Below are positions 1-64,000 of a stretch of DNA of 64,000 bases, one piece after another. Both the position numbers and the translations under genes were made by a program. This stretch comes from Macrostomum lignano. Taxonomy: Eukaryota. The stretch covers positions 1 to 64,000 of the forward strand of contig NIVC01003761.1 of the NCBI GenBank assembly GCA_002269645.1, given 5' to 3'. Below the pieces are notes generated by a model. That model was not told where the DNA came from. It worked only from the letters and a program-made list of their open reading frames with translations, and did no database searches. Position 1 is the stretch's first letter; every line of letters begins with the position of its first letter.

Positions 1-720
1 TTTCAACTGCACCATACATACACTGCGCCTGCATTCCGACTATACTGTTTGTAATAAAACCATATTTTTGTAAATCGTCAGTTCTCACTAACCCATATCA
101 CTTAATTGTGTCTGATTAATATTTGAAAATACAATTATAAGCGATTTGCGAGCAATAAACGATGTTAAGATGAGATTTTAATCGTTAAACCGACAGCTCT
201 CTGCGTTGCAATTTGCTTTTTTCGATTTCGTCATTTCACTGGTGGCCATGCCTGAAAGCCAAAGCAATCTAAATTTAGCAATCCAAGTGAAGTAATGCGA
301 GTGGGCATTGTCTACTATGCCATCTCCAGTTAAGCAGTCAAGCATGGTGTTCACTTACATGGAGATAAAATATGGAACAAAATTTCCTGTCAATAGGACA
401 GTCCATGCGCATGTAAATGACGCGCATTCTAAAATAGGAAGCATGCATGGATGCCCAAAAAGACCGGATGGTACGACTAATTTTCACGGAAATTCCGAGA
501 AAAAAATAGATTCCACACAGTAAGCTGACTAACGAAATATGGCGAAATGTTTTTATAAAATTGAAGTTTCCTTTTCAATAGATACTATTACTGGTACAGA
601 AGTAGCATATTTAGTGTACTGTATAGAAGATAAACAAAATTTAATTGCGTCTATTAATTACTGACTGCAGTAAAAAAACATCTTGCTCTTCATGTAATTG
701 TTCCTGACAACCTGACGGAG

Positions 721-1499
721 CTTCGAGACAAGGTCGCCAACTTCAAGACAAGGAGGCAATCTTTGAGACAATGTCTCCAGTTCTGAGACAAGGTTTCCAG
801 TTTTGAGACAAGGTCGCCAGCTTCAAGACAAGGTCACCAACTTCAAGACAGGGTGGCAATCTTTCGAGACAAGGTCGCCAGTTTTGAGACAAGGTCGCCA
901 GTTTTGAGACAAGGTCGCCAGTTTTGAGACAAGGTCGCCAGTTTTGAGACAAGCTCGCCAGAATAAAGATAAGGTCGCCAGTTTTGAGACAAGCTCGCCA
1001 GAATAAAGATAAGGTCACCAGTTTTGAGACAAGGTCGCCAGCTTCAAGACAAGGTCGCCAGCTTCAAGACAAGGTCGCCAACTTCAAGACAGGGTGGCAA
1101 TCTTCGAGACAAGGTTTCCAGTTTTGAGACAAGGTCGCCAGAATAAAGATAAGGTCGCCAGTTTTGAGACAAGCTCGCCAGAATAAAGATAAGGTCGCCA
1201 GTTTTGAGACAAGCTCGCCAGAATAAAGATTAGGTCGCCAGTTTTGAGACAAGCTCGCCAGAATAAAGATTAGGTCGCCAGTTTTGAGACAAGGTCGCCA
1301 GCTTCAAGACAAGGTCGCCAGCTGCAGGACAAGGTCGCCAGCTTCAAGACAAGGTCGCCAGCTGCAGGACAAGGTCGCCAGCTTCAAGACAAGGTCGCCA
1401 GCTTCAAGACAAGGTCGCCAGCTGCAGGACAAGGTCGCCAGCTTCAAGACAAGGTCGCCAGCTTCAAGACAAGGTCGCCAGCTTCAAGACAAGGCCGGC
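721..1499. repeat. 20-bp minisatellite (consensus GTTTTGAGACAAGGTCGCCA; variants GCTTCAAGAC.., GAATAAAGAT..), about 38 units
   Basis: Tandem units are directly visible. The overlapping ORFs 743-1565 are repeat translations. Confidence 0.95.
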
Positions 1500-1931
1500 A
1501 ACATGCTAAAAGCCAAGTTCGGCCAGCATCTTCAAGATAAGTTCGCATTGCGTTCAATCTTATGAAAGGCCATTATTTATCGTATTTGTATATGCATTGG
1601 GCTACCTATTCAAGGTGAGATGGAAGCAACGATGTTAGAGGGAGGCAGAAAGAAGAGAAAGAGAGCGGTTTGTGTATGGACAGGCAGGCAAGTGCGCTGC
1701 ACAGGTAGGCAGTTCAAGAGAGTCTATCAAGCCTAGCTTGCATGACGGTGTCCATTCAAGCCCTTCACCCCTATTATAAGCGCACAATCAGAGCCAGCGC
1801 CTCCATAGCTACGGAGAGCTCAAACTTGCTTTTAATAGAGCCAGCAATATCTAAAAACGCTTCTGGCACCCATTGGAGAGAAACTGAAACGGTATAAATA
1901 GCGCTCTCAAATCCAGCGACTGACCACCGAA

Positions 1932-3888
1932 ATGACCAACGATTATCGATCGGTTCGATTCCACCTGAGCTATCCGCGACAGGCCAGCGTGCTGAGCTGG
2001 GAGGAGTGCGCCTGCTTAGCCCGGAGCTTGGGCTATCGCGACAACTCGCTGGAGCAGTGCTACCGTCAGGCCATTGATGCCAAGTACGCTACCGAAGGCT
2101 TTCAACTGTCGCAGTTGGACGCCTTCGTTGGCAGCAAGTTCTTCAAGTCCGGCTTCGATTTTTCTTTCAACAGTCACTGGTGCGAGTGGAATGAGCAGGT
2201 TGTGCGCCGAGCAGTCGCTGTGACGGCCGGCAAAGGCATGACCTTCCAGCAGCTGTACACCACCAGGATCGCCTACGGCCTGTACGAGAGCTCGGACCTG
2301 CGCGGGCTCAAAGCGAAGCCGCGCACCGTCATGCGAGCATTGAAAGCCTGCGGTCGAGCGATATCGTTAGGCAAGATGGCCCATCGAGTCCGACACATGA
2401 AGTTTCACGAGCCCGGCCGCCTGCAGCTCGACGAGTTCATCGACTTGGCGCTGTGGGCCGGTCCGCTCGACAGGGAGGAAGCTCGGTGTACCCTCCGACC
2501 GGCGGAGGGCCGTCACGAGATGGTGAGCTTCGAGGAGATGCTAACCCCGATGGACACTCGGATTCAGCGCCGTCTAGACTCGGAGTATCGTCAAGATGAG
2601 CGACAGTATGTGCGCGAGACAGTGCGTCCTGCGGAGACTCGACTTCGTCAGTGCGCGGTGCAGGCTTACAGAGACAAACGGCTGGAGCGAAGTCGGCAGG
2701 CCCGAACGAGCTTTGAAACGCTGCGTCGGGCACTCAGAGAGTCTGCAAGCGGAGCCGGGGCGAGATCATCGAGAGCCACGTTGAGAGCAGCGTCAGCAGC
2801 CGCGGCTGGTCGACGCGAGTCGGCCTACTGGACCGACAGTACGGACAATGAGGACGAACTGGGGACAGGCAATGAGGAGCATGCAGATTCCAGGTAAATA
2901 CTGATTTTGATACCTCAAGGTCACACCTTTTTGGTATTGTAAACTCTTACAAACTCCTCCTAAGGACCGTCTAAAAACCATCTAACCCAGGTGTGCGAAT
3001 GAAACCGACGTACAGGAAACCGTCAGTTTCTCATCGAAGTCGATGAGCTGTGCGAAGCAACGTCCAGCCACCAGTTGCTCTCTGATCCGATCCACGCCGG
3101 CCCTGGTGACAGACTCTGACCTCTCTCAGACGGAGCTTCTACGCGACGCCCTCGCGTTTCAGACTGAGGCGCTGCCGGAGCTGCACTCTCGTCAAATCGC
3201 TGAAAACATGCAGACCCTGCGGCCGGGCTTTGAGCAACGGCATGCCAAACGTCTGGCGGAAGCGTCCGCAACTGCTGAAGAGCAGCGAAAAGCTGCTGAG
3301 GCGCAGCGTCGAGCTGCCAGAGCGTCTGCGGCGAGACAAGCGCGCCAAGATCGACGCCAGCAGCGTCTGGATCGAATGGCGGAGCTGGCGATTCGGCAGG
3401 AACCCGAACAGCTGCCCAGTCACAGCCGTGCGTGCGACGCCACCGATCGGTCAGCAGCCTCGAAGGGCGGCCGGCTGACCGCCGCACACTACGAGGCCTC
3501 CTACCAAGGCCGACTGTTGCAGCAGCTGAGCGAAGCCGACGCCAGGCAAGTGCGTCGAGTTCGAGGTCAGCGCGTTGGCAGCAGCGTCGGAGTCCGAATT
3601 GGACAGCCGCAGCGGAAGCCGCGCCCCGAAACAGCGCCAGCATCGCCGGTAAAAAAACCAATCGTGGACGATGAAAACGAAGAGCAATGGTTGGAACCTC
3701 GGCTTGGGCTGGTCCTGCCGCTAAGGGGACCCGCCTGTCGCCTGTCTCGCCTGAGCTACTCCCGGTCGTGTCCACCGCGAGAGCATCCGGTTGGTGCCTG
3801 GCAGAATTTAACCACAACCAACACCTCAGATGAGGAGTTAGCTTCCACCGTGGATCTGATACAGCGAGTTTTTTATGCGAAAGCTTGA
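1932..3888 (+). CDS. Uncharacterised ~607-aa protein with a weak EF-hand-like segment and a coiled-coil/low-complexity C-terminal half; 2 exons (1932-2893, 3027-3888)
   Basis: ORFs 1932-2897 and 3043-3888 join in frame through a GT..AG intron 2894-3026 (TCC AG|gtaaat...cgtcag|T TTC), phase 2 at both ends. GC-rich, coding-like codon use. Family not recognised. Confidence 0.7.
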
Positions 3889-4121
3889 ATCGGACGCTGA
3901 ATAATTCTACATGTATGAATTTCAAATAAATTAGATTAATTAAATGCTCTAGATAAAATTTATATGCCTGAACATTCGGTAGTGGCTTGTCGAGAGTTGA
4001 CCATCCATCGTTGGTCTTCTAAGTTTTTTTTCTGAGACTGAACTTCATATCTTTATTAGTATATTAGAAAGTTAGAAAGTTAATTTCTCAGTAATCGTTG
4101 CGTTAAGTTCAGAAGTTTCTC

Positions 4122-4853
4122 TTAGTTGAGGCTGTACTTGACCCAATCGGCGCTCGTCTCGATTTCTTCTTGCACCTGAGCGTCGGTGAACAGCAGCAGG
4201 CGGCAGGTGCGCAGCTTGCTGTTGTACAGCACCTGCTTGCTGTTGCCGGCCTGCATGGCGGCTGCCACGCAGTGCATGGCATTCACCTGGCTCAGGTCCT
4301 TAAAGCAGTACTTCCAGCTCGGATTGTAGCTGGTTCGTTTGAATGCAGTCTTTGTCCAGCTGGCACCGCCAGTAAGCTTCGTTGGAGCGGCGAACTCGCA
4401 GATAAATCCATTGTTGTTTGAGCAGTGTTTGTCCTTAAACAACAGGTTGCTCCCACTGGCCAGCACACAGTCCTGGTTGCCATTGTTGTTCGGGAAATTA
4501 CTTTCCCACAGGGCACTATCCGTAGGTAGAATTCCGTTACGGTTGATTAGTTGCCATTGCGACTGGCTTGTGACTCTCTCATCAGCGAGGTCGGTCACCC
4601 CAAGCCAGAACGGGCAGCTGCAGTTGAGACTTGACATGCTGCTCAGCTGCTGCAGCGAGCTGGGCGAGTTGATCAACTCGCCTCCGATCGAAGCGCAGTG
4701 GTGATTGGCCGAGCACCAGCTGTAGTTTTGCCTGATATCGACAAACACGCACTTCTCAGCCTCAATGTGGAACGGACTCGGGCACGGCCCGGTCGCTGAC
4801 GCCTGCTGAGTGAACAGCACTAGCAGGATAGGCGAGGCCCAGAGCAGGAACAT
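4122..4853 (-). CDS. Secreted C-type lectin domain protein with a C-terminal PAN/Apple-like module (243 aa, single exon)
   Basis: Hydrophobic signal peptide. CTLD cysteine pattern and motifs (CP..F....KC, WCSANHHC...GGEL, FWLGVTD, DCV, CSNNNGFICE) followed by a PAN-like C...C...YNSKLRTCRL segment. Confidence 0.85.
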   Translation of the reverse strand: MFLLWASPILLVLFTQQASATGPCPSPFHIEAEKCVFVDIRQNYSWCSANHHCASIGGELINSPSSLQQLSSMSSLNCSCPFWLGVTDLADERVTSQSQWQLINRNGILPTDSALWESNFPNNNGNQDCVLASGSNLLFKDKHCSNNNGFICEFAAPTKLTGGASWTKTAFKRTSYNPSWKYCFKDLSQVNAMHCVAAAMQAGNSKQVLYNSKLRTCRLLLFTDAQVQEEIETSADWVKYSLN

Positions 4854-5330
4854 TTTTATGAGGAAAGATTGTTAAGCCTAAGACTGAACGAGATGGTTGA
4901 GAAACAGTTCCTGAGCCCCATCTTTACATATATACTTTGTAGTAAAATGCACCGCTTAGAATAGCGTTGAAGCTAAAAAGTTAGTAATTTTCTCACTATA
5001 GACTTGCTAGTTAAGTCGCTGAAGCAGAACTTATGCGCAGCCAATGCGCTTTTGTATCGCGTCCCTGCTTGAAGGTTGTGGGGCTTTTCAGGAAATTGTC
5101 GGGTTTTTCTTCGCTTAATTGCATCCATTATTTCCGCAATAATTCCGGGAAGAACTCCACCACTTCAATAATGCATGAGCGACGGTTGAGGCAAAAATTC
5201 CATGCGGGCCACCTGTTGGCAGGGCCTTTTCAAAAAAGTTGTTTGGTAGAAACAGGGAATCACTATTCTACGCTTGAGATTCCAATGAGAGTTTTTTTAA
5301 TGAGAACAAGGCTAACAAGAAAAATCTTAC

Positions 5331-5377
<47 letters not shown>

Positions 5378-5483
5378 GTGTCTGTCTGTCTGTCTGTCTG
5401 CCTGTCGGTCTTTTTTCTGTCTGTCTGTCTGTCTGTGTCTGTCTGTCTGTCTGTCTGTGTCTGTCTGTCTGTCTGTCTGTCTG

Positions 5484-5538
<55 letters not shown>

Positions 5539-5579
5539 GTCTGTCTGTCTGTCTGTCTATCTGTCTGTCTGTCTGTCTA

Positions 5580-5618
<39 letters not shown>

Positions 5619-5639
5619 GTCTGTCTGTCTGTCTGTCTA

Positions 5640-5716
<77 letters not shown>

Positions 5717-5722
5717 GTGTCT

Positions 5723-5752
<30 letters not shown>
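5331..5752. repeat. (TCTG)n microsatellite
   Basis: Direct inspection. Confidence 0.98.
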
Positions 5753-5753
<1 letters not shown>

Positions 5754-6453
5754 TAGTATCTGCCTGTGTCTGCCGAGACTGACTTAAAATGAAGCTACCA
5801 GAAAGCCAAACTGTTTAAACCGTTTTCTTGGCAAAGGAACAGTCGTATATTTTATCCGAGTAATTCTAGTAACAAGGTTTGGTATTATTAAAAGCGAACA
5901 AGAATGACTGATAGCCACCTTTGATTATTCAATTATGCATTGCCAAAAGTGAACAGTATTTTATAAACATTATTTGCCAACAACTTATCGAAATTTTCCT
6001 GAAAAAAAGTTACCCTAATTTGTCTGCGCATCAAAAATCCAGAGAAAGGCTCATAATTATATTTATTATTAATAAGCTTATAACAAAGAGAAATAATGAA
6101 AAAAATTCGCGGTTGCTGCCCTGCACATGTATCGTGATTCAAGATAAAAAATGGGACTTGCAAATTGAGAGTAAATAGCTATAAAAGTTGGGTTCAAAAT
6201 TCAAGCAAAGAACTAGATGTTTTAAATAAGTATACTTCTGTACTAAGATCCTAACTCGACACTCGCTCCCAAGAGGCCCTGGGTTCGATTCTGCATTGAT
6301 TTAAGGAGAGTTCGCGAATGAAACTCAGACCGGAACTTCTCTATATGCCACGATGAAGAGTTCGGGCTGCTGTCCACTCGAAGATAAAAATTGGAAAACA
6401 AACATTCCCTGTACACCCTGTGTGAGCAGGTACCTGTTGGCTGCTGGCCGACT

Positions 6454-9400
6454 TCAATGGCCCAAGTCAGCCCCAAACTCAGGCCTCAGCTCAGCCAGGC
6501 GGGCACGAAAGCCCCGCAGAGCTCCCGCCTGGAACAGCTGATACTGGCGCAGCTCCCTGTGTGCGCAGGACGCCGCGCCTCCTGAGGACGACGACATCAA
6601 CAGAGGATTCGAACTCCCGTCCTCGGCGTCGCAGGTGACCCCGGCGTGGCTGCTCTGGTACATGCACTGCGTGGCCCGGGCGTCGGACTCGGACGGTCGG
6701 GATCGACGGCCGAGAGTTCCGAGAGTCCCGGCCACTCCGCCGCCGCCGCTGCTGCCACTGCCGTTTCCGCTGCCGCGGCCGGCCTGCAGGTCCAGCCCGT
6801 TGCTGCCGCATGAGGCGTCGCGGTGTCTCCCCGTTCCCCGACGCAGGCGCACCATCCGTCTGTTGGCGACGAGGCGCCAGACAAAGACGCCAGCGTAGGC
6901 GAGATTCAATGGCGCCGGTAGCGGGCCGACGGCGTCGCGTAGCCGCAGCGCCGTGCCGAGCCGATGGCGCAGCTGCCAGCGACGGATCTGAGCGCCTCGA
7001 CGCTTCAGCGTGAGCGACACCCGGCCAGCGAGTAGGGCGGTGATGAAGATGAGCCCGATGGCTGCCAAGGCGAGCTGTAGGTTACCTGGAATTAACAAAT
7101 TCGGTTACCAAATAAAAGGTCGTTTCTCGAAGCCACATATTAAGTTGAGAAGGCTCAGTCGTATAAACTGGCGATACATTCAGAAAAAAAGTAACTGTAG
7201 AAAAATTTTAAGCTGCTACGTTTGGCGAAGTTGGCCTCGGTTAGTCGGCAGGTTGGCAAACGCCGTCTAAAAGCAGAGCTCTTACCAATTTGCCACCCCA
7301 TATTTGACGAAGCAGCCGGTGAGGTTTCCGACGCAGCAGTGGCATCAGCCAGACTGTCGGTTTGGTTCGCCATCGTTGGAAGGCCAGCTGGTTTCGTTGT
7401 TGACGTCTCCTTGGCGGCTTCGGAGGCTGCGAAAGCCAGCGTGGCCACCAGCGGAAGCAAGGTGACCGCCGCTGACAGCAGATCGTCGGTCAGAACGAGC
7501 GCGGCTTGCAGAATGAAGCACCCGACGGGCTGGCAGGCTGCGGCGCGGTGCACCAGCCCGACCAGCCACAGCGGCAAGCTGACGCCGAGAGCCGCCCTAC
7601 CAAAGGCGGCTAGCGGCCCCAGAGGTCGCATGCTTAGGCCCAAGACAGTGGCCATCGCGCCCAGCATCCAGCAAGCTGTGAGCACTGGATGCAGCTGAGG
7701 CAGCCGGCTTTGATGGAAGCGCAGACGAACAAATTCTTGGGCTTCCTGGCCAACCTGGCAGAGAAAGCAGAGCCAGGCAAAAGCGTACAGTGGTGTCGAG
7801 ATGGCCACGCTCTGCTTCACCAAAAGCAGCAACAGCAGAAATGACAGCAGAGCCACTGAAAGACACTGGCCAAGCAGTTTGAGCCTGGGCGAAGCGCCCT
7901 CCGGCAGCAGGACTTTCGGCAGCTGTTTCAACGAAGTTGGCGGCTCAGCAAAGTTGACAGACGACTGGCTCCAGACGCGCTCGGTGTAGGCACGCGCGCA
8001 CTCCGTCCCGGAGAGGGCGTCGAACTCGACGCGCCACGGTCGCAGACGCGGCTGCCGGCCCTCGAAAAAGTGCCGCTGCACGCGCGCCTGCCAAGTGTCC
8101 GCATCGTCGGTGGCGCCGCTGTTTCTCCCGGCATCGTCGGCCAGCGCCACCGACCAGACTCGGTCGAGGGCAGCGCAGGCGACGGTCTCGGCGCGGCGCC
8201 GCAGATCCGTCAGAGCCGCGTGCGCTGGGCTGTCAGCGTCAGAGCGAGCTCGAGTCAAGCACCAAGCTCGAAGTCGCTTCAAGCACCGGTTAGCGAGTCT
8301 GCCTTCGCCGATGCTGTCCGCACCTCCTGCGAGGCGCCGGAGCGCATCGTGACAGGCCTCCGCGACGCCGAAGCAGCACTCGATCGGTCGCGAGTGCACC
8401 AGCAACAGCAGGGGTCGCACAGCGGAGCACCAGCCAGCCAGCGTCAGCTCGCGTAGGAAGTCTTCGTCGATGTCTGCTGGACTCAACCGGCGCAGGGTTG
8501 CCAAGGACGCCACCAGTTGCTCGCAGTTGTCGGCCTGGGCACACAGTCGAACCGCCTGGCGCGCTCGTTCCGCTCGATCGCGCGGATTTTCGCCGTCCCG
8601 ACGGCTGGCCAGCCGCTTCACCTGCCAGGCGGCCGAGGCCAAACAGTCGAGAGCTCGGGCTTCAGTCTGCGGGGAGTTCGTTTGGAGCATCGGCGTCAGA
8701 GGAGGATCGACGAGCTCCAGTAGGCGGCGGAAGTCGTCAGCGGCTGTGGCGGGGCTCGGCTCGAATGTCCACAGGTCTGGCAGCAGGCGACGATGCCTGG
8801 ATAATTTGGGGATTGGGGCGAGTGGCGCGGCTTAGTGAGGCCAACCAGGGGCGCCACCCTGAGGGGATTTAGCACAAGGGGATTTAGCACGAGGGGATTT
8901 AGCACGAGGGGATTTAGCACGAGGGGATTTAGCACGAGGGGATTTAGCACGAGGGGATTTAGCACGGGGAATTTAGCACGAGGGGATTTAGCACGAGGGG
9001 ATTTAGCACGAGGGGATTTAGCAGGAGGGGATTTAGCACCAGGGACGCCAGCACCAGGGACGCCAGCACCAGGGACGCCAGCACCAGGGACGCCAGCACC
9101 AGGGGCGCCAGCACCAGGGGCGCCAGCACCAGGTGCGCCAGTGGAGCGCCAAAGACAACGTAGTTGTCGGTCGCTTAAAAACTGTTGTGAGAATGCCATC
9201 AAACCAGCGCACAATGCTCCCTTTAACTATTAAGCAAACTGTGTTTGTATACAAAAATATTTGCTTTACTTTTCTCTGTCGCTAATCTAGGAAAACGAAT
9301 TTTTTTCCTCTTCAGTAGTCCCGATAGATTGATTTTTTCATGCTAATTGACCTATGCTAAATACTAATCGACCCGAATTTAAACCATTTAAAGCTGTTTT

Positions 9401-10083
9401 TTAATTGATTCTTCTTGACTACTAAAAGTAGCAGGTAGTTGACATGAGCGTTCTTTGATCGAGTTGACTCTAAACCGGTAGTTTTTAGGACCCAACCTGT
9501 CAGCGAGCACGTCGGCAAACGTTCTGCCGTCCGAATCGACGCTGAAGACGTCGCCGCCAGCGGCTCGAACGCTTCTAGCCAGCGAGACCAGCAGTCCAGG
9601 GTGACCGCCAGCTGCTGCGCAGTGCAGCACGCTATCGTTATCATCCGGATGCACTCCATCTTCGTCATCGGTGCAGCGCAGCAGAGCGGTCGTCCACGCC
9701 TCCGGATCCTGGTCCTGGAGCACCTGCAGCAGGCAGGCGCGGCCACTGCGGGCTCCGGCTAGCAGCGCCTCTCGCCACAGCCGCGGCGCAGCGGCCACCT
9801 CTTGGCCAGCAGGCAGCGCAGGATGCCCAAGGACACGGAGAAATTGTTGCCGTCCTCGCAGGCTTCGATCTCGCGAGTCAGCGCCGTGTCCCCGAACTCG
9901 TCCCGGCCAGTCAGCAGGGCCGTCAGCTTGGCATCGTCGGCGTTGGCGAGGACGGCGGCGCTGAGGGCCGAAGTTGGCGAGCCGGCCGGCTGTCCCAGGC
10001 CGCTGCAGGCGATCTTGCCGGACGTCAGGGCGCCGCTGAAAGAGCCGCAACCATTGAAGCTGCTGCTGCCGTTGCGGTGAAGA
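6454..10083 (-). CDS. Divergent TRPC-like cation channel with N-terminal ankyrin repeats; exons 10083-9497 (apparent 1-nt frameshift near 9806), 8796-7286, 7085-6454; 5' end not resolved
   Basis: Ankyrin-like segments (RDEFGDTALT, DSVLHCAAAGGH). TRPC-like pre-S1 (SPRLKLLGQCLSVALLSFLLLLL), several TM helices, S6 followed by a TRP box/proline motif (RRWQLRHR...GPLPAPLNL, compare EWKFAR...LPPPFN). Introns 9496-8797 (phase 2) and 7285-7086 (phase 1, G|GTAAG) keep the frame. Confidence 0.75.
8861..9140. repeat. 15-bp minisatellite (TTTAGCACGAGGGGA grading into CCAGCACCAGGGGCG) in a TRP intron
   Basis: Tandem units visible; same family as 28958-30077 and 50590-51198. Confidence 0.95.
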
Positions 10084-10126
10084 CTGTGAGATACGGGGTT
10101 GGGGATGAGTGGGTGGCCTGTAAGTC

Positions 10127-10500
<374 letters not shown>

Positions 10501-11656
10501 GGTGTGTTTGGGTTGAGATTTAAGTCTCAGCAACAACAACAGCAAAATACGCTGTCAGTGTTCTTAGAAAGCAGCGCACCTGAGGGCGCACCCGAGGTAA
10601 AATTCATAAACCTCATTCTGTTGCGATTCTACAAAATCATATTTTCGTGTCTTACCTCATTTTTATGACACGTCCGATTTAGAATCGAAGTTAACTTTTA
10701 TTAATTTTCAGTTGGCAATGAATGAAGTGGCGATATCTGCATTGGGAACTGGGCCAAAAGCAAAAGCAAAGTGTTAGCTAAAGGAAGAAGTAAGCTGAAG
10801 CTGAAGCTTGGCGTTGGTTAGAGGTTGAAGCCAAGTGAAGTAGGTGTTTCTAGCAAATTTGCGCTCGTGGTCCCGTTCCCCGTCCGGCTGTTCATTCCGA
10901 AAACAGAGTGAGTCAGCTAAGCAATGGGTTGGTGCCGAGGGAAAGGAGATGTGTGGGCGGCAGACAGGAGGTTGGGGGCGGACGGCCCTGGAGGGAGGGT
11001 CAAACAGGAGACCTCACGAGAGCCTAAGAGGATGACGAAGCAGCCGTCCCCCCGTCGAGGGTCTGCCAAAGAATCTCGGCTCTCCCCTTCCCTGCTTCCC
11101 CGTTCTCGTCAACTAAACTTGGAGGGCTCCCTCGCCTCTCCCATGTTTCATGGAGTGCTAAAGAAAAGCGAAATTTTATGGAGCAAAGTGTCTTATGGGC
11201 GCTAAAAATTTCTATAGAAGACGATTAAATGTATCCTAAGGAGGATATCAACAAGTCGCTTACAGACAGAATCATTGGTCAACTGTCTGTAATCCAGATG
11301 TTACGTTTCTCTAGTATTCCACGACCGATCTGGGGACTGGACCAGATAAATCGTCAAATCGAATCCACTAAAATCATGCTATCACATCCAGCGCACATTG
11401 GCTTTCAGTTCCCCTCTGCCCCAGCAGCCCAGTTGTACATGCAGGGTGCTCGGCATGGGGTGGCTGCCGAGCGATCGATTAAAGAGCTTCAATGCGTCGA
11501 GGGACAGAGATAGCCTTCCAGCCCGAAAATTGAATTGCATAACAGAAATTATTTTCTAAGGCACCACTTTTGCCCCATAATTTCTCGGTGCTTTTGACTA
11601 TACTTCTGTTTGCTCGGGCTAACTTCCACTAACTTTTACATGTACTTGCTTCTGTT

Positions 11657-11815
11657 CTCTCCTGTTCACTCCTGTTCACTCCTGTTCACACTCCTGTTCA
11701 CTCCTGTTCACTTCTGTTCACCCCTGTTCACCCCTGTTCACCCCTGTTCACCCCTGTTCACTCCTGTTCACTCCTGTTCACTTCTGTTCACTCCTGTTCA
11801 CTCCTGTTCACTTCT
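11657..11815. repeat. 10-bp satellite (CTCCTGTTCA)n, left part, interrupted by the retrotransposon
   Basis: Tandem units; the same unit resumes at 17709. Confidence 0.95.
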
Positions 11816-11911
11816 TGACTTACTTGACTTAGCTGCAGGGCTGTCCCGAAGGGGACACAGCGGGAAGGCGCGAATGCCCATTCCGCTAGTCCCTGAACGG
11901 CCGACGCGTCG

Positions 11912-14900
11912 CTATGGGCGGAGGGTTGGCGCCGCCCAGGGAGGTCCCCCAGTGTCGCCAGCAGCTATGGTGCTCTCTGGAAAGGAGAGTTCAGCCCTGC
12001 GGGTGGCCCGAAGGTAGCGCATGAGCTGATTAAAGTTTTCGGGTTTGCACGCTTCAGTAATAGATGTGTGTGGCCCGAGGTAAGTGAGTCTGGCCCGCGT
12101 GAAGGCGGGACAGATGCTGACGAAATGCTCAGCGGTTTCGTCACCTGAGTTGCAGAAGCTACAGGTGGCGTTGGTGGCGTTGCCCTGCAGGTACTGGTGC
12201 CTGGAGAAGCAGCCGTGACCAGAGAGGGTCATGGTGGCAGCCCGGATGTCTCTGCGCGAGAGGCGCAAGAGGAGCTTCCGGAGCTGGTGAGAGGGCTGAG
12301 GGACAGCGCCTCTGGATTGCCTGCAGTTCGTGCGGTTCGCCCAAGTCGAGCGGTGCTGAGTCCTGATCCACGCTTTGATGCGCGAGTCGATGACACAGCC
12401 AGGAATCGGGACAAGAGGTTCGGGGCCGAGAGAGGAGCCGGAGGCACCAACTTTTGCAAGGGTGTCAGCCAACTCATTTCCTCGGATCCCCACATGCCCC
12501 GGAACCCACTTAAGGGTAATTTTGTTGGCGGAACCCAACATGTTGAGGAGTTTGATACAGTCGAGGACTGTAGCATAGTTGGTGCTGCAGCCACTGATGG
12601 CGTGCAAGGCAGCTTGGCTGTCCGAATGGAAAATGATGTTCTTACCAGTAACGCCAGTGGCGAGAAGCTCTGCAGTGCAGGAGCTGATGGCCAGAACTTC
12701 ATTTTGGAAAACACTGGAGTTGACCCCAGTGTATTGAGCGTGGGTAGCGATGACCCTCCCGTTCAGAAAGATTCCAACACCAAAGCCGGTGTTGGCTGAC
12801 TGCTTAGAACCGTCGGTGAAGCAATGAAGCTCACCAGGGTTCCATTGGTCATTGATGTTATCGCGCGAGTCGATAGCTACGGAGTAGCGCTGTCTCAGGT
12901 TGAGCGTTGAGGCAATGCCATCGGTGAAGACGCGATTGGCCTGACACTCGTTGAGAAAGTTGAGGCACAGATCGCTATGCGGGACAAGGTTCCGCTTAGC
13001 AGGTGCTCTCATGTAAATGAATTTGACGCCGGCATCAATTAGACGCCGCGTCGTTCTAGCCGCCTCACCCCTGATGAAGAGGTCAAGAGGCGGAAGATTA
13101 AGGAAGGCCCCCATGCCAGCAAAGGGCGTGGACCTGGTGGCGTTGCAGATAGCCTACACGCTCTGCCTTGGATCGTGTTGAGCAGGTCTGCATGGCTTTT
13201 GACCTGGGTAGCGCTAACCCAGACAACAGAGGCGTACGTAATGGCAGGTCTAACTACGGAAGTATAGATCCACCAAAGCCGCTTTGGGGATAGACCCCAA
13301 GAAGTGCCAAGTGCTCGTCGGAGCTGGGCCAGGATGGCTGAGGCACGCTTGGCTTTTGCTTTCACGTGGAGGACCAGTTGAGCCGGTGGTCAAGTATGAC
13401 CCCGAGACATCTGGTCTGGTGCGCGAAGGCAATATCTCTGCCGTAGAGCTGCAGAGGACGTATGTTCCAGCGTAGTCTGCTGGTAAACATAATGGCAACG
13501 GTTTTGGGCTCAGAGAGTTCCAGACCATTGTCATTGGCCCAGGATTCTGCTTTGCGGATAAAGCTCTGCATCAGATCCCTGAGCGTGCTGGGAGACGGTC
13601 CTGCCACAATGGCCGTGACGTCATCAGCATACCCGACTTTGAAGACGGGGTCGGGTCGGGAGTCACTCAAAAGAGCGTCCATGACCAGGTTCCAGAGCGT
13701 CGGGGTGAGGACTCCGCCTTGGGGTCCACCCTTACAGACTCTGGTGGAGGCAGTTTGCCCAAGAAGTTGGGCAGTGACCGTACGGTTGGAGATCATGTAC
13801 ATGATCCACCGTATGAGGGTAGCATGAGCTTTGCGATTTTGAAGGGCCCTCTGAAACGCTTCAAAGATAACGTTGTCGAAGGCGCCAACAATGTCAAGAA
13901 AGAGAGCCAGAGCGTAACCGTCACCCAGTACCGCCCTTTCAATCTTCTCGACAATCGCATGCAGGCGCTGTCAGTCGACCTCCCGGTACGGAAGGCGTGC
14001 TGATTATTGCTGAGGGGCATCGCTGTCAGCTCGCAGGACAGCAGCCGCCAGAGAATAAGCCTCTCAGTGAGCTTAAGCATTGCTGACGTTAAGCTAATAG
14101 GCCGGAAGGCCTTGACGCTTTGGTAGTCACCCTTCCCAGGTTTGGGAATAAAGACTACCGAGCTTCAGTCCAGCATTTGGGAACGTATCCCAGCTGGATA
14201 GAGGCCCGCATAAGATTGCGGGTGAGTCTCAGGAACGAGGGTATCTTGGCTGCTTCACGAAGGAGAACAGGGTAGATACCATCAGGTCCAGGAGATTTGA
14301 AGGGTTTGAAGGTTCTGACCGCACGAGCGATTAGGTCTTCAGTGACAATGCCCGCCGCTAGGGTGGCTCCATCCATCGAATGGTTGGGCTCCGGTCTAGC
14401 AGTAGGTACCCTCGGGAAGAATGTGCTAAGCATATGCTGAAGCACTTCTTCAGGGTCTTTAGTAAGAGAGCCATCATCTTTTTTGATCATGGCTAATTTG
14501 GACATTTTGTCCATTGTAAGGGCCTTGACAAGCCTAGAAGTAGGTCTGTCTTGATCCAATTCATTGCAGAATTGGCGCCACTTACATTCCTTGGCCTTGC
14601 GCACTTCAGATTTGAAATTGCGGGAGGCTTGCCGGAAAAGCTCCATGTCCTCCGGGTTTCCGGTCTTCATGGCACGGCGATGAAGGCTTTTGGCCTTCCG
14701 CCTGAGTTTCCCCAGCTCCGGGTTCCACCACGGCGCCGAGGTCTTGCCTTTGTAGGCGCGAGCAGGACAAGCCGCTTCGTAGGCTTCAATAATGCAACCT
14801 GTCAGCGTCTCAGCCATATGATCCACATCCTCGCAGGTCTCAATCGGACGTAAGTCCGTGAGTTCCTGCAGGTGCAGATCAAGGGCAGCCTTGTAGGCCG

Positions 14901-15647
14901 CCCAATCAGTGTTGCGGATATTGCGTCTCCAAGTGATCGGAGACTGGGTTTTAGTGTCCGCGATGTTAAAGGCGATAAAGCAGTGGTCAGACAGGGAGGG
15001 CTCCTCAGACCAGACTCTCCACTCCTCAACTCTGTCAAAGAGTCTTGGGGTAACGAGTGTGGCGTCGAGGACCTCGTCCATCTGCCATTATTAAAGGTAG
15101 GAGTGCTGCCGCGGTTGCAGAGCATGAGGTTTGTGTTAGAGATGAGGGCCAGAAGCTCCTCTCCTCTAGTGTTGGTATCTTTGCTGCCCCAGTGCTTGTG
15201 GTGCGCGTTGAGGTCGCCCCCTAAGCACAGCTCAGCGTTCTGGGACTCGCAGTACTGCGCGAGGCGCAGTAAATTCTCAGGAGCAGGGTCTCTGTCGCCT
15301 GGGATATAAACCGAGGCAACAAGACACGTACGCGGAGAGAAATGATTAGATTGGATGACGCAAAGGTCTCCATCAGAGAGATCAGTCCTCAGCCAAGCCT
15401 GGAGATGGCTAGCAGCGAGGATAGCCGCTCTAGGGCGACTGTTCCCCGGGCCACACACATAAAAATCAGAGTAGCCAGAGGGAATGTTGGGCAACTTACT
15501 GTTGCGCATCCAGGGTTCCTGGATCAGGATGAGGCCTGGCCTGTACAGCTCAGCAATCTTCATCAGATTTACTGACGCAGATACGCAATGCTGTAAATTA
15601 ATTTGCAGACAGAATGTCGCTCCTTTGGCAGCGTGGAGCTTAGTCAT
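11912..15647 (-). CDS. Retrotransposon ORF2: AP endonuclease, reverse transcriptase, RNase H, C-terminal zinc knuckle (~1246 aa after repairing five 1-nt deletions)
   Basis: APE motifs QINLQH, LIQEPW, GDLNAHH, SDH. RT motifs KSPGPDG, RPISL, FLDIVGAFDNV, PQGGVLTP, GYADDV, LGVILD. RNase H motifs FTDGSK, NEVLAI, SDSQAAL, WVPGH, GNELADTLAK. CSFC...ETAEHFVSIC knuckle. Frame breaks near 15078, 14158, 13964, 13370 and 13153. Confidence 0.92.
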
Positions 15648-15686
15648 ACTGTATTAAATGCAATTTCTGGCTAGAGCCCAGGGCCA

Positions 15687-17190
15687 TCAAGGAGACTTGG
15701 ACAACAGATCGTCCTCGTCCCAGGCCGCTGGGGCTTGACTGGGAGATGGGAGTTGGTCGACGTCCATGGCCTCCTCACCCCCACCGGCCCCCCAGCAGAG
15801 TCCTCAGGCTCCGATGACAGGATGGAGGAAGCTTCCTCACCTGCATCTTTACCTTCAGACCCCACCAGGGTGGCCGAGGAGAGCTCGGATTCCGAAGACC
15901 CGGCCTCGTCCTCAACTCCTTCTCCGACTGGCAGGTTTGGTTCCCGGGGCTTGGCCGGAGCCGTTACCGCGGTCGCCGAACTGCTGCTAGCAGAGGGGCG
16001 AGATGCAGCTTCGGCTTTGGGATCGGCTTGCGCCTTTCCTTGGGCCTTAGACTGCGCCCCGCTCTTGCCGGAGATGCCGGGGTTGGCAGTAGCCTTCCCT
16101 TTGGCAGACTTTCCTCGGCGCATCTTGAGCTTGAGGGCACCCAGCTGGAAAGAGGATCCATTAGGGTACCGACTCGCCCAAGTGCTGGAAAGGCCGAGGA
16201 CAATTGAGTTGCCCGTCTCCCCCTGCGGACTTTGCGGTGATACACCAGTCCACTAGCAGGGAGGTCGGGGTTCAGACGCAGTAGGACCCGGCGAATAACG
16301 TCTGGTCCAGCTGCGGTGCTCTTAGCAGGGACGAAAACCACATAGGGTATCGTCTTTGGACGCTGGCCCTCGCGAAGAAAAAGAGCTCCGCCAAGGTCAG
16401 CATCCAAGGAGACCGTCGGTAGCCGCTGGAGCAGCTGCCGAGCGTCCTCCTCGCTGCTAGGAGCAATAAGAACGAATGTGCTTCGCAGCACCATCCGCTC
16501 AATGCCGATGGAGATTCCCTCCTCGACAGTCAGCTCAATCAGATAGGAGTCAACAGCACTCCACACTTTTTGAAGCTGATCAGTGGTCCAGTCCTGGTCG
16601 CGACCTTGGATGATCACTCCCGGGATTTTGGCCTTGGCCTTCGCCGCAAAGGTAGCTCCCGAAGGAACCTCCTTGTTGGCAGTGGCCATTTGTTGCGCCG
16701 TGGTTTCGGCCTCAGCAGCCGCAGCAGCATCTCCAGGGAGCGCCGCCGCTGAACTACCGGAGCTTCCACCGGCCGGCCCGTCTGGTTGCCTTGGGACGCC
16801 AGTCGCTTCAGCATCCATGGTGGACGCCGCCGCTTTGGCCCCCGCAGCTCCCTTCTTGGCCTGCCTTTTGGCGCGTTGTTTAGCGCGTTTGCGCTCAAGC
16901 CGAGCCCGCTGAGCTTCGTCGGATCTGCCAGATTTGGCCGGTCCTTTAGGCTCAGAGCTCGCGGTTCCCTTAGATCCACCAGCGGAGCTGGCAGGTCTTT
17001 GGGTATTTTGAGTTTGGTAGCTCTGGTCGGATCTGCCAGCAGAGCCAGCCGGTCCTTCCTTTGCCACAGTTGAATCAGTCGGTTGGGATCTGCCAGCAGG
17101 GCCGGCCGGTCCTTCGGACTGAGGTTGGGGTTTAGAAGGGTCCCCGTCCCTAGAAATAGCTTGTTTATCCATAGTCGGCTCGAAGGCCAT
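15687..17190 (-). CDS. Retrotransposon ORF1 (gag-like nucleic-acid-binding protein; low-complexity basic N- and C-termini around a globular core)
   Basis: ATG at 17190. ORF pieces 15964-17247 and 15671-16123 join if one G is restored in the runs at 16219-16223 and 15788-15793. The stop lies 40 nt before the ORF2 ATG. Confidence 0.75.
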
Positions 17191-17465
17191 GATAGAAGGT
17201 TGGTGGGCTACCCTCAAAGGGGCGCGGTACCCACCCGGCCGCTCCACCTGACCGGGCAGTAGGCCAATAGCACCCTCAAGGCTGGCCCGACACCAGGAGG
17301 GGGACCGCTTGCGACCGGACTACTCCCCGGCCTTCCAGCCCATCGGCACGGTCAACACCTTAGGCATTAGAGAGTACGTTGAGCAGTACCACGGCCTGCA
17401 GGTTGGCGAGCCAGACCCGCATACCCAAATTCGGCCGAAGCCACTGGATAGGGTCGCCAGCGCCG

Positions 17466-17708
17466 GAGCCCAGTCTGTCCAGCAGCCCTAGGGACTGCCT
17501 TGAACACACGCGGGGACGAGTACCCTGGGTCGACTTGCGAGACAGCGTGGGGGGGGGTCTGCGGCTGCCAGAGGCAAATAGAGGGTGCAGACCTCCCACC
17601 AGCCTTGACCTGCTGAAGATAGGGGCAGGCGTGAAGCATCGCAGACCTTAGCCCATGGGCCTAGTCTGTCTCATACTTCACTGGCATGCTGAATACGCCT
17701 TCGCGTGC
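17466..17708 (-). ncRNA. HDV-like self-cleaving ribozyme at the retrotransposon 5' end (predicted)
   Basis: P1 GCACGCG (17708-17702) / CGCGUGU (17512-17506) with G1.U wobble. P2 GACCCA (17531-17526) / UGGG-c-UC (17472-17466). P3 GGG/CCC around L3 UACUCGU (17522-17516). P1.1 AC/GU. P4 GCAGUCC-CUA-GGGCUGC. J4/2 CAGA with candidate catalytic C at 17477. Long structured J1/2. Confidence 0.8.
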
Positions 17709-19198
17709 CCTGTTCACTTCTGTTCACTCCTGTTCACTCCTGTTCACACTCCTGTTCACTCCTGTTCACACTCCTGTTCACTCCTGTTCACTCCTGTTCA
17801 CTTCTGTTCACTCCTGTTCACTCCTGTTCACACTCCTGTTCACTCCTGTTCACTCCTGTTCACACTCCTGTTCACTCCTGTTCACTCATGTTCACACTCC
17901 TGTTCACTCTTGCTCACACTTCTGTTAACACTCCTGTTCACACTTCTGCTAACACTCCTGTTCACACTCCTGTTCACTCTTGCTCACACTTCTGCTAACA
18001 CTCCTGTACACTCCTGTTCACTCCTGTTCACTCCTGTTCACTCCTGTTCACTCCTGTTCACTCCTGTTCACTCCTGTTCACTCCTGTTCACTCCTGTTCA
18101 CTCATGTTCACTTGTGTTCACTCCTGTTCACTCCTGTTCACTCCTGTTCACTCCTGTTCACTCCTGTTCACTCCTGTTCACTCCTGTTCACTTCTGTTCA
18201 CTCATGTTCACTCCTGTTCACTCCTGTTCACTCCTGTTCACTCCTGTTCACTCTTGTTCACTTCTGGTCACTCCTGTTCACTCCTGTTCACTCATGTTCA
18301 CTCCTGTTCACTCCTGTTCACTCGTGTTCACTCCTGTTCACTCCTGTTCACTCCTGTTCACTCATGTTCACTCGTGTTCACTCCTGTTCACTCCTGTTTA
18401 CTCGTGTTCACTCATGTTCACTCCTGTTCATTCCTGTTCACTCCTGTTCACTCCTGTTCACTCCTGTTCACTCTTGTTCACTTCTGGTCACTCTTGTTCA
18501 CTTCTGGTCACTCCTGTTCACTCCTGTTCACTCCTGTTCACTCCTGTTCACTCCTGTTCACTCTTGTTCACTTCTGGTCACTCCTGTTCACTCCTGTTCA
18601 CTCATGTTCACTCCTGTTCACTCCTGTTCACTCGTGTTCACTCCTGTTCACTCCTGTTCACTCCTGTTCACTCATGTTCACTCGTGTTCACTCCTGTTCA
18701 CTCCTGTTTACTCGTGTTCACTCATGTTCACTCCTGTTCATTCCTGTTCACTCCTGTTCACTCCTGTTCACTCCTGTTCACTCGTGTTCACTTCTGGTCA
18801 CTCCTGTTCACTCCTGTTCACTCATGTTCACTCCTGTTCACTCCTGTTCACTCGTGTTCACTCCTGTTCACTCCTGTTCACTCCTGTTCACTCATGTTCA
18901 CTCGTGTTCACTCCTGTTCACTCCTGTTTACTCGTGTTCACTCATGTTCACTCCTGTTCATTCCTGTTCACTCCTGTTCACTCCTGTTCACTCCTGTTCA
19001 CTCTTGTTCACTTCTGGTCACTCTTGTTCACTTCTGGTCACTCCTGTTCACTCCTGTTCACTCCTGTTCACTCCTGTTCACTCCTGTTCACTCCTGTTCA
19101 CTCCTGTTCACTCCTGTTCACTCCTGTTCACTCCTGTTCACTCCTGTTCACTCCTGTTCACTCCTGTTCACTCCTGTTCACTCCTGCTCACTCCTGTT
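17709..19198. repeat. 10-bp satellite (CTCCTGTTCA)n, right part, about 150 units
   Basis: Direct inspection. ORFs 17655-19310 etc. are repeat translations. Confidence 0.97.
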
Positions 19199-19611
19199 AT
19201 TAGCCTACTCTAACCAAGACAGATCGGAGAGTACTTTATTGAGTACCTACTTTATAAAGGCAAGAAAACCTCTGCTCAAAGTTTGCCCTCAAATTCAACC
19301 CTCGCCCTAAGCAACCACATAATAGTTGTTTTTAACGAGTTTAAAATCAGAGCGCAACAATTCGCGTTAATTGACGTTTAGCGTGACAATCAGCTAATTG
19401 GAAATTAGAACGCAAAATACACCATCAAGCAGAGCAAACAGCGTCAAGATTCTGATAAGCCAAACGGGGCTCCTAAACTAGACCGGGAATGCTCGCCCTA
19501 TCAGCTGAGGAACATTTACTAAAGTAAATGCGCGCGCCATTTGCAATCCAAATTGTTTGGCAGACCAGAAACTAATGACCTTAATCGATAACTATTGCTG
19601 CGGAAAGCAGA

Positions 19612-21285
19612 ATGAATTCTGTAGGTCAGCTTGTAGCGCAGGCCCTTGAGAGAACCAACGCTCACGCGCTAGCCCGTCTAGTCACTGAAAAGCGGCTGTA
19701 CACGAGAGTCCTGTGGCTGATTGCCTGGCTGATCTGCTGTGGCTTCTTCATCCGCCAGCTGGTCGGCTTCATTATCCGTCTCCAGGCGAATGACGTCACT
19801 ACAAACCTTCGAGTCGACGAGGTGCCGTTCCAGTACCCGGATCTGTACTTTTGCTTCGACAACCCCATGTCCGGCAGCCGGCACTTGGAGGTGAGCCCGG
19901 AGTTTGCTGCGCTGGTCAACTGGACGCTACAGTCAGCGAAAGCGACCACGGAGAGCTGGTGCAGTCAGCTGCCCGAGGAGTACTGCGACGCGATCAAGTT
20001 GGACTCAGCTGAGCTGCGGCTCAACTCGCTGCCTTACAATCGGCTAGTGAACGAATTGGGCCATATAAAAGAGCAGTCGATCATAGTGGCGACCCTAGCG
20101 AGAACCAACGGACTAGACTATTACCAAATGCTGCTGGAAGGAAAGCCGTTTTATCATCCGAAGCATCTCCGTTGCTTCAAGATTTCGCTAAATGTCACGC
20201 AGCGAGAAGTTATGCGAATCGCTGGACCAGACGACGTCTTGTACATCATGGCAATGATGGACGCTCCAGACTTACGAATGGGCCGTCCAATTCTACCAGT
20301 TGTCAGCAACGAGTTTGGAAACTTCACCGCACCCTACTGGGCGTTGGACAGAGTTAGCCTGTCCTCAAAGGTCCGCAGCTCGACCATTCGAGTCTACATC
20401 ACCAGTCCCGGTCACTATCCGACCGACTTCGACGAATCAATGGTACTCGAGAGCGGTCGCAGCTACAGCATCCAGCTCGAGATGGAGGAGCAGGTGCACA
20501 GCGAAGACCCAAATCGATGCGTCGAGAGCCATCCGAGCGTGAATATTGTGAACCCGTTCGACAACTCTGCGTACCCGGTGGTCTACAACTACGGCTACTG
20601 CTACCTGAGCGCGATGCAGGCCCAGTTCAGGCGAGTGCTCAATGCCTCGTTGGGGTACCTCCCGCAGCCGTGGCCGCCCTCCGACCGCTTGCTGTTTAAC
20701 CTCAGCAGCCGTTGGGGCCAAAGCACGGAGGACATTAAAAACTACTTGGAGAAGAAATCAGAGTTAAAAATCGAAGAACCATTTGAACGTTGCGTCAACT
20801 TACGTCCTTGCACTGAACAGATTTACACAGCAACTGTTCGGAGCACTCTTTGGCTAGTCGAGAGCATCATTGACGACGTGGAAGGCTTGTTGATTTATTC
20901 CCAAAACAGGTCAGACAGTACCATGACTGCGTTAAAGTACTTAGAGAAAATTTTTGCTACTAAAAACTACAGTCGAGAGCTGGCAGACTACCTTTGGGCC
21001 AACATGCTGCAGATGCAGATCGCCGTTGAGAAGTCTAGATCGAACCGGATCATCTTCACTCGAGCTTACAGCTTGGAGAGCTTCGTGGCCGACTTGGGCG
21101 GAATTCTGGGCATCTACCTGGGCATGTCCGTGCTCACCGCCTGCGAGATTGTCCAGTTCCTGCACGACCTGGTCATTTTCTGCTTGGGAAAGTCAAATGT
21201 CGAAGAGAAGAAAAAGCAGAAGGAATCAAAGGAGATGGAAATTGTCAGTACATTTGAAAGCTTGAGTGCTTTTAGTTCGTCTTGA
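19612..21285 (+). CDS. DEG/ENaC (amiloride-sensitive sodium channel family) subunit, 557 aa, intronless
   Basis: Two TM helices. Pre-TM1 TNAHAL, post-TM1 FQYPDLYFC (FPAVTIC equivalent), TM2 YSLESFVADLGGILGIYLGMSVLTACEIV (GxS filter). Confidence 0.93.
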   Translation: MNSVGQLVAQALERTNAHALARLVTEKRLYTRVLWLIAWLICCGFFIRQLVGFIIRLQANDVTTNLRVDEVPFQYPDLYFCFDNPMSGSRHLEVSPEFAALVNWTLQSAKATTESWCSQLPEEYCDAIKLDSAELRLNSLPYNRLVNELGHIKEQSIIVATLARTNGLDYYQMLLEGKPFYHPKHLRCFKISLNVTQREVMRIAGPDDVLYIMAMMDAPDLRMGRPILPVVSNEFGNFTAPYWALDRVSLSSKVRSSTIRVYITSPGHYPTDFDESMVLESGRSYSIQLEMEEQVHSEDPNRCVESHPSVNIVNPFDNSAYPVVYNYGYCYLSAMQAQFRRVLNASLGYLPQPWPPSDRLLFNLSSRWGQSTEDIKNYLEKKSELKIEEPFERCVNLRPCTEQIYTATVRSTLWLVESIIDDVEGLLIYSQNRSDSTMTALKYLEKIFATKNYSRELADYLWANMLQMQIAVEKSRSNRIIFTRAYSLESFVADLGGILGIYLGMSVLTACEIVQFLHDLVIFCLGKSNVEEKKKQKESKEMEIVSTFESLSAFSSS

Positions 21286-22071
21286 TTTCATTGCACTTGT
21301 CATGGGGGCGCTGGACTTGATTTTCTAAGAATTGTTTAAGTAGTTAGTAAGTATGCTCTTAAAAGCGCATATTAGTGAGTAGTAAGTAGTGAGTAATATC
21401 CTAAAAATTTTTTAACTAATCTGAAGACAGATCCGGAAAATTTTTTGAACTTAATTTCTTCGGTTTGGTATAATATGCTTTTTGTATTCGTACTACTACG
21501 CCTCTTAGTTTTACTGCAACAACAAAAAACATTTTTGCAGACGAGTTACATTAGCTTTTTCATAGCGCTGAATAGGAGCTATTGACAAAGGAACAAGAGG
21601 AATTTCTTCGGAACTCTGCTTGCTCACCGGTCTTCAGTAGCATTTCATGAAAATTGCCTTACAAACTTGTGGGTGCATTGTCGAACGAAACGTGATTTTG
21701 TGAACTATTTTTACAACGAAAATCAGCCTCCTTTAAGATTTGCAAGAGCTGTGAGTGTACCTAGGAGCCTCCTGCTTGGGGTGTCCAAAATTGAAGTTCT
21801 CATTGCTTAAACGGGTAAACGAAAGACTATTATTAATTTGAACAAAAGCCACCATACCGAAGAAAGCGTTATTCATTCATGTCAAGTGAATCCAGGGAAG
21901 AATAGCAAAGACAGGTGTCTATCTATTGTTGCAATTTTTAAAGCAATGCCCCAAGCCAATCCCCCCCCCAAGACGGGGAAAATAATCTTCCAGAATAAAA
22001 AGACTGACTCAACTCTCTGCTCAAAGCCAGATAAAATTTGCTAGGTCACCAAAAAGCAGACAAATAGAACC

Positions 22072-24019
22072 ATGAACGGCGCCAGCAAGAACCAAAGCCG
22101 CAGAAGGCGAAGGCTTCTATGGACAATTCTAAGAGTTCTCGGTTGGTCCGTGCTGGGAGCTGTCTGGTCTTACTGGCTAGTCGGCTCGTTGAAGTTGATG
22201 CACCAGACTGCAGATCCTGGACCGTCAACAACAAGGGAGCCCGACGAAGCCCAAGGCTGGCGACTCTATCAGTTCAACGAGTCAGCAAGTCGGCTGATTA
22301 GCCCCGATCGCGATATCGGAGATCCCAGATCCCAAGCGTGTCGATTAGCCGCTGACGGTGACAATGACGTCATAATGCCTCAAGCCTCTGTAATAATCTG
22401 CTTTCACAACGAAGCCTGGAGTGTACTGCTCAGAACTGTACACTCGGTGCTCAACAGGTCGCCGAGAGAATCAGTTGCCGAGATCCTTCTAGTAGACGAC
22501 GCTTCGACATTGGAACATCTGGGAAAGCCACTTGAAGTACAGCTTAAGAAAGAGAGGTTTTCAGTTACTGATTGTTTTCATTGAACGCCCTACTGTGTTC
22601 GTGCTTTTACACTTTGCAGTGCACGAAAATTATTGTCCTGCGATTTGAGCGCCTTTAGAACCAACCCTCATGCACTGAATTGCAGAAAGCCAGAGATTTA
22701 TGTTAGGGTTTGGTTAGTTTAAGTCTATAAAGGTAAAGGTTTAGATACGGACTTAAGTACCTAGGTAGGTAGCGGCTTATGTTAGGGCTTAATGACAATA
22801 ATAATTTATTACACCTGTCCTAATGGGCAGATGTGCAACCGACAGCTCAGCCGCGGCTGAATTGCGCGGCGCATCTGAACGCTGCGTACGGCTGTTCAGT
22901 CCAAGGACTGGGGGTCGCCACTTCAATCCCCATTTACCCCAGCTAATGCTGGCACCCATTTTACAGCTGGGTGAACTGAAGCAATGCAGAGTTAAGTGTC
23001 TTGCTCAAAGACACAAAATGTTCCGAATGGGTCGAGAATCGAACCCCCGACCTTTCAGTCGTGAGTCCGACGCTCTAACCACTACGAGAGTAGGCTACAA
23101 CCCCTCGGGTTGGGCTTAGGGGTTAAATTAGGGTTGAAATTTCGGTTGGGGCGTAAAGCCAACAAGGGAGTCAACTGCTGAGTAGTGTCATGTAAGTGTC
23201 TACAAGTCAAATAAATGCTCGGCTGCCAAATTGGGGCAATAAAATGTCACGGCACCTTGCAGGTACGGCGGTAGAGTTCGCGTAATGCGCACCGACACTC
23301 GTCAAGGTCTCATCCGGGCTCGTCTTCTGGGCGCTCGCGCCGCCAAAGCCGCTGCTCTGGTGTTCCTGGACTCGCATTGCGAGTGCGCACCTGGCTGGCT
23401 GTCGCCTCTGCTACGCCGACTCGCCGTCAAACCTCTCGCCGTGGTGACCCCAGTCATTGCCACCATCGACGACAAGACATTTGAGTTCAGGCCTCCGCCT
23501 CGAACGTTCTTTCTAATCGGCAGTTTCGACTGGACATTGCAGTTTGTCTGGCGACGGCTGAGACCGAGGCCACCGCTGAACAGCACCGAGCCGGTGGCCA
23601 GTCCCACCATGGCTGGCGGCCTGTTTGCCATCATGCGAGCCAATTTCTACCGCCTAGGCGGCTATGATCCCGGATTCAACGTCTGGGGCGCCGAGAATCT
23701 CGAGCTAAGCTTCAAAGCCTGGATGTGCGGCGGCAGAGTAGAGATCCACCCCTGCTCAATAGTTGGTCACGTGTTTCGGCACAAGTTTCCGTACAGCTTC
23801 GGCAATAACGGAGGCGATACGTTTCGTAGGAATACGGCTAGACTAGCTCGGGTGTGGATGGACGGCTACGCAAGGATGCACTACCGACAAGGCGGGCCTC
23901 CACCGGCTGATATTGGCGACGTGTCTGACAGAGTAGCCCTGCGGCAGCGGCTGCGCTGTCACAGTTTTGATTGGTACGTGCGGACAGTCTATCGTCCGGA
24001 GCCGAGGAGTACGCGTTGA
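22072..24019 (+). CDS. GALNT: Polypeptide N-acetylgalactosaminyltransferase (GT27), 2 exons (22072-22556, 23263-24019), no ricin lectin domain found
   Basis: N-terminal TM anchor. Motifs ASVIICFHNEAWSVLLRTVHSVLNRSP, EILLVDDAS, GLIRARL.GA, VFLDSHCE (DxH), SPTMAGGLF, YDPGFNVWGAENLELSFK.WMCGG, PCS.VGHVFR. Phase-2 intron 22557-23262. Confidence 0.93.
22796..23104 (-). mobile_element. tRNA-derived CORE-type SINE, copy 1 (GALNT intron)
   Basis: On the minus strand: tRNA-like head with A box (GTAGTGGTTAGAGCG) and B box (GGTTCGATTC), CORE-like GTGTCTTTGAGCAAGACACTTAAC...CAGCTGTAAAATGGG, and an (AAT)n-type tail. Homologous copies at 55664 and 61964. Confidence 0.85.
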
Positions 24020-24721
24020 TAAGGCAAACTAATGACTATATTGAAATCATACTTGATGCTTTGTAGCCCACAGAGATGAATAGTGAGGACAAGGAAGACG
24101 GGAAAACTAGAAAGGCCAAAGAAAGGTCGGCCATTGGCAGACAGGCGATTCTCAAGTTTTTGGAGTTGTTCTTCAAGTCCTTTCAAGAGTATTCGCATGA
24201 TTGTGACTTGGTAAGATGATTACTTCACGTAGGCCCACGTTAAAGAGTAACATTTTAACACTCTTATACTGCTTAAGTAAGTTTGGCGTACGATTATTGC
24301 TTTAATAGATTAAGTAAAGTACACAAAGTGAAGGAACTTTATGAAAAGTTTGTAATCAAATTATAAAAGTTTGAGGACTGCAAAAACTGGTTTCGGCATT
24401 TTGTATTTAATACATGTTAAAACAAAATTAGATAGTTTGAAATGCAACCAACTATAGTCATTGTGTGTCAGGTTTAGAATATTTAAAAAAAACTACAAAT
24501 ATCGTAGATTCTGCACTGCATTCAGAATATTCAATTTCTATGAAAAACTTTCAATTGAAAAAACCAATTCAACTATAAAAGATTGGAACACATCAAAACA
24601 TCTGCTGCTAAATATATACTTCAAAATTATGATACGAAATTATTGAAATGCACTTTACAGACGAGACTTAGGAAAACTCTTGATTTCAAAGCACAAAATT
24701 ATTGGGCTTCAGAAGCCTTAT

Positions 24722-25481
24722 CAGTACGTCAGCATCCATCTTTACACCAGCACCCACCCCATCAGTACACTAGCACCCACCCCATCAATACACCAGCACC
24801 CACCCCATCAGTACACCAGCACCCACCATCAGTACACCAGCACCCACCCCATCAGTACACCAGCACCCACCATCAGTACACCAGCACCCACCCCATCAGT
24901 ACACCAGCACCCACCATCAGTACACCAGCACCCACCCCATCAGTACACCAGCACCCACCCCATCAGTACACCAGCACCCACCATCAGTACACCAGCACCC
25001 ACCATCAGTACACCAGCACCACCATCAGTACAGCAGCACCCACCATCAGTACAGCAGCACCCACCATCAGTACACCAGCACCACCATCAGTACAGCAGCA
25101 CCCACCATCAGTACAGCAGCACCCACCATCAGTACACCAGCACCCACCATCAGTACAGCAGCACCCACAATCAGTACAGCAGCACCCAACCATCAGTACA
25201 CCAGCACCACCATCAGTACACCAGCACCAACCATCAGTACAGCAGCACCCACAATCAGTACAGCAGCACCCAACCATCAGTACACCAGCACCACCATCAG
25301 TACACCAGCACCAACCATCAGTACACCAGCACCCACCATCAGTACACCAGCACCAACCATCAGTACACCAGCACCCACCATCAGTACACCAGCACCCACC
25401 ATCAGTACACCAGCACCCACCATCAGTACACCAGCACCCACCATCAGTACACCAGCACCCACCATCAGTACACCAGCACCC
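24722..25481. repeat. 21-bp minisatellite (CAGTACACCAGCACCCACCAT), about 35 units, forming the ESCO 3' flank
   Basis: Tandem units; the first unit overlaps the ESCO stop codon. Confidence 0.95.
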
Positions 25482-26985
25482 ACTCGTCCCCGCCGACATA
25501 GTCTCTAGCTAGCAGATAGCCGCTAGGACTGGGCGAGCAGAATGCCACGCGTTTTCTATCGGGCAGCAGGCCCGGACACAGAGCCTGGCGAGCCGCGTCC
25601 AGCAGGGCCGTCGCCACGCCAGTTCGTCGCTGATCTGAACGACACCAGATCTGGTAGATGCCGCATGAGGCTGGCACGAGAATCTCGGATTGATAGTAAG
25701 CTAGTGGTGGACTTCTGGACTTTACAATTTGATCCAACTCTCCATTACAGTTTCCGACATTGATGTTTCCGTCGAAACTTCCGGTACCAGCATCTCCAAT
25801 GCAACTTCCGGTACCAGCATCTCCAATGCAACTTCCGGTACCAGCATCTCCAATGCAACTTCCGGTGCCAGCATCTCCAATGCAACTTCCGGTACCAGCA
25901 TCTCCAATGCAACTTCCGGTACCAGCATCTCCAATGCAACTTCCGGTACCAGCATCTCCAATGCAACTTCCGGTACCAGCATCTCCAATGCAACTTCCGG
26001 TACCAGCATCTCCAATGCAACTTCCGGTACCAGCATCTCCAATGCAACTTCCGGTGCCAGCATCTCCAATGCAACTTCCGGTACCAGCATCTCCAATGCA
26101 ACTTCCGGTACCAGCATCTCCAATGCAACTTCCGGTGCCAGCATCTCCAATGCAACTTCCGGTACCAGCATCTCCAATGCAACTTCCGGTACCAGCATCT
26201 CCAATGCAACTTCCGGTACCAGCATCTCCAATGCAACTTCCGGTACCAGCATCTCCAATGCAACTTCCGGTACCAGCATCTCCAATGCAACTTCCGGTAC
26301 CAGCATCTCCAAAGCAACTTCCGGTACCAGCATCTCCAATGCAACTTCCGGTACCAGCATCTCCAATGCAATTTCCGGCGCCTAAATCCTTACGGAGTCC
26401 AGAATTACTTCCGGTGCTGATAGCATTTCTCGTTCCAGCGTTTTTATCGTTTCCGCCAGGCAGAGCAATCCGATAAGCTCGCCGAATCGGCTCAACCAAG
26501 CAGCAGCCGACGATACCGCAGCCCGGCCGGACAAACATCAGCGCCAGCCGGTCGGGAAGTCCGGCCTCTCGCCAGCAGGTCACGTCGTTGTCGTCCTCGA
26601 GGTCGCCGGCTCCGACGCCAGCCAGGTCGCGTCGCATCAGACGAACGGCGGCGAGCTCGGCGGCCGATGGACGACAATCATTGCCGATACGAACAATTCT
26701 GTCGCCGTTGAAAAACGCTTTCACAATTGGTCGACGCTCGCGCCAAAGAGTTTTGTTATAATCGACGTAGGCGTCTAGTCGGTTGCTATGGAAACGAAGG
26801 TGTTTTTGCACGTCGGACGAGCGAGCGGCTGAGTAGATCATGCCGCACTGATTGCACGATTCGAGTCCCGGACTGCGGCTGCGACCTGTAGGACTCGAGC
26901 GGCAGGTTCGTTGCTCAAGCTGCATACGTCTTCGAGTCATCTTACCATGAGTAGATAAGGCCCGTTGAGATCGAGACGAGTGCAT
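25465..26985 (-). CDS. ESCO1/2: ESCO/Eco1 cohesin acetyltransferase (C2H2 finger plus GNAT domain) carrying a 22x(IGDAGTGSC) insert
   Basis: CNQCGMIY....D...H..FH finger; IVGCCLVEPIRRAYR; CGIYQIW....RR.GVATALLDAAR; VAFCSPSPSG; C-terminal VLVY. The exact start and possible 5' exons are uncertain. Confidence 0.9.
   Translation of the reverse strand: MHSSRSQRALSTHGKMTRRRMQLEQRTCRSSPTGRSRSPGLESCNQCGMIYSAARSSDVQKHLRFHSNRLDAYVDYNKTLWRERRPIVKAFFNGDRIVRIGNDCRPSAAELAAVRLMRRDLAGVGAGDLEDDNDVTCWREAGLPDRLALMFVRPGCGIVGCCLVEPIRRAYRIALPGGNDKNAGTRNAISTGSNSGLRKDLGAGNCIGDAGTGSCIGDAGTGSCFGDAGTGSCIGDAGTGSCIGDAGTGSCIGDAGTGSCIGDAGTGSCIGDAGTGSCIGDAGTGSCIGDAGTGSCIGDAGTGSCIGDAGTGSCIGDAGTGSCIGDAGTGSCIGDAGTGSCIGDAGTGSCIGDAGTGSCIGDAGTGSCIGDAGTGSCIGDAGTGSCIGDAGTGSCIGDAGTGSFDGNINVGNCNGELDQIVKSRSPPLAYYQSEILVPASCGIYQIWCRSDQRRTGVATALLDAARQALCPGLLPDRKRVAFCSPSPSGYLLARDYVGGDEWVLVY
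25777..26370. repeat. 27-bp tandem repeat, exactly 22 units, in frame within ESCO
   Basis: Unit ACTTCCGGTACCAGCATCTCCAATGCA; 594 bp = 22 x 27. Confidence 0.97.
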
Positions 26986-27232
26986 TACAACTTTGCTGCA
27001 AACAGTAAAACAACTTTTGTGTTATTCCCAATTCTGCAGCAGCTCTCTGGCTAAAAGACAATCATGTAGAGAATTTAAAACTGCACGTATGTTAGTGTAT
27101 TCTAGTCGCAGAACTTCATTGATTTGCTGTCTAATTTTTATTTTAAATTTGGGATAGAGAATTTCAAATGAAAACTCAACGACTACTCAAGTAGAAGGAC
27201 GACAAACTATGTTAATTCTTAGACAAAATTAA

Positions 27233-27834
27233 GGAAGCTGGTTTTCGCCGAAAAATACACTGCGGAGATATTTTACACTACGAAAGAACTTTTCATTTCT
27301 TCCCTATTAAAATTGTTATTGCTTTCGATTGAAGGCAGACCCAATTTGTTCATCTTTTGATATTTTCTGCTTTTCTTATAGCTCTGTTTGATATTCATAA
27401 AGCCTTTCATTCAGAAAATTAGGATTCTATACGTTAATTTTTAATTCTACGTGAATTACGTCTCATGCCTAAAAAATAATTAAAATGGCACAGCTCAGCT
27501 CTTGCTCTATAAACCTATTTTATCATTCTTAGCTGACTGTATAACAATATGTGTAACAGAGATGATAAAATAGATTCATAAAACCATAAAGAGAGTCAAG
27601 CTGTGCCATGTATTTTTATGAATTTTAGATACAGGAAGAAATTGACATCGAATTCTAACTTTCAGAACGAATAGCTTTATGAATATCAATAAAAGCTATG
27701 AGAAAGGCAAAGCATATCAAAAGATGAAAATTGGTTCTGCCTCCTATCAAAAGCAATAACAATTTATTTTGCTGAAAAAATGAAAAGTTTTCATCTCCGT
27801 AAGCTAGTATATTTTTCGGCGAAAACCAGCCTCC
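27233..27834. mobile_element. Non-autonomous foldback/MITE element with TTAA TSD and GG..CC termini (Kolobok-like)
   Basis: TTAA|GGAAGCTGGTTTTCGCCGAAAAATA ... TATTTTTCGGCGAAAACCAGCCTCC|TTAA. Imperfect inverted symmetry continues for more than 200 bp and further into the centre. Confidence 0.8.
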
Positions 27835-28957
27835 TTAACATTTTCTAAGACTCTGAGGAAAAATATCTGATATATGATGTAACTAAATGAACTGATCATT
27901 TATACAACAAAATAATTGTGAGAAAGCAAAGATTACAATAATTATATCACACGACAATGCAGAAAGCCAGACACAAAAATGTCTTAATCTTAGAATGGAA
28001 ATAGCTAGCTTATAATAAGCATTTATTTCTATTCAAATTTTAAAAAATGAACTTTGCAACAAAACAGATTTTTAAACAAAGAAATACGATAAAATACGAC
28101 ACAAACGATTCATAGATAAAACACAAAAATACAACTTTTTTCTATCTCAAATAATTCAACGAATACAAATTCCAAAAAATAAAAAAAATATCTTAATAGT
28201 AGCCACTAAAATGGTTTTCTTAAATCTACAATTTGGATATATTTGATGGAGTGAATTGTCTGAAAAATTTAACTGCCAGAACTGTGGACTTTATTTTTTA
28301 AATATTTTATATTGGGAACCTAGTTTATTAAAAAATGAAGAGGTAATAAGGTAACCCAATAAGTTGGAAAACTATTTCTATAAGATTTATTCACAGAGAG
28401 TATTTCTGTACAGACGTTTCTAGCTAAAAGTTTATGGTACTACTTTTTATAGAAACATAATAATAATAATAATAATGATAATAATGATATTTTACTTAAA
28501 TAATTTTTCAAATCAATATATAAAAATCAATAAAAATCTAAAAGAAAATAATAAAGCAGCTGACTAGACGATGCAGTGAAAATTAAAACAAACAGCTGGG
28601 CTGTAAAACTTTAAGTTGGTAATTGAAGAATCAGCAATGCAACAAAAAAATTGTACTACTCAGACTAGCTATAATTACAAGCTGATTCACATCATTAACA
28701 CAGAGCTGGGGGCAAGACCTCAAAAATATGAAAAAGAAAACAGAAAAAAATCAGCAGGGCTTCTAGTAATCCAAAGTGAGTTAATAATGTTGTTAGTACT
28801 GAATTCAATACAATTGAATGTCTTTACGAATCGTAGCTTCAAGTTTGACAGTTTTGATTTTTTAAGGACATTTTTGTCGATTTCAACGACATTTTCTGGC
28901 TCTATACCCATGAAGAGAGATCTAAATGTGGTCTTCAATATAGCGGTGCTTTTAGTA

Positions 28958-30077
28958 GCGCCAGCACCAGAGGCGCCAGCACCAGAGGCGCCAGCACCAG
29001 AGGCGCCAGCACCAGAGGCGCCAGCACCAGAGGCGCCAGCACCAGAGGCGCCAGCACCAGAGGCGCCAGCACCAGAGGCGCCAGCACCAGAGGCGCCAGC
29101 ACCAGAGGCGCCAGCACCAGAGGCGCCAGCACCAGAGGCGCCAGCACCAGAGGCGCCAGCACCAGAGGCGCCAGCACCAGAGGCGCCAGCACCAGAGGCG
29201 CCAGCACCAGAGGCGCCAGCACCAGAGGCGCCAGCACCAGAGGCGCCAGCACCAGAGGCGCCAGCACCAGAGGCGCCAGCACCAGAGGCGCCAGCACCAG
29301 AGGCGCCAGCACCAGAGGCGCCAGCACCAGAGGCGCCAGCACCAGAGGCGCCAGCACCAGAGGCGCCAGCACCAGAGGCGCCAGCACCAGAGGCGCCAGC
29401 ACCAGAGGCGCCAGCACCAGAGGCGCCAGCACCAGAGGCGCCAGCACCAGAGGCGCCAGCACCAGAGGCGCCAGCACCAGAGGCGCCAGCACCAGAGGCG
29501 CCAGCACCAGAGGCGCCAGCACCAGAGGCGCCAGCACCAGAGGCGCCAGCACCAGAGGCGCCAGCACCAGAGGCGCCAGCACCAGAGGCGCCAGCACCAG
29601 AGGCGCCAGCACCAGAGGCGCCAGCACCAGAGGCGCCAGCACCAGAGGCGCCAGCACCAGAGGCGCCAGCACCAGAGGCGCCAGCACCAGAGGCGCCAGC
29701 ACCAGAGGCGCCAGCACCAGAGGCGCCAGCACCAGAGGCGCCAGCACCAGAGGCGCCAGCACCAGGGGCGCCAGCACCAGAGGCGCCAGCACCAGAGGCG
29801 CCAGCACCAGAGGCGCCAGCACCAGAGGCGCCAGCACCAGAGGCGCCAGCACCAGAGGCGCCAGCACCAGAGGCGCCAGCACCAGAGGCGCCAGCACCAG
29901 AGGCGCCAGCACCAGAGGCGCCAGCACCAGAGGCGCCAGCACCAGAGGCGCCAGCACCAGAGGCGCCAGCACCAGAGGCGCCAGCACCAGAGGCGCCAGC
30001 ATCAGAGGCGCCAGCATCAGAGGCGCCAGCACCAGAGGCGCCAGCACCAGAGGCGCCAGCACCAGAGGCGCCAGCAC
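28958..30077. repeat. 15-bp minisatellite (GCGCCAGCACCAGAG)n, about 74 units
   Basis: Nearly perfect array; the (APEAP)n and (LAPLV)n ORFs are repeat translations. Confidence 0.97.
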
Positions 30078-30443
30078 TGTTTGTGTGACAATGTCGCTAA
30101 TTCCCCAGGAAATCCATTACCTCACTGATGATACGCTCGTACACATAACGATAGTGCTTATTAAGACCAAATACGCACACACTTAAGAAGCCATCATATT
30201 GTACCCGCAAAGATATAACAGGACAAAAATGATTCGCTAATCAAAAAGCACAACACAAACAATAAAATACTGTCAGTTGCAACGAAAAAGCGTTTATCTA
30301 GCTAATCTAATCATATAGATTGTGACTTGATTGACAGTTTATACTGTACTGGTGGAATTCAATTATCTGAATGAAGGTAAATGACAGTAGCTCTCATCAG
30401 GTCCTCAGGCAACATCGCGTTGTCAGGCTAAAAAACTGGCTAA

Positions 30444-35277
<4,834 letters not shown>

Positions 35278-37482
35278 GCTTTTTAAGTGTGTTTGTTGAT
35301 TTATTAATTTACAGATAAAGAATTCTTTGGAAACTATTTGTACTGGAAGCAAAGACAAAGTCAAGATGATTTATAAAGCCGTTCAAGAATTTTTATGCAC
35401 GAGGTATAACTCAACAGAGACTAGCTAAAACTTTAAAATGAACGTTGTTAAAGTTATATAAAACTGTTGACTCAAAAAATGAGATAAATTTATTTAGGAT
35501 AAAATTTAATCTCTTGTATATATGCATTCAATAGAAATTGAATAGGAATGACTGTAACAAAACATTGACATTATATTCTTATCGAAAGCATACATGTAAT
35601 ATAAAATCAGAAATATGAATACTTTATTTTATTAATCTCTTTTTATGACTTATATTGGGGCTGTTTAAATATTTCAAAAGGTGAGAAAGAAAATGGATAG
35701 ATGTAATACCATATTTGGCATATAGCCTACTAAAAAATAATAGTTGTATTAATTAAATGATTAACTAGATAACAAGCAAATAAATGTTAGGGAATAGATA
35801 TATTTATGACGCGGGCAAAAGCTCCCTTGTATTAGCAGAGTGTATGTATGACGAAGCCTAATAAAGAGATTACTTAATAAAGTAAGTTTCCTATACTGTA
35901 GTAAAACATTATCAGATACTACAAAATTTTAATTAATCAAACCTAGATGATTGGACTTTAGGAAAAAAGAAGAATACTGTGTGTTATCAATTTTGTGAAT
36001 AAACTTTCTATTCCTAATCTTAATTAAATTAAGAAGAAGAATCATAGAATTATTTAGATTAAGGTTTCAAACCCAGATATAACATTTAATATATAACACG
36101 TAAACTTAGATGCATCATTAGGATGTTTACTTAGCATCAAAACCCTGCTAAGCTAAAAACGCGTTATTAAAATCCATGCAAGTACATAAAACTAGCACAT
36201 AATTAAATTGATGGTTGTTAGTAGGTCATTAGAATAAAAACTTGAAAAATAAACATATTGACAAGAACAATACAATCGTTCAATTGATTAGTTGGTTTGA
36301 TCGAAAAGGGTTCTAGGATATGATTTTTTAATTCCCTAAAGTAAACAAGCTGCATAAATGTGCTAATATAACTTTGAAGTTGCAAAAGACTTTAAAAAGA
36401 AGTGATAAATCTCAGAGCGATGCGGCCCAGCGGCGATAACTAAAAAAAGCCTAACGATCGCAAATAATTTTTAAAAAGCTCTTACTTGTCACTTAATATC
36501 TTTAATTTTTCCTTTTTAGATATCAAAGCAAACTTTTTAAAAAATTTTATTAGTTAGCAAGTCATATCCGCTGAGAAATTTAATTAGTTTTGTTTACCAT
36601 TTTGTTTTAACTGTAATTTTCCGAGTTGCTGTAAGATTTACTTTAGGAAAAACTGTGGTCTCGAGGATAAGATTGGAATTCTGAAATTATTAATATAAAT
36701 ATAGTGCAACTAGGAATGGAAAATGATTTATTATTAATAATTAAACTTTGTTATATCGATCCGCTATGTTTTTGATAGCGTATTCTTTTGATCGAAAAAT
36801 GCCAGTCTTTCATTTAATTCTTCTCTTTATTCGAGTTTTTTCATTTACAAGACTCCCATATTTTTTAGATATAGAAAAATTCGCGGTCTCTTTAATATAA
36901 CAACCATTCGCTAGAGACATACATGAAGCTCAATAATGTACATGTACTCAATGGCATATGAGAGCGAGGTTAGTAAAAGCATACATACGTCAGTTTGAGG
37001 CAGGTATCTGACTTTAACTGGTTTGAAACCCCCCGCACCGGTCTGGCCTCGCTTTGGTGGTTTGGTTAGGTGCGGGTGCTCTGCGTGCGTGCGGGGCTTA
37101 GAGCTGCCTCCCCTCTCCACTCCATGCTATTTAGTCTGGCGTCGCGGCCGCTGAGTCGGCGTAATTTTGGCAAAATATTTTGTTTCGTTTTTAAATTACA
37201 AAAATATATATGCACTCGTAATCGACTTCATCACTTAAGGGGTTAACGCTTCTGAACCGGGTTTGCCGGTCTTTTGCTCTGCGTTTGTCTTTTGGGGTTT
37301 AAATGCGCATGTATTAAGTGCACATGAATGTGCATATGTACTTTTCACTTTCTACTTACATACTTCTTGTCATGTCAGTAGTATAAAGTCAGTATGATAA
37401 AATTTGCGTTCTAACATGTACATATGCAAATTCATGTACACAATAATATAGCGCCTTCGGTGCCAAAATGAGTGCTAACAAC

Positions 37483-37626
37483 CAGTCGCGTAGCCAGGAT
37501 TCACGTCAGGGGAGACAGAGACATAAATCCATCTCCGATAAAGGCGATGGAAGCAAAATACCAAGTAAGTAAAAAAATCCCCCCTCCAGGGGGTTATCCC
37601 AGTGTCCCCCCATGGCTACGCCCTTG
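37483..37626. mobile_element. hAT-type MITE (144 bp) with 8-bp TSD CTAACAAC
   Basis: TSD at 37475-37482 and 37627-37634; imperfect TIRs CAGTCGCGTAGCCA / TGGCTACGCCCTTG. Confidence 0.8.
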
Positions 37627-38567
37627 CTAACAACACCGATTTTAAAAATAATGTAGAAACTCTGGGCTTTCTCGTCCGCATACCATAATAATCCATGGCA
37701 ACGCCCCACATGGAATGATACTTCCAGAATACAGAATGTGGTATGGGAATTATTCCAGGCTGAATTTTAAGTTGGAGAAATTATAAAATCTCGGACGCCA
37801 AGTATAATTAGGCCCTCGACACGTACGTACATGTAGCTCTCGACTCGTTTTTTGCAATCTTTTCACCCTTTCTGTGCTAGCTATTCCCTTGTCTGTTAAT
37901 TGTAGTCAAGCTACTAGAACAGGTAATTATACTGAATTCTATACCACGAGAGCATTAATTGTATTTCCTTAAATGGAACCTCTGCTGGGCCAAAGAATGA
38001 AAGGATAAACTGCATTTACTGGTAAACGGAATACTCAAGAAATAAATATTTATGACTGCAGCCTAGCTTCGGACATATCGTATTCCGTCGCAGTGGTTAT
38101 GGGAATAGTAAATTTACTTATTAAGCTTGAATATTTCGCTGTATAGTCAGGGGCTGCAGCAGTGAGCAGCCCCAGTTGAGAATAGAATTGAGCACGTATT
38201 GTGTGCCTGGTCTCTGCTCGTGTTTAATAAAGAATTTTGCCTATTAACAATACAGTCAGCTTAGGCTCGGAGCTAAAGCCATTATTTAGCATTGAGTCGA
38301 GAGGCTGACTTCTGCGTACCGAGCTCCTATAATAAGTAGACCCGTGTGTTTACTCAACAACGCGTTTCGTCTTCTTTACTAATATTTGCACATTCAGCCG
38401 CTTCGGTTTTGAAAACAGTTTGGTCTATCGACAATTCCAATACTCAGAAACCGGTTGGAAGCCTGCCTGTAAACTGGGGGGGGGGGGCAGGCTTCTATAA
38501 AAACAGATTTCTCAAAAGTGAGATCCAAGTCTATTGTCTATTGCAGAAGAGACTCGATGGTCTCTAG

Positions 38568-39131
38568 CAGGGGCGTCGCCATGGATTTTATGGTGATGGG
38601 GGGACAATGCCAAGAATTCAACATGTACATTACTAAATTCCTACATGTCCATTATTTTGAGAATCGGTGTGTCAGCGCTCATTTTGGCGCCGCAGGCACT
38701 CTTTTCAGCGCTACAGGCACTCATTTTAGCGCTACAGGCACTCCTTTCAGCGCTACAGGCACTCCTTTCAGCGCTACAGGCACTCCTTTCAGCGCTACAG
38801 GCACTCCTTTCAGCGCTACAGGCACTCCTTTCAGCGCTACAGGCACTCATTTTAGCGCTACAGGCACTCATTTCAGCGCTACAGGCACTCCTTTCAGCGC
38901 TACAGGCACTCCTTTCAGCGCTACAGGCACTCATTTTAGCGCTACAGGCACTCCTTTCAGCGCTACAGGCACTCATTTTGGCGACATGAAGAAAAATTAT
39001 TGATTTCCAAAACGGGTCACAAGGTGGGAGTGGAAGGTCAAAGCATCTGCATGTATTACCCCACAGAGCTTTCACTGGGGGGGGGACATTGCCCCTCTTT
39101 TGGGGGAAATGGGGGAAATTTGACATCCCTG
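38568..39131. mobile_element. Possible degenerate hAT MITE enclosing a 21-bp minisatellite (CAGCGCTACAGGCACTCCTTT, ~38690-38975)
   Basis: The ends CAGGGGCGTC / GACATCCCTG match at 8 of 10 positions as inverted repeats. The flanking 8-mers match only partly (GTCTCTAG vs GTCTTCAA). The inner tandem array itself is certain. Confidence 0.45.
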
Positions 39132-39677
39132 GTCTTCAAATAAAAGTTTAAGCATCTAGCAGTTGTTGTCAGCCACTAACGTAAGAATTATTGTAAAGGT
39201 CAAGTGCTAGAGGTCGATTTTCGATGCAAAATGCATTGTCAGAAGCAAAAACCAAAAAAGCTTTAGGTTTTATAGCACTGTATTCACAAAATCTCACTTT
39301 CCAGACTTAGTGTACTAATTGATTACTTACAGCCAGCACTGTTTTCTACGAAAATAATGCTCGGAGACTGTTCCGTAGCATATCGGTCTTCAGTCTCCGC
39401 ATCTCAGTGCTCAGCCATTGGACGGATCCGAAGGCCAACCAGAATCAGTTTAGATACAGATTAATATATACTGCAGCGCGTTCTTACAGCCAGCAGAGTA
39501 GAAATGAACTCTTTTAACAACAACTTTCTAAATTTACTCGCTTAATAATTGCTGATAAAAGATATACCAGGTCACAGACAGCTGAACTTACTTAACACAG
39601 TTACAATTTCCCAGTTTCAACAGTTTTCGGCCGACTTCGCAATTAAACAAATCTGTGAGAGCTTTAGCAAATTATCA

Positions 39678-42600
39678 ATGGCTGCAACATCGATGCAGCA
39701 TCTGCTGCCAGTGTTGCTGTGGCTGGCCGTTCTAATAATCGACGTCACCAGCTCCTCGTCGGCCACCGTTGTCGTTCCGAACGCGTCCCGTCCGCCGATC
39801 CGAGTGCAGCAGGGCAAGTCGGCGGCGCTGACCGCCGCCCACCTGCTAATACGTCGGCAGCCAAGCGGCAGTGGCAGCCTTTGCCGAGTTGAAGTCGACT
39901 CAAGCGATCCACTGACTCAGACAGTCGGACAAATGAAGCCTAAGGTAAAAACTTTTAAATTTGCATAATAATTACTAGCGAAATGAGAGTCATAAACAAA
40001 ACCTGAGATCCCTTGAAAAAACTCATCATGCACTGTAGAGTGCATTTACGAGGTATTTGTGTGAAAATTTAGTTATAGAAAACAGTTGTGTTGGTACTGC
40101 TTCTGAAGCACTGATGAGGGCAAAAACGTTTTACTTAAAGTTTTGGAGTGCGATTGGGTGCAATAATTTGAAAATCTTCTCAAACTCTACTCAGGTATTC
40201 GACTGCTTTTTCACCGAGGGCAGCGTATTTTACGAGCATGAAGGCTCCCCGTTGCGTTCACACGACTCGGTTCGCTTGCTGGTTTACAGCTTCCAACCTG
40301 GCAACAGAAGCGAGATCGCGCCGATTCGCCTAGCCGTAGAAGTGCAGTTGAGGTCCAGACGCGGCAGCGGTCAAGGGGCCGTGGGAGAGCGGAGTTCCAG
40401 CACTGCGACGTACATCGTGATGCCCGGTCCCAGGCCCTTAACGGTGCCCCGATTCCGAGGCACCTCGGCGCCTATCGACTCCAACGCGCTCAATTTTGTG
40501 TACGATCCACTCACCACTCGGTGCACTGTGGTCTACAGCGACTCAGTCCAAGCCAGCAGTAGCCTAGCTTTCCGCGACTGGCCCATGGTTGGCCGGCTGG
40601 TCGATGACCAGAGCACGCGGGTGCGGGAGTTCAAACACGACTGCCGCCAATTCCTTCTAGCCGGCTATCGCTACGAGCACCAAAGACCGCCCAATCCCGA
40701 CATGGATTATATTCCACTGTCTGTCTACCTCCTGCGGCTGGATTTCAATGGATCAGTTGACGCGACTTCTGATGTGATTGTCACAGAAAAGTATTATCTG
40801 CCGGTGCACATCGACAAAGCGCAGAAGAGTGCTCCGCCACAGCTGCAGCTCCGACAGAGATCGGTGTCGCTCGCACATACTGGAGGCCTCCCAGTGGTTT
40901 TGCCAGCGGATTTATTGCTTTTACCGTCTGCGTCTGCCTCGTCCACAACTTCCGATAGTGCACCGTCGACGGAGACAGATATAAGGAGAAGCGGTGATAG
41001 TAGCGGCGGTATCACTAGTGGCTTGGTAGTTATGGTGACCCAGATCGAGCCTGTGCTTCCCTTCAACATCAATGCATCGTTTGTGGACACTCGCGAGCCG
41101 ACGGCGGGCCAGATTAGCGGCTTCCAACCGAGAGACCTGCGCGAAGGCCGAGTGGCGTTTCAGTTTGCTACGCCGACTGACACGGACAGAGTGGAGCTGC
41201 GAATCCGCCTTCGGCCCATTGATGCTTTCTTTCAAGATGGCCCGGACGTCCTTCTGAACCTGGTCAGCACACCGAACCGGCAACTGCAGCTGTTTCCGCG
41301 TCCTTTACTTGCCTACACCCAGGCTACTGTCCGATTTAATTCGAGAAACTTGTTGTGCTCTGGCTCAGATTGCAATCTGGTCAGCTATCGAATTCGCCGT
41401 GAGCCGTACAGTGGCCGAATTCTAATGAATAACGCACCGATAGAGTTCTTCGGTCCAAGAACTTTAAATAACCCAGAAGAGTTTTCTATTACCTACACGC
41501 ACAACGGCAACATACCGTCAGAGGATAGCATAGAGCTGCGCACTCAAGTGTCGGAGAGCAGTGGAACGCCGATTGTTTTCAAATTTCCAATCCATGTAAC
41601 CCGTCTCTGGGACTCGGTGTCGACTTTGAAATCGTCTAACGTGAACTATCGACTCGGACCAGGTGGTCAAGTATGCTTCGGCGTAGAAATCATTGACGAG
41701 AGTGTCTTGCGGACACTGAAGCACGATTGCATTGACATGCGCTATGAAGTTGTCAAAAGGCCCGAGTACGGCAACCTGATCAGGGCGCTCAATCCTTTGT
41801 CGGACTGGGCGCGGTCGAGATCGACATCAACTTTCCTGACATTTGCTGTGAGCGATCTTTTACAGGGAAAGACGATTTGCTACCTACAACAGAGGAATCT
41901 GGAGCCCGGCCAGACCAATGTCTGGGACTCCATGACTCTCAAGCAAGCCGGACGACCCGACTTTACTCCGCTGCTAATCCGACTCCAACTTCACGATAAG
42001 CCGAGAGCCCCACTAATCAATCGATCAGCGCGGTACCTCTCAGCGCCGACGATGCTGGAGACTGATAATAACTTTGTTATTACGCGCGACTTTCTTCGGT
42101 ACGAAACGGAAGGACTTTCGCCCAATCAGATTGTTTACGAAGTACTGCTGCACCCGTACTACGCCGGCACCAACATCAGCATCGATGCGGGTCGCCTGCT
42201 AGACAAGCGGAAGCTCGAACGAATCTTCACGACGGGCGATAATGTGAAAGCCAAAGTGCGAATCACATCGTTCAAGGAGGTTGGATGCCTCAGCCAATTT
42301 ACCCAAGAAGATGTCGACAACGAAAACGTTTTGTACGTGCCGCCGTTAAACGACGTTGGCATATCGAATCGCACAGTGAACGTTTACCTACAGCCGTATG
42401 ACACGACGTGGAACAAGGCATCGCCCAACAAACTGACCTTTATTGTCCTACCGGTTGACAACCAAGAGCCGAAACTCGAACCTCAGAAACTCAGCGTTGA
42501 GCGAGGAAAGCGTCTGACTATTAAACTGAATCACCTGCGACCGAGGGACATCGACACGAAAGTCGATCAGCTGACACTACGACTACTGAAGGAGCCAAAG

Positions 42601-45600
42601 CACGGCAAACTTTATGACGGAGACGTGTCCATTGGCGTTGGCCAGTGGTTCAAAGTTGGTAGAGTCCGGTCCGAAAAGATTAGGTAAGTTTGACAAAAAG
42701 CTTAATGAATGAGACCCCTAACCCTAGTTAAAGACGCAAATGTTTTCGCTGTTAATTAAGTCAAGAAATTTGAAGTGAAACAGGACATTTCAAGTTTCTA
42801 ATTGCAAGCCTTCAGTGCCTGGATGGGAATCGCCAGGTATCATAAGGCATCAAATTACTTTATGAAGGGCTGAATAATCGCCTGATCTGCCTTTTGACAT
42901 TGACAGCCTCCCAGACGGACCGCGCCCAGAGTTCCTGATTTTCAGCTTGCATTTCATTGCCAAACTAAAAGCTGGAATAAATTTTCCAGAGCAGCCGAGA
43001 GAACTAAGGCACACTTGAAAAAATAAGACCCGTCTCGTGCACTTGTTTACCTGCATTACCCGGCATTTTGCATTTCTTCTCCTTTTCTCCGCATTGAATT
43101 GCGTAAATAGGCCGACTGGTAGATACAAAAAAGGATAAAATTCTTTCATATCCGCTCCGGATTCTTGTCCACGCGTTGCGGCAGTCGATATTGCAAGCTT
43201 CATTAACCACCTGATACAGGCCATATCTTCTTAAAGTTCCCGGAACTGGGATTCCAGCCAGATGGAGATCCGTATGATTGAAAGCACTTGGCCCGGTTGC
43301 AATGGCAGGGTTACACGGATGTAAAACAGGTTCATTCTTCCCCTTTGCCTCTGGCGGCAGGCAAAAAGCCTTTTTCTGCGCTAAGCTATACTAATCCGTT
43401 GACATTCGATTTTGTTGCGAGCCTGTCTGGAATATTTCTGACGGAATTTTTCGTTAATTAATCCCACGATGGGAGAATTGTAACAATAATTTCTATTGTT
43501 TATAAATAATGATGAATAACTAAACATTTCTTCTTAGCCTATACGCGAAGATTTCAGAATAAAGTTTCACCCAAAAATAACCTGTTTGGCAGACAATTAT
43601 TATCACGGTATTCTCACGAAGCAGTTAATATAAACCTCGCAAAATGTCGCTGTTAAATATATTCTATAAAGGATGCCTTTTCTATAACTATGGTCACTTG
43701 AGCACGAAGCCTCAGCCCACCTGTTATTCAGACGCTGCGATTCTCCTTTAACCCAGGTGCAATCTCATTCGCATAGCTGGGCATCTACCCAGACGATTCT
43801 CAAGAAGGGCTTCCACTTGAGCGAATGAATTGACTGAATTTAAGATGATGAGAGTAAAGGAAAGGTATCTTAGCTAAGCTATCTTGTCTGGCATACAGCT
43901 CTTTCTATCACAGCGGGGCCGCATAATCCATGTACAGAGACCGCTGGTGGAGCATTGTCTACCGCCGAGTCTATAGGTCTACCGACCGACCGAGACTTAT
44001 CCAGTCACCCTTACCCCAGTAACAGGTAGGAAACAGATGCAGACGTTTGAAGGAAATTAGCGGTAGCGCTGTTATCTGTTTTAAGCGGAGAAGGCTTAAG
44101 TTTCATTAAAAGCTTAAGCTAGTCTTCAAATGCGTCTATACTTTGCTGTGTCGATTGCGTAATCTCTGTCAGCCTTGAGGGTGCTTGCCAGAGCTGATTA
44201 GATCATTAAACTCTCAAAGACGACTAGCCTTATCGCACCAGTTAGTTATACTGCCAGACTGGCTCAAACTGAGACAAACTGCACGCTGGGTACTGTATGC
44301 TTCATTAACCGTTGTGGCTAATAAGAATGGTGATTACAAATAAATTAATTGCGTAGAAGTCCATTAAGCATTTTTACGCTTCTAATAACGTCTGATAGTA
44401 TATAAAACAATTATCATGCAACTTTCAGCTACCAGCACGACGGTACAACAAGTTCAGCCGATTATTTCGTGCTCCAAGTGACGGACAATAACCAGAACAG
44501 CCCAGATTACAACATATATTTGAACATAACTGAGCGTCAGGCATGGGACTACGGCACGAAATTCTATGCAAACAATACAATATTCGTACTAGAGGGTGGT
44601 CAAACCGTCCTAACCACAGAGATGTTTCCAATTTTGAAAAGCGAAACAATAGATCCAAGACAGATTTCATATCTACAAGGTGAGCGACCAGTGAAGGGCG
44701 AATTCGAACTACTGGGCAGTTCTAGTCGCAGCATATCCCAGTTCAATCACGAAGACTTGCGAGCCGGTCGTATCGTGTACCGCCACACTACTGGCGAAAT
44801 CGGGTCACGAGCCATTGTCGACATCTGCCCTATGTTTGTCTACAGCGGATCCGACTGGCAGACACACCGCCTGACCTTCTCCATTCAACCGGTTGACAAC
44901 CAGCCGCCATCTATTACAGACGGGGCCCAGGTCCTGGTCAAGGAGGGCGACAGCACCGTCTTGTCAGGTAATGTCATTAAGGTGAGGGATGCAGACACCG
45001 AAGCTGACAAGCTGCTGCTGATGGTGCAAGACGCACCGAAGCATGGTGAAATTCGTTTGATCAACGGAAGCGGAGCGACGGTTAACCAATTTAGCCAGCA
45101 ACAACTTCTCGCTGGAGAGGTCGCGTTTTTGCAGAACAAAAATTTTGGCACAGAGTTCACCAGAGACAACTTCACAGTGATAGCAAGCGACGGAGAACGC
45201 AGATCGAGCCCCGTTACAGTTCAAGTGTACATCTATCCGGTGACCGACGAGCTGCCATCGATAGTTGGTCTCGCTGATTTCGCCATCAGTAAGGGCGAGT
45301 CTCGTGTATTGAATGCGACGTATTTTTCCGTCACCGATGCCGACGTGCCCGAAGAGGAAGTCATCGTACGAATCCGTCGGTTGCCCAGCGTCGGGACTTT
45401 GTTTCAGGACTGGTTCACTGCTCGGATCAGCAAAAAGGTTACTGAAACTTCAAACAGGCAGTTTACGAAGCGAAATCTGAACTATATGCGCCTAGTGTAT
45501 CACCAAGACCTGGATGTCACATCGCTTAACGACAGCTTTGTGGTGGAAGCTTCTGATCCAGTTTATCGCGTCTCTAAGACCTGCCGTATTGCCATAGCAA

Positions 45601-48600
45601 CCAGAAACGAACAGCCACCCGTGTTTTCGTTACCTCGGTCACAATTACAACTTTATTATGGTGAAAAAGTCCAACTGACCGAGAATCATCTCCTCGTACG
45701 TGATCCGGACACGCCAAAGGAAGCGATATCTATTTCCGTGGTATCTCTTCCCGCCAATTGCGAATTGCTCAGGTTGGAGCCTAGTAGGTCCAGTGTCATT
45801 CTCAGTGGCAGAAGCCGCGACCGTCTGGTGGCGCTGCGCCTTGGCGAGAGTTTCAGCCAGCGAGACGTGCAGCAAAGCCGGATGTTTGTAAGGGCATCCA
45901 GATTGAGCAGCAGCTCGGCAGCCTCGCCAGCGACGGTGGAGCTGCGTCTAATGGCTGGTGACGGGCGTTTCTCTACTGATGCGGCAAACTTGATGCTGAG
46001 ACTCGTGCCAAAACCTGCCGAGGTGCTGGAGCTGTTTCTAATTCGTACATCCCGACTGAAAGCAGTCACTCAAAGAGTCACAAAGTTAACACAAAAGGAG
46101 ATTAGTGTCTATTACCGTGACCGAGTGCAGAACTCAGCCAGCTTCCAGGTTATTCCCCAACAAGTGTCCGATAGCCAACCATGCTATTCATTTGAGCTTG
46201 AGGGCGATCCAGTTGTTACCGACAACGAAACAGTATTCTTGATGTCGGACGTTTTGGATGGTCGAGTCTTGTTTAATGCGACCAATTGCTCTAAATCTAA
46301 AGAAGACATACTCTTTGAAGTGCGCTCAAACTGGATTGGAAAGTCAGCATCTGGTATGCTCCCTGTAGATCTTATCCGGCTGGACGTGGCGCCGCCAACG
46401 CTGGATCATGTCGGAACTCTGTCACTACGAGCCCACGAAGCTGTCGCCATTAATCAAACTGTCCTCAGAACATCGGACGCTGATACACCACCACAGGAAA
46501 TTTTGTACCGCATCAAAAATGCACCTAAACAAGGCCTTTTAGTTATAGGAAACTCTCAACTTGGCCAAGAGGATTCATTTACTCAAGCTGACATCAATAA
46601 CGGAACTGTTTTATGGTACAGAAGCCTCAGAGAGCCACCCACTGGCTTAGACAAGCTAAAATTCACGGTTGAAGACATGAACAAAACACGCGGTTTCTGT
46701 TATAAATCGGCTATTCCGCGCTCCTCCCCAGTGACATTATCAATTCGAGTTGCCCCGTCGACTCGTAATCCAATTGAATTGGTTCGAGTCAAGAGCCCCT
46801 CCGAGCTGATGTCGTTTGGCACTGGTGGGCGCTTTGGGTTTCGTATTAAAAACGACTCCCTATTGGCAAAGCCGGCTATGGTCCTATTCGAGCTGGCTTC
46901 CCAACCAGGCTTGGGCATTCTGAAACTGGGCGAATCTGAAATCCCTGTTGGGGGGAGTTTCACTCAGCGTGACGTCAATACCGGACGAGTGACTTACTGG
47001 TTCAATCAGCCTCAAGTAACCAGTGCAGTTAAAGCTCCGGACAATACATCCGACTCATTTGAGTTCATCGTACGCACCCAAGATAGACGCTTCAGCTCAG
47101 AGAGAAGCCGCTTCAGAATGGAATGGTCAGTGATCTTCTTTCGGCAGACTCGCTATTGGGTGCGTTGTCCACGGCCTGGCACCCTTCTGGTAGATGTTAC
47201 CCGTACTGGCGCAATGGACCAGATGGCATTCGCCAGGTTCGAACTTGATGGCTCTGCTCAGGAACGCAGGGATTTCACCGTGAGCTCAGCCAGGACTCTC
47301 AACTTCAATCCAGGTTGGTTTTTAAAACAAAATCGAATCCACATCCAGCTCATATCTATTTGTCATTTTAGATTTCACTTCAAGCCAACTTTATTTCCCG
47401 TCCTATAGGTGACAGGACCGCCCAGATCAGACTGGAAATCAGCGAGCGAAACGACAGCTCGGACTTGCGACTACGCATCGATCTCATAGCCCCCGGTACC
47501 GCCCTGATCGGTGCCAACTCGCGAGCTACCATACTACTTCAACCCGATCCTGCAGTTGACTGCACGGCCGACAGTGCTCACTTCACTCCGTCCAGTGGCG
47601 GAGACTTAGCCCTGTTTAGGTACTATCTGAGACACTACATGATGCGAAATCGACAGGTGAGTATTCGTACATATCTGACGAGTAGAAAGTACATCGGCGT
47701 GCATGAGTGAGTGCCTGCGTGTACTCAGGGGTCAGCGGAATGGGCTGAATGCGCTGGTTGTGGGACGATATCACCGTTGCGCTAGGGTGCCTACAGACCT
47801 GCTGCAAATGGTTATCTATTTATATGCAGATATCGTAAGGATACCAGTTGCACCTACAACCCCAACACAGGTCCAAGTGCAGAGCTGTGATTGTTAAACT
47901 GTTTTCTGAGAACGATAAATATTTTGATGTTAAGAATTTACGTCCCTTTTGTGCGGTGGGATGTCCGTAGACTTTGACGCTTGAATTAGACTTTCTGTTA
48001 ACGCACACACACATTTCAGTTCAGCGATCAAGCTCCATCGGATCCCAACCAAGGACAAAAAGATCCAAATCAAGGACGAAACGGTTTGAACTTGAACAAG
48101 CCTGCAGTTAGCAGTGTTCAGAAGTCAAAGTTCAACGATAAATCTAGTGACAATGACCAAAAGAATAACAAAAAACAATTCGATAATGCTGACAAAAATC
48201 AACAAAAATACTCGCACAACGAAAAATATTACAACAAGCCATACGAGGAAAAGGTCGCCATTCACGTTCCGTCTAGTGAGGCATTGAGGAAGCTGCAGAG
48301 AGAGGAGATGCAGCATGCTAACAAGGACGGGGTGAGTTAGAGCTTGTGCCGTTGATTTTTAATGCTTTTCTGAAAGTATAGCTAGGAAGGATGTTGGTCA
48401 TAAAGAAGGGAGGGTAGTGGTGCTCAAACTGAATTACAGGTAGGGTAGCGGTGCTCAAACTGAATTACAGGTAGGGTAGCAGTGCTCAAACTGAATTACA
48501 GGTAGGGTAGCGGTGCTCAAACTGAATTACAGGTAGGGTAGCGGTGCTCAAATTGAATTACAGGTAGGGTAGCGGTGCTCAAACTGAATTACAGGTAGGG

Positions 48601-51600
48601 TAGCGGTGCTCAAACTGAATTACAGGTAGGGTAGCGGTGCTCAAACTGAATTACAGGTAGGGTAGCAGTGCTCAAACTGAATTACAGGTAGGGTAGCGGT
48701 GCTCAAACTGAATTACAGGTAGGGTAGCGGTGCTCAAATTGAATTACAGGTAGGGTAGCGGTGCTCAAACTGAATTACAGGTAGGGTAGCGGTGCTCAAA
48801 CTGAATTACAGGTAGGGTAGCGGTGCTCAAATTGAATTACAGGTAGGGTAGCGGTGCTCAAATTGAATTACAGGTAGGGTAGCGGTGCTCAAATTGAATT
48901 ACAGGTAGGGTAGCGGTGCTCAAACTGAATTACAGGTAGGGTAGCGGTGCTCAAATTGAATTACAGGTAGGGTAGCGGTGCTCAAATTGAATTACAGGTA
49001 GGGTAGCGGTGCTCAAATTGAATTACAGGTAGGGTAGCGGTGCTCAAATTGAATTACAGGTAGGGTAGCGGTGCTCAAATTGAATTACAGGTAGGGTAGC
49101 GGTGCTCAAATTGAATTACAGGTAGGGTAGCGGTGCTCAAATTGAATTACAGGTAGGGTAGCGGTGCTCAAATTGAATTACAGGTAGGGTAGCGGTGCTC
49201 AAATTGAATTACAGGTAGGGTAGCGGTGCTCAAATTGAATTACAGGTAGGGTAGCGGTGCTCAAATTGAATTACAGGTAGGGTAGCGGTGCTCAAATTGA
49301 ATTACAGTTAGGGTAGCGGTGCTCAAACTGAATTACAGGTAGGGTAGCGGTGCTCAAATTGAATTACAGGTAAGGTAGCGGTGCTCAAATTGAATTACAG
49401 GTAGGGTAGCGGTGCTCAAATTGAATTACAGGTAGGGTAGCGGTGCTCAAATTGAATTACAGGTAGGGTAGCGGTGCTCAAATTGAATTACAGGTAGGGT
49501 AGCGGTGCTCAAATTGAATTACAGGTAGGGTAGCGGTGCTCAAACTGAATTACAGGGAGGGTAGCGGTGCTCAAACTGAAGGACAGGTAGGGTAGCGGTG
49601 CTCAAACTGAATGGCAGGGAGGGAAGGGCTGCTCAAACTGAATGATCTCTATACGTACAGCTTCAGAGTACTTAGCAGCACAAAAGTACCCCCTAAGTGT
49701 TCGAATTTCACTTCATCGACACTGAAAAGTTTTTAAAGCTCTTGCTCTGGTTTGCGTTGCGACATAAAAAAACAATTTATTGGCTATTTTATTCTCTGTT
49801 TTAAAGCAGCAATTAGTGGCTGGAGCACAGGCTACTTAAGCTTAAACCGCAAAGACGATTCAATTAACTGCGTTCGATCATAAAAGCTGAAATTATTGCT
49901 GCCAATTCCACGATTTCAGTTCCCACGCTGCACAATTTACCTGAGCGGCGAGCAGCGTTCGAACGGAGACGGAGTTCGCTACATCTGCAACGGCGGCCGC
50001 TGGGTCACTCTGGCTAGCGTGGTCCAGTCTCAACGCCAGCCTCACCGCGGCTTCGGTTCCGCTACTGATAGGCAATCTCAAACTCCTGCCGCAGAGGACA
50101 AGACGATGATCAACTGCCCAACGGGTAGGGCTGCGGTTCTCTGAAAATATATTTGAAATTTTTTTTGTGGGTTCATATCGGTTATTTATGGTTTAGGGTA
50201 GCTTTTACGCGTAGCAGGGACGGTCGCGTCCTTGAAGGGCGCCATTTCGATTGAGAGGGGGCGCCATTTGGGTTGAGAGGGGGCGCCATTTGGGTTGAGA
50301 GGGGGCGCCATTTGGGTTGAGAGGGGTGCCGTTTGGGTTGAAAGGGGGCGCCGTTTGGGTTGAAAGGGGGCGCCGTTTGGGTTGAAAGGGGGCGCCATTT
50401 GGGTTGAGAGGGGCGCCATTTGGGTTGAGAGGGTCACCATTTGGGTTGAGAGGGGTGCCGTTTGGGTGGAGAGGGGGTGCCATTTTGATTGAGAGGGGCG
50501 CCATTTGGGTTGAGAGGGGGCGCCGTTTGGGTTGAGAGGGGGCACCGTTTGTGTTGAGATGGAGCACCATTAGCACCAGAGGCTTAAACACCAGGGGCGC
50601 CAGCACCAGGGGCGCCAGCACCAGGGGCGCCAGCACCAGGGGCGCCAGCACCAGGGGCGCCAGCACCAGGGGCGCCAGCACCAGGGGCGCCAGCACCAGG
50701 GGCGCCAGCACCAGGGGCGCCAGCACCAGGGGCGCCAGCACCAGGGGCGCCAGCACCAGGGGCGCCAGCACCAGGGGCGCCAGCACCAGGGGCGCCAGCA
50801 CCAGGGGCGCCAGCACCAGGGGCGCCAGCACCAGGGGCGCCAGCACCAGGGGCGCCAGCACCAGGGGCGCCAGCACCAGGGGCGCCAGCACCAGGGGCGC
50901 CAGCACCAGGGGCGCCAGCACCAGGGGCGCCAGCACCAGGGGCGCCAGCACCAGGGGCGCCAGCACCAGGGGCGCCAGCACCAGGGGCGCCAGCACCAGG
51001 GGCGCCAGCACCAGGGGCGCCAGCACCAGGGGCGCCAGCACCAGGGGCGCCAGCACCAGGGGCGCCAGCACCAGGGGCGCCAGCACCAGGGGCGCCAGCA
51101 CCAGGGGCGCCAGCACCAGGGGCGCCAGCACCAGGGGCGCCAGCACCAGGGGCGCCAGCACCAGGGGCGCCAGCACCAGGGGCGCCAGCACCAGGGGTGC
51201 AACTAGCACTCCAGAATCACCTCCATCTGAATCCCGCAGGCTGGACAGCCAAGTCAGGCCTCTCCTGCGTTCGCCTATTCAAGGCGCGGCTCAGCTTCAC
51301 TGCAGCGACCGCCGAGTGCGCCAAGTACGGAGCCCGCCTCTTGGAGCTGGGCAGCGCAGCTGATGCGCGCTGGATTCGCAAGAATCTGCGTACCAGAAAG
51401 CGCTATTGGATTGGTGAGCGCTGGATTGGTTTCGCTTTGCAAGAATTTGTCGCTATTCTTTAATGGGTGATTTGCTAGAACCCACACGCTAGAACCCACA
51501 CGCTAGAATTCCCACACGCAAGAACCCACACACAAGAACCCACACGCAAGAACCCACACGCTAGAATCCACATGCTAGAACCCACTCGCTAGAACTCCCA

Positions 51601-52889
51601 CACGCTAGAACCCACTCGCTAGAACCCACTCGCTAGAACTCCCACACGCTAGAACCCACTCGCTAGAACCCACTCGCTAGAACCCACTCGCTAGAACCCA
51701 CTCGCTAGAACTCCCACACGCTAGAACCCACTCTCTAGAACCCACATGATAGAACCCACTCTCTAGAACCCACACGATAGAACCCACTCTCTAGAACCCA
51801 CACGATAGAACCCACTCTCTAGAACCCACACGATAGAACCCACTCTCTAGAACCCACACGATAGAACCCACTCTCTAGAACCCACACGATAGAACCCACT
51901 CTCTAGAACCCACTCGCTAGAACCCACTCGCTAGAACCCACTCGCTAGAACCCACTCTCTAGAACCCACACGATAGAACCCACTATCTAGAACCCACACG
52001 ATAGAACCCACTCTCTAGAACCCACACGATAGAACCCACTCTCTAGAACCCACACGATAGAACCCACTCTCTAGAACCCACACGATAGAACCCACTCTCT
52101 AGAACCCACACGATAGAACCCACTCTCTAGAACCCACACGATAGAACCCACTCTCTAGAACCCACACGATAGAACCCACTCTCTAGAACCCACTCGCTAG
52201 AACCCACTCGCTAGAACCCACTCGCTAGAACCCACTCTCTAGAACCCACACGATAGAACCCACTATCTAGAACCCACACGATAGAACCCACTCTCTAGAA
52301 CCCACACGATAGAACCCACTCTCTAGAACCCACACGATAGAACCCACTCTCTAGAACCCACACGATAGAACCCACTCTCTAGAACCCACACGATAGAACC
52401 CACTCTCTAGAACCCACTCGCTAGAACCCACTCGCTAGAACCCACTCGCTAGAACCCACTCGCTAGAACCCACTCGCTAGAACCCACATGCTAGAACCCA
52501 CACCCCACCATCATTAAGGTCTCTACCGCGGCAAAGACGGCCGCTGGCGCCAGCCGAGCGGCGAGGACGTTGCCTCAGCTCTGGCTGGCGGCCTCCGCTG
52601 GGCCCGCGGACACCCTCGTCGACGTGCCGATTGCGCTTTCGTCCACCGCAATCGCTGGCTGAAAAGTCGCCGATGCCGCCTGAGCCAGTCGAAGCCGAAA
52701 AATAAAAGTCGTGCCGGTCGTCGTCAAAGTCGTCGTCATCGTCGTCGTCGTCAACGACTTCAAAGACGAAGTCGACTAAAGCAGCGACCGGGTCGTCGAG
52801 CCGACTGGGCGGCGCCCTACGTGTGCCAGCTGACCGTGCGCTATAAACTTAGCAGACGGGCCTATGTGAACCTCGTCAGGAGCAACTGA
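39678..52889 (+). CDS. FREM1: FREM1-like extracellular matrix protein (CSPG/NG2 repeats, Calx-beta, C-terminal C-type lectin), 2316 aa; 8 exons: 39678-39944, 40195-42683, 44429-47313, 47409-47656, 48020-48331, 49920-50124, 51240-51413, 52519-52889
   Basis: Signal peptide; PK|VFDC N-terminal motif; repeated CSPG motifs ([38 protein letters not shown]); Calx-beta (VDVTRTG...RRDF...LNFNPG); CTLD (CPTGW, YWIGL, DCAFV, YVC). The exons total 6951 nt in one frame. Confidence 0.88.
48415..49645. repeat. 31-bp minisatellite (GTAGCGGTGCTCAAACTGAATTACAGGTAGG), about 39 units, in FREM1-like intron 5
   Basis: Period 31, checked directly. Confidence 0.97.
50236..51198. repeat. Compound array in FREM1-like intron 6: 20-21-bp unit (GGGGCGCCATTTGGGTTGAGA, ~50236-50550) followed by 15-bp (CCAGCACCAGGGGCG)n (~50590-51198)
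   Basis: Direct inspection. Confidence 0.95.
51475..52503. repeat. 14-bp minisatellite with 28-bp dimeric higher-order structure (TAGAACCCACTCTC / TAGAACCCACACGA) in FREM1-like intron 7
   Basis: Alternating unit variants visible. Confidence 0.95.
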
Positions 52890-52999
52890 CCAACTGGTCC
52901 CGAGTTCATGGACTTTTAATGGCTGACAAGTCAAATGTGGACGGACTTTGTCTGATTGACAAGTTTATGAGCTTTGCCTTTATTGACTCAGATTGGCTG

Positions 53000-53400
53000 A
53001 GTGTTGATTTGACTGACTCAGTGATGATTTGACTAGCTGAGTGATGATTTGGCTGACTGGGTGATGATTTGACTGTCTGAGTGATGATTTTACTGAGTGA
53101 TGATTTTACTGAGTGATGATTTGACTGTCTGAGTGATGATTTGACTGTCTGAGTGATGATTTCACAGTGATGATTTAACTGTGTGCGTGATGATTTGACT
53201 GAGTAATAATTTGACTGCGTGATGATTTGACTGTCTGCGTGATGATTTGACTGAGTGATTATTTGACTGATGGTTTGACTGTCTGAGTGATGATTTGACT
53301 GACTGAGTGAGGATTTGACTGACTGAGTGATGATTTGACTGTCTGAGTGATGATTTGATTGACTGTGTGATGACTGACTGACCGGATGATGATCTGATTG
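53000..53400. repeat. Degenerate ~20-bp repeat (GAGTGATGATTTGACTGTCT)
   Basis: Direct inspection. Confidence 0.85.
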
Positions 53401-54004
53401 ATTTATCGGTGATATTCTGATGCAATTTAAGGCGCAATGATCCGCCGATCATACTATAACAGAATACAAGTGAAGCATGAAAGATGCTACCGAAAAATAA
53501 ATCTGCATGTTAATATTTTAACTCTCTATCCTCTTTTGCAAAGTTTTAAAGAATACTGTTATGTTCTATTAAAAACCTTTTATATTTGTCAGGAAAATTG
53601 AATATCAGACCTCAGCGCAACAGTGAAAATTATGAATGCAATTTTACCACATTTATATGCTTCGTAATTTTAATATTGACATTTAAATAACCCTAAGCCA
53701 CACTATGTAAACTTATCGATTCTACAATCTAACAACATCCTTGACCTCACCTCTAGATCTCATCCTCATCTCTAGTCTCATTCTGAGCAAGATCTTTTAC
53801 AAGTACAAAAATCTTATATTAGTTTGTCATTGTGTAAACTCACTTCGTCTCACTAAAAGTTTTTATTTGTTAAATCAACTCCTGTAGTTAAAAAATATCT
53901 TTGCAATGTGTGATCACAATAAAATTTGGCTAAGCCAGCAATTTTTTGGGCATGAAAGTAATAAACTGACTCCCCAAGTTTTTTAATACCATCCTTTATA
54001 GATA

Positions 54005-54150
<146 letters not shown>

Positions 54151-54167
54151 GAGGTCGCTCCCTACAC

Positions 54168-56281
<2,114 letters not shown>

Positions 56282-56953
56282 GACAACGCCCTAAACAGCT
56301 CAACGGGTAACAAACCTTTTTTCGAGTGAGCCAAGAAGGCCTGAATGCATGCCTTTTCTTATTAGAATCTCAGCGTAGGCTTCCCATATGGTTCATTCCC
56401 TGGCTTTTTAGAACTGGAACCTAGCAAGTATGAAATTGGCTTGGTTACCAATCGAACAGTGTTTATCTCTCTCCCCGCTGCTATCATAACTATAGATTTT
56501 GATAGATAGTTCTCAATCACTCCTAAAGCAGCTTTTGGAAAACTTTTAAATCAAATATTGAACCTAAGCCAGTATAGAGTTAACTGGATACCAAAACATT
56601 ACAAATTGTGACTCGAGCACGAACAGGAAGCTTACTCGAGTTGAGCCCTAAAACCTGCTCATTTTAGTTCTACTTGAGTAGCCACGAAAAACTTACAAGG
56701 CTTGCACTACAGGAAGCTCAACTTCTGTAGTCGGCACGGGCATCTGCATTTGATCGTTTGCGACGCGATTGGAAAGTAGCGGATATGAAGAAATGACGAA
56801 AATTTAACTCTTCATTTTTGTCTTGATGTAGGGAGCCTTTTTTAAAGCCTACATCAGGAGCCAGGTAAGCATTACAAGCTTAACTCTTGTGTGAAATGAT
56901 GAGGCTTCAGGGCACTTCGTATAGCTAAACAAATATACATGTAGCGCTTAACG

Positions 56954-57244
56954 CAGAGGTCAGCAAACTTTTTATCTCAAGGGCCTAGAGCCTAGAGAAC
57001 CTAGAGCATGACTAGGAGGGGAGTGGAGAGAGGATAGGGAATAGAGAAGAGAAATAGGAGAAAGGAGAAGAGAGGAGACGAGAGGGAGGAGAGATCAAAT
57101 AGAAGAGAGAGGAGAGGGGAGTAGATGAGAAAAGAGAGAGGCGAGAAGACAAAACCTTAAGCGGGCCGGATTGCTATTGTGAAATTTCGAAGGACCCGAG
57201 GGCCGGATAGAGAGGCTTTGCGGGCCGGAGTTTGGCGACCCCTG
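56954..57244. mobile_element. hAT (Charlie/MER58-like) MITE, 291 bp, 8-bp TSD GCTTAACG, purine-rich interior
   Basis: TIRs CAGAGGTCAGCAAACT / AGTTTGGCGACCCCTG; subterminal GGGCCGG motifs; TSD at 56946-56953 and 57245-57252. Confidence 0.88.
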
Positions 57245-58229
57245 GCTTAACGGATACTTTACTACTAACTAATTCATTGCAAATTCGACTTGAACTAAGT
57301 TTCGTGTAGCTAGCGTATGTACGAGCGTATGATTTAAAAAATACTTCACTATCATTTTGTTTTTCTTAGAAATGCAAGATTAATTCACCTTTTCTTGAGT
57401 GCACGCTCGTCGATGCCGATCGAAGCCCGCAGCGTCAGCAGCAGCACCTCCTGCACCGACTTTGTACAGTTTAACTTGATCCACATTCTTTGTGATAATT
57501 TAAAGTTACGTCAAAATTTTAAATCATTGAATATATGTAGTAGCTAGGGCGTAATTTAGGAGCGGAATCATATTTGCTTTTACACTACTAACAGTAGTTT
57601 TCAGTAGCGGAAATATCGGTAATTAGATTAAGTTAGGGTTTTTATTATTAATAAAGAGCGGTTGGGCTCTTTGGAGAAGCATCCTTCGTTGCAATCTTTC
57701 GACTTAGAAAATGTCAACAAAAAGGGAATTTAACGTAATGGAAATAAAGGGACTTTGTTTGGCATAGGAATTAATATTGCTCTAGATGAGCCTTGCTTCT
57801 AAAACACGAGAGTCTTGCCCAAGCACATTCTAGGGAAAACAACTAGGAATATAATGTAAAACAACATTTTGTATGCTAACAATCTTATCTATAGTTGAAC
57901 ATTTTGCTTGAAAACTAAGATTTATATTGGTTTCCTGTCTTCTTTAATCACTAAATACTAGGATTAGGGAGTATCAGGAAACCTGGTGGCAGCAACCTAC
58001 CAACTAAACTATTAGAATCCACTAAGAATAATAACCAGAGAAACCAGTAGCCTAAACCGCAGGACCACGACTGAAAATATTGTTCAAAAATGAAAGTTCA
58101 AACAAAAAATAGACCGATTTTTGATAAAGCAGTTTCAAAGACGCAAAAATTATATTTAAACTGATAGAAAAGAAATACACAGTGCAGTTTCAGTTTATCA
58201 GCAAGCCGAAAACTTATTCCCAGTAGAAT

Positions 58230-59603
58230 TTAAAGCTTGTTTAACGCCTGCATCAGAGCCATCTTCACAATGTTTGCAGCCGTTTTCTTCTGCGTCTTCG
58301 CTATCAATCGGGCCACCATTTTTAGCAGCACGTTTGACAGCAACTGGCTTAACTCGAGGGAGATTCTGTCCTGCTTCACTTTCCTGCCAGCCACAGCTTT
58401 GCAGCTTGTCGGCATAGCTTGCAGCCTTGATTTCAACTGTTTTACACCCAAGCTTTCCTGCCTGTGTAGCTTGTTTGATGGCACTTCTTCATTATCCACC
58501 TCTGCTTCTTCATTATCTATCTCTGCTTCTTCATTATCCACCTCTGCTTCTTCATTATCTATCTCTGCTTCTCCATTACCCACCTCTGCTTCTTCATTAT
58601 CCACCTCTGCTTCTTCATTATCTATCTCTGCTTCTCCATTACCCACCTCTGCTTCTTCATTATCCACCTCTGCTTCTTCATTATCCACCTCTGCTTCTTC
58701 ATTATCCACCTCTGCTTCTTCATTATCCACCTCTGCTTCTTCATTATCCACCTCTGCTTCTTCATTATCCACCTCTGCTTCTTCATTATCCACCTCTGCT
58801 TCTTCATTATCCACCTCTGCTTCTTCATTGTCTGTTACGTTTTCCTCGCCGCTATCCTTTTCGTCCGCTATTTCATCATCATTGTCAGTTATAAAGCTTT
58901 CGTTTTCTGTGTCATAATCTCCGTTTTCTGGGCCATCAGGATCCTCAATTTCCGTAACTTCTTCTTCATTCTCCGTTCCATCCTCGTAATCTGTCCTTTC
59001 TTCGTCGTATTCTGTTCCATCCTCTTCATTCTCTGTCCCATCCTCTTCATTCTCTGTTTCTTCCTCTTCATTTTCTGTTTCTTCCTCTTCAAAATCTGTT
59101 TCGTCCTCTTCATAATCTGTTTCTTCCTCTTCATAATCTGTTTCGTTCTCTTCATAATCTGTTCCCTCATCTGCATTCTCGGTTTCTTCCTCCAGTTCTT
59201 CAGGACCCTGCTCAGTGCCAGTTTCAGCGTCGTCAGTGTTCAAATGCATCCTCACAGCACCATTGTTGTCCAAACTAAACTGATCGTCATCATTTTCTGT
59301 TGTTTTGTCACTATTGTTAGGAGAAAATGGCTCTTCCTCGTCAGCAGCATAATCTGATGCATCGCTCACGATATTGTTGTCAGAATGAGCCGCGTCTCTG
59401 ATCAAAACTTCGCCAAGTTTGTCGACCTCCTCCGTGCGCACGCCTTCATTGTTGCTCTCGAAAGTCACGCTCTCGACCTGCTCATTGCTCATGGCTTCCG
59501 CTCTAGCGCACACACCCAGCTCATCATTGTTGCCGAATCTTGCACTTTGCGTCAGGCTGCACACTTCTCGATGATCAGGATCCTTCAATATCTGCTCAGC
59601 CAT
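58230..59603 (-). CDS. Highly acidic low-complexity protein (457 aa) with 7-aa repeats (EEETDYE, DNEEAEV) and a basic/helical C-terminus
   Basis: ATG-initiated uninterrupted ORF with non-repetitive N- and C-termini and coding 21-bp repeats (~58487-58826). No family recognised. Confidence 0.65.
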   Translation of the reverse strand: MAEQILKDPDHREVCSLTQSARFGNNDELGVCARAEAMSNEQVESVTFESNNEGVRTEEVDKLGEVLIRDAAHSDNNIVSDASDYAADEEEPFSPNNSDKTTENDDDQFSLDNNGAVRMHLNTDDAETGTEQGPEELEEETENADEGTDYEENETDYEEEETDYEEDETDFEEEETENEEEETENEEDGTENEEDGTEYDEERTDYEDGTENEEEVTEIEDPDGPENGDYDTENESFITDNDDEIADEKDSGEENVTDNEEAEVDNEEAEVDNEEAEVDNEEAEVDNEEAEVDNEEAEVDNEEAEVDNEEAEVDNEEAEVGNGEAEIDNEEAEVDNEEAEVGNGEAEIDNEEAEVDNEEAEIDNEEAEVDNEEVPSNKLHRQESLGVKQLKSRLQAMPTSCKAVAGRKVKQDRISLELSQLLSNVLLKMVARLIAKTQKKTAANIVKMALMQALNKL

Positions 59604-60403
59604 GTCGTCGGGGCGTTTAACAACGGAAATTCGACGACAAAAATGTTTTCGTTAAATACAGGTTTTTTTAAGCATGTTGCTCAGCTGGCCACTTCCTTAT
59701 AACAATCAGTGATTATATCCAAAGCTGTGTCCTGAAAACATAAATCTATTATTCAAAATTTATGTGGAAAAACTGTGAAAACCCATGCCACAGACAACAA
59801 AAACTAAACGAACGTTATGATAAGTCAATGCGAGAAAAACGTCCTAAACGCCTATTGGCTTCTACTTTTAGTAAGAAGTAACGTAAACACGTAGATTTTT
59901 TAGCAGTCTGAAGAAGCAGTTCGGCTATGTACAAATCTTGGACTATTGGTATTCCGGCCTGTTGATAGGCAGCGGCAGATGGTCCTTAAACCGGTACCCC
60001 GCCAGCGCATATCTGGCTCACGTAGGTCCCAGGTCTAATTGATGATAAAAGCAGATTTGACCTCGGAATTTTCTAGTTCTAGAATGAGCCTTTCATCTCT
60101 GTCCTTCACTCTTCAGCCTAATCTTCCGATCCTGCGTTGCTTGTTCTACAATTTCCATTGGGCTTTGTTTATCCGAAATCCAGTGGGTCGGACAGCTTAC
60201 TAGCTACTAGCCAACCAAATCTCATCAATAGTTTTCCATTTTCCGTCTGCCTTACCTTCTTCGGCATTATATAATAGTACAAGGCCTTTCTGACGGGCTT
60301 CAAAAGCGAGACTGAAACGTGGCTGCCTGGCCAAAGCCGGAGTTTCAGGGTGCAATTTTTAGCGTCCAAACGTCAGATGCAAACCTCTCAGTTTAGATAT
60401 TCA

Positions 60404-63400
60404 ATGCTGCCAATCATTTCTCGACTGCTGCTTGTCAGCATTCTGACGATCTTGGTAAGTTCAATACTTTCTGAACTTAATCGACGATGCTACTGTAAAA
60501 AGCGTGTCACGTTGTGTCATCCTGCAGCTAAGCATCGCACCAGCGCATTGCGACGCGACCACCAGCGAAGCGGTGAAATCGATCAACACATTCGAATACA
60601 ACTGGGCAGAGGTTGAGAAAAAGAATTCCAAAGGAGTGGAATTCTCGGTGAGTGTATGTCTCTTGATGGCGAAACTTCATTCAAAGAGCAAATCTTTTCA
60701 AAACCTGTGGAGAAACAGAAACTGTATCTTCGAATAAAATTTCCAGCAATATCTTTTTAAATAGATAGTGCATCTCCACACATACACGAGTCCAGTTTTT
60801 ACTCAAGTTACGCTTGTTGAAAATCTGAATATTCAACAAGGACTACTCGATGCTAGAGACCGGAAACTACAAAAATCCGATCCATTCATAACTTTGTGTT
60901 TGAAAATAATTGATAGTTTTTAACCAGAGAATAGCGAGTATACATACTTTATACTTTATTTAAATACTTGGTAAATGAACTTTTTGGCCATAGACATTGA
61001 GTTTTAGCAGTTTAAGCTATCATGCACAGTTTTTCACCATGCTTTCATTAAACTCGAAATGTCTATGGCCAAAGAGTATAGAGTCCCGGAAGGAACGAAA
61101 ATCAGCTTCACTTTAGACCCTTCTATTGGTATTCTATGTATACTGGATATTCTCTGGTTTAAACTTGTAGCCAGTGAGTTTGTGTCTGTGGTACAAACCT
61201 ATCAAAGCAATGCTTTTCGAGGACTAAGTCATTAATAAATCGGCATGTATCCCCCTTTTGCCCCGGGCGAGTGTCTATGTGACGCATGTTTTCATTTATT
61301 TCCCTAGGTGAATAAATCATTTATTTCCCGCTGCCCCGCGGGCTGCTAAATTCGAGACAACAACCATAGACAACGAACGGGGGATACATATCATATTCCC
61401 CACTCATTTAGCTGTCTAGGGCCAAAAGCCCTTGTTCGAGCTAGTTTCCCGCAGTTACTAAATCACTAAGTGATAAGTACAAAGAAAGTTGTAGTAGCTA
61501 AATTGGATGGTTCACTCAACCATATTCTTCAAAACTACTCTCTGTTCCAGTAGTATGACAGGAAAAAGCAATATGTATTTATTCGACTAGCTCCACTACC
61601 TTGAAAGTGGCAAAGTTGCTTGCGTGTGACAGGAGCAGCTAGTCATCCTTTTCTCCAAAAATTAATCTCTAAACAAAAAATAGGGCAAATATACTCTTAT
61701 GTCATTGCAATGAGAGCAGCAAGTAAAAATGACACTTTAAGATAGTGCTGAGTGAACCATCTGGTATATTTAGTATCTATGCTTGACTAAATCAATTGAA
61801 ACTTGACAGAAGCGCAGTTAAATTAATCTCGATCGTATCGATTTTATATGATGTCATAAAACCAGCTCATCGAATTTTTTAAATTATAGCTTCCCTCGAC
61901 AAAGGATTCGAAATTCGATTGGACTCCAGGATCATTCGGACCTGTAAGTACAAGCGCCTATCGAATAATAATAATAATATAATTGATTACACCTGCCCCA
62001 ATGGGGCCAGATGTGCAATCGACAGCTCAGCCTCAGCTATTGCGCGGCGCATCTGAAAGCTGCGTACGGCTGTTCAGTGAAAGGACTGGGGGGTCGCCAC
62101 TCCCATCCCCGTTTACCCCAGCTAATCCAGGCATCCATTTTACAGCTGGGTGAACTGAAGCGATGCAGAATTAAGTGTCTTCTTTAAGGACACAGATTGT
62201 TTCAGTGGGATCGGGAATCGAGCCCCGACCTTCAAGTCGTGAGTCCGACGCTCTAACCGCTAGGCTAAAACCCCACCCTAGGATACAACCCCTCCCTTGG
62301 CTACAACCCCTCCCTAGGCTACAACCCCTCCCTAGGCTACAACCCCTCCCTAGGCTACAACCCCTCCCTAGGCTACAACCCCTCCCTAGGCTACAACCCC
62401 TCCCTAGGCTACAACCCCTCCCTAGGCTACAACCCCTCCCTAGGCTACAACCCCTCCCTAGGCTACAACCCCTCCCTAGGCTACAACCCCTCCCTAGGCT
62501 ACAACCCCTCCCTAGGCTACAACCCCTCCCTAGGCTACAACCCCTCCCTAGGCTACAACCCCTCCCTAGGCTACAACCCCTCCCTAGGCTACAACCCCTC
62601 CCTAGGCTACAACCCCTCCCTAGGCTACAACCCCTCCCTAGGCTACAACCCCTCCCTAGGCTAAAACCCCTCCCTAGGCTACAACCCCTCCCTAGGCTAC
62701 AACCCCTCCCTAGGCTACAACCCCTCCCTAGGCTACAACCCCTCCCTAGGCTACAACCCCTCCCTAGGCTACAGCCCGGCCTATCGAACTAGACTTTGTT
62801 ACTATAGCAGGTTTAACTTATCGCACCCTGCAATTCACAGTGCTTCGGATGCGGGACTCGCAGCTATCGATACGTCAGTCACGACTGCGTCCACAGACTG
62901 CCAATCAATTTAACAGCTGATGCGGTTTCAAAGTAAGTTGAATGCTTGATCTGGCTGCGTACACAGGAGCTATTGTGCCTCGCTACGACTATAACTAACA
63001 CTGATTACCGACTTTTATTCCTTCTCAATCAGAACTCTAGTCGGCGTTTTCAAAGTCCCCGAAGAGGAGTGCACGCGCCGCAAGGGCGGCCCGCCAGCGC
63101 AGAGGACCTTGTTGGGCTGCGGCCCGCCCTGCAGTCAGCTGAGGCTGCTTCGAGGTGGACTGACCGGGGTAAGTACCTTCTCGGATTAGGAGTCATTAAT
63201 CCGTTGCTTTTGAAATGATTTGTCGGTAGGTAGGTGTCTTGTGAAAAGTGAACCTTATCTTCCTCTTCAGCCTTAATTGCTAACTCAGTGGCATCAAAGA
63301 ATGCTTTTTGTGTGCCAACCGAAATCAATTGAATTCCATGGGGTATGAATAGTTTTAGACCGCCGAATCCATTAATAAAATTTACATGATCCTACTGCAC

Positions 63401-63762
63401 AGTGTCGCTGTCTTCATGAGCGCAAACTAGCGTTCGACGTGCCGCGATTGACCTGCCAGGACACTCGCAACCGGTCGGTCAGCTTATCGTTGTGCCAAAC
63501 AATCTACGAAAAAAGTACTCGATTGTACACCGCCGCCCCCTGTGAATTCGACGCTGTCTGCTCTCAGCCAAGCGAGTGGGTAGTTGGCAATTGGACATTG
63601 TGCAGCGTGGACAGCCCCCAGTACCAAAATCGGGAGGTGGTCTGCGCCACTCGAGTACCAAACGGTGTTTACTTGATCATGCACGACTCAATGTGCGTCA
63701 AGGCTGCCAGACCCGTGGCCAACAGATACTGCGCTCGCTGGGCTGCCGAGAAAAACTTCAAG
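60404..63762 (+). CDS. Secreted thrombospondin type-1 (ADAMTS-like) repeat protein, 5' part; exons 60404-60454, 60528-60647, 61890-61943, 62841-62932, 63033-63168, 63403-63762; continues beyond the window
   Basis: Signal peptide. TSP1-like FDWTPGSFGP|CFGCG and EWVVGNWTLCS...QNREVVC...C...RP...YC. All predicted introns are GT..AG with consistent phases. Confidence 0.72.
61245..61389. mobile_element. Possible small MITE (11-bp inverted ends ATGTATCCCCC / GGGGGATACAT)
   Basis: Perfect 11-bp inverted repeat only; a TA TSD is possible but unproven. Confidence 0.35.
61964..62274 (-). mobile_element. CORE-type SINE, copy 2
   Basis: Full-length homology to copy 1, including the (AAT)n tail and tRNA-like head. 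Confidence 0.85.
62261..62772. repeat. 18-bp minisatellite (TAGGCTACAACCCCTCCC), about 28 units, contiguous with the SINE 5' end
   Basis: Direct inspection. Confidence 0.97.
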
Positions 63763-63829
63763 GTGAGAACATTGAGATTTGTTACTGTGTCCTGAGATTA
63801 CTGCGGGAGAGGCTTGTACTAGATTGAGG

Positions 63830-64000
63830 ATATTGCGAGTACAAGAGCGAGGGGTGTACAGAACCGAGAATAGTACAAGAGTGAGGAGAATACATGATTG
63901 AGAATAGTACAAGAGTGAGGAGAATACATGATTGAGAATAGTACAAGAGTGAGGAGAATACATGATTGAGAATAGTACAAGAGTGAGAAGAATACATGAT
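63830..64000. repeat. 34-bp minisatellite (GTACAAGAGTGAGGAGAATACATGATTGAGAATA), running off the window
   Basis: Units start at 63873, 63907 and 63941. Confidence 0.9.

What the first reader, a model, noticed from the sequence alone, without database searches (positions are those of the whole stretch)
17466..17708. HDV-like self-cleaving ribozyme whose cleavage site is exactly the retrotransposon's 5' end
Seen: on the minus strand the element starts at 17708 with GCACGCG, the first base after the TSD. About 190 nt later come GACCCA-GGG-UACUCGU-CCC-CGCGUGU-GU-UCAAG-[GCAGUCC CUA GGGCUGC]-UGGA-CAGA-C-UGGGcUC. This is the HDV order P2-P3-L3-P3'-P1'-P1.1'-P4-J4/2-P2'. It has a G1.U wobble at the scissile position and a compensated P1.1 (L3 AC pairs with GU in place of CC/GG). 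The long J1/2 folds into nested hairpins (GGCGU/ACGCC, GUGAAGUAU/AUGCUUCAC, CAGAC/GUCUG). Established: HDV-like ribozymes process the 5' ends of R2, RTE, LOA/Baggins, SART and L1Tc elements. Inference: this element is released from host read-through transcripts by self-cleavage, and the TSD boundary independently marks the cut site. The AC/GU P1.1 and a non-insect animal host for this element type may make this a new variant. An alternative J4/2-P2' (CGAAUU-UGGGU, near 17433-17423) also exists.
Basis: partly seen in the sequence, partly recalled or inferred. Interest (0 to 1): 0.87.

Follow-up and report, generated by a model that had tools for sequence, protein, structure and literature searches.

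The report
Self-cleaving ribozyme heading a flatworm LINE
The first 243 bases of a dead jumping gene (a LINE retrotransposon) in a Macrostomum flatworm genome very probably fold into an HDV-type self-cutting RNA that trims the element's transcript to its exact 5' end; this trick is already known from other LINEs, so it is a new example, not a new principle.

Summary
P1 (GCACGCG, 17708-17702) begins at the first base after the flanking satellite and target-site duplication. A loose descriptor of my own is not significant without an anchor: 24 hits in the window against about 27 per shuffled window. The published RNArobo HDV descriptor, relaxed at two points, hits only this site in 128 kb. It hit in 2 of 300 shuffled windows, and in 0 of 200,000 shuffles when anchored at the 5' end. 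The host element is a 5.9 kb LINE (11816-17708, minus strand) with APE, RT and RNase H domains, broken by frameshifts. The genome is Macrostomum lignano or a close relative, and the RT is closest to Baggins1 (LOA) among five references. Weak points: no Rfam hit, no second DNA copy, so no covariation, and no experiment. One other copy, seen only as a protein translation, keeps the core. HDV-like 5' ribozymes are established for R2 (planarian R2 predicted), R4/Dong, Baggins and L1Tc. Verdict: probably real (about 0.78), a new member of a known kind, of moderate interest.

The parts
17709..17721 (-). Upstream copy of the target-site duplication (AGAAGTGAACAGG; 11-13 nt), the last bases of the satellite before the element.
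   Evidence: the 13-mer recurs at 11815-11803.
17702..17708 (-). P1 5' strand, GCACGCG. The predicted scissile bond is 5' of G17708, which is the element's first base.
   Evidence: It pairs with 17512-17506 through a G.U plus 6 Watson-Crick pairs; duplex energy -10.4 kcal/mol.
17532..17701 (-). J1/2, a 170-nt structured insert of nested hairpins, closed near both of its ends.
   Evidence: MFE -68.2 kcal/mol, z = -2.3, 5 of 200 shuffles fold as well. The same hairpins persist when the HDV helices are enforced.
17526..17531 (-). P2 5' strand, GACCCA.
17513..17525 (-). P3 (GGG/CCC) enclosing L3 (UACUCGU, 17522-17516). A17521 and C17520 form P1.1 with U17504 and G17505.
   Evidence: L3 matches the published consensus UYYHCG(N)Y at 6 of 7 positions.
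17504..17512 (-). P1 3' strand, CGCGUGU (17512-17506), followed by the P1.1 3' strand, GU (17505-17504).
17478..17503 (-). P4: an 8-bp hairpin (17499-17481, loop CUA) plus two outer pairs, U17503-A17478 and C17502-G17479. P4 therefore abuts both P1.1 and the catalytic C.
17473..17477 (-). J4/2, CAGAC, with the predicted catalytic C17477 (CNRA motif).
   Evidence: this is the only catalytic C position returned by the published descriptor.
17466..17472 (-). P2 3' strand, UGGGcUC (6 bp with C17468 bulged). This is the 3' edge of the ribozyme in model A.
   Evidence: The descriptor variant with insertions allows one bulge in P2.
17423..17433 (-). Alternative closure, model B: J4/2 CGAAUU plus P2' UGGGU, a perfect 5-bp helix.
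   Evidence: found by my own descriptor with a 5-bp P2. It falls outside the published descriptor, because P2 is under 6 bp and the P4 region is 70 nt.
11816..17708 (-). The whole non-LTR retrotransposon copy, about 5.9 kb and defective. It comprises a 518-nt 5' UTR, ORF1, ORF2 (APE, RT, RNase H, then a C-terminal Cys/His motif seen by eye) and the 3' tail CTAAGTCAAGTAAGTCA.
15964..17190 (-). ORF1, counted from its first ATG. No Pfam domain. Its frame is broken near 16220 relative to other copies.
11912..15647 (-). ORF2 fragments: APE endonuclease 14802-15647, RT pieces 13039-15081, RNase H and C-terminus 11912-13114. The frame changes near 15080, 14150, 13950, 13365 and 13110.
11803..11815 (-). 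Downstream copy of the target-site duplication.
17709..19198 (.). The 10-bp satellite (AGTGAACAGG)n into which the element inserted. The array continues at 11652-11812.

Best explanation
The first 243 nt of this LINE (17708-17466, minus strand) encode an HDV-like, double-pseudoknot self-cleaving ribozyme.

Proposed mechanism:
- When the element is transcribed from upstream DNA, here the satellite, the RNA folds co-transcriptionally.
- P1 pairs the element's first seven bases with 17512-17506.
- P3/L3 and the A-U/C-G P1.1 build the active site.
- The structured 170-nt J1/2 domain holds P1 next to P2.
- C17477 in J4/2 acts as the general acid/base, and the chain is cut 5' of G17708.
- This leaves an element RNA with a 5'-OH that starts at its first base. 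The RNA is then translated and copied by target-primed reverse transcription.

Shown here: the sequence anatomy, its rarity by chance, its coincidence with the insertion boundary, and its position in sense at the head of a LINE.

Inferred: folding into the pseudoknot, catalysis, the identity of the catalytic C, and co-transcription.

This copy is dead, because ORF1 and ORF2 carry frameshifts. The function is claimed for the family, of which this copy is a fossil.
For: - All helices are in the canonical order, with G.U at the cleavage site.
- I took the published RNArobo HDV descriptor (supplement of PMC4870747) and relaxed it in two ways: J1/2 up to 300 nt, and L3 position 2 free provided P1.1 pairs. 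It returns this site and nothing else on either strand of the window. It hit in 2 of 300 shuffled windows, in 1 of 2000 shuffled elements, and in 0 of 200,000 shuffles when anchored at the 5' end.
- The core alone, without P1, occurs in 9 of 40,000 shuffled 5' UTRs. Independently, only 1.1e-3 of positions could pair with P1', yet the element's first base is one of them.
- P4 can start directly after P1.1 and end directly before C17477.
- J1/2 is more structured than shuffles, z = -2.3. A structured J1/2 is reported to activate large HDV-like ribozymes (PMC4908430).
- J1/2 loops of 216-498 nt occur in silkmoth R2 ribozymes, one of them shown to self-cleave (S. cynthia, up to about 40%). P1-P1' separations of over 700 nt are reported in R2 (PMC3774820).
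- A second copy is seen only as the UniProt translation P0004. At the amino-acid level it keeps P2, P3, P3', P1', P1.1', CAGA and P2'. Its one core change, U17519 to C, still fits the consensus 'H' position.
- The RT is closest to Baggins1 among five references. PMC3774820 lists baggins among elements cleaved at their own 5' end.
Against: - No Rfam family matches, even at E up to 10 on the core alone.
- L3 position 2 is A where the published consensus has Y. J1/2 is 170 nt against the descriptor's 50. P2 has a bulge.
- I chose both relaxations after seeing the site. They are included in the null model, but the choice itself is post hoc.
- The best nested fold, -102.8 kcal/mol, beats the enforced P1/P3/P4 fold, -94.4 kcal/mol, before P2 and P1.1 are added. 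The ribozyme fold is therefore competitive, not dominant.
- There is no covariation evidence. No second DNA copy could be fetched.
- In P0004 both partners of one P4 pair changed, to A.A, and G17479A breaks an outer P4 pair.
- The only relatives with DNA, in Diaphorina citri, lack a usable 5' end and give no descriptor hit.
- There is no experimental evidence.
Confidence: 0.78

Rival explanations
1. The ribozyme is real and cuts at the same site, but its functional 3' closure is the distal one (model B). J4/2 would be CGAAUU, with C17433 or C17434 catalytic. P2' would be UGGGU (17427-17423). The 70 nt at 17503-17434 would form a multi-hairpin P4 domain. The proximal CAGAC-UGGGcUC would be incidental, or an alternative state.
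For: - It gives a perfect 5-bp P2 with a better duplex energy: -6.9 against -5.2 kcal/mol.
- CGAA is the J4/2 in most of the published sea-urchin HDV-like ribozyme sequences printed.
- My 5-bp descriptor finds this closure.
- The amino-acid sequence of P0004 is compatible with its conservation.
Against: - It falls outside the published descriptor, because P2 is under 6 bp and the P4 region exceeds 54 nt.
- No helix joins the start and end of the 70-nt region, so P4 would not stack on P1.1.
- C17433 is predicted to be paired in a GGC-UUCG-GCC hairpin.
- A UGGGU preceded by CNRA within 150 nt is not rare by chance.
Confidence: 0.17
2. It is a chance resemblance. The 5' UTR is simply G+C-rich and structured, the element starts at 17708 because an internal promoter or a truncation put it there, and no self-cleavage occurs.
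For: - A loose HDV descriptor finds about 27 matches per shuffled window, so the fold is easy to see by eye.
- There is no Rfam hit.
- L3 deviates from the consensus at one position.
- The nested MFE alternative is at least as stable.
- There is no covariation evidence.
Against: - With the anchored published descriptor, 0 of 200,000 shuffles hit.
- The core-only probability is 2e-4 per 5' UTR. It multiplies with 1e-3 for P1 falling exactly on the boundary.
- The deviating L3 base is exactly the one whose P1.1 partner also differs, giving A-U in place of C-G.
- The position and orientation match the known biology of LINE ribozymes.
Confidence: 0.12
3. The family once had a ribozyme, but the sequence here is a decayed relic that no longer cleaves. 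Alternatively, the 5'-end pairing serves another role, such as long-range UTR structure for translation or RNP assembly.
For: - The copy carries at least six frame disruptions, so it has accumulated mutations.
- P2 has a bulge.
- The literature reports post-cleavage roles of the folded ribozyme in translation (PMC8501958 for the twister variants).
Against: - All five or six positions treated as conserved in the descriptor are intact in this copy.
- P1 is perfect.
- The copy represented by P0004 agrees with this one in the core.
Confidence: 0.1

Closest known systems
R2 retrotransposon HDV-like ribozymes (Eickbush and Eickbush; PMC3774820), especially the silkmoth forms with large J1/2
   Same: Double-pseudoknot ribozyme at the 5' end of a LINE, in sense. 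P1 of 6-7 bp defines the cut. P3 is 3 bp and L3 carries a conserved C and G. P4 is variable, P2 is often imperfect, and J1/2 runs to hundreds of nt. The role is to release the element from a co-transcript.
   Different: R2 has a restriction-like endonuclease and a single ORF, inserts in 28S rDNA, and often cuts within upstream 28S sequence. This element is an APE-type LINE with two ORFs and RNase H, sits in a 10-bp satellite, and is predicted to cut at its own first base. The RT shows no significant similarity to R2.
Baggins1 (LOA clade) 5' HDV-like ribozyme of Drosophila, as listed in PMC3774820 (which cites Ruminski et al. 2011; that paper is not held)
   Same: [quoted passage not shown] Among five reference RTs, Baggins1 is the closest to this element (31% identity, E = 2e-23).
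   Different: The host is an insect, not a flatworm. I could not read the Baggins ribozyme sequence, so its J1/2 length and P1.1 composition could not be compared. Clade membership of this element is not established.
drz-Agam-2 ribozymes of Anopheles gambiae (PMC4908430)
   Same: A large HDV-like ribozyme whose structured J1/2 (P1.2) domain brings P1 and P2 together. The 170-nt J1/2 here is likewise predicted to close near both ends.
   Different: In Agam-2 the J1/2 is a single helix and P2 is an extended 12-bp helix. Here J1/2 is multi-hairpin and P2 is only 5-6 bp.
Sea-urchin HDV-like ribozymes (supplement Fig. S15 of PMC4870747) and the CPEB3 ribozyme
   Same: A 7-nt L3 of the form U-N-C-N-C-G-U, GU directly after P1', a GGG/CCC P3 in one sea-urchin family, and a CNRA J4/2. 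The CPEB3 resemblance (GU after P1', CGAAUU) is recalled from memory only.
   Different: Those ribozymes are compact (J1/2 of about 2 nt in the sequences) and have U or C at L3 position 2. Here position 2 is A and forms a full A-U pair in P1.1.
Twister-variant ribozymes at the 5' end of Perere-3 (RTE) in Schistosoma mansoni (PMC8501958)
   Same: A flatworm LINE with a 5' self-cleaving ribozyme whose cut site abuts the TSD. The proposed role is the same.
   Different: The ribozyme class is unrelated (twister). There the TSD supplies one P1 strand, whereas here both P1 strands lie inside the element.
L1Tc Pr77 ribozyme of trypanosomatids (PMC3185411, PMC4035085)
   Same: An HDV-like ribozyme occupying the first bases of an APE-type LINE, cutting at +1.
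   Different: It is compact (77 nt), doubles as an internal promoter, and belongs to the Ingi clade. The RT is only weakly similar (27% identity, E = 3e-8).

Membership tests
HDV-like self-cleaving ribozymes | Nested double pseudoknot in the order P1, P2, P3, L3, P3', P1', P1.1', P4, J4/2, P2'. | tested here: met
HDV-like self-cleaving ribozymes | P1 of 6-7 bp whose first base is G paired to a pyrimidine (G.U), with cleavage 5' of that G. | tested here: met
   G17708.U17506 plus 6 Watson-Crick pairs. Cleavage itself was not tested.
HDV-like self-cleaving ribozymes | P3 of three Watson-Crick pairs immediately 5' of P1'. | tested here: met
   GGG 17525-17523 with CCC 17515-17513.
HDV-like self-cleaving ribozymes | L3 sequence UYYHCG(N)Y, from the published descriptor. 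| tested here: not met
   UACUCGU fits 6 of 7 positions; position 2 is A, not Y. U1, C3, C5 and G6 are present. The deviating base pairs with U17504, so P1.1 is kept.
HDV-like self-cleaving ribozymes | P1.1: one or two pairs between L3 positions 2-3 and the two bases after P1'. | tested here: met
   C17520-G17505 and A17521-U17504.
HDV-like self-cleaving ribozymes | J4/2 with a catalytic C in a CNRA context, directly before P2'. | tested here: met
   C17477-A-G-A then C, then P2'. A second CNRA (CGAA, 17433) precedes the alternative P2'.
HDV-like self-cleaving ribozymes | P2 of at least 5-6 bp, with the 5' strand abutting P3. | tested here: met
   Six bp with one bulged C, which the descriptor variant with insertions allows; or 5 perfect bp in model B.
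HDV-like self-cleaving ribozymes | Short J1/2 (up to 50 nt in search descriptors). | tested here: not met
   It is 170 nt. This is a search convenience, not a defining trait: R2 ribozymes have J1/2 of 216-498 nt.
HDV-like self-cleaving ribozymes | A match to a curated covariance model (the Rfam HDV, CPEB3 and drz families). | tested here: not met
   No match at gathering score or at E up to 10. The long J1/2 removes P1 from any model's reach.
HDV-like self-cleaving ribozymes | Compensatory changes in the helices across homologues. | not testable with these tools
   No second DNA copy was obtainable. P0004 gives information at the amino-acid level only.
HDV-like self-cleaving ribozymes | Divalent-ion-dependent self-scission giving a 2',3'-cyclic phosphate and a 5'-OH, abolished by mutating the catalytic C to U. 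| not testable with these tools
   This is an experiment.
LINE 5'-end ribozyme systems (R2, R4/Dong, Baggins, L1Tc, Perere-3 type) | The ribozyme lies in sense at the extreme 5' end of a non-LTR retrotransposon, upstream of its ORFs. | tested here: met
LINE 5'-end ribozyme systems (R2, R4/Dong, Baggins, L1Tc, Perere-3 type) | The predicted cut site coincides with the 5' junction or TSD of inserted copies. | tested here: met
   Shown for one copy only, with a 1-nt ambiguity. Other copies were not available.
LINE 5'-end ribozyme systems (R2, R4/Dong, Baggins, L1Tc, Perere-3 type) | Co-transcription with upstream host sequence. | not testable with these tools
   No transcript data.
LOA clade of non-LTR retrotransposons | RT phylogeny places the element within LOA; APE, RT and RNase H domain order. 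| tested here: inconclusive
   The domains are present. Baggins1 is the best of five references, but no I, R1, Tad, Jockey or Nimb references were available.

The most novel reading that the evidence does not exclude
This LINE family carries an HDV-type ribozyme that published descriptor searches would miss. P1.1 has an A-U pair with the purine on the L3 side, and J1/2 is a 170-nt multi-hairpin. It also has two competing 3' closures, CAGAC-UGGGcUC and CGAAUU-UGGGU, which share one P2 5' strand. The two closures could act as a switch between a cleaving fold and a post-cleavage or translation-competent fold.
Probability: 0.1. Interest if true: 0.55.

Novelty: new member of a known kind. Interest (0 to 1): 0.36.

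Why it matters
If confirmed, it adds a free-living flatworm LINE, APE-type with RNase H and closest to Baggins among the references tried, to the elements that make their own 5' end with an HDV-type ribozyme.

It also shows that the usual search descriptors (Y at L3 position 2, J1/2 up to 50 nt) miss such cases, so the motif's spread in LINEs may be underestimated.

Macrostomum lignano is a transgenic laboratory model (from my own knowledge), so the role of 5' processing in retrotransposition and in cap-independent translation could be tested in vivo.

It does not change the known principle.

Tried and rejected
- **Rfam.** Searched the whole window at gathering score, and 17300-17800 and 17415-17540 at E up to 10. 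No ribozyme family matched.
- **Self-BLAST** of the element against the window found no other copy.
- **Protein searches to reach other copies.**
  - ORF1 gave three UniProt M. lignano gene models.
  - The 90-aa ORF across the ribozyme gave P0004 only.
  - None of these proteins, nor the window's RNase H ORF, is on record with DNA.
- **Exact-pattern scans** of metagenome and prokaryote genome contigs gave 0 hits. An ORF1 scan of metagenomes found no relative.
- **More distant relatives.** The only relatives with DNA are a 1.7 kb Logan contig and two Diaphorina citri copies.
  - L001 has an N gap in the 5' UTR.
  - L003 is 5'-truncated and split by a Pao element.
  - Neither gives an Rfam hit or a descriptor hit.
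- **My first, loose descriptor** proved uninformative without an anchor. I replaced it with the published one.
- **A covariance model from published sea-urchin ribozymes** was abandoned. MAFFT could not align the variable P4 and the 3' half, and hand-made alignments cannot be registered.
- **ORF1 comparison.** ORF1 here shows no detectable homology to the D. citri DUF4780 ORF1.
- **Satellite targeting.** I considered whether the family targets the satellite and set the idea aside. Tandem arrays cover 22% of the window, and other copies appear fused to host gene models.

Full report
**What is at the locus**

Read on the minus strand, the tandem array (AGTGAACAGG)n runs from 19198 down to 17709. 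It is interrupted there and resumes from 11812 down to 11652.

The 5.9 kb between the two parts is a non-LTR retrotransposon in minus orientation:
- a 518-nt 5' UTR;
- ORF1 (17190-15964), with no Pfam domain;
- an ORF2 broken into pieces. These carry an APE endonuclease (14802-15647), reverse transcriptase (13039-15081) and RNase H (within 11912-13114). A Cys/His motif follows the RNase H domain, seen by eye in the translation.

The 3' end is a short AAGT(C)-type repeat. A duplication of 11-13 nt, AGAAGTGAACAGG, flanks the insert. It contains the rarer CAGAA variant of the satellite unit, so it is more than the periodicity of the array. Even so, a TSD inside a 10-bp satellite is weak evidence on its own.

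ORF1 is 87-97% identical to UniProt gene models of Macrostomum lignano. The window therefore comes from that flatworm or a very close relative.

This copy is dead. Compared with other copies and relatives, the ORF1 frame breaks near 16220. The ORF2 frame changes near 15080, 14150, 13950, 13365 and 13110.

**Check of the observation**

- P1 is GCACGCG (17708-17702). It pairs with CGCGUGU (17512-17506) through a G.U pair at the first position plus six Watson-Crick pairs.
- P3 is GGG/CCC around a 7-nt L3, UACUCGU.
- The two bases after P1', GU, can pair with C17520 and A17521 of L3. This is P1.1.
- The P4 hairpin (17499-17481) can be extended by U17503-A17478 and C17502-G17479. P4 then starts directly after P1.1 and ends directly before C17477.
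- J4/2 is CAGAC.
- P2 is GACCCA with UGGGcUC: six pairs and one bulged C.
- The alternative closure CGAAUU-UGGGU is at 17433-17423.

**Is it more than chance?**

Eye-level resemblance alone is not enough. I first wrote a permissive descriptor: any 7-bp P1 within 300 nt, a 3-bp P3, a 2-bp P1.1, a 5-bp P2 and a CNRA motif. It finds 24 sites in the window and 27.3 per dinucleotide-shuffled window. Anchored to the element's first base, the same descriptor hits 28 of 60,000 shuffled UTRs. With G.U and Watson-Crick pairs only, it hits 1 of 60,000.

I then took the published RNArobo descriptors for HDV-like ribozymes from the supplement of PMC4870747. They specify:
- P1 as G...:...Y, 6-7 bp;
- J1/2 up to 50 nt;
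- P2 of 6-7 bp, optionally with one insertion;
- P3 of three Watson-Crick pairs;
- L3 as UYYHCG(N)Y;
- then RN, a P4 region of 4-54 nt, and CNRA.

The candidate fails these rules at two points: J1/2 is 170 nt, and L3 position 2 is A.

I relaxed exactly those two points, allowing J1/2 up to 300 nt and making position 2 free provided P1.1 pairs. The descriptor then returns this site and nothing else on either strand of the 64 kb, with C17477 as the catalytic C and the bulged P2' at 17472-17466. The null results were:
- 2 of 300 shuffled windows contain any hit;
- 1 of 2000 shuffles of the element contains a hit;
- 0 of 200,000 shuffles hit when P1 is anchored at nt 1.

Without any P1 requirement, the core is still unique in the window. 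It occurs in 19 of 400 shuffled windows and in 9 of 40,000 shuffled 5' UTRs. Independently, only 1.1e-3 of positions can pair fully with CGCGUGU, and the element's first base is one of them.

The relaxations were chosen after seeing the site, which inflates the significance somewhat. Their cost is nevertheless included in these nulls, and the margin is large.

**Structure and energetics**

The 170-nt J1/2 folds to -68.2 kcal/mol (z = -2.3; 5 of 200 shuffles fold as well). Its closing pairs lie near both ends. This fits the report that a stable J1/2 domain activates large HDV-like ribozymes by bringing P1 and P2 together (PMC4908430).

Enforcing P1, P3 and P4, with the pseudoknot strands kept single, gives -94.4 kcal/mol. 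The best nested fold gives -102.8 kcal/mol. Adding P2 and P1.1 would roughly close that gap. The ribozyme fold is therefore competitive, not dominant.

Long J1/2 loops (216-498 nt), absent or variable P4, and mismatched P2 are all documented in R2 ribozymes, several of which self-cleave in vitro (PMC3774820).

**Comparative evidence is thin**

No second DNA copy could be obtained:
- there is none in the window;
- none of the M. lignano proteins is on record with DNA;
- public contig scans found nothing.

One UniProt entry, P0004, annotated 'Transposase', is in fact a translation of another copy's 5' UTR from about 17567 to 17366.

The nucleotide changes it implies are:
- three extra C in the C-run;
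- U17533C;
- U17519C, which is L3 position 4 and still fits the consensus 'H';
- U17494A and G17486A, the two partners of one P4 pair, which become A.A;
- G17479A;
- C17456G;
- a 1-nt deletion near 17450;
- G17436U.

P2, P3, P3', P1', P1.1', CAGA, both candidate P2' strands and CGAAUU are unchanged at the amino-acid level. This agrees with constraint on the core and freedom in P4, but it does not reach significance.

ORF2 has only distant relatives with DNA (34-39% identity): a short Logan contig and two Diaphorina citri copies. Their 5' ends are lost to an assembly gap or to truncation. They give no hit.

**Which closure?**

The proximal closure (model A) fits the published descriptor and places P4 flush with P1.1 and with the catalytic C.

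The distal closure (model B) has a perfect 5-bp P2 and the common CGAA J4/2. It needs a 70-nt multi-hairpin 'P4' with no closing helix, and its C17433 is predicted to be paired in a GGC-UUCG-GCC hairpin.

I favour A, roughly 4 to 1. Mutating C17477 and, separately, C17433/C17434 would decide.

**Comparison with what is known**

HDV-like ribozymes that process LINE 5' ends are established:
- R2 in many animals, with a planarian R2 predicted;
- R4, Dong, Baggins and L1Tc, which are cut at their own 5' end (PMC3774820; PMC3185411; PMC4035085).

In flatworms, Perere-3 of Schistosoma uses a twister variant for the same purpose (PMC8501958).

The post-YADD part of this RT is most similar to Baggins1 (31% identity, E = 2e-23). 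L1Tc follows (27%, E = 3e-8), and R2 is not significant. Only five references were to hand, so the clade is not settled.

The literature search found no paper on a Macrostomum ribozyme.

The one structural peculiarity is an A-U pair in P1.1 with the purine on the L3 side, which lies outside the published search consensus. I could not check whether any characterised member shares it.

**Verdict**

This is a probable HDV-like 5' ribozyme of a flatworm LINE family (confidence 0.78), preserved in a dead copy. It is a new member of a known kind. Its interest is moderate, mainly as a case that standard descriptors miss and as one that could be tested in a tractable flatworm.

Noticed in passing
window 1-64000: About 22% of the window is tandem arrays of more than 20 unrelated units. 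Examples are a 20-mer at 719-1494, a 15-mer at 28958-30077, a 31-mer at 48407-49643 and (CTAA)93 at 10127-10500. Insertion of the LINE into a satellite is therefore not evidence of targeting.
   Followed up: partly
window 19612-21285 (+), 23285-24019 (+), 25465-26985 (-), 40057-47408 (+), 4122-4853 (-): Long open reading frames with host-gene domains: a DEG/ENaC (ASC) channel, a family-2 glycosyltransferase, an ESCO acetyltransferase, a FREM/FRAS-like protein with CSPG (Cadherin_3) repeats, and a C-type lectin. The ASC gene is divergent from the LINE across the satellite, so a bidirectional promoter could in principle feed read-through transcripts into the element.
   Followed up: partly
P0004, P0001, P0002 (UniProt Macrostomum lignano entries) against window 15456-17567: P0004, annotated 'Transposase', is a translation of this LINE family's non-coding, ribozyme-bearing 5' UTR joined to ORF1. 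P0001 (annotated as a GPCR) and P0002 (annotated as UBC9) are gene models fused to the LINE's ORF1. All three look like annotation artefacts.
   Followed up: partly
window 17367-17639 (-) and 17379-17651 (+): Two 90-codon open frames, one on each strand, overlap the ribozyme region. They are probably a by-product of G+C-rich sequence. The minus-strand frame is what allowed a second copy to be found in a protein database.
   Followed up: yes
window 11816-11835 (-): The element's 3' end is CTAAGTCAAGTAAGTCA, a short AAGT(C) repeat and not a poly(A) tail. It recalls the short 3' repeats of I-type and RTE-type LINEs.
   Followed up: no
window 17689-17684 (-): A second possible P1 strand, GCAUGC, can form 6 pairs (2 of them G.U) with GCGUGU, 19 nt inside the element. 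It is weaker than the terminal P1 but could be a competing register.
   Followed up: no
L003 1-11986 and L001 8361-9970 (Diaphorina citri): The nearest relatives with DNA are psyllid LINEs whose ORF1 carries DUF4780. One copy is 5'-truncated next to a (TGTA)-type microsatellite and split by a 5.3 kb Pao-type LTR element ORF. The other has a perfect 12-bp inverted repeat (about 8390-8425) in what remains of its 5' UTR.
   Followed up: partly
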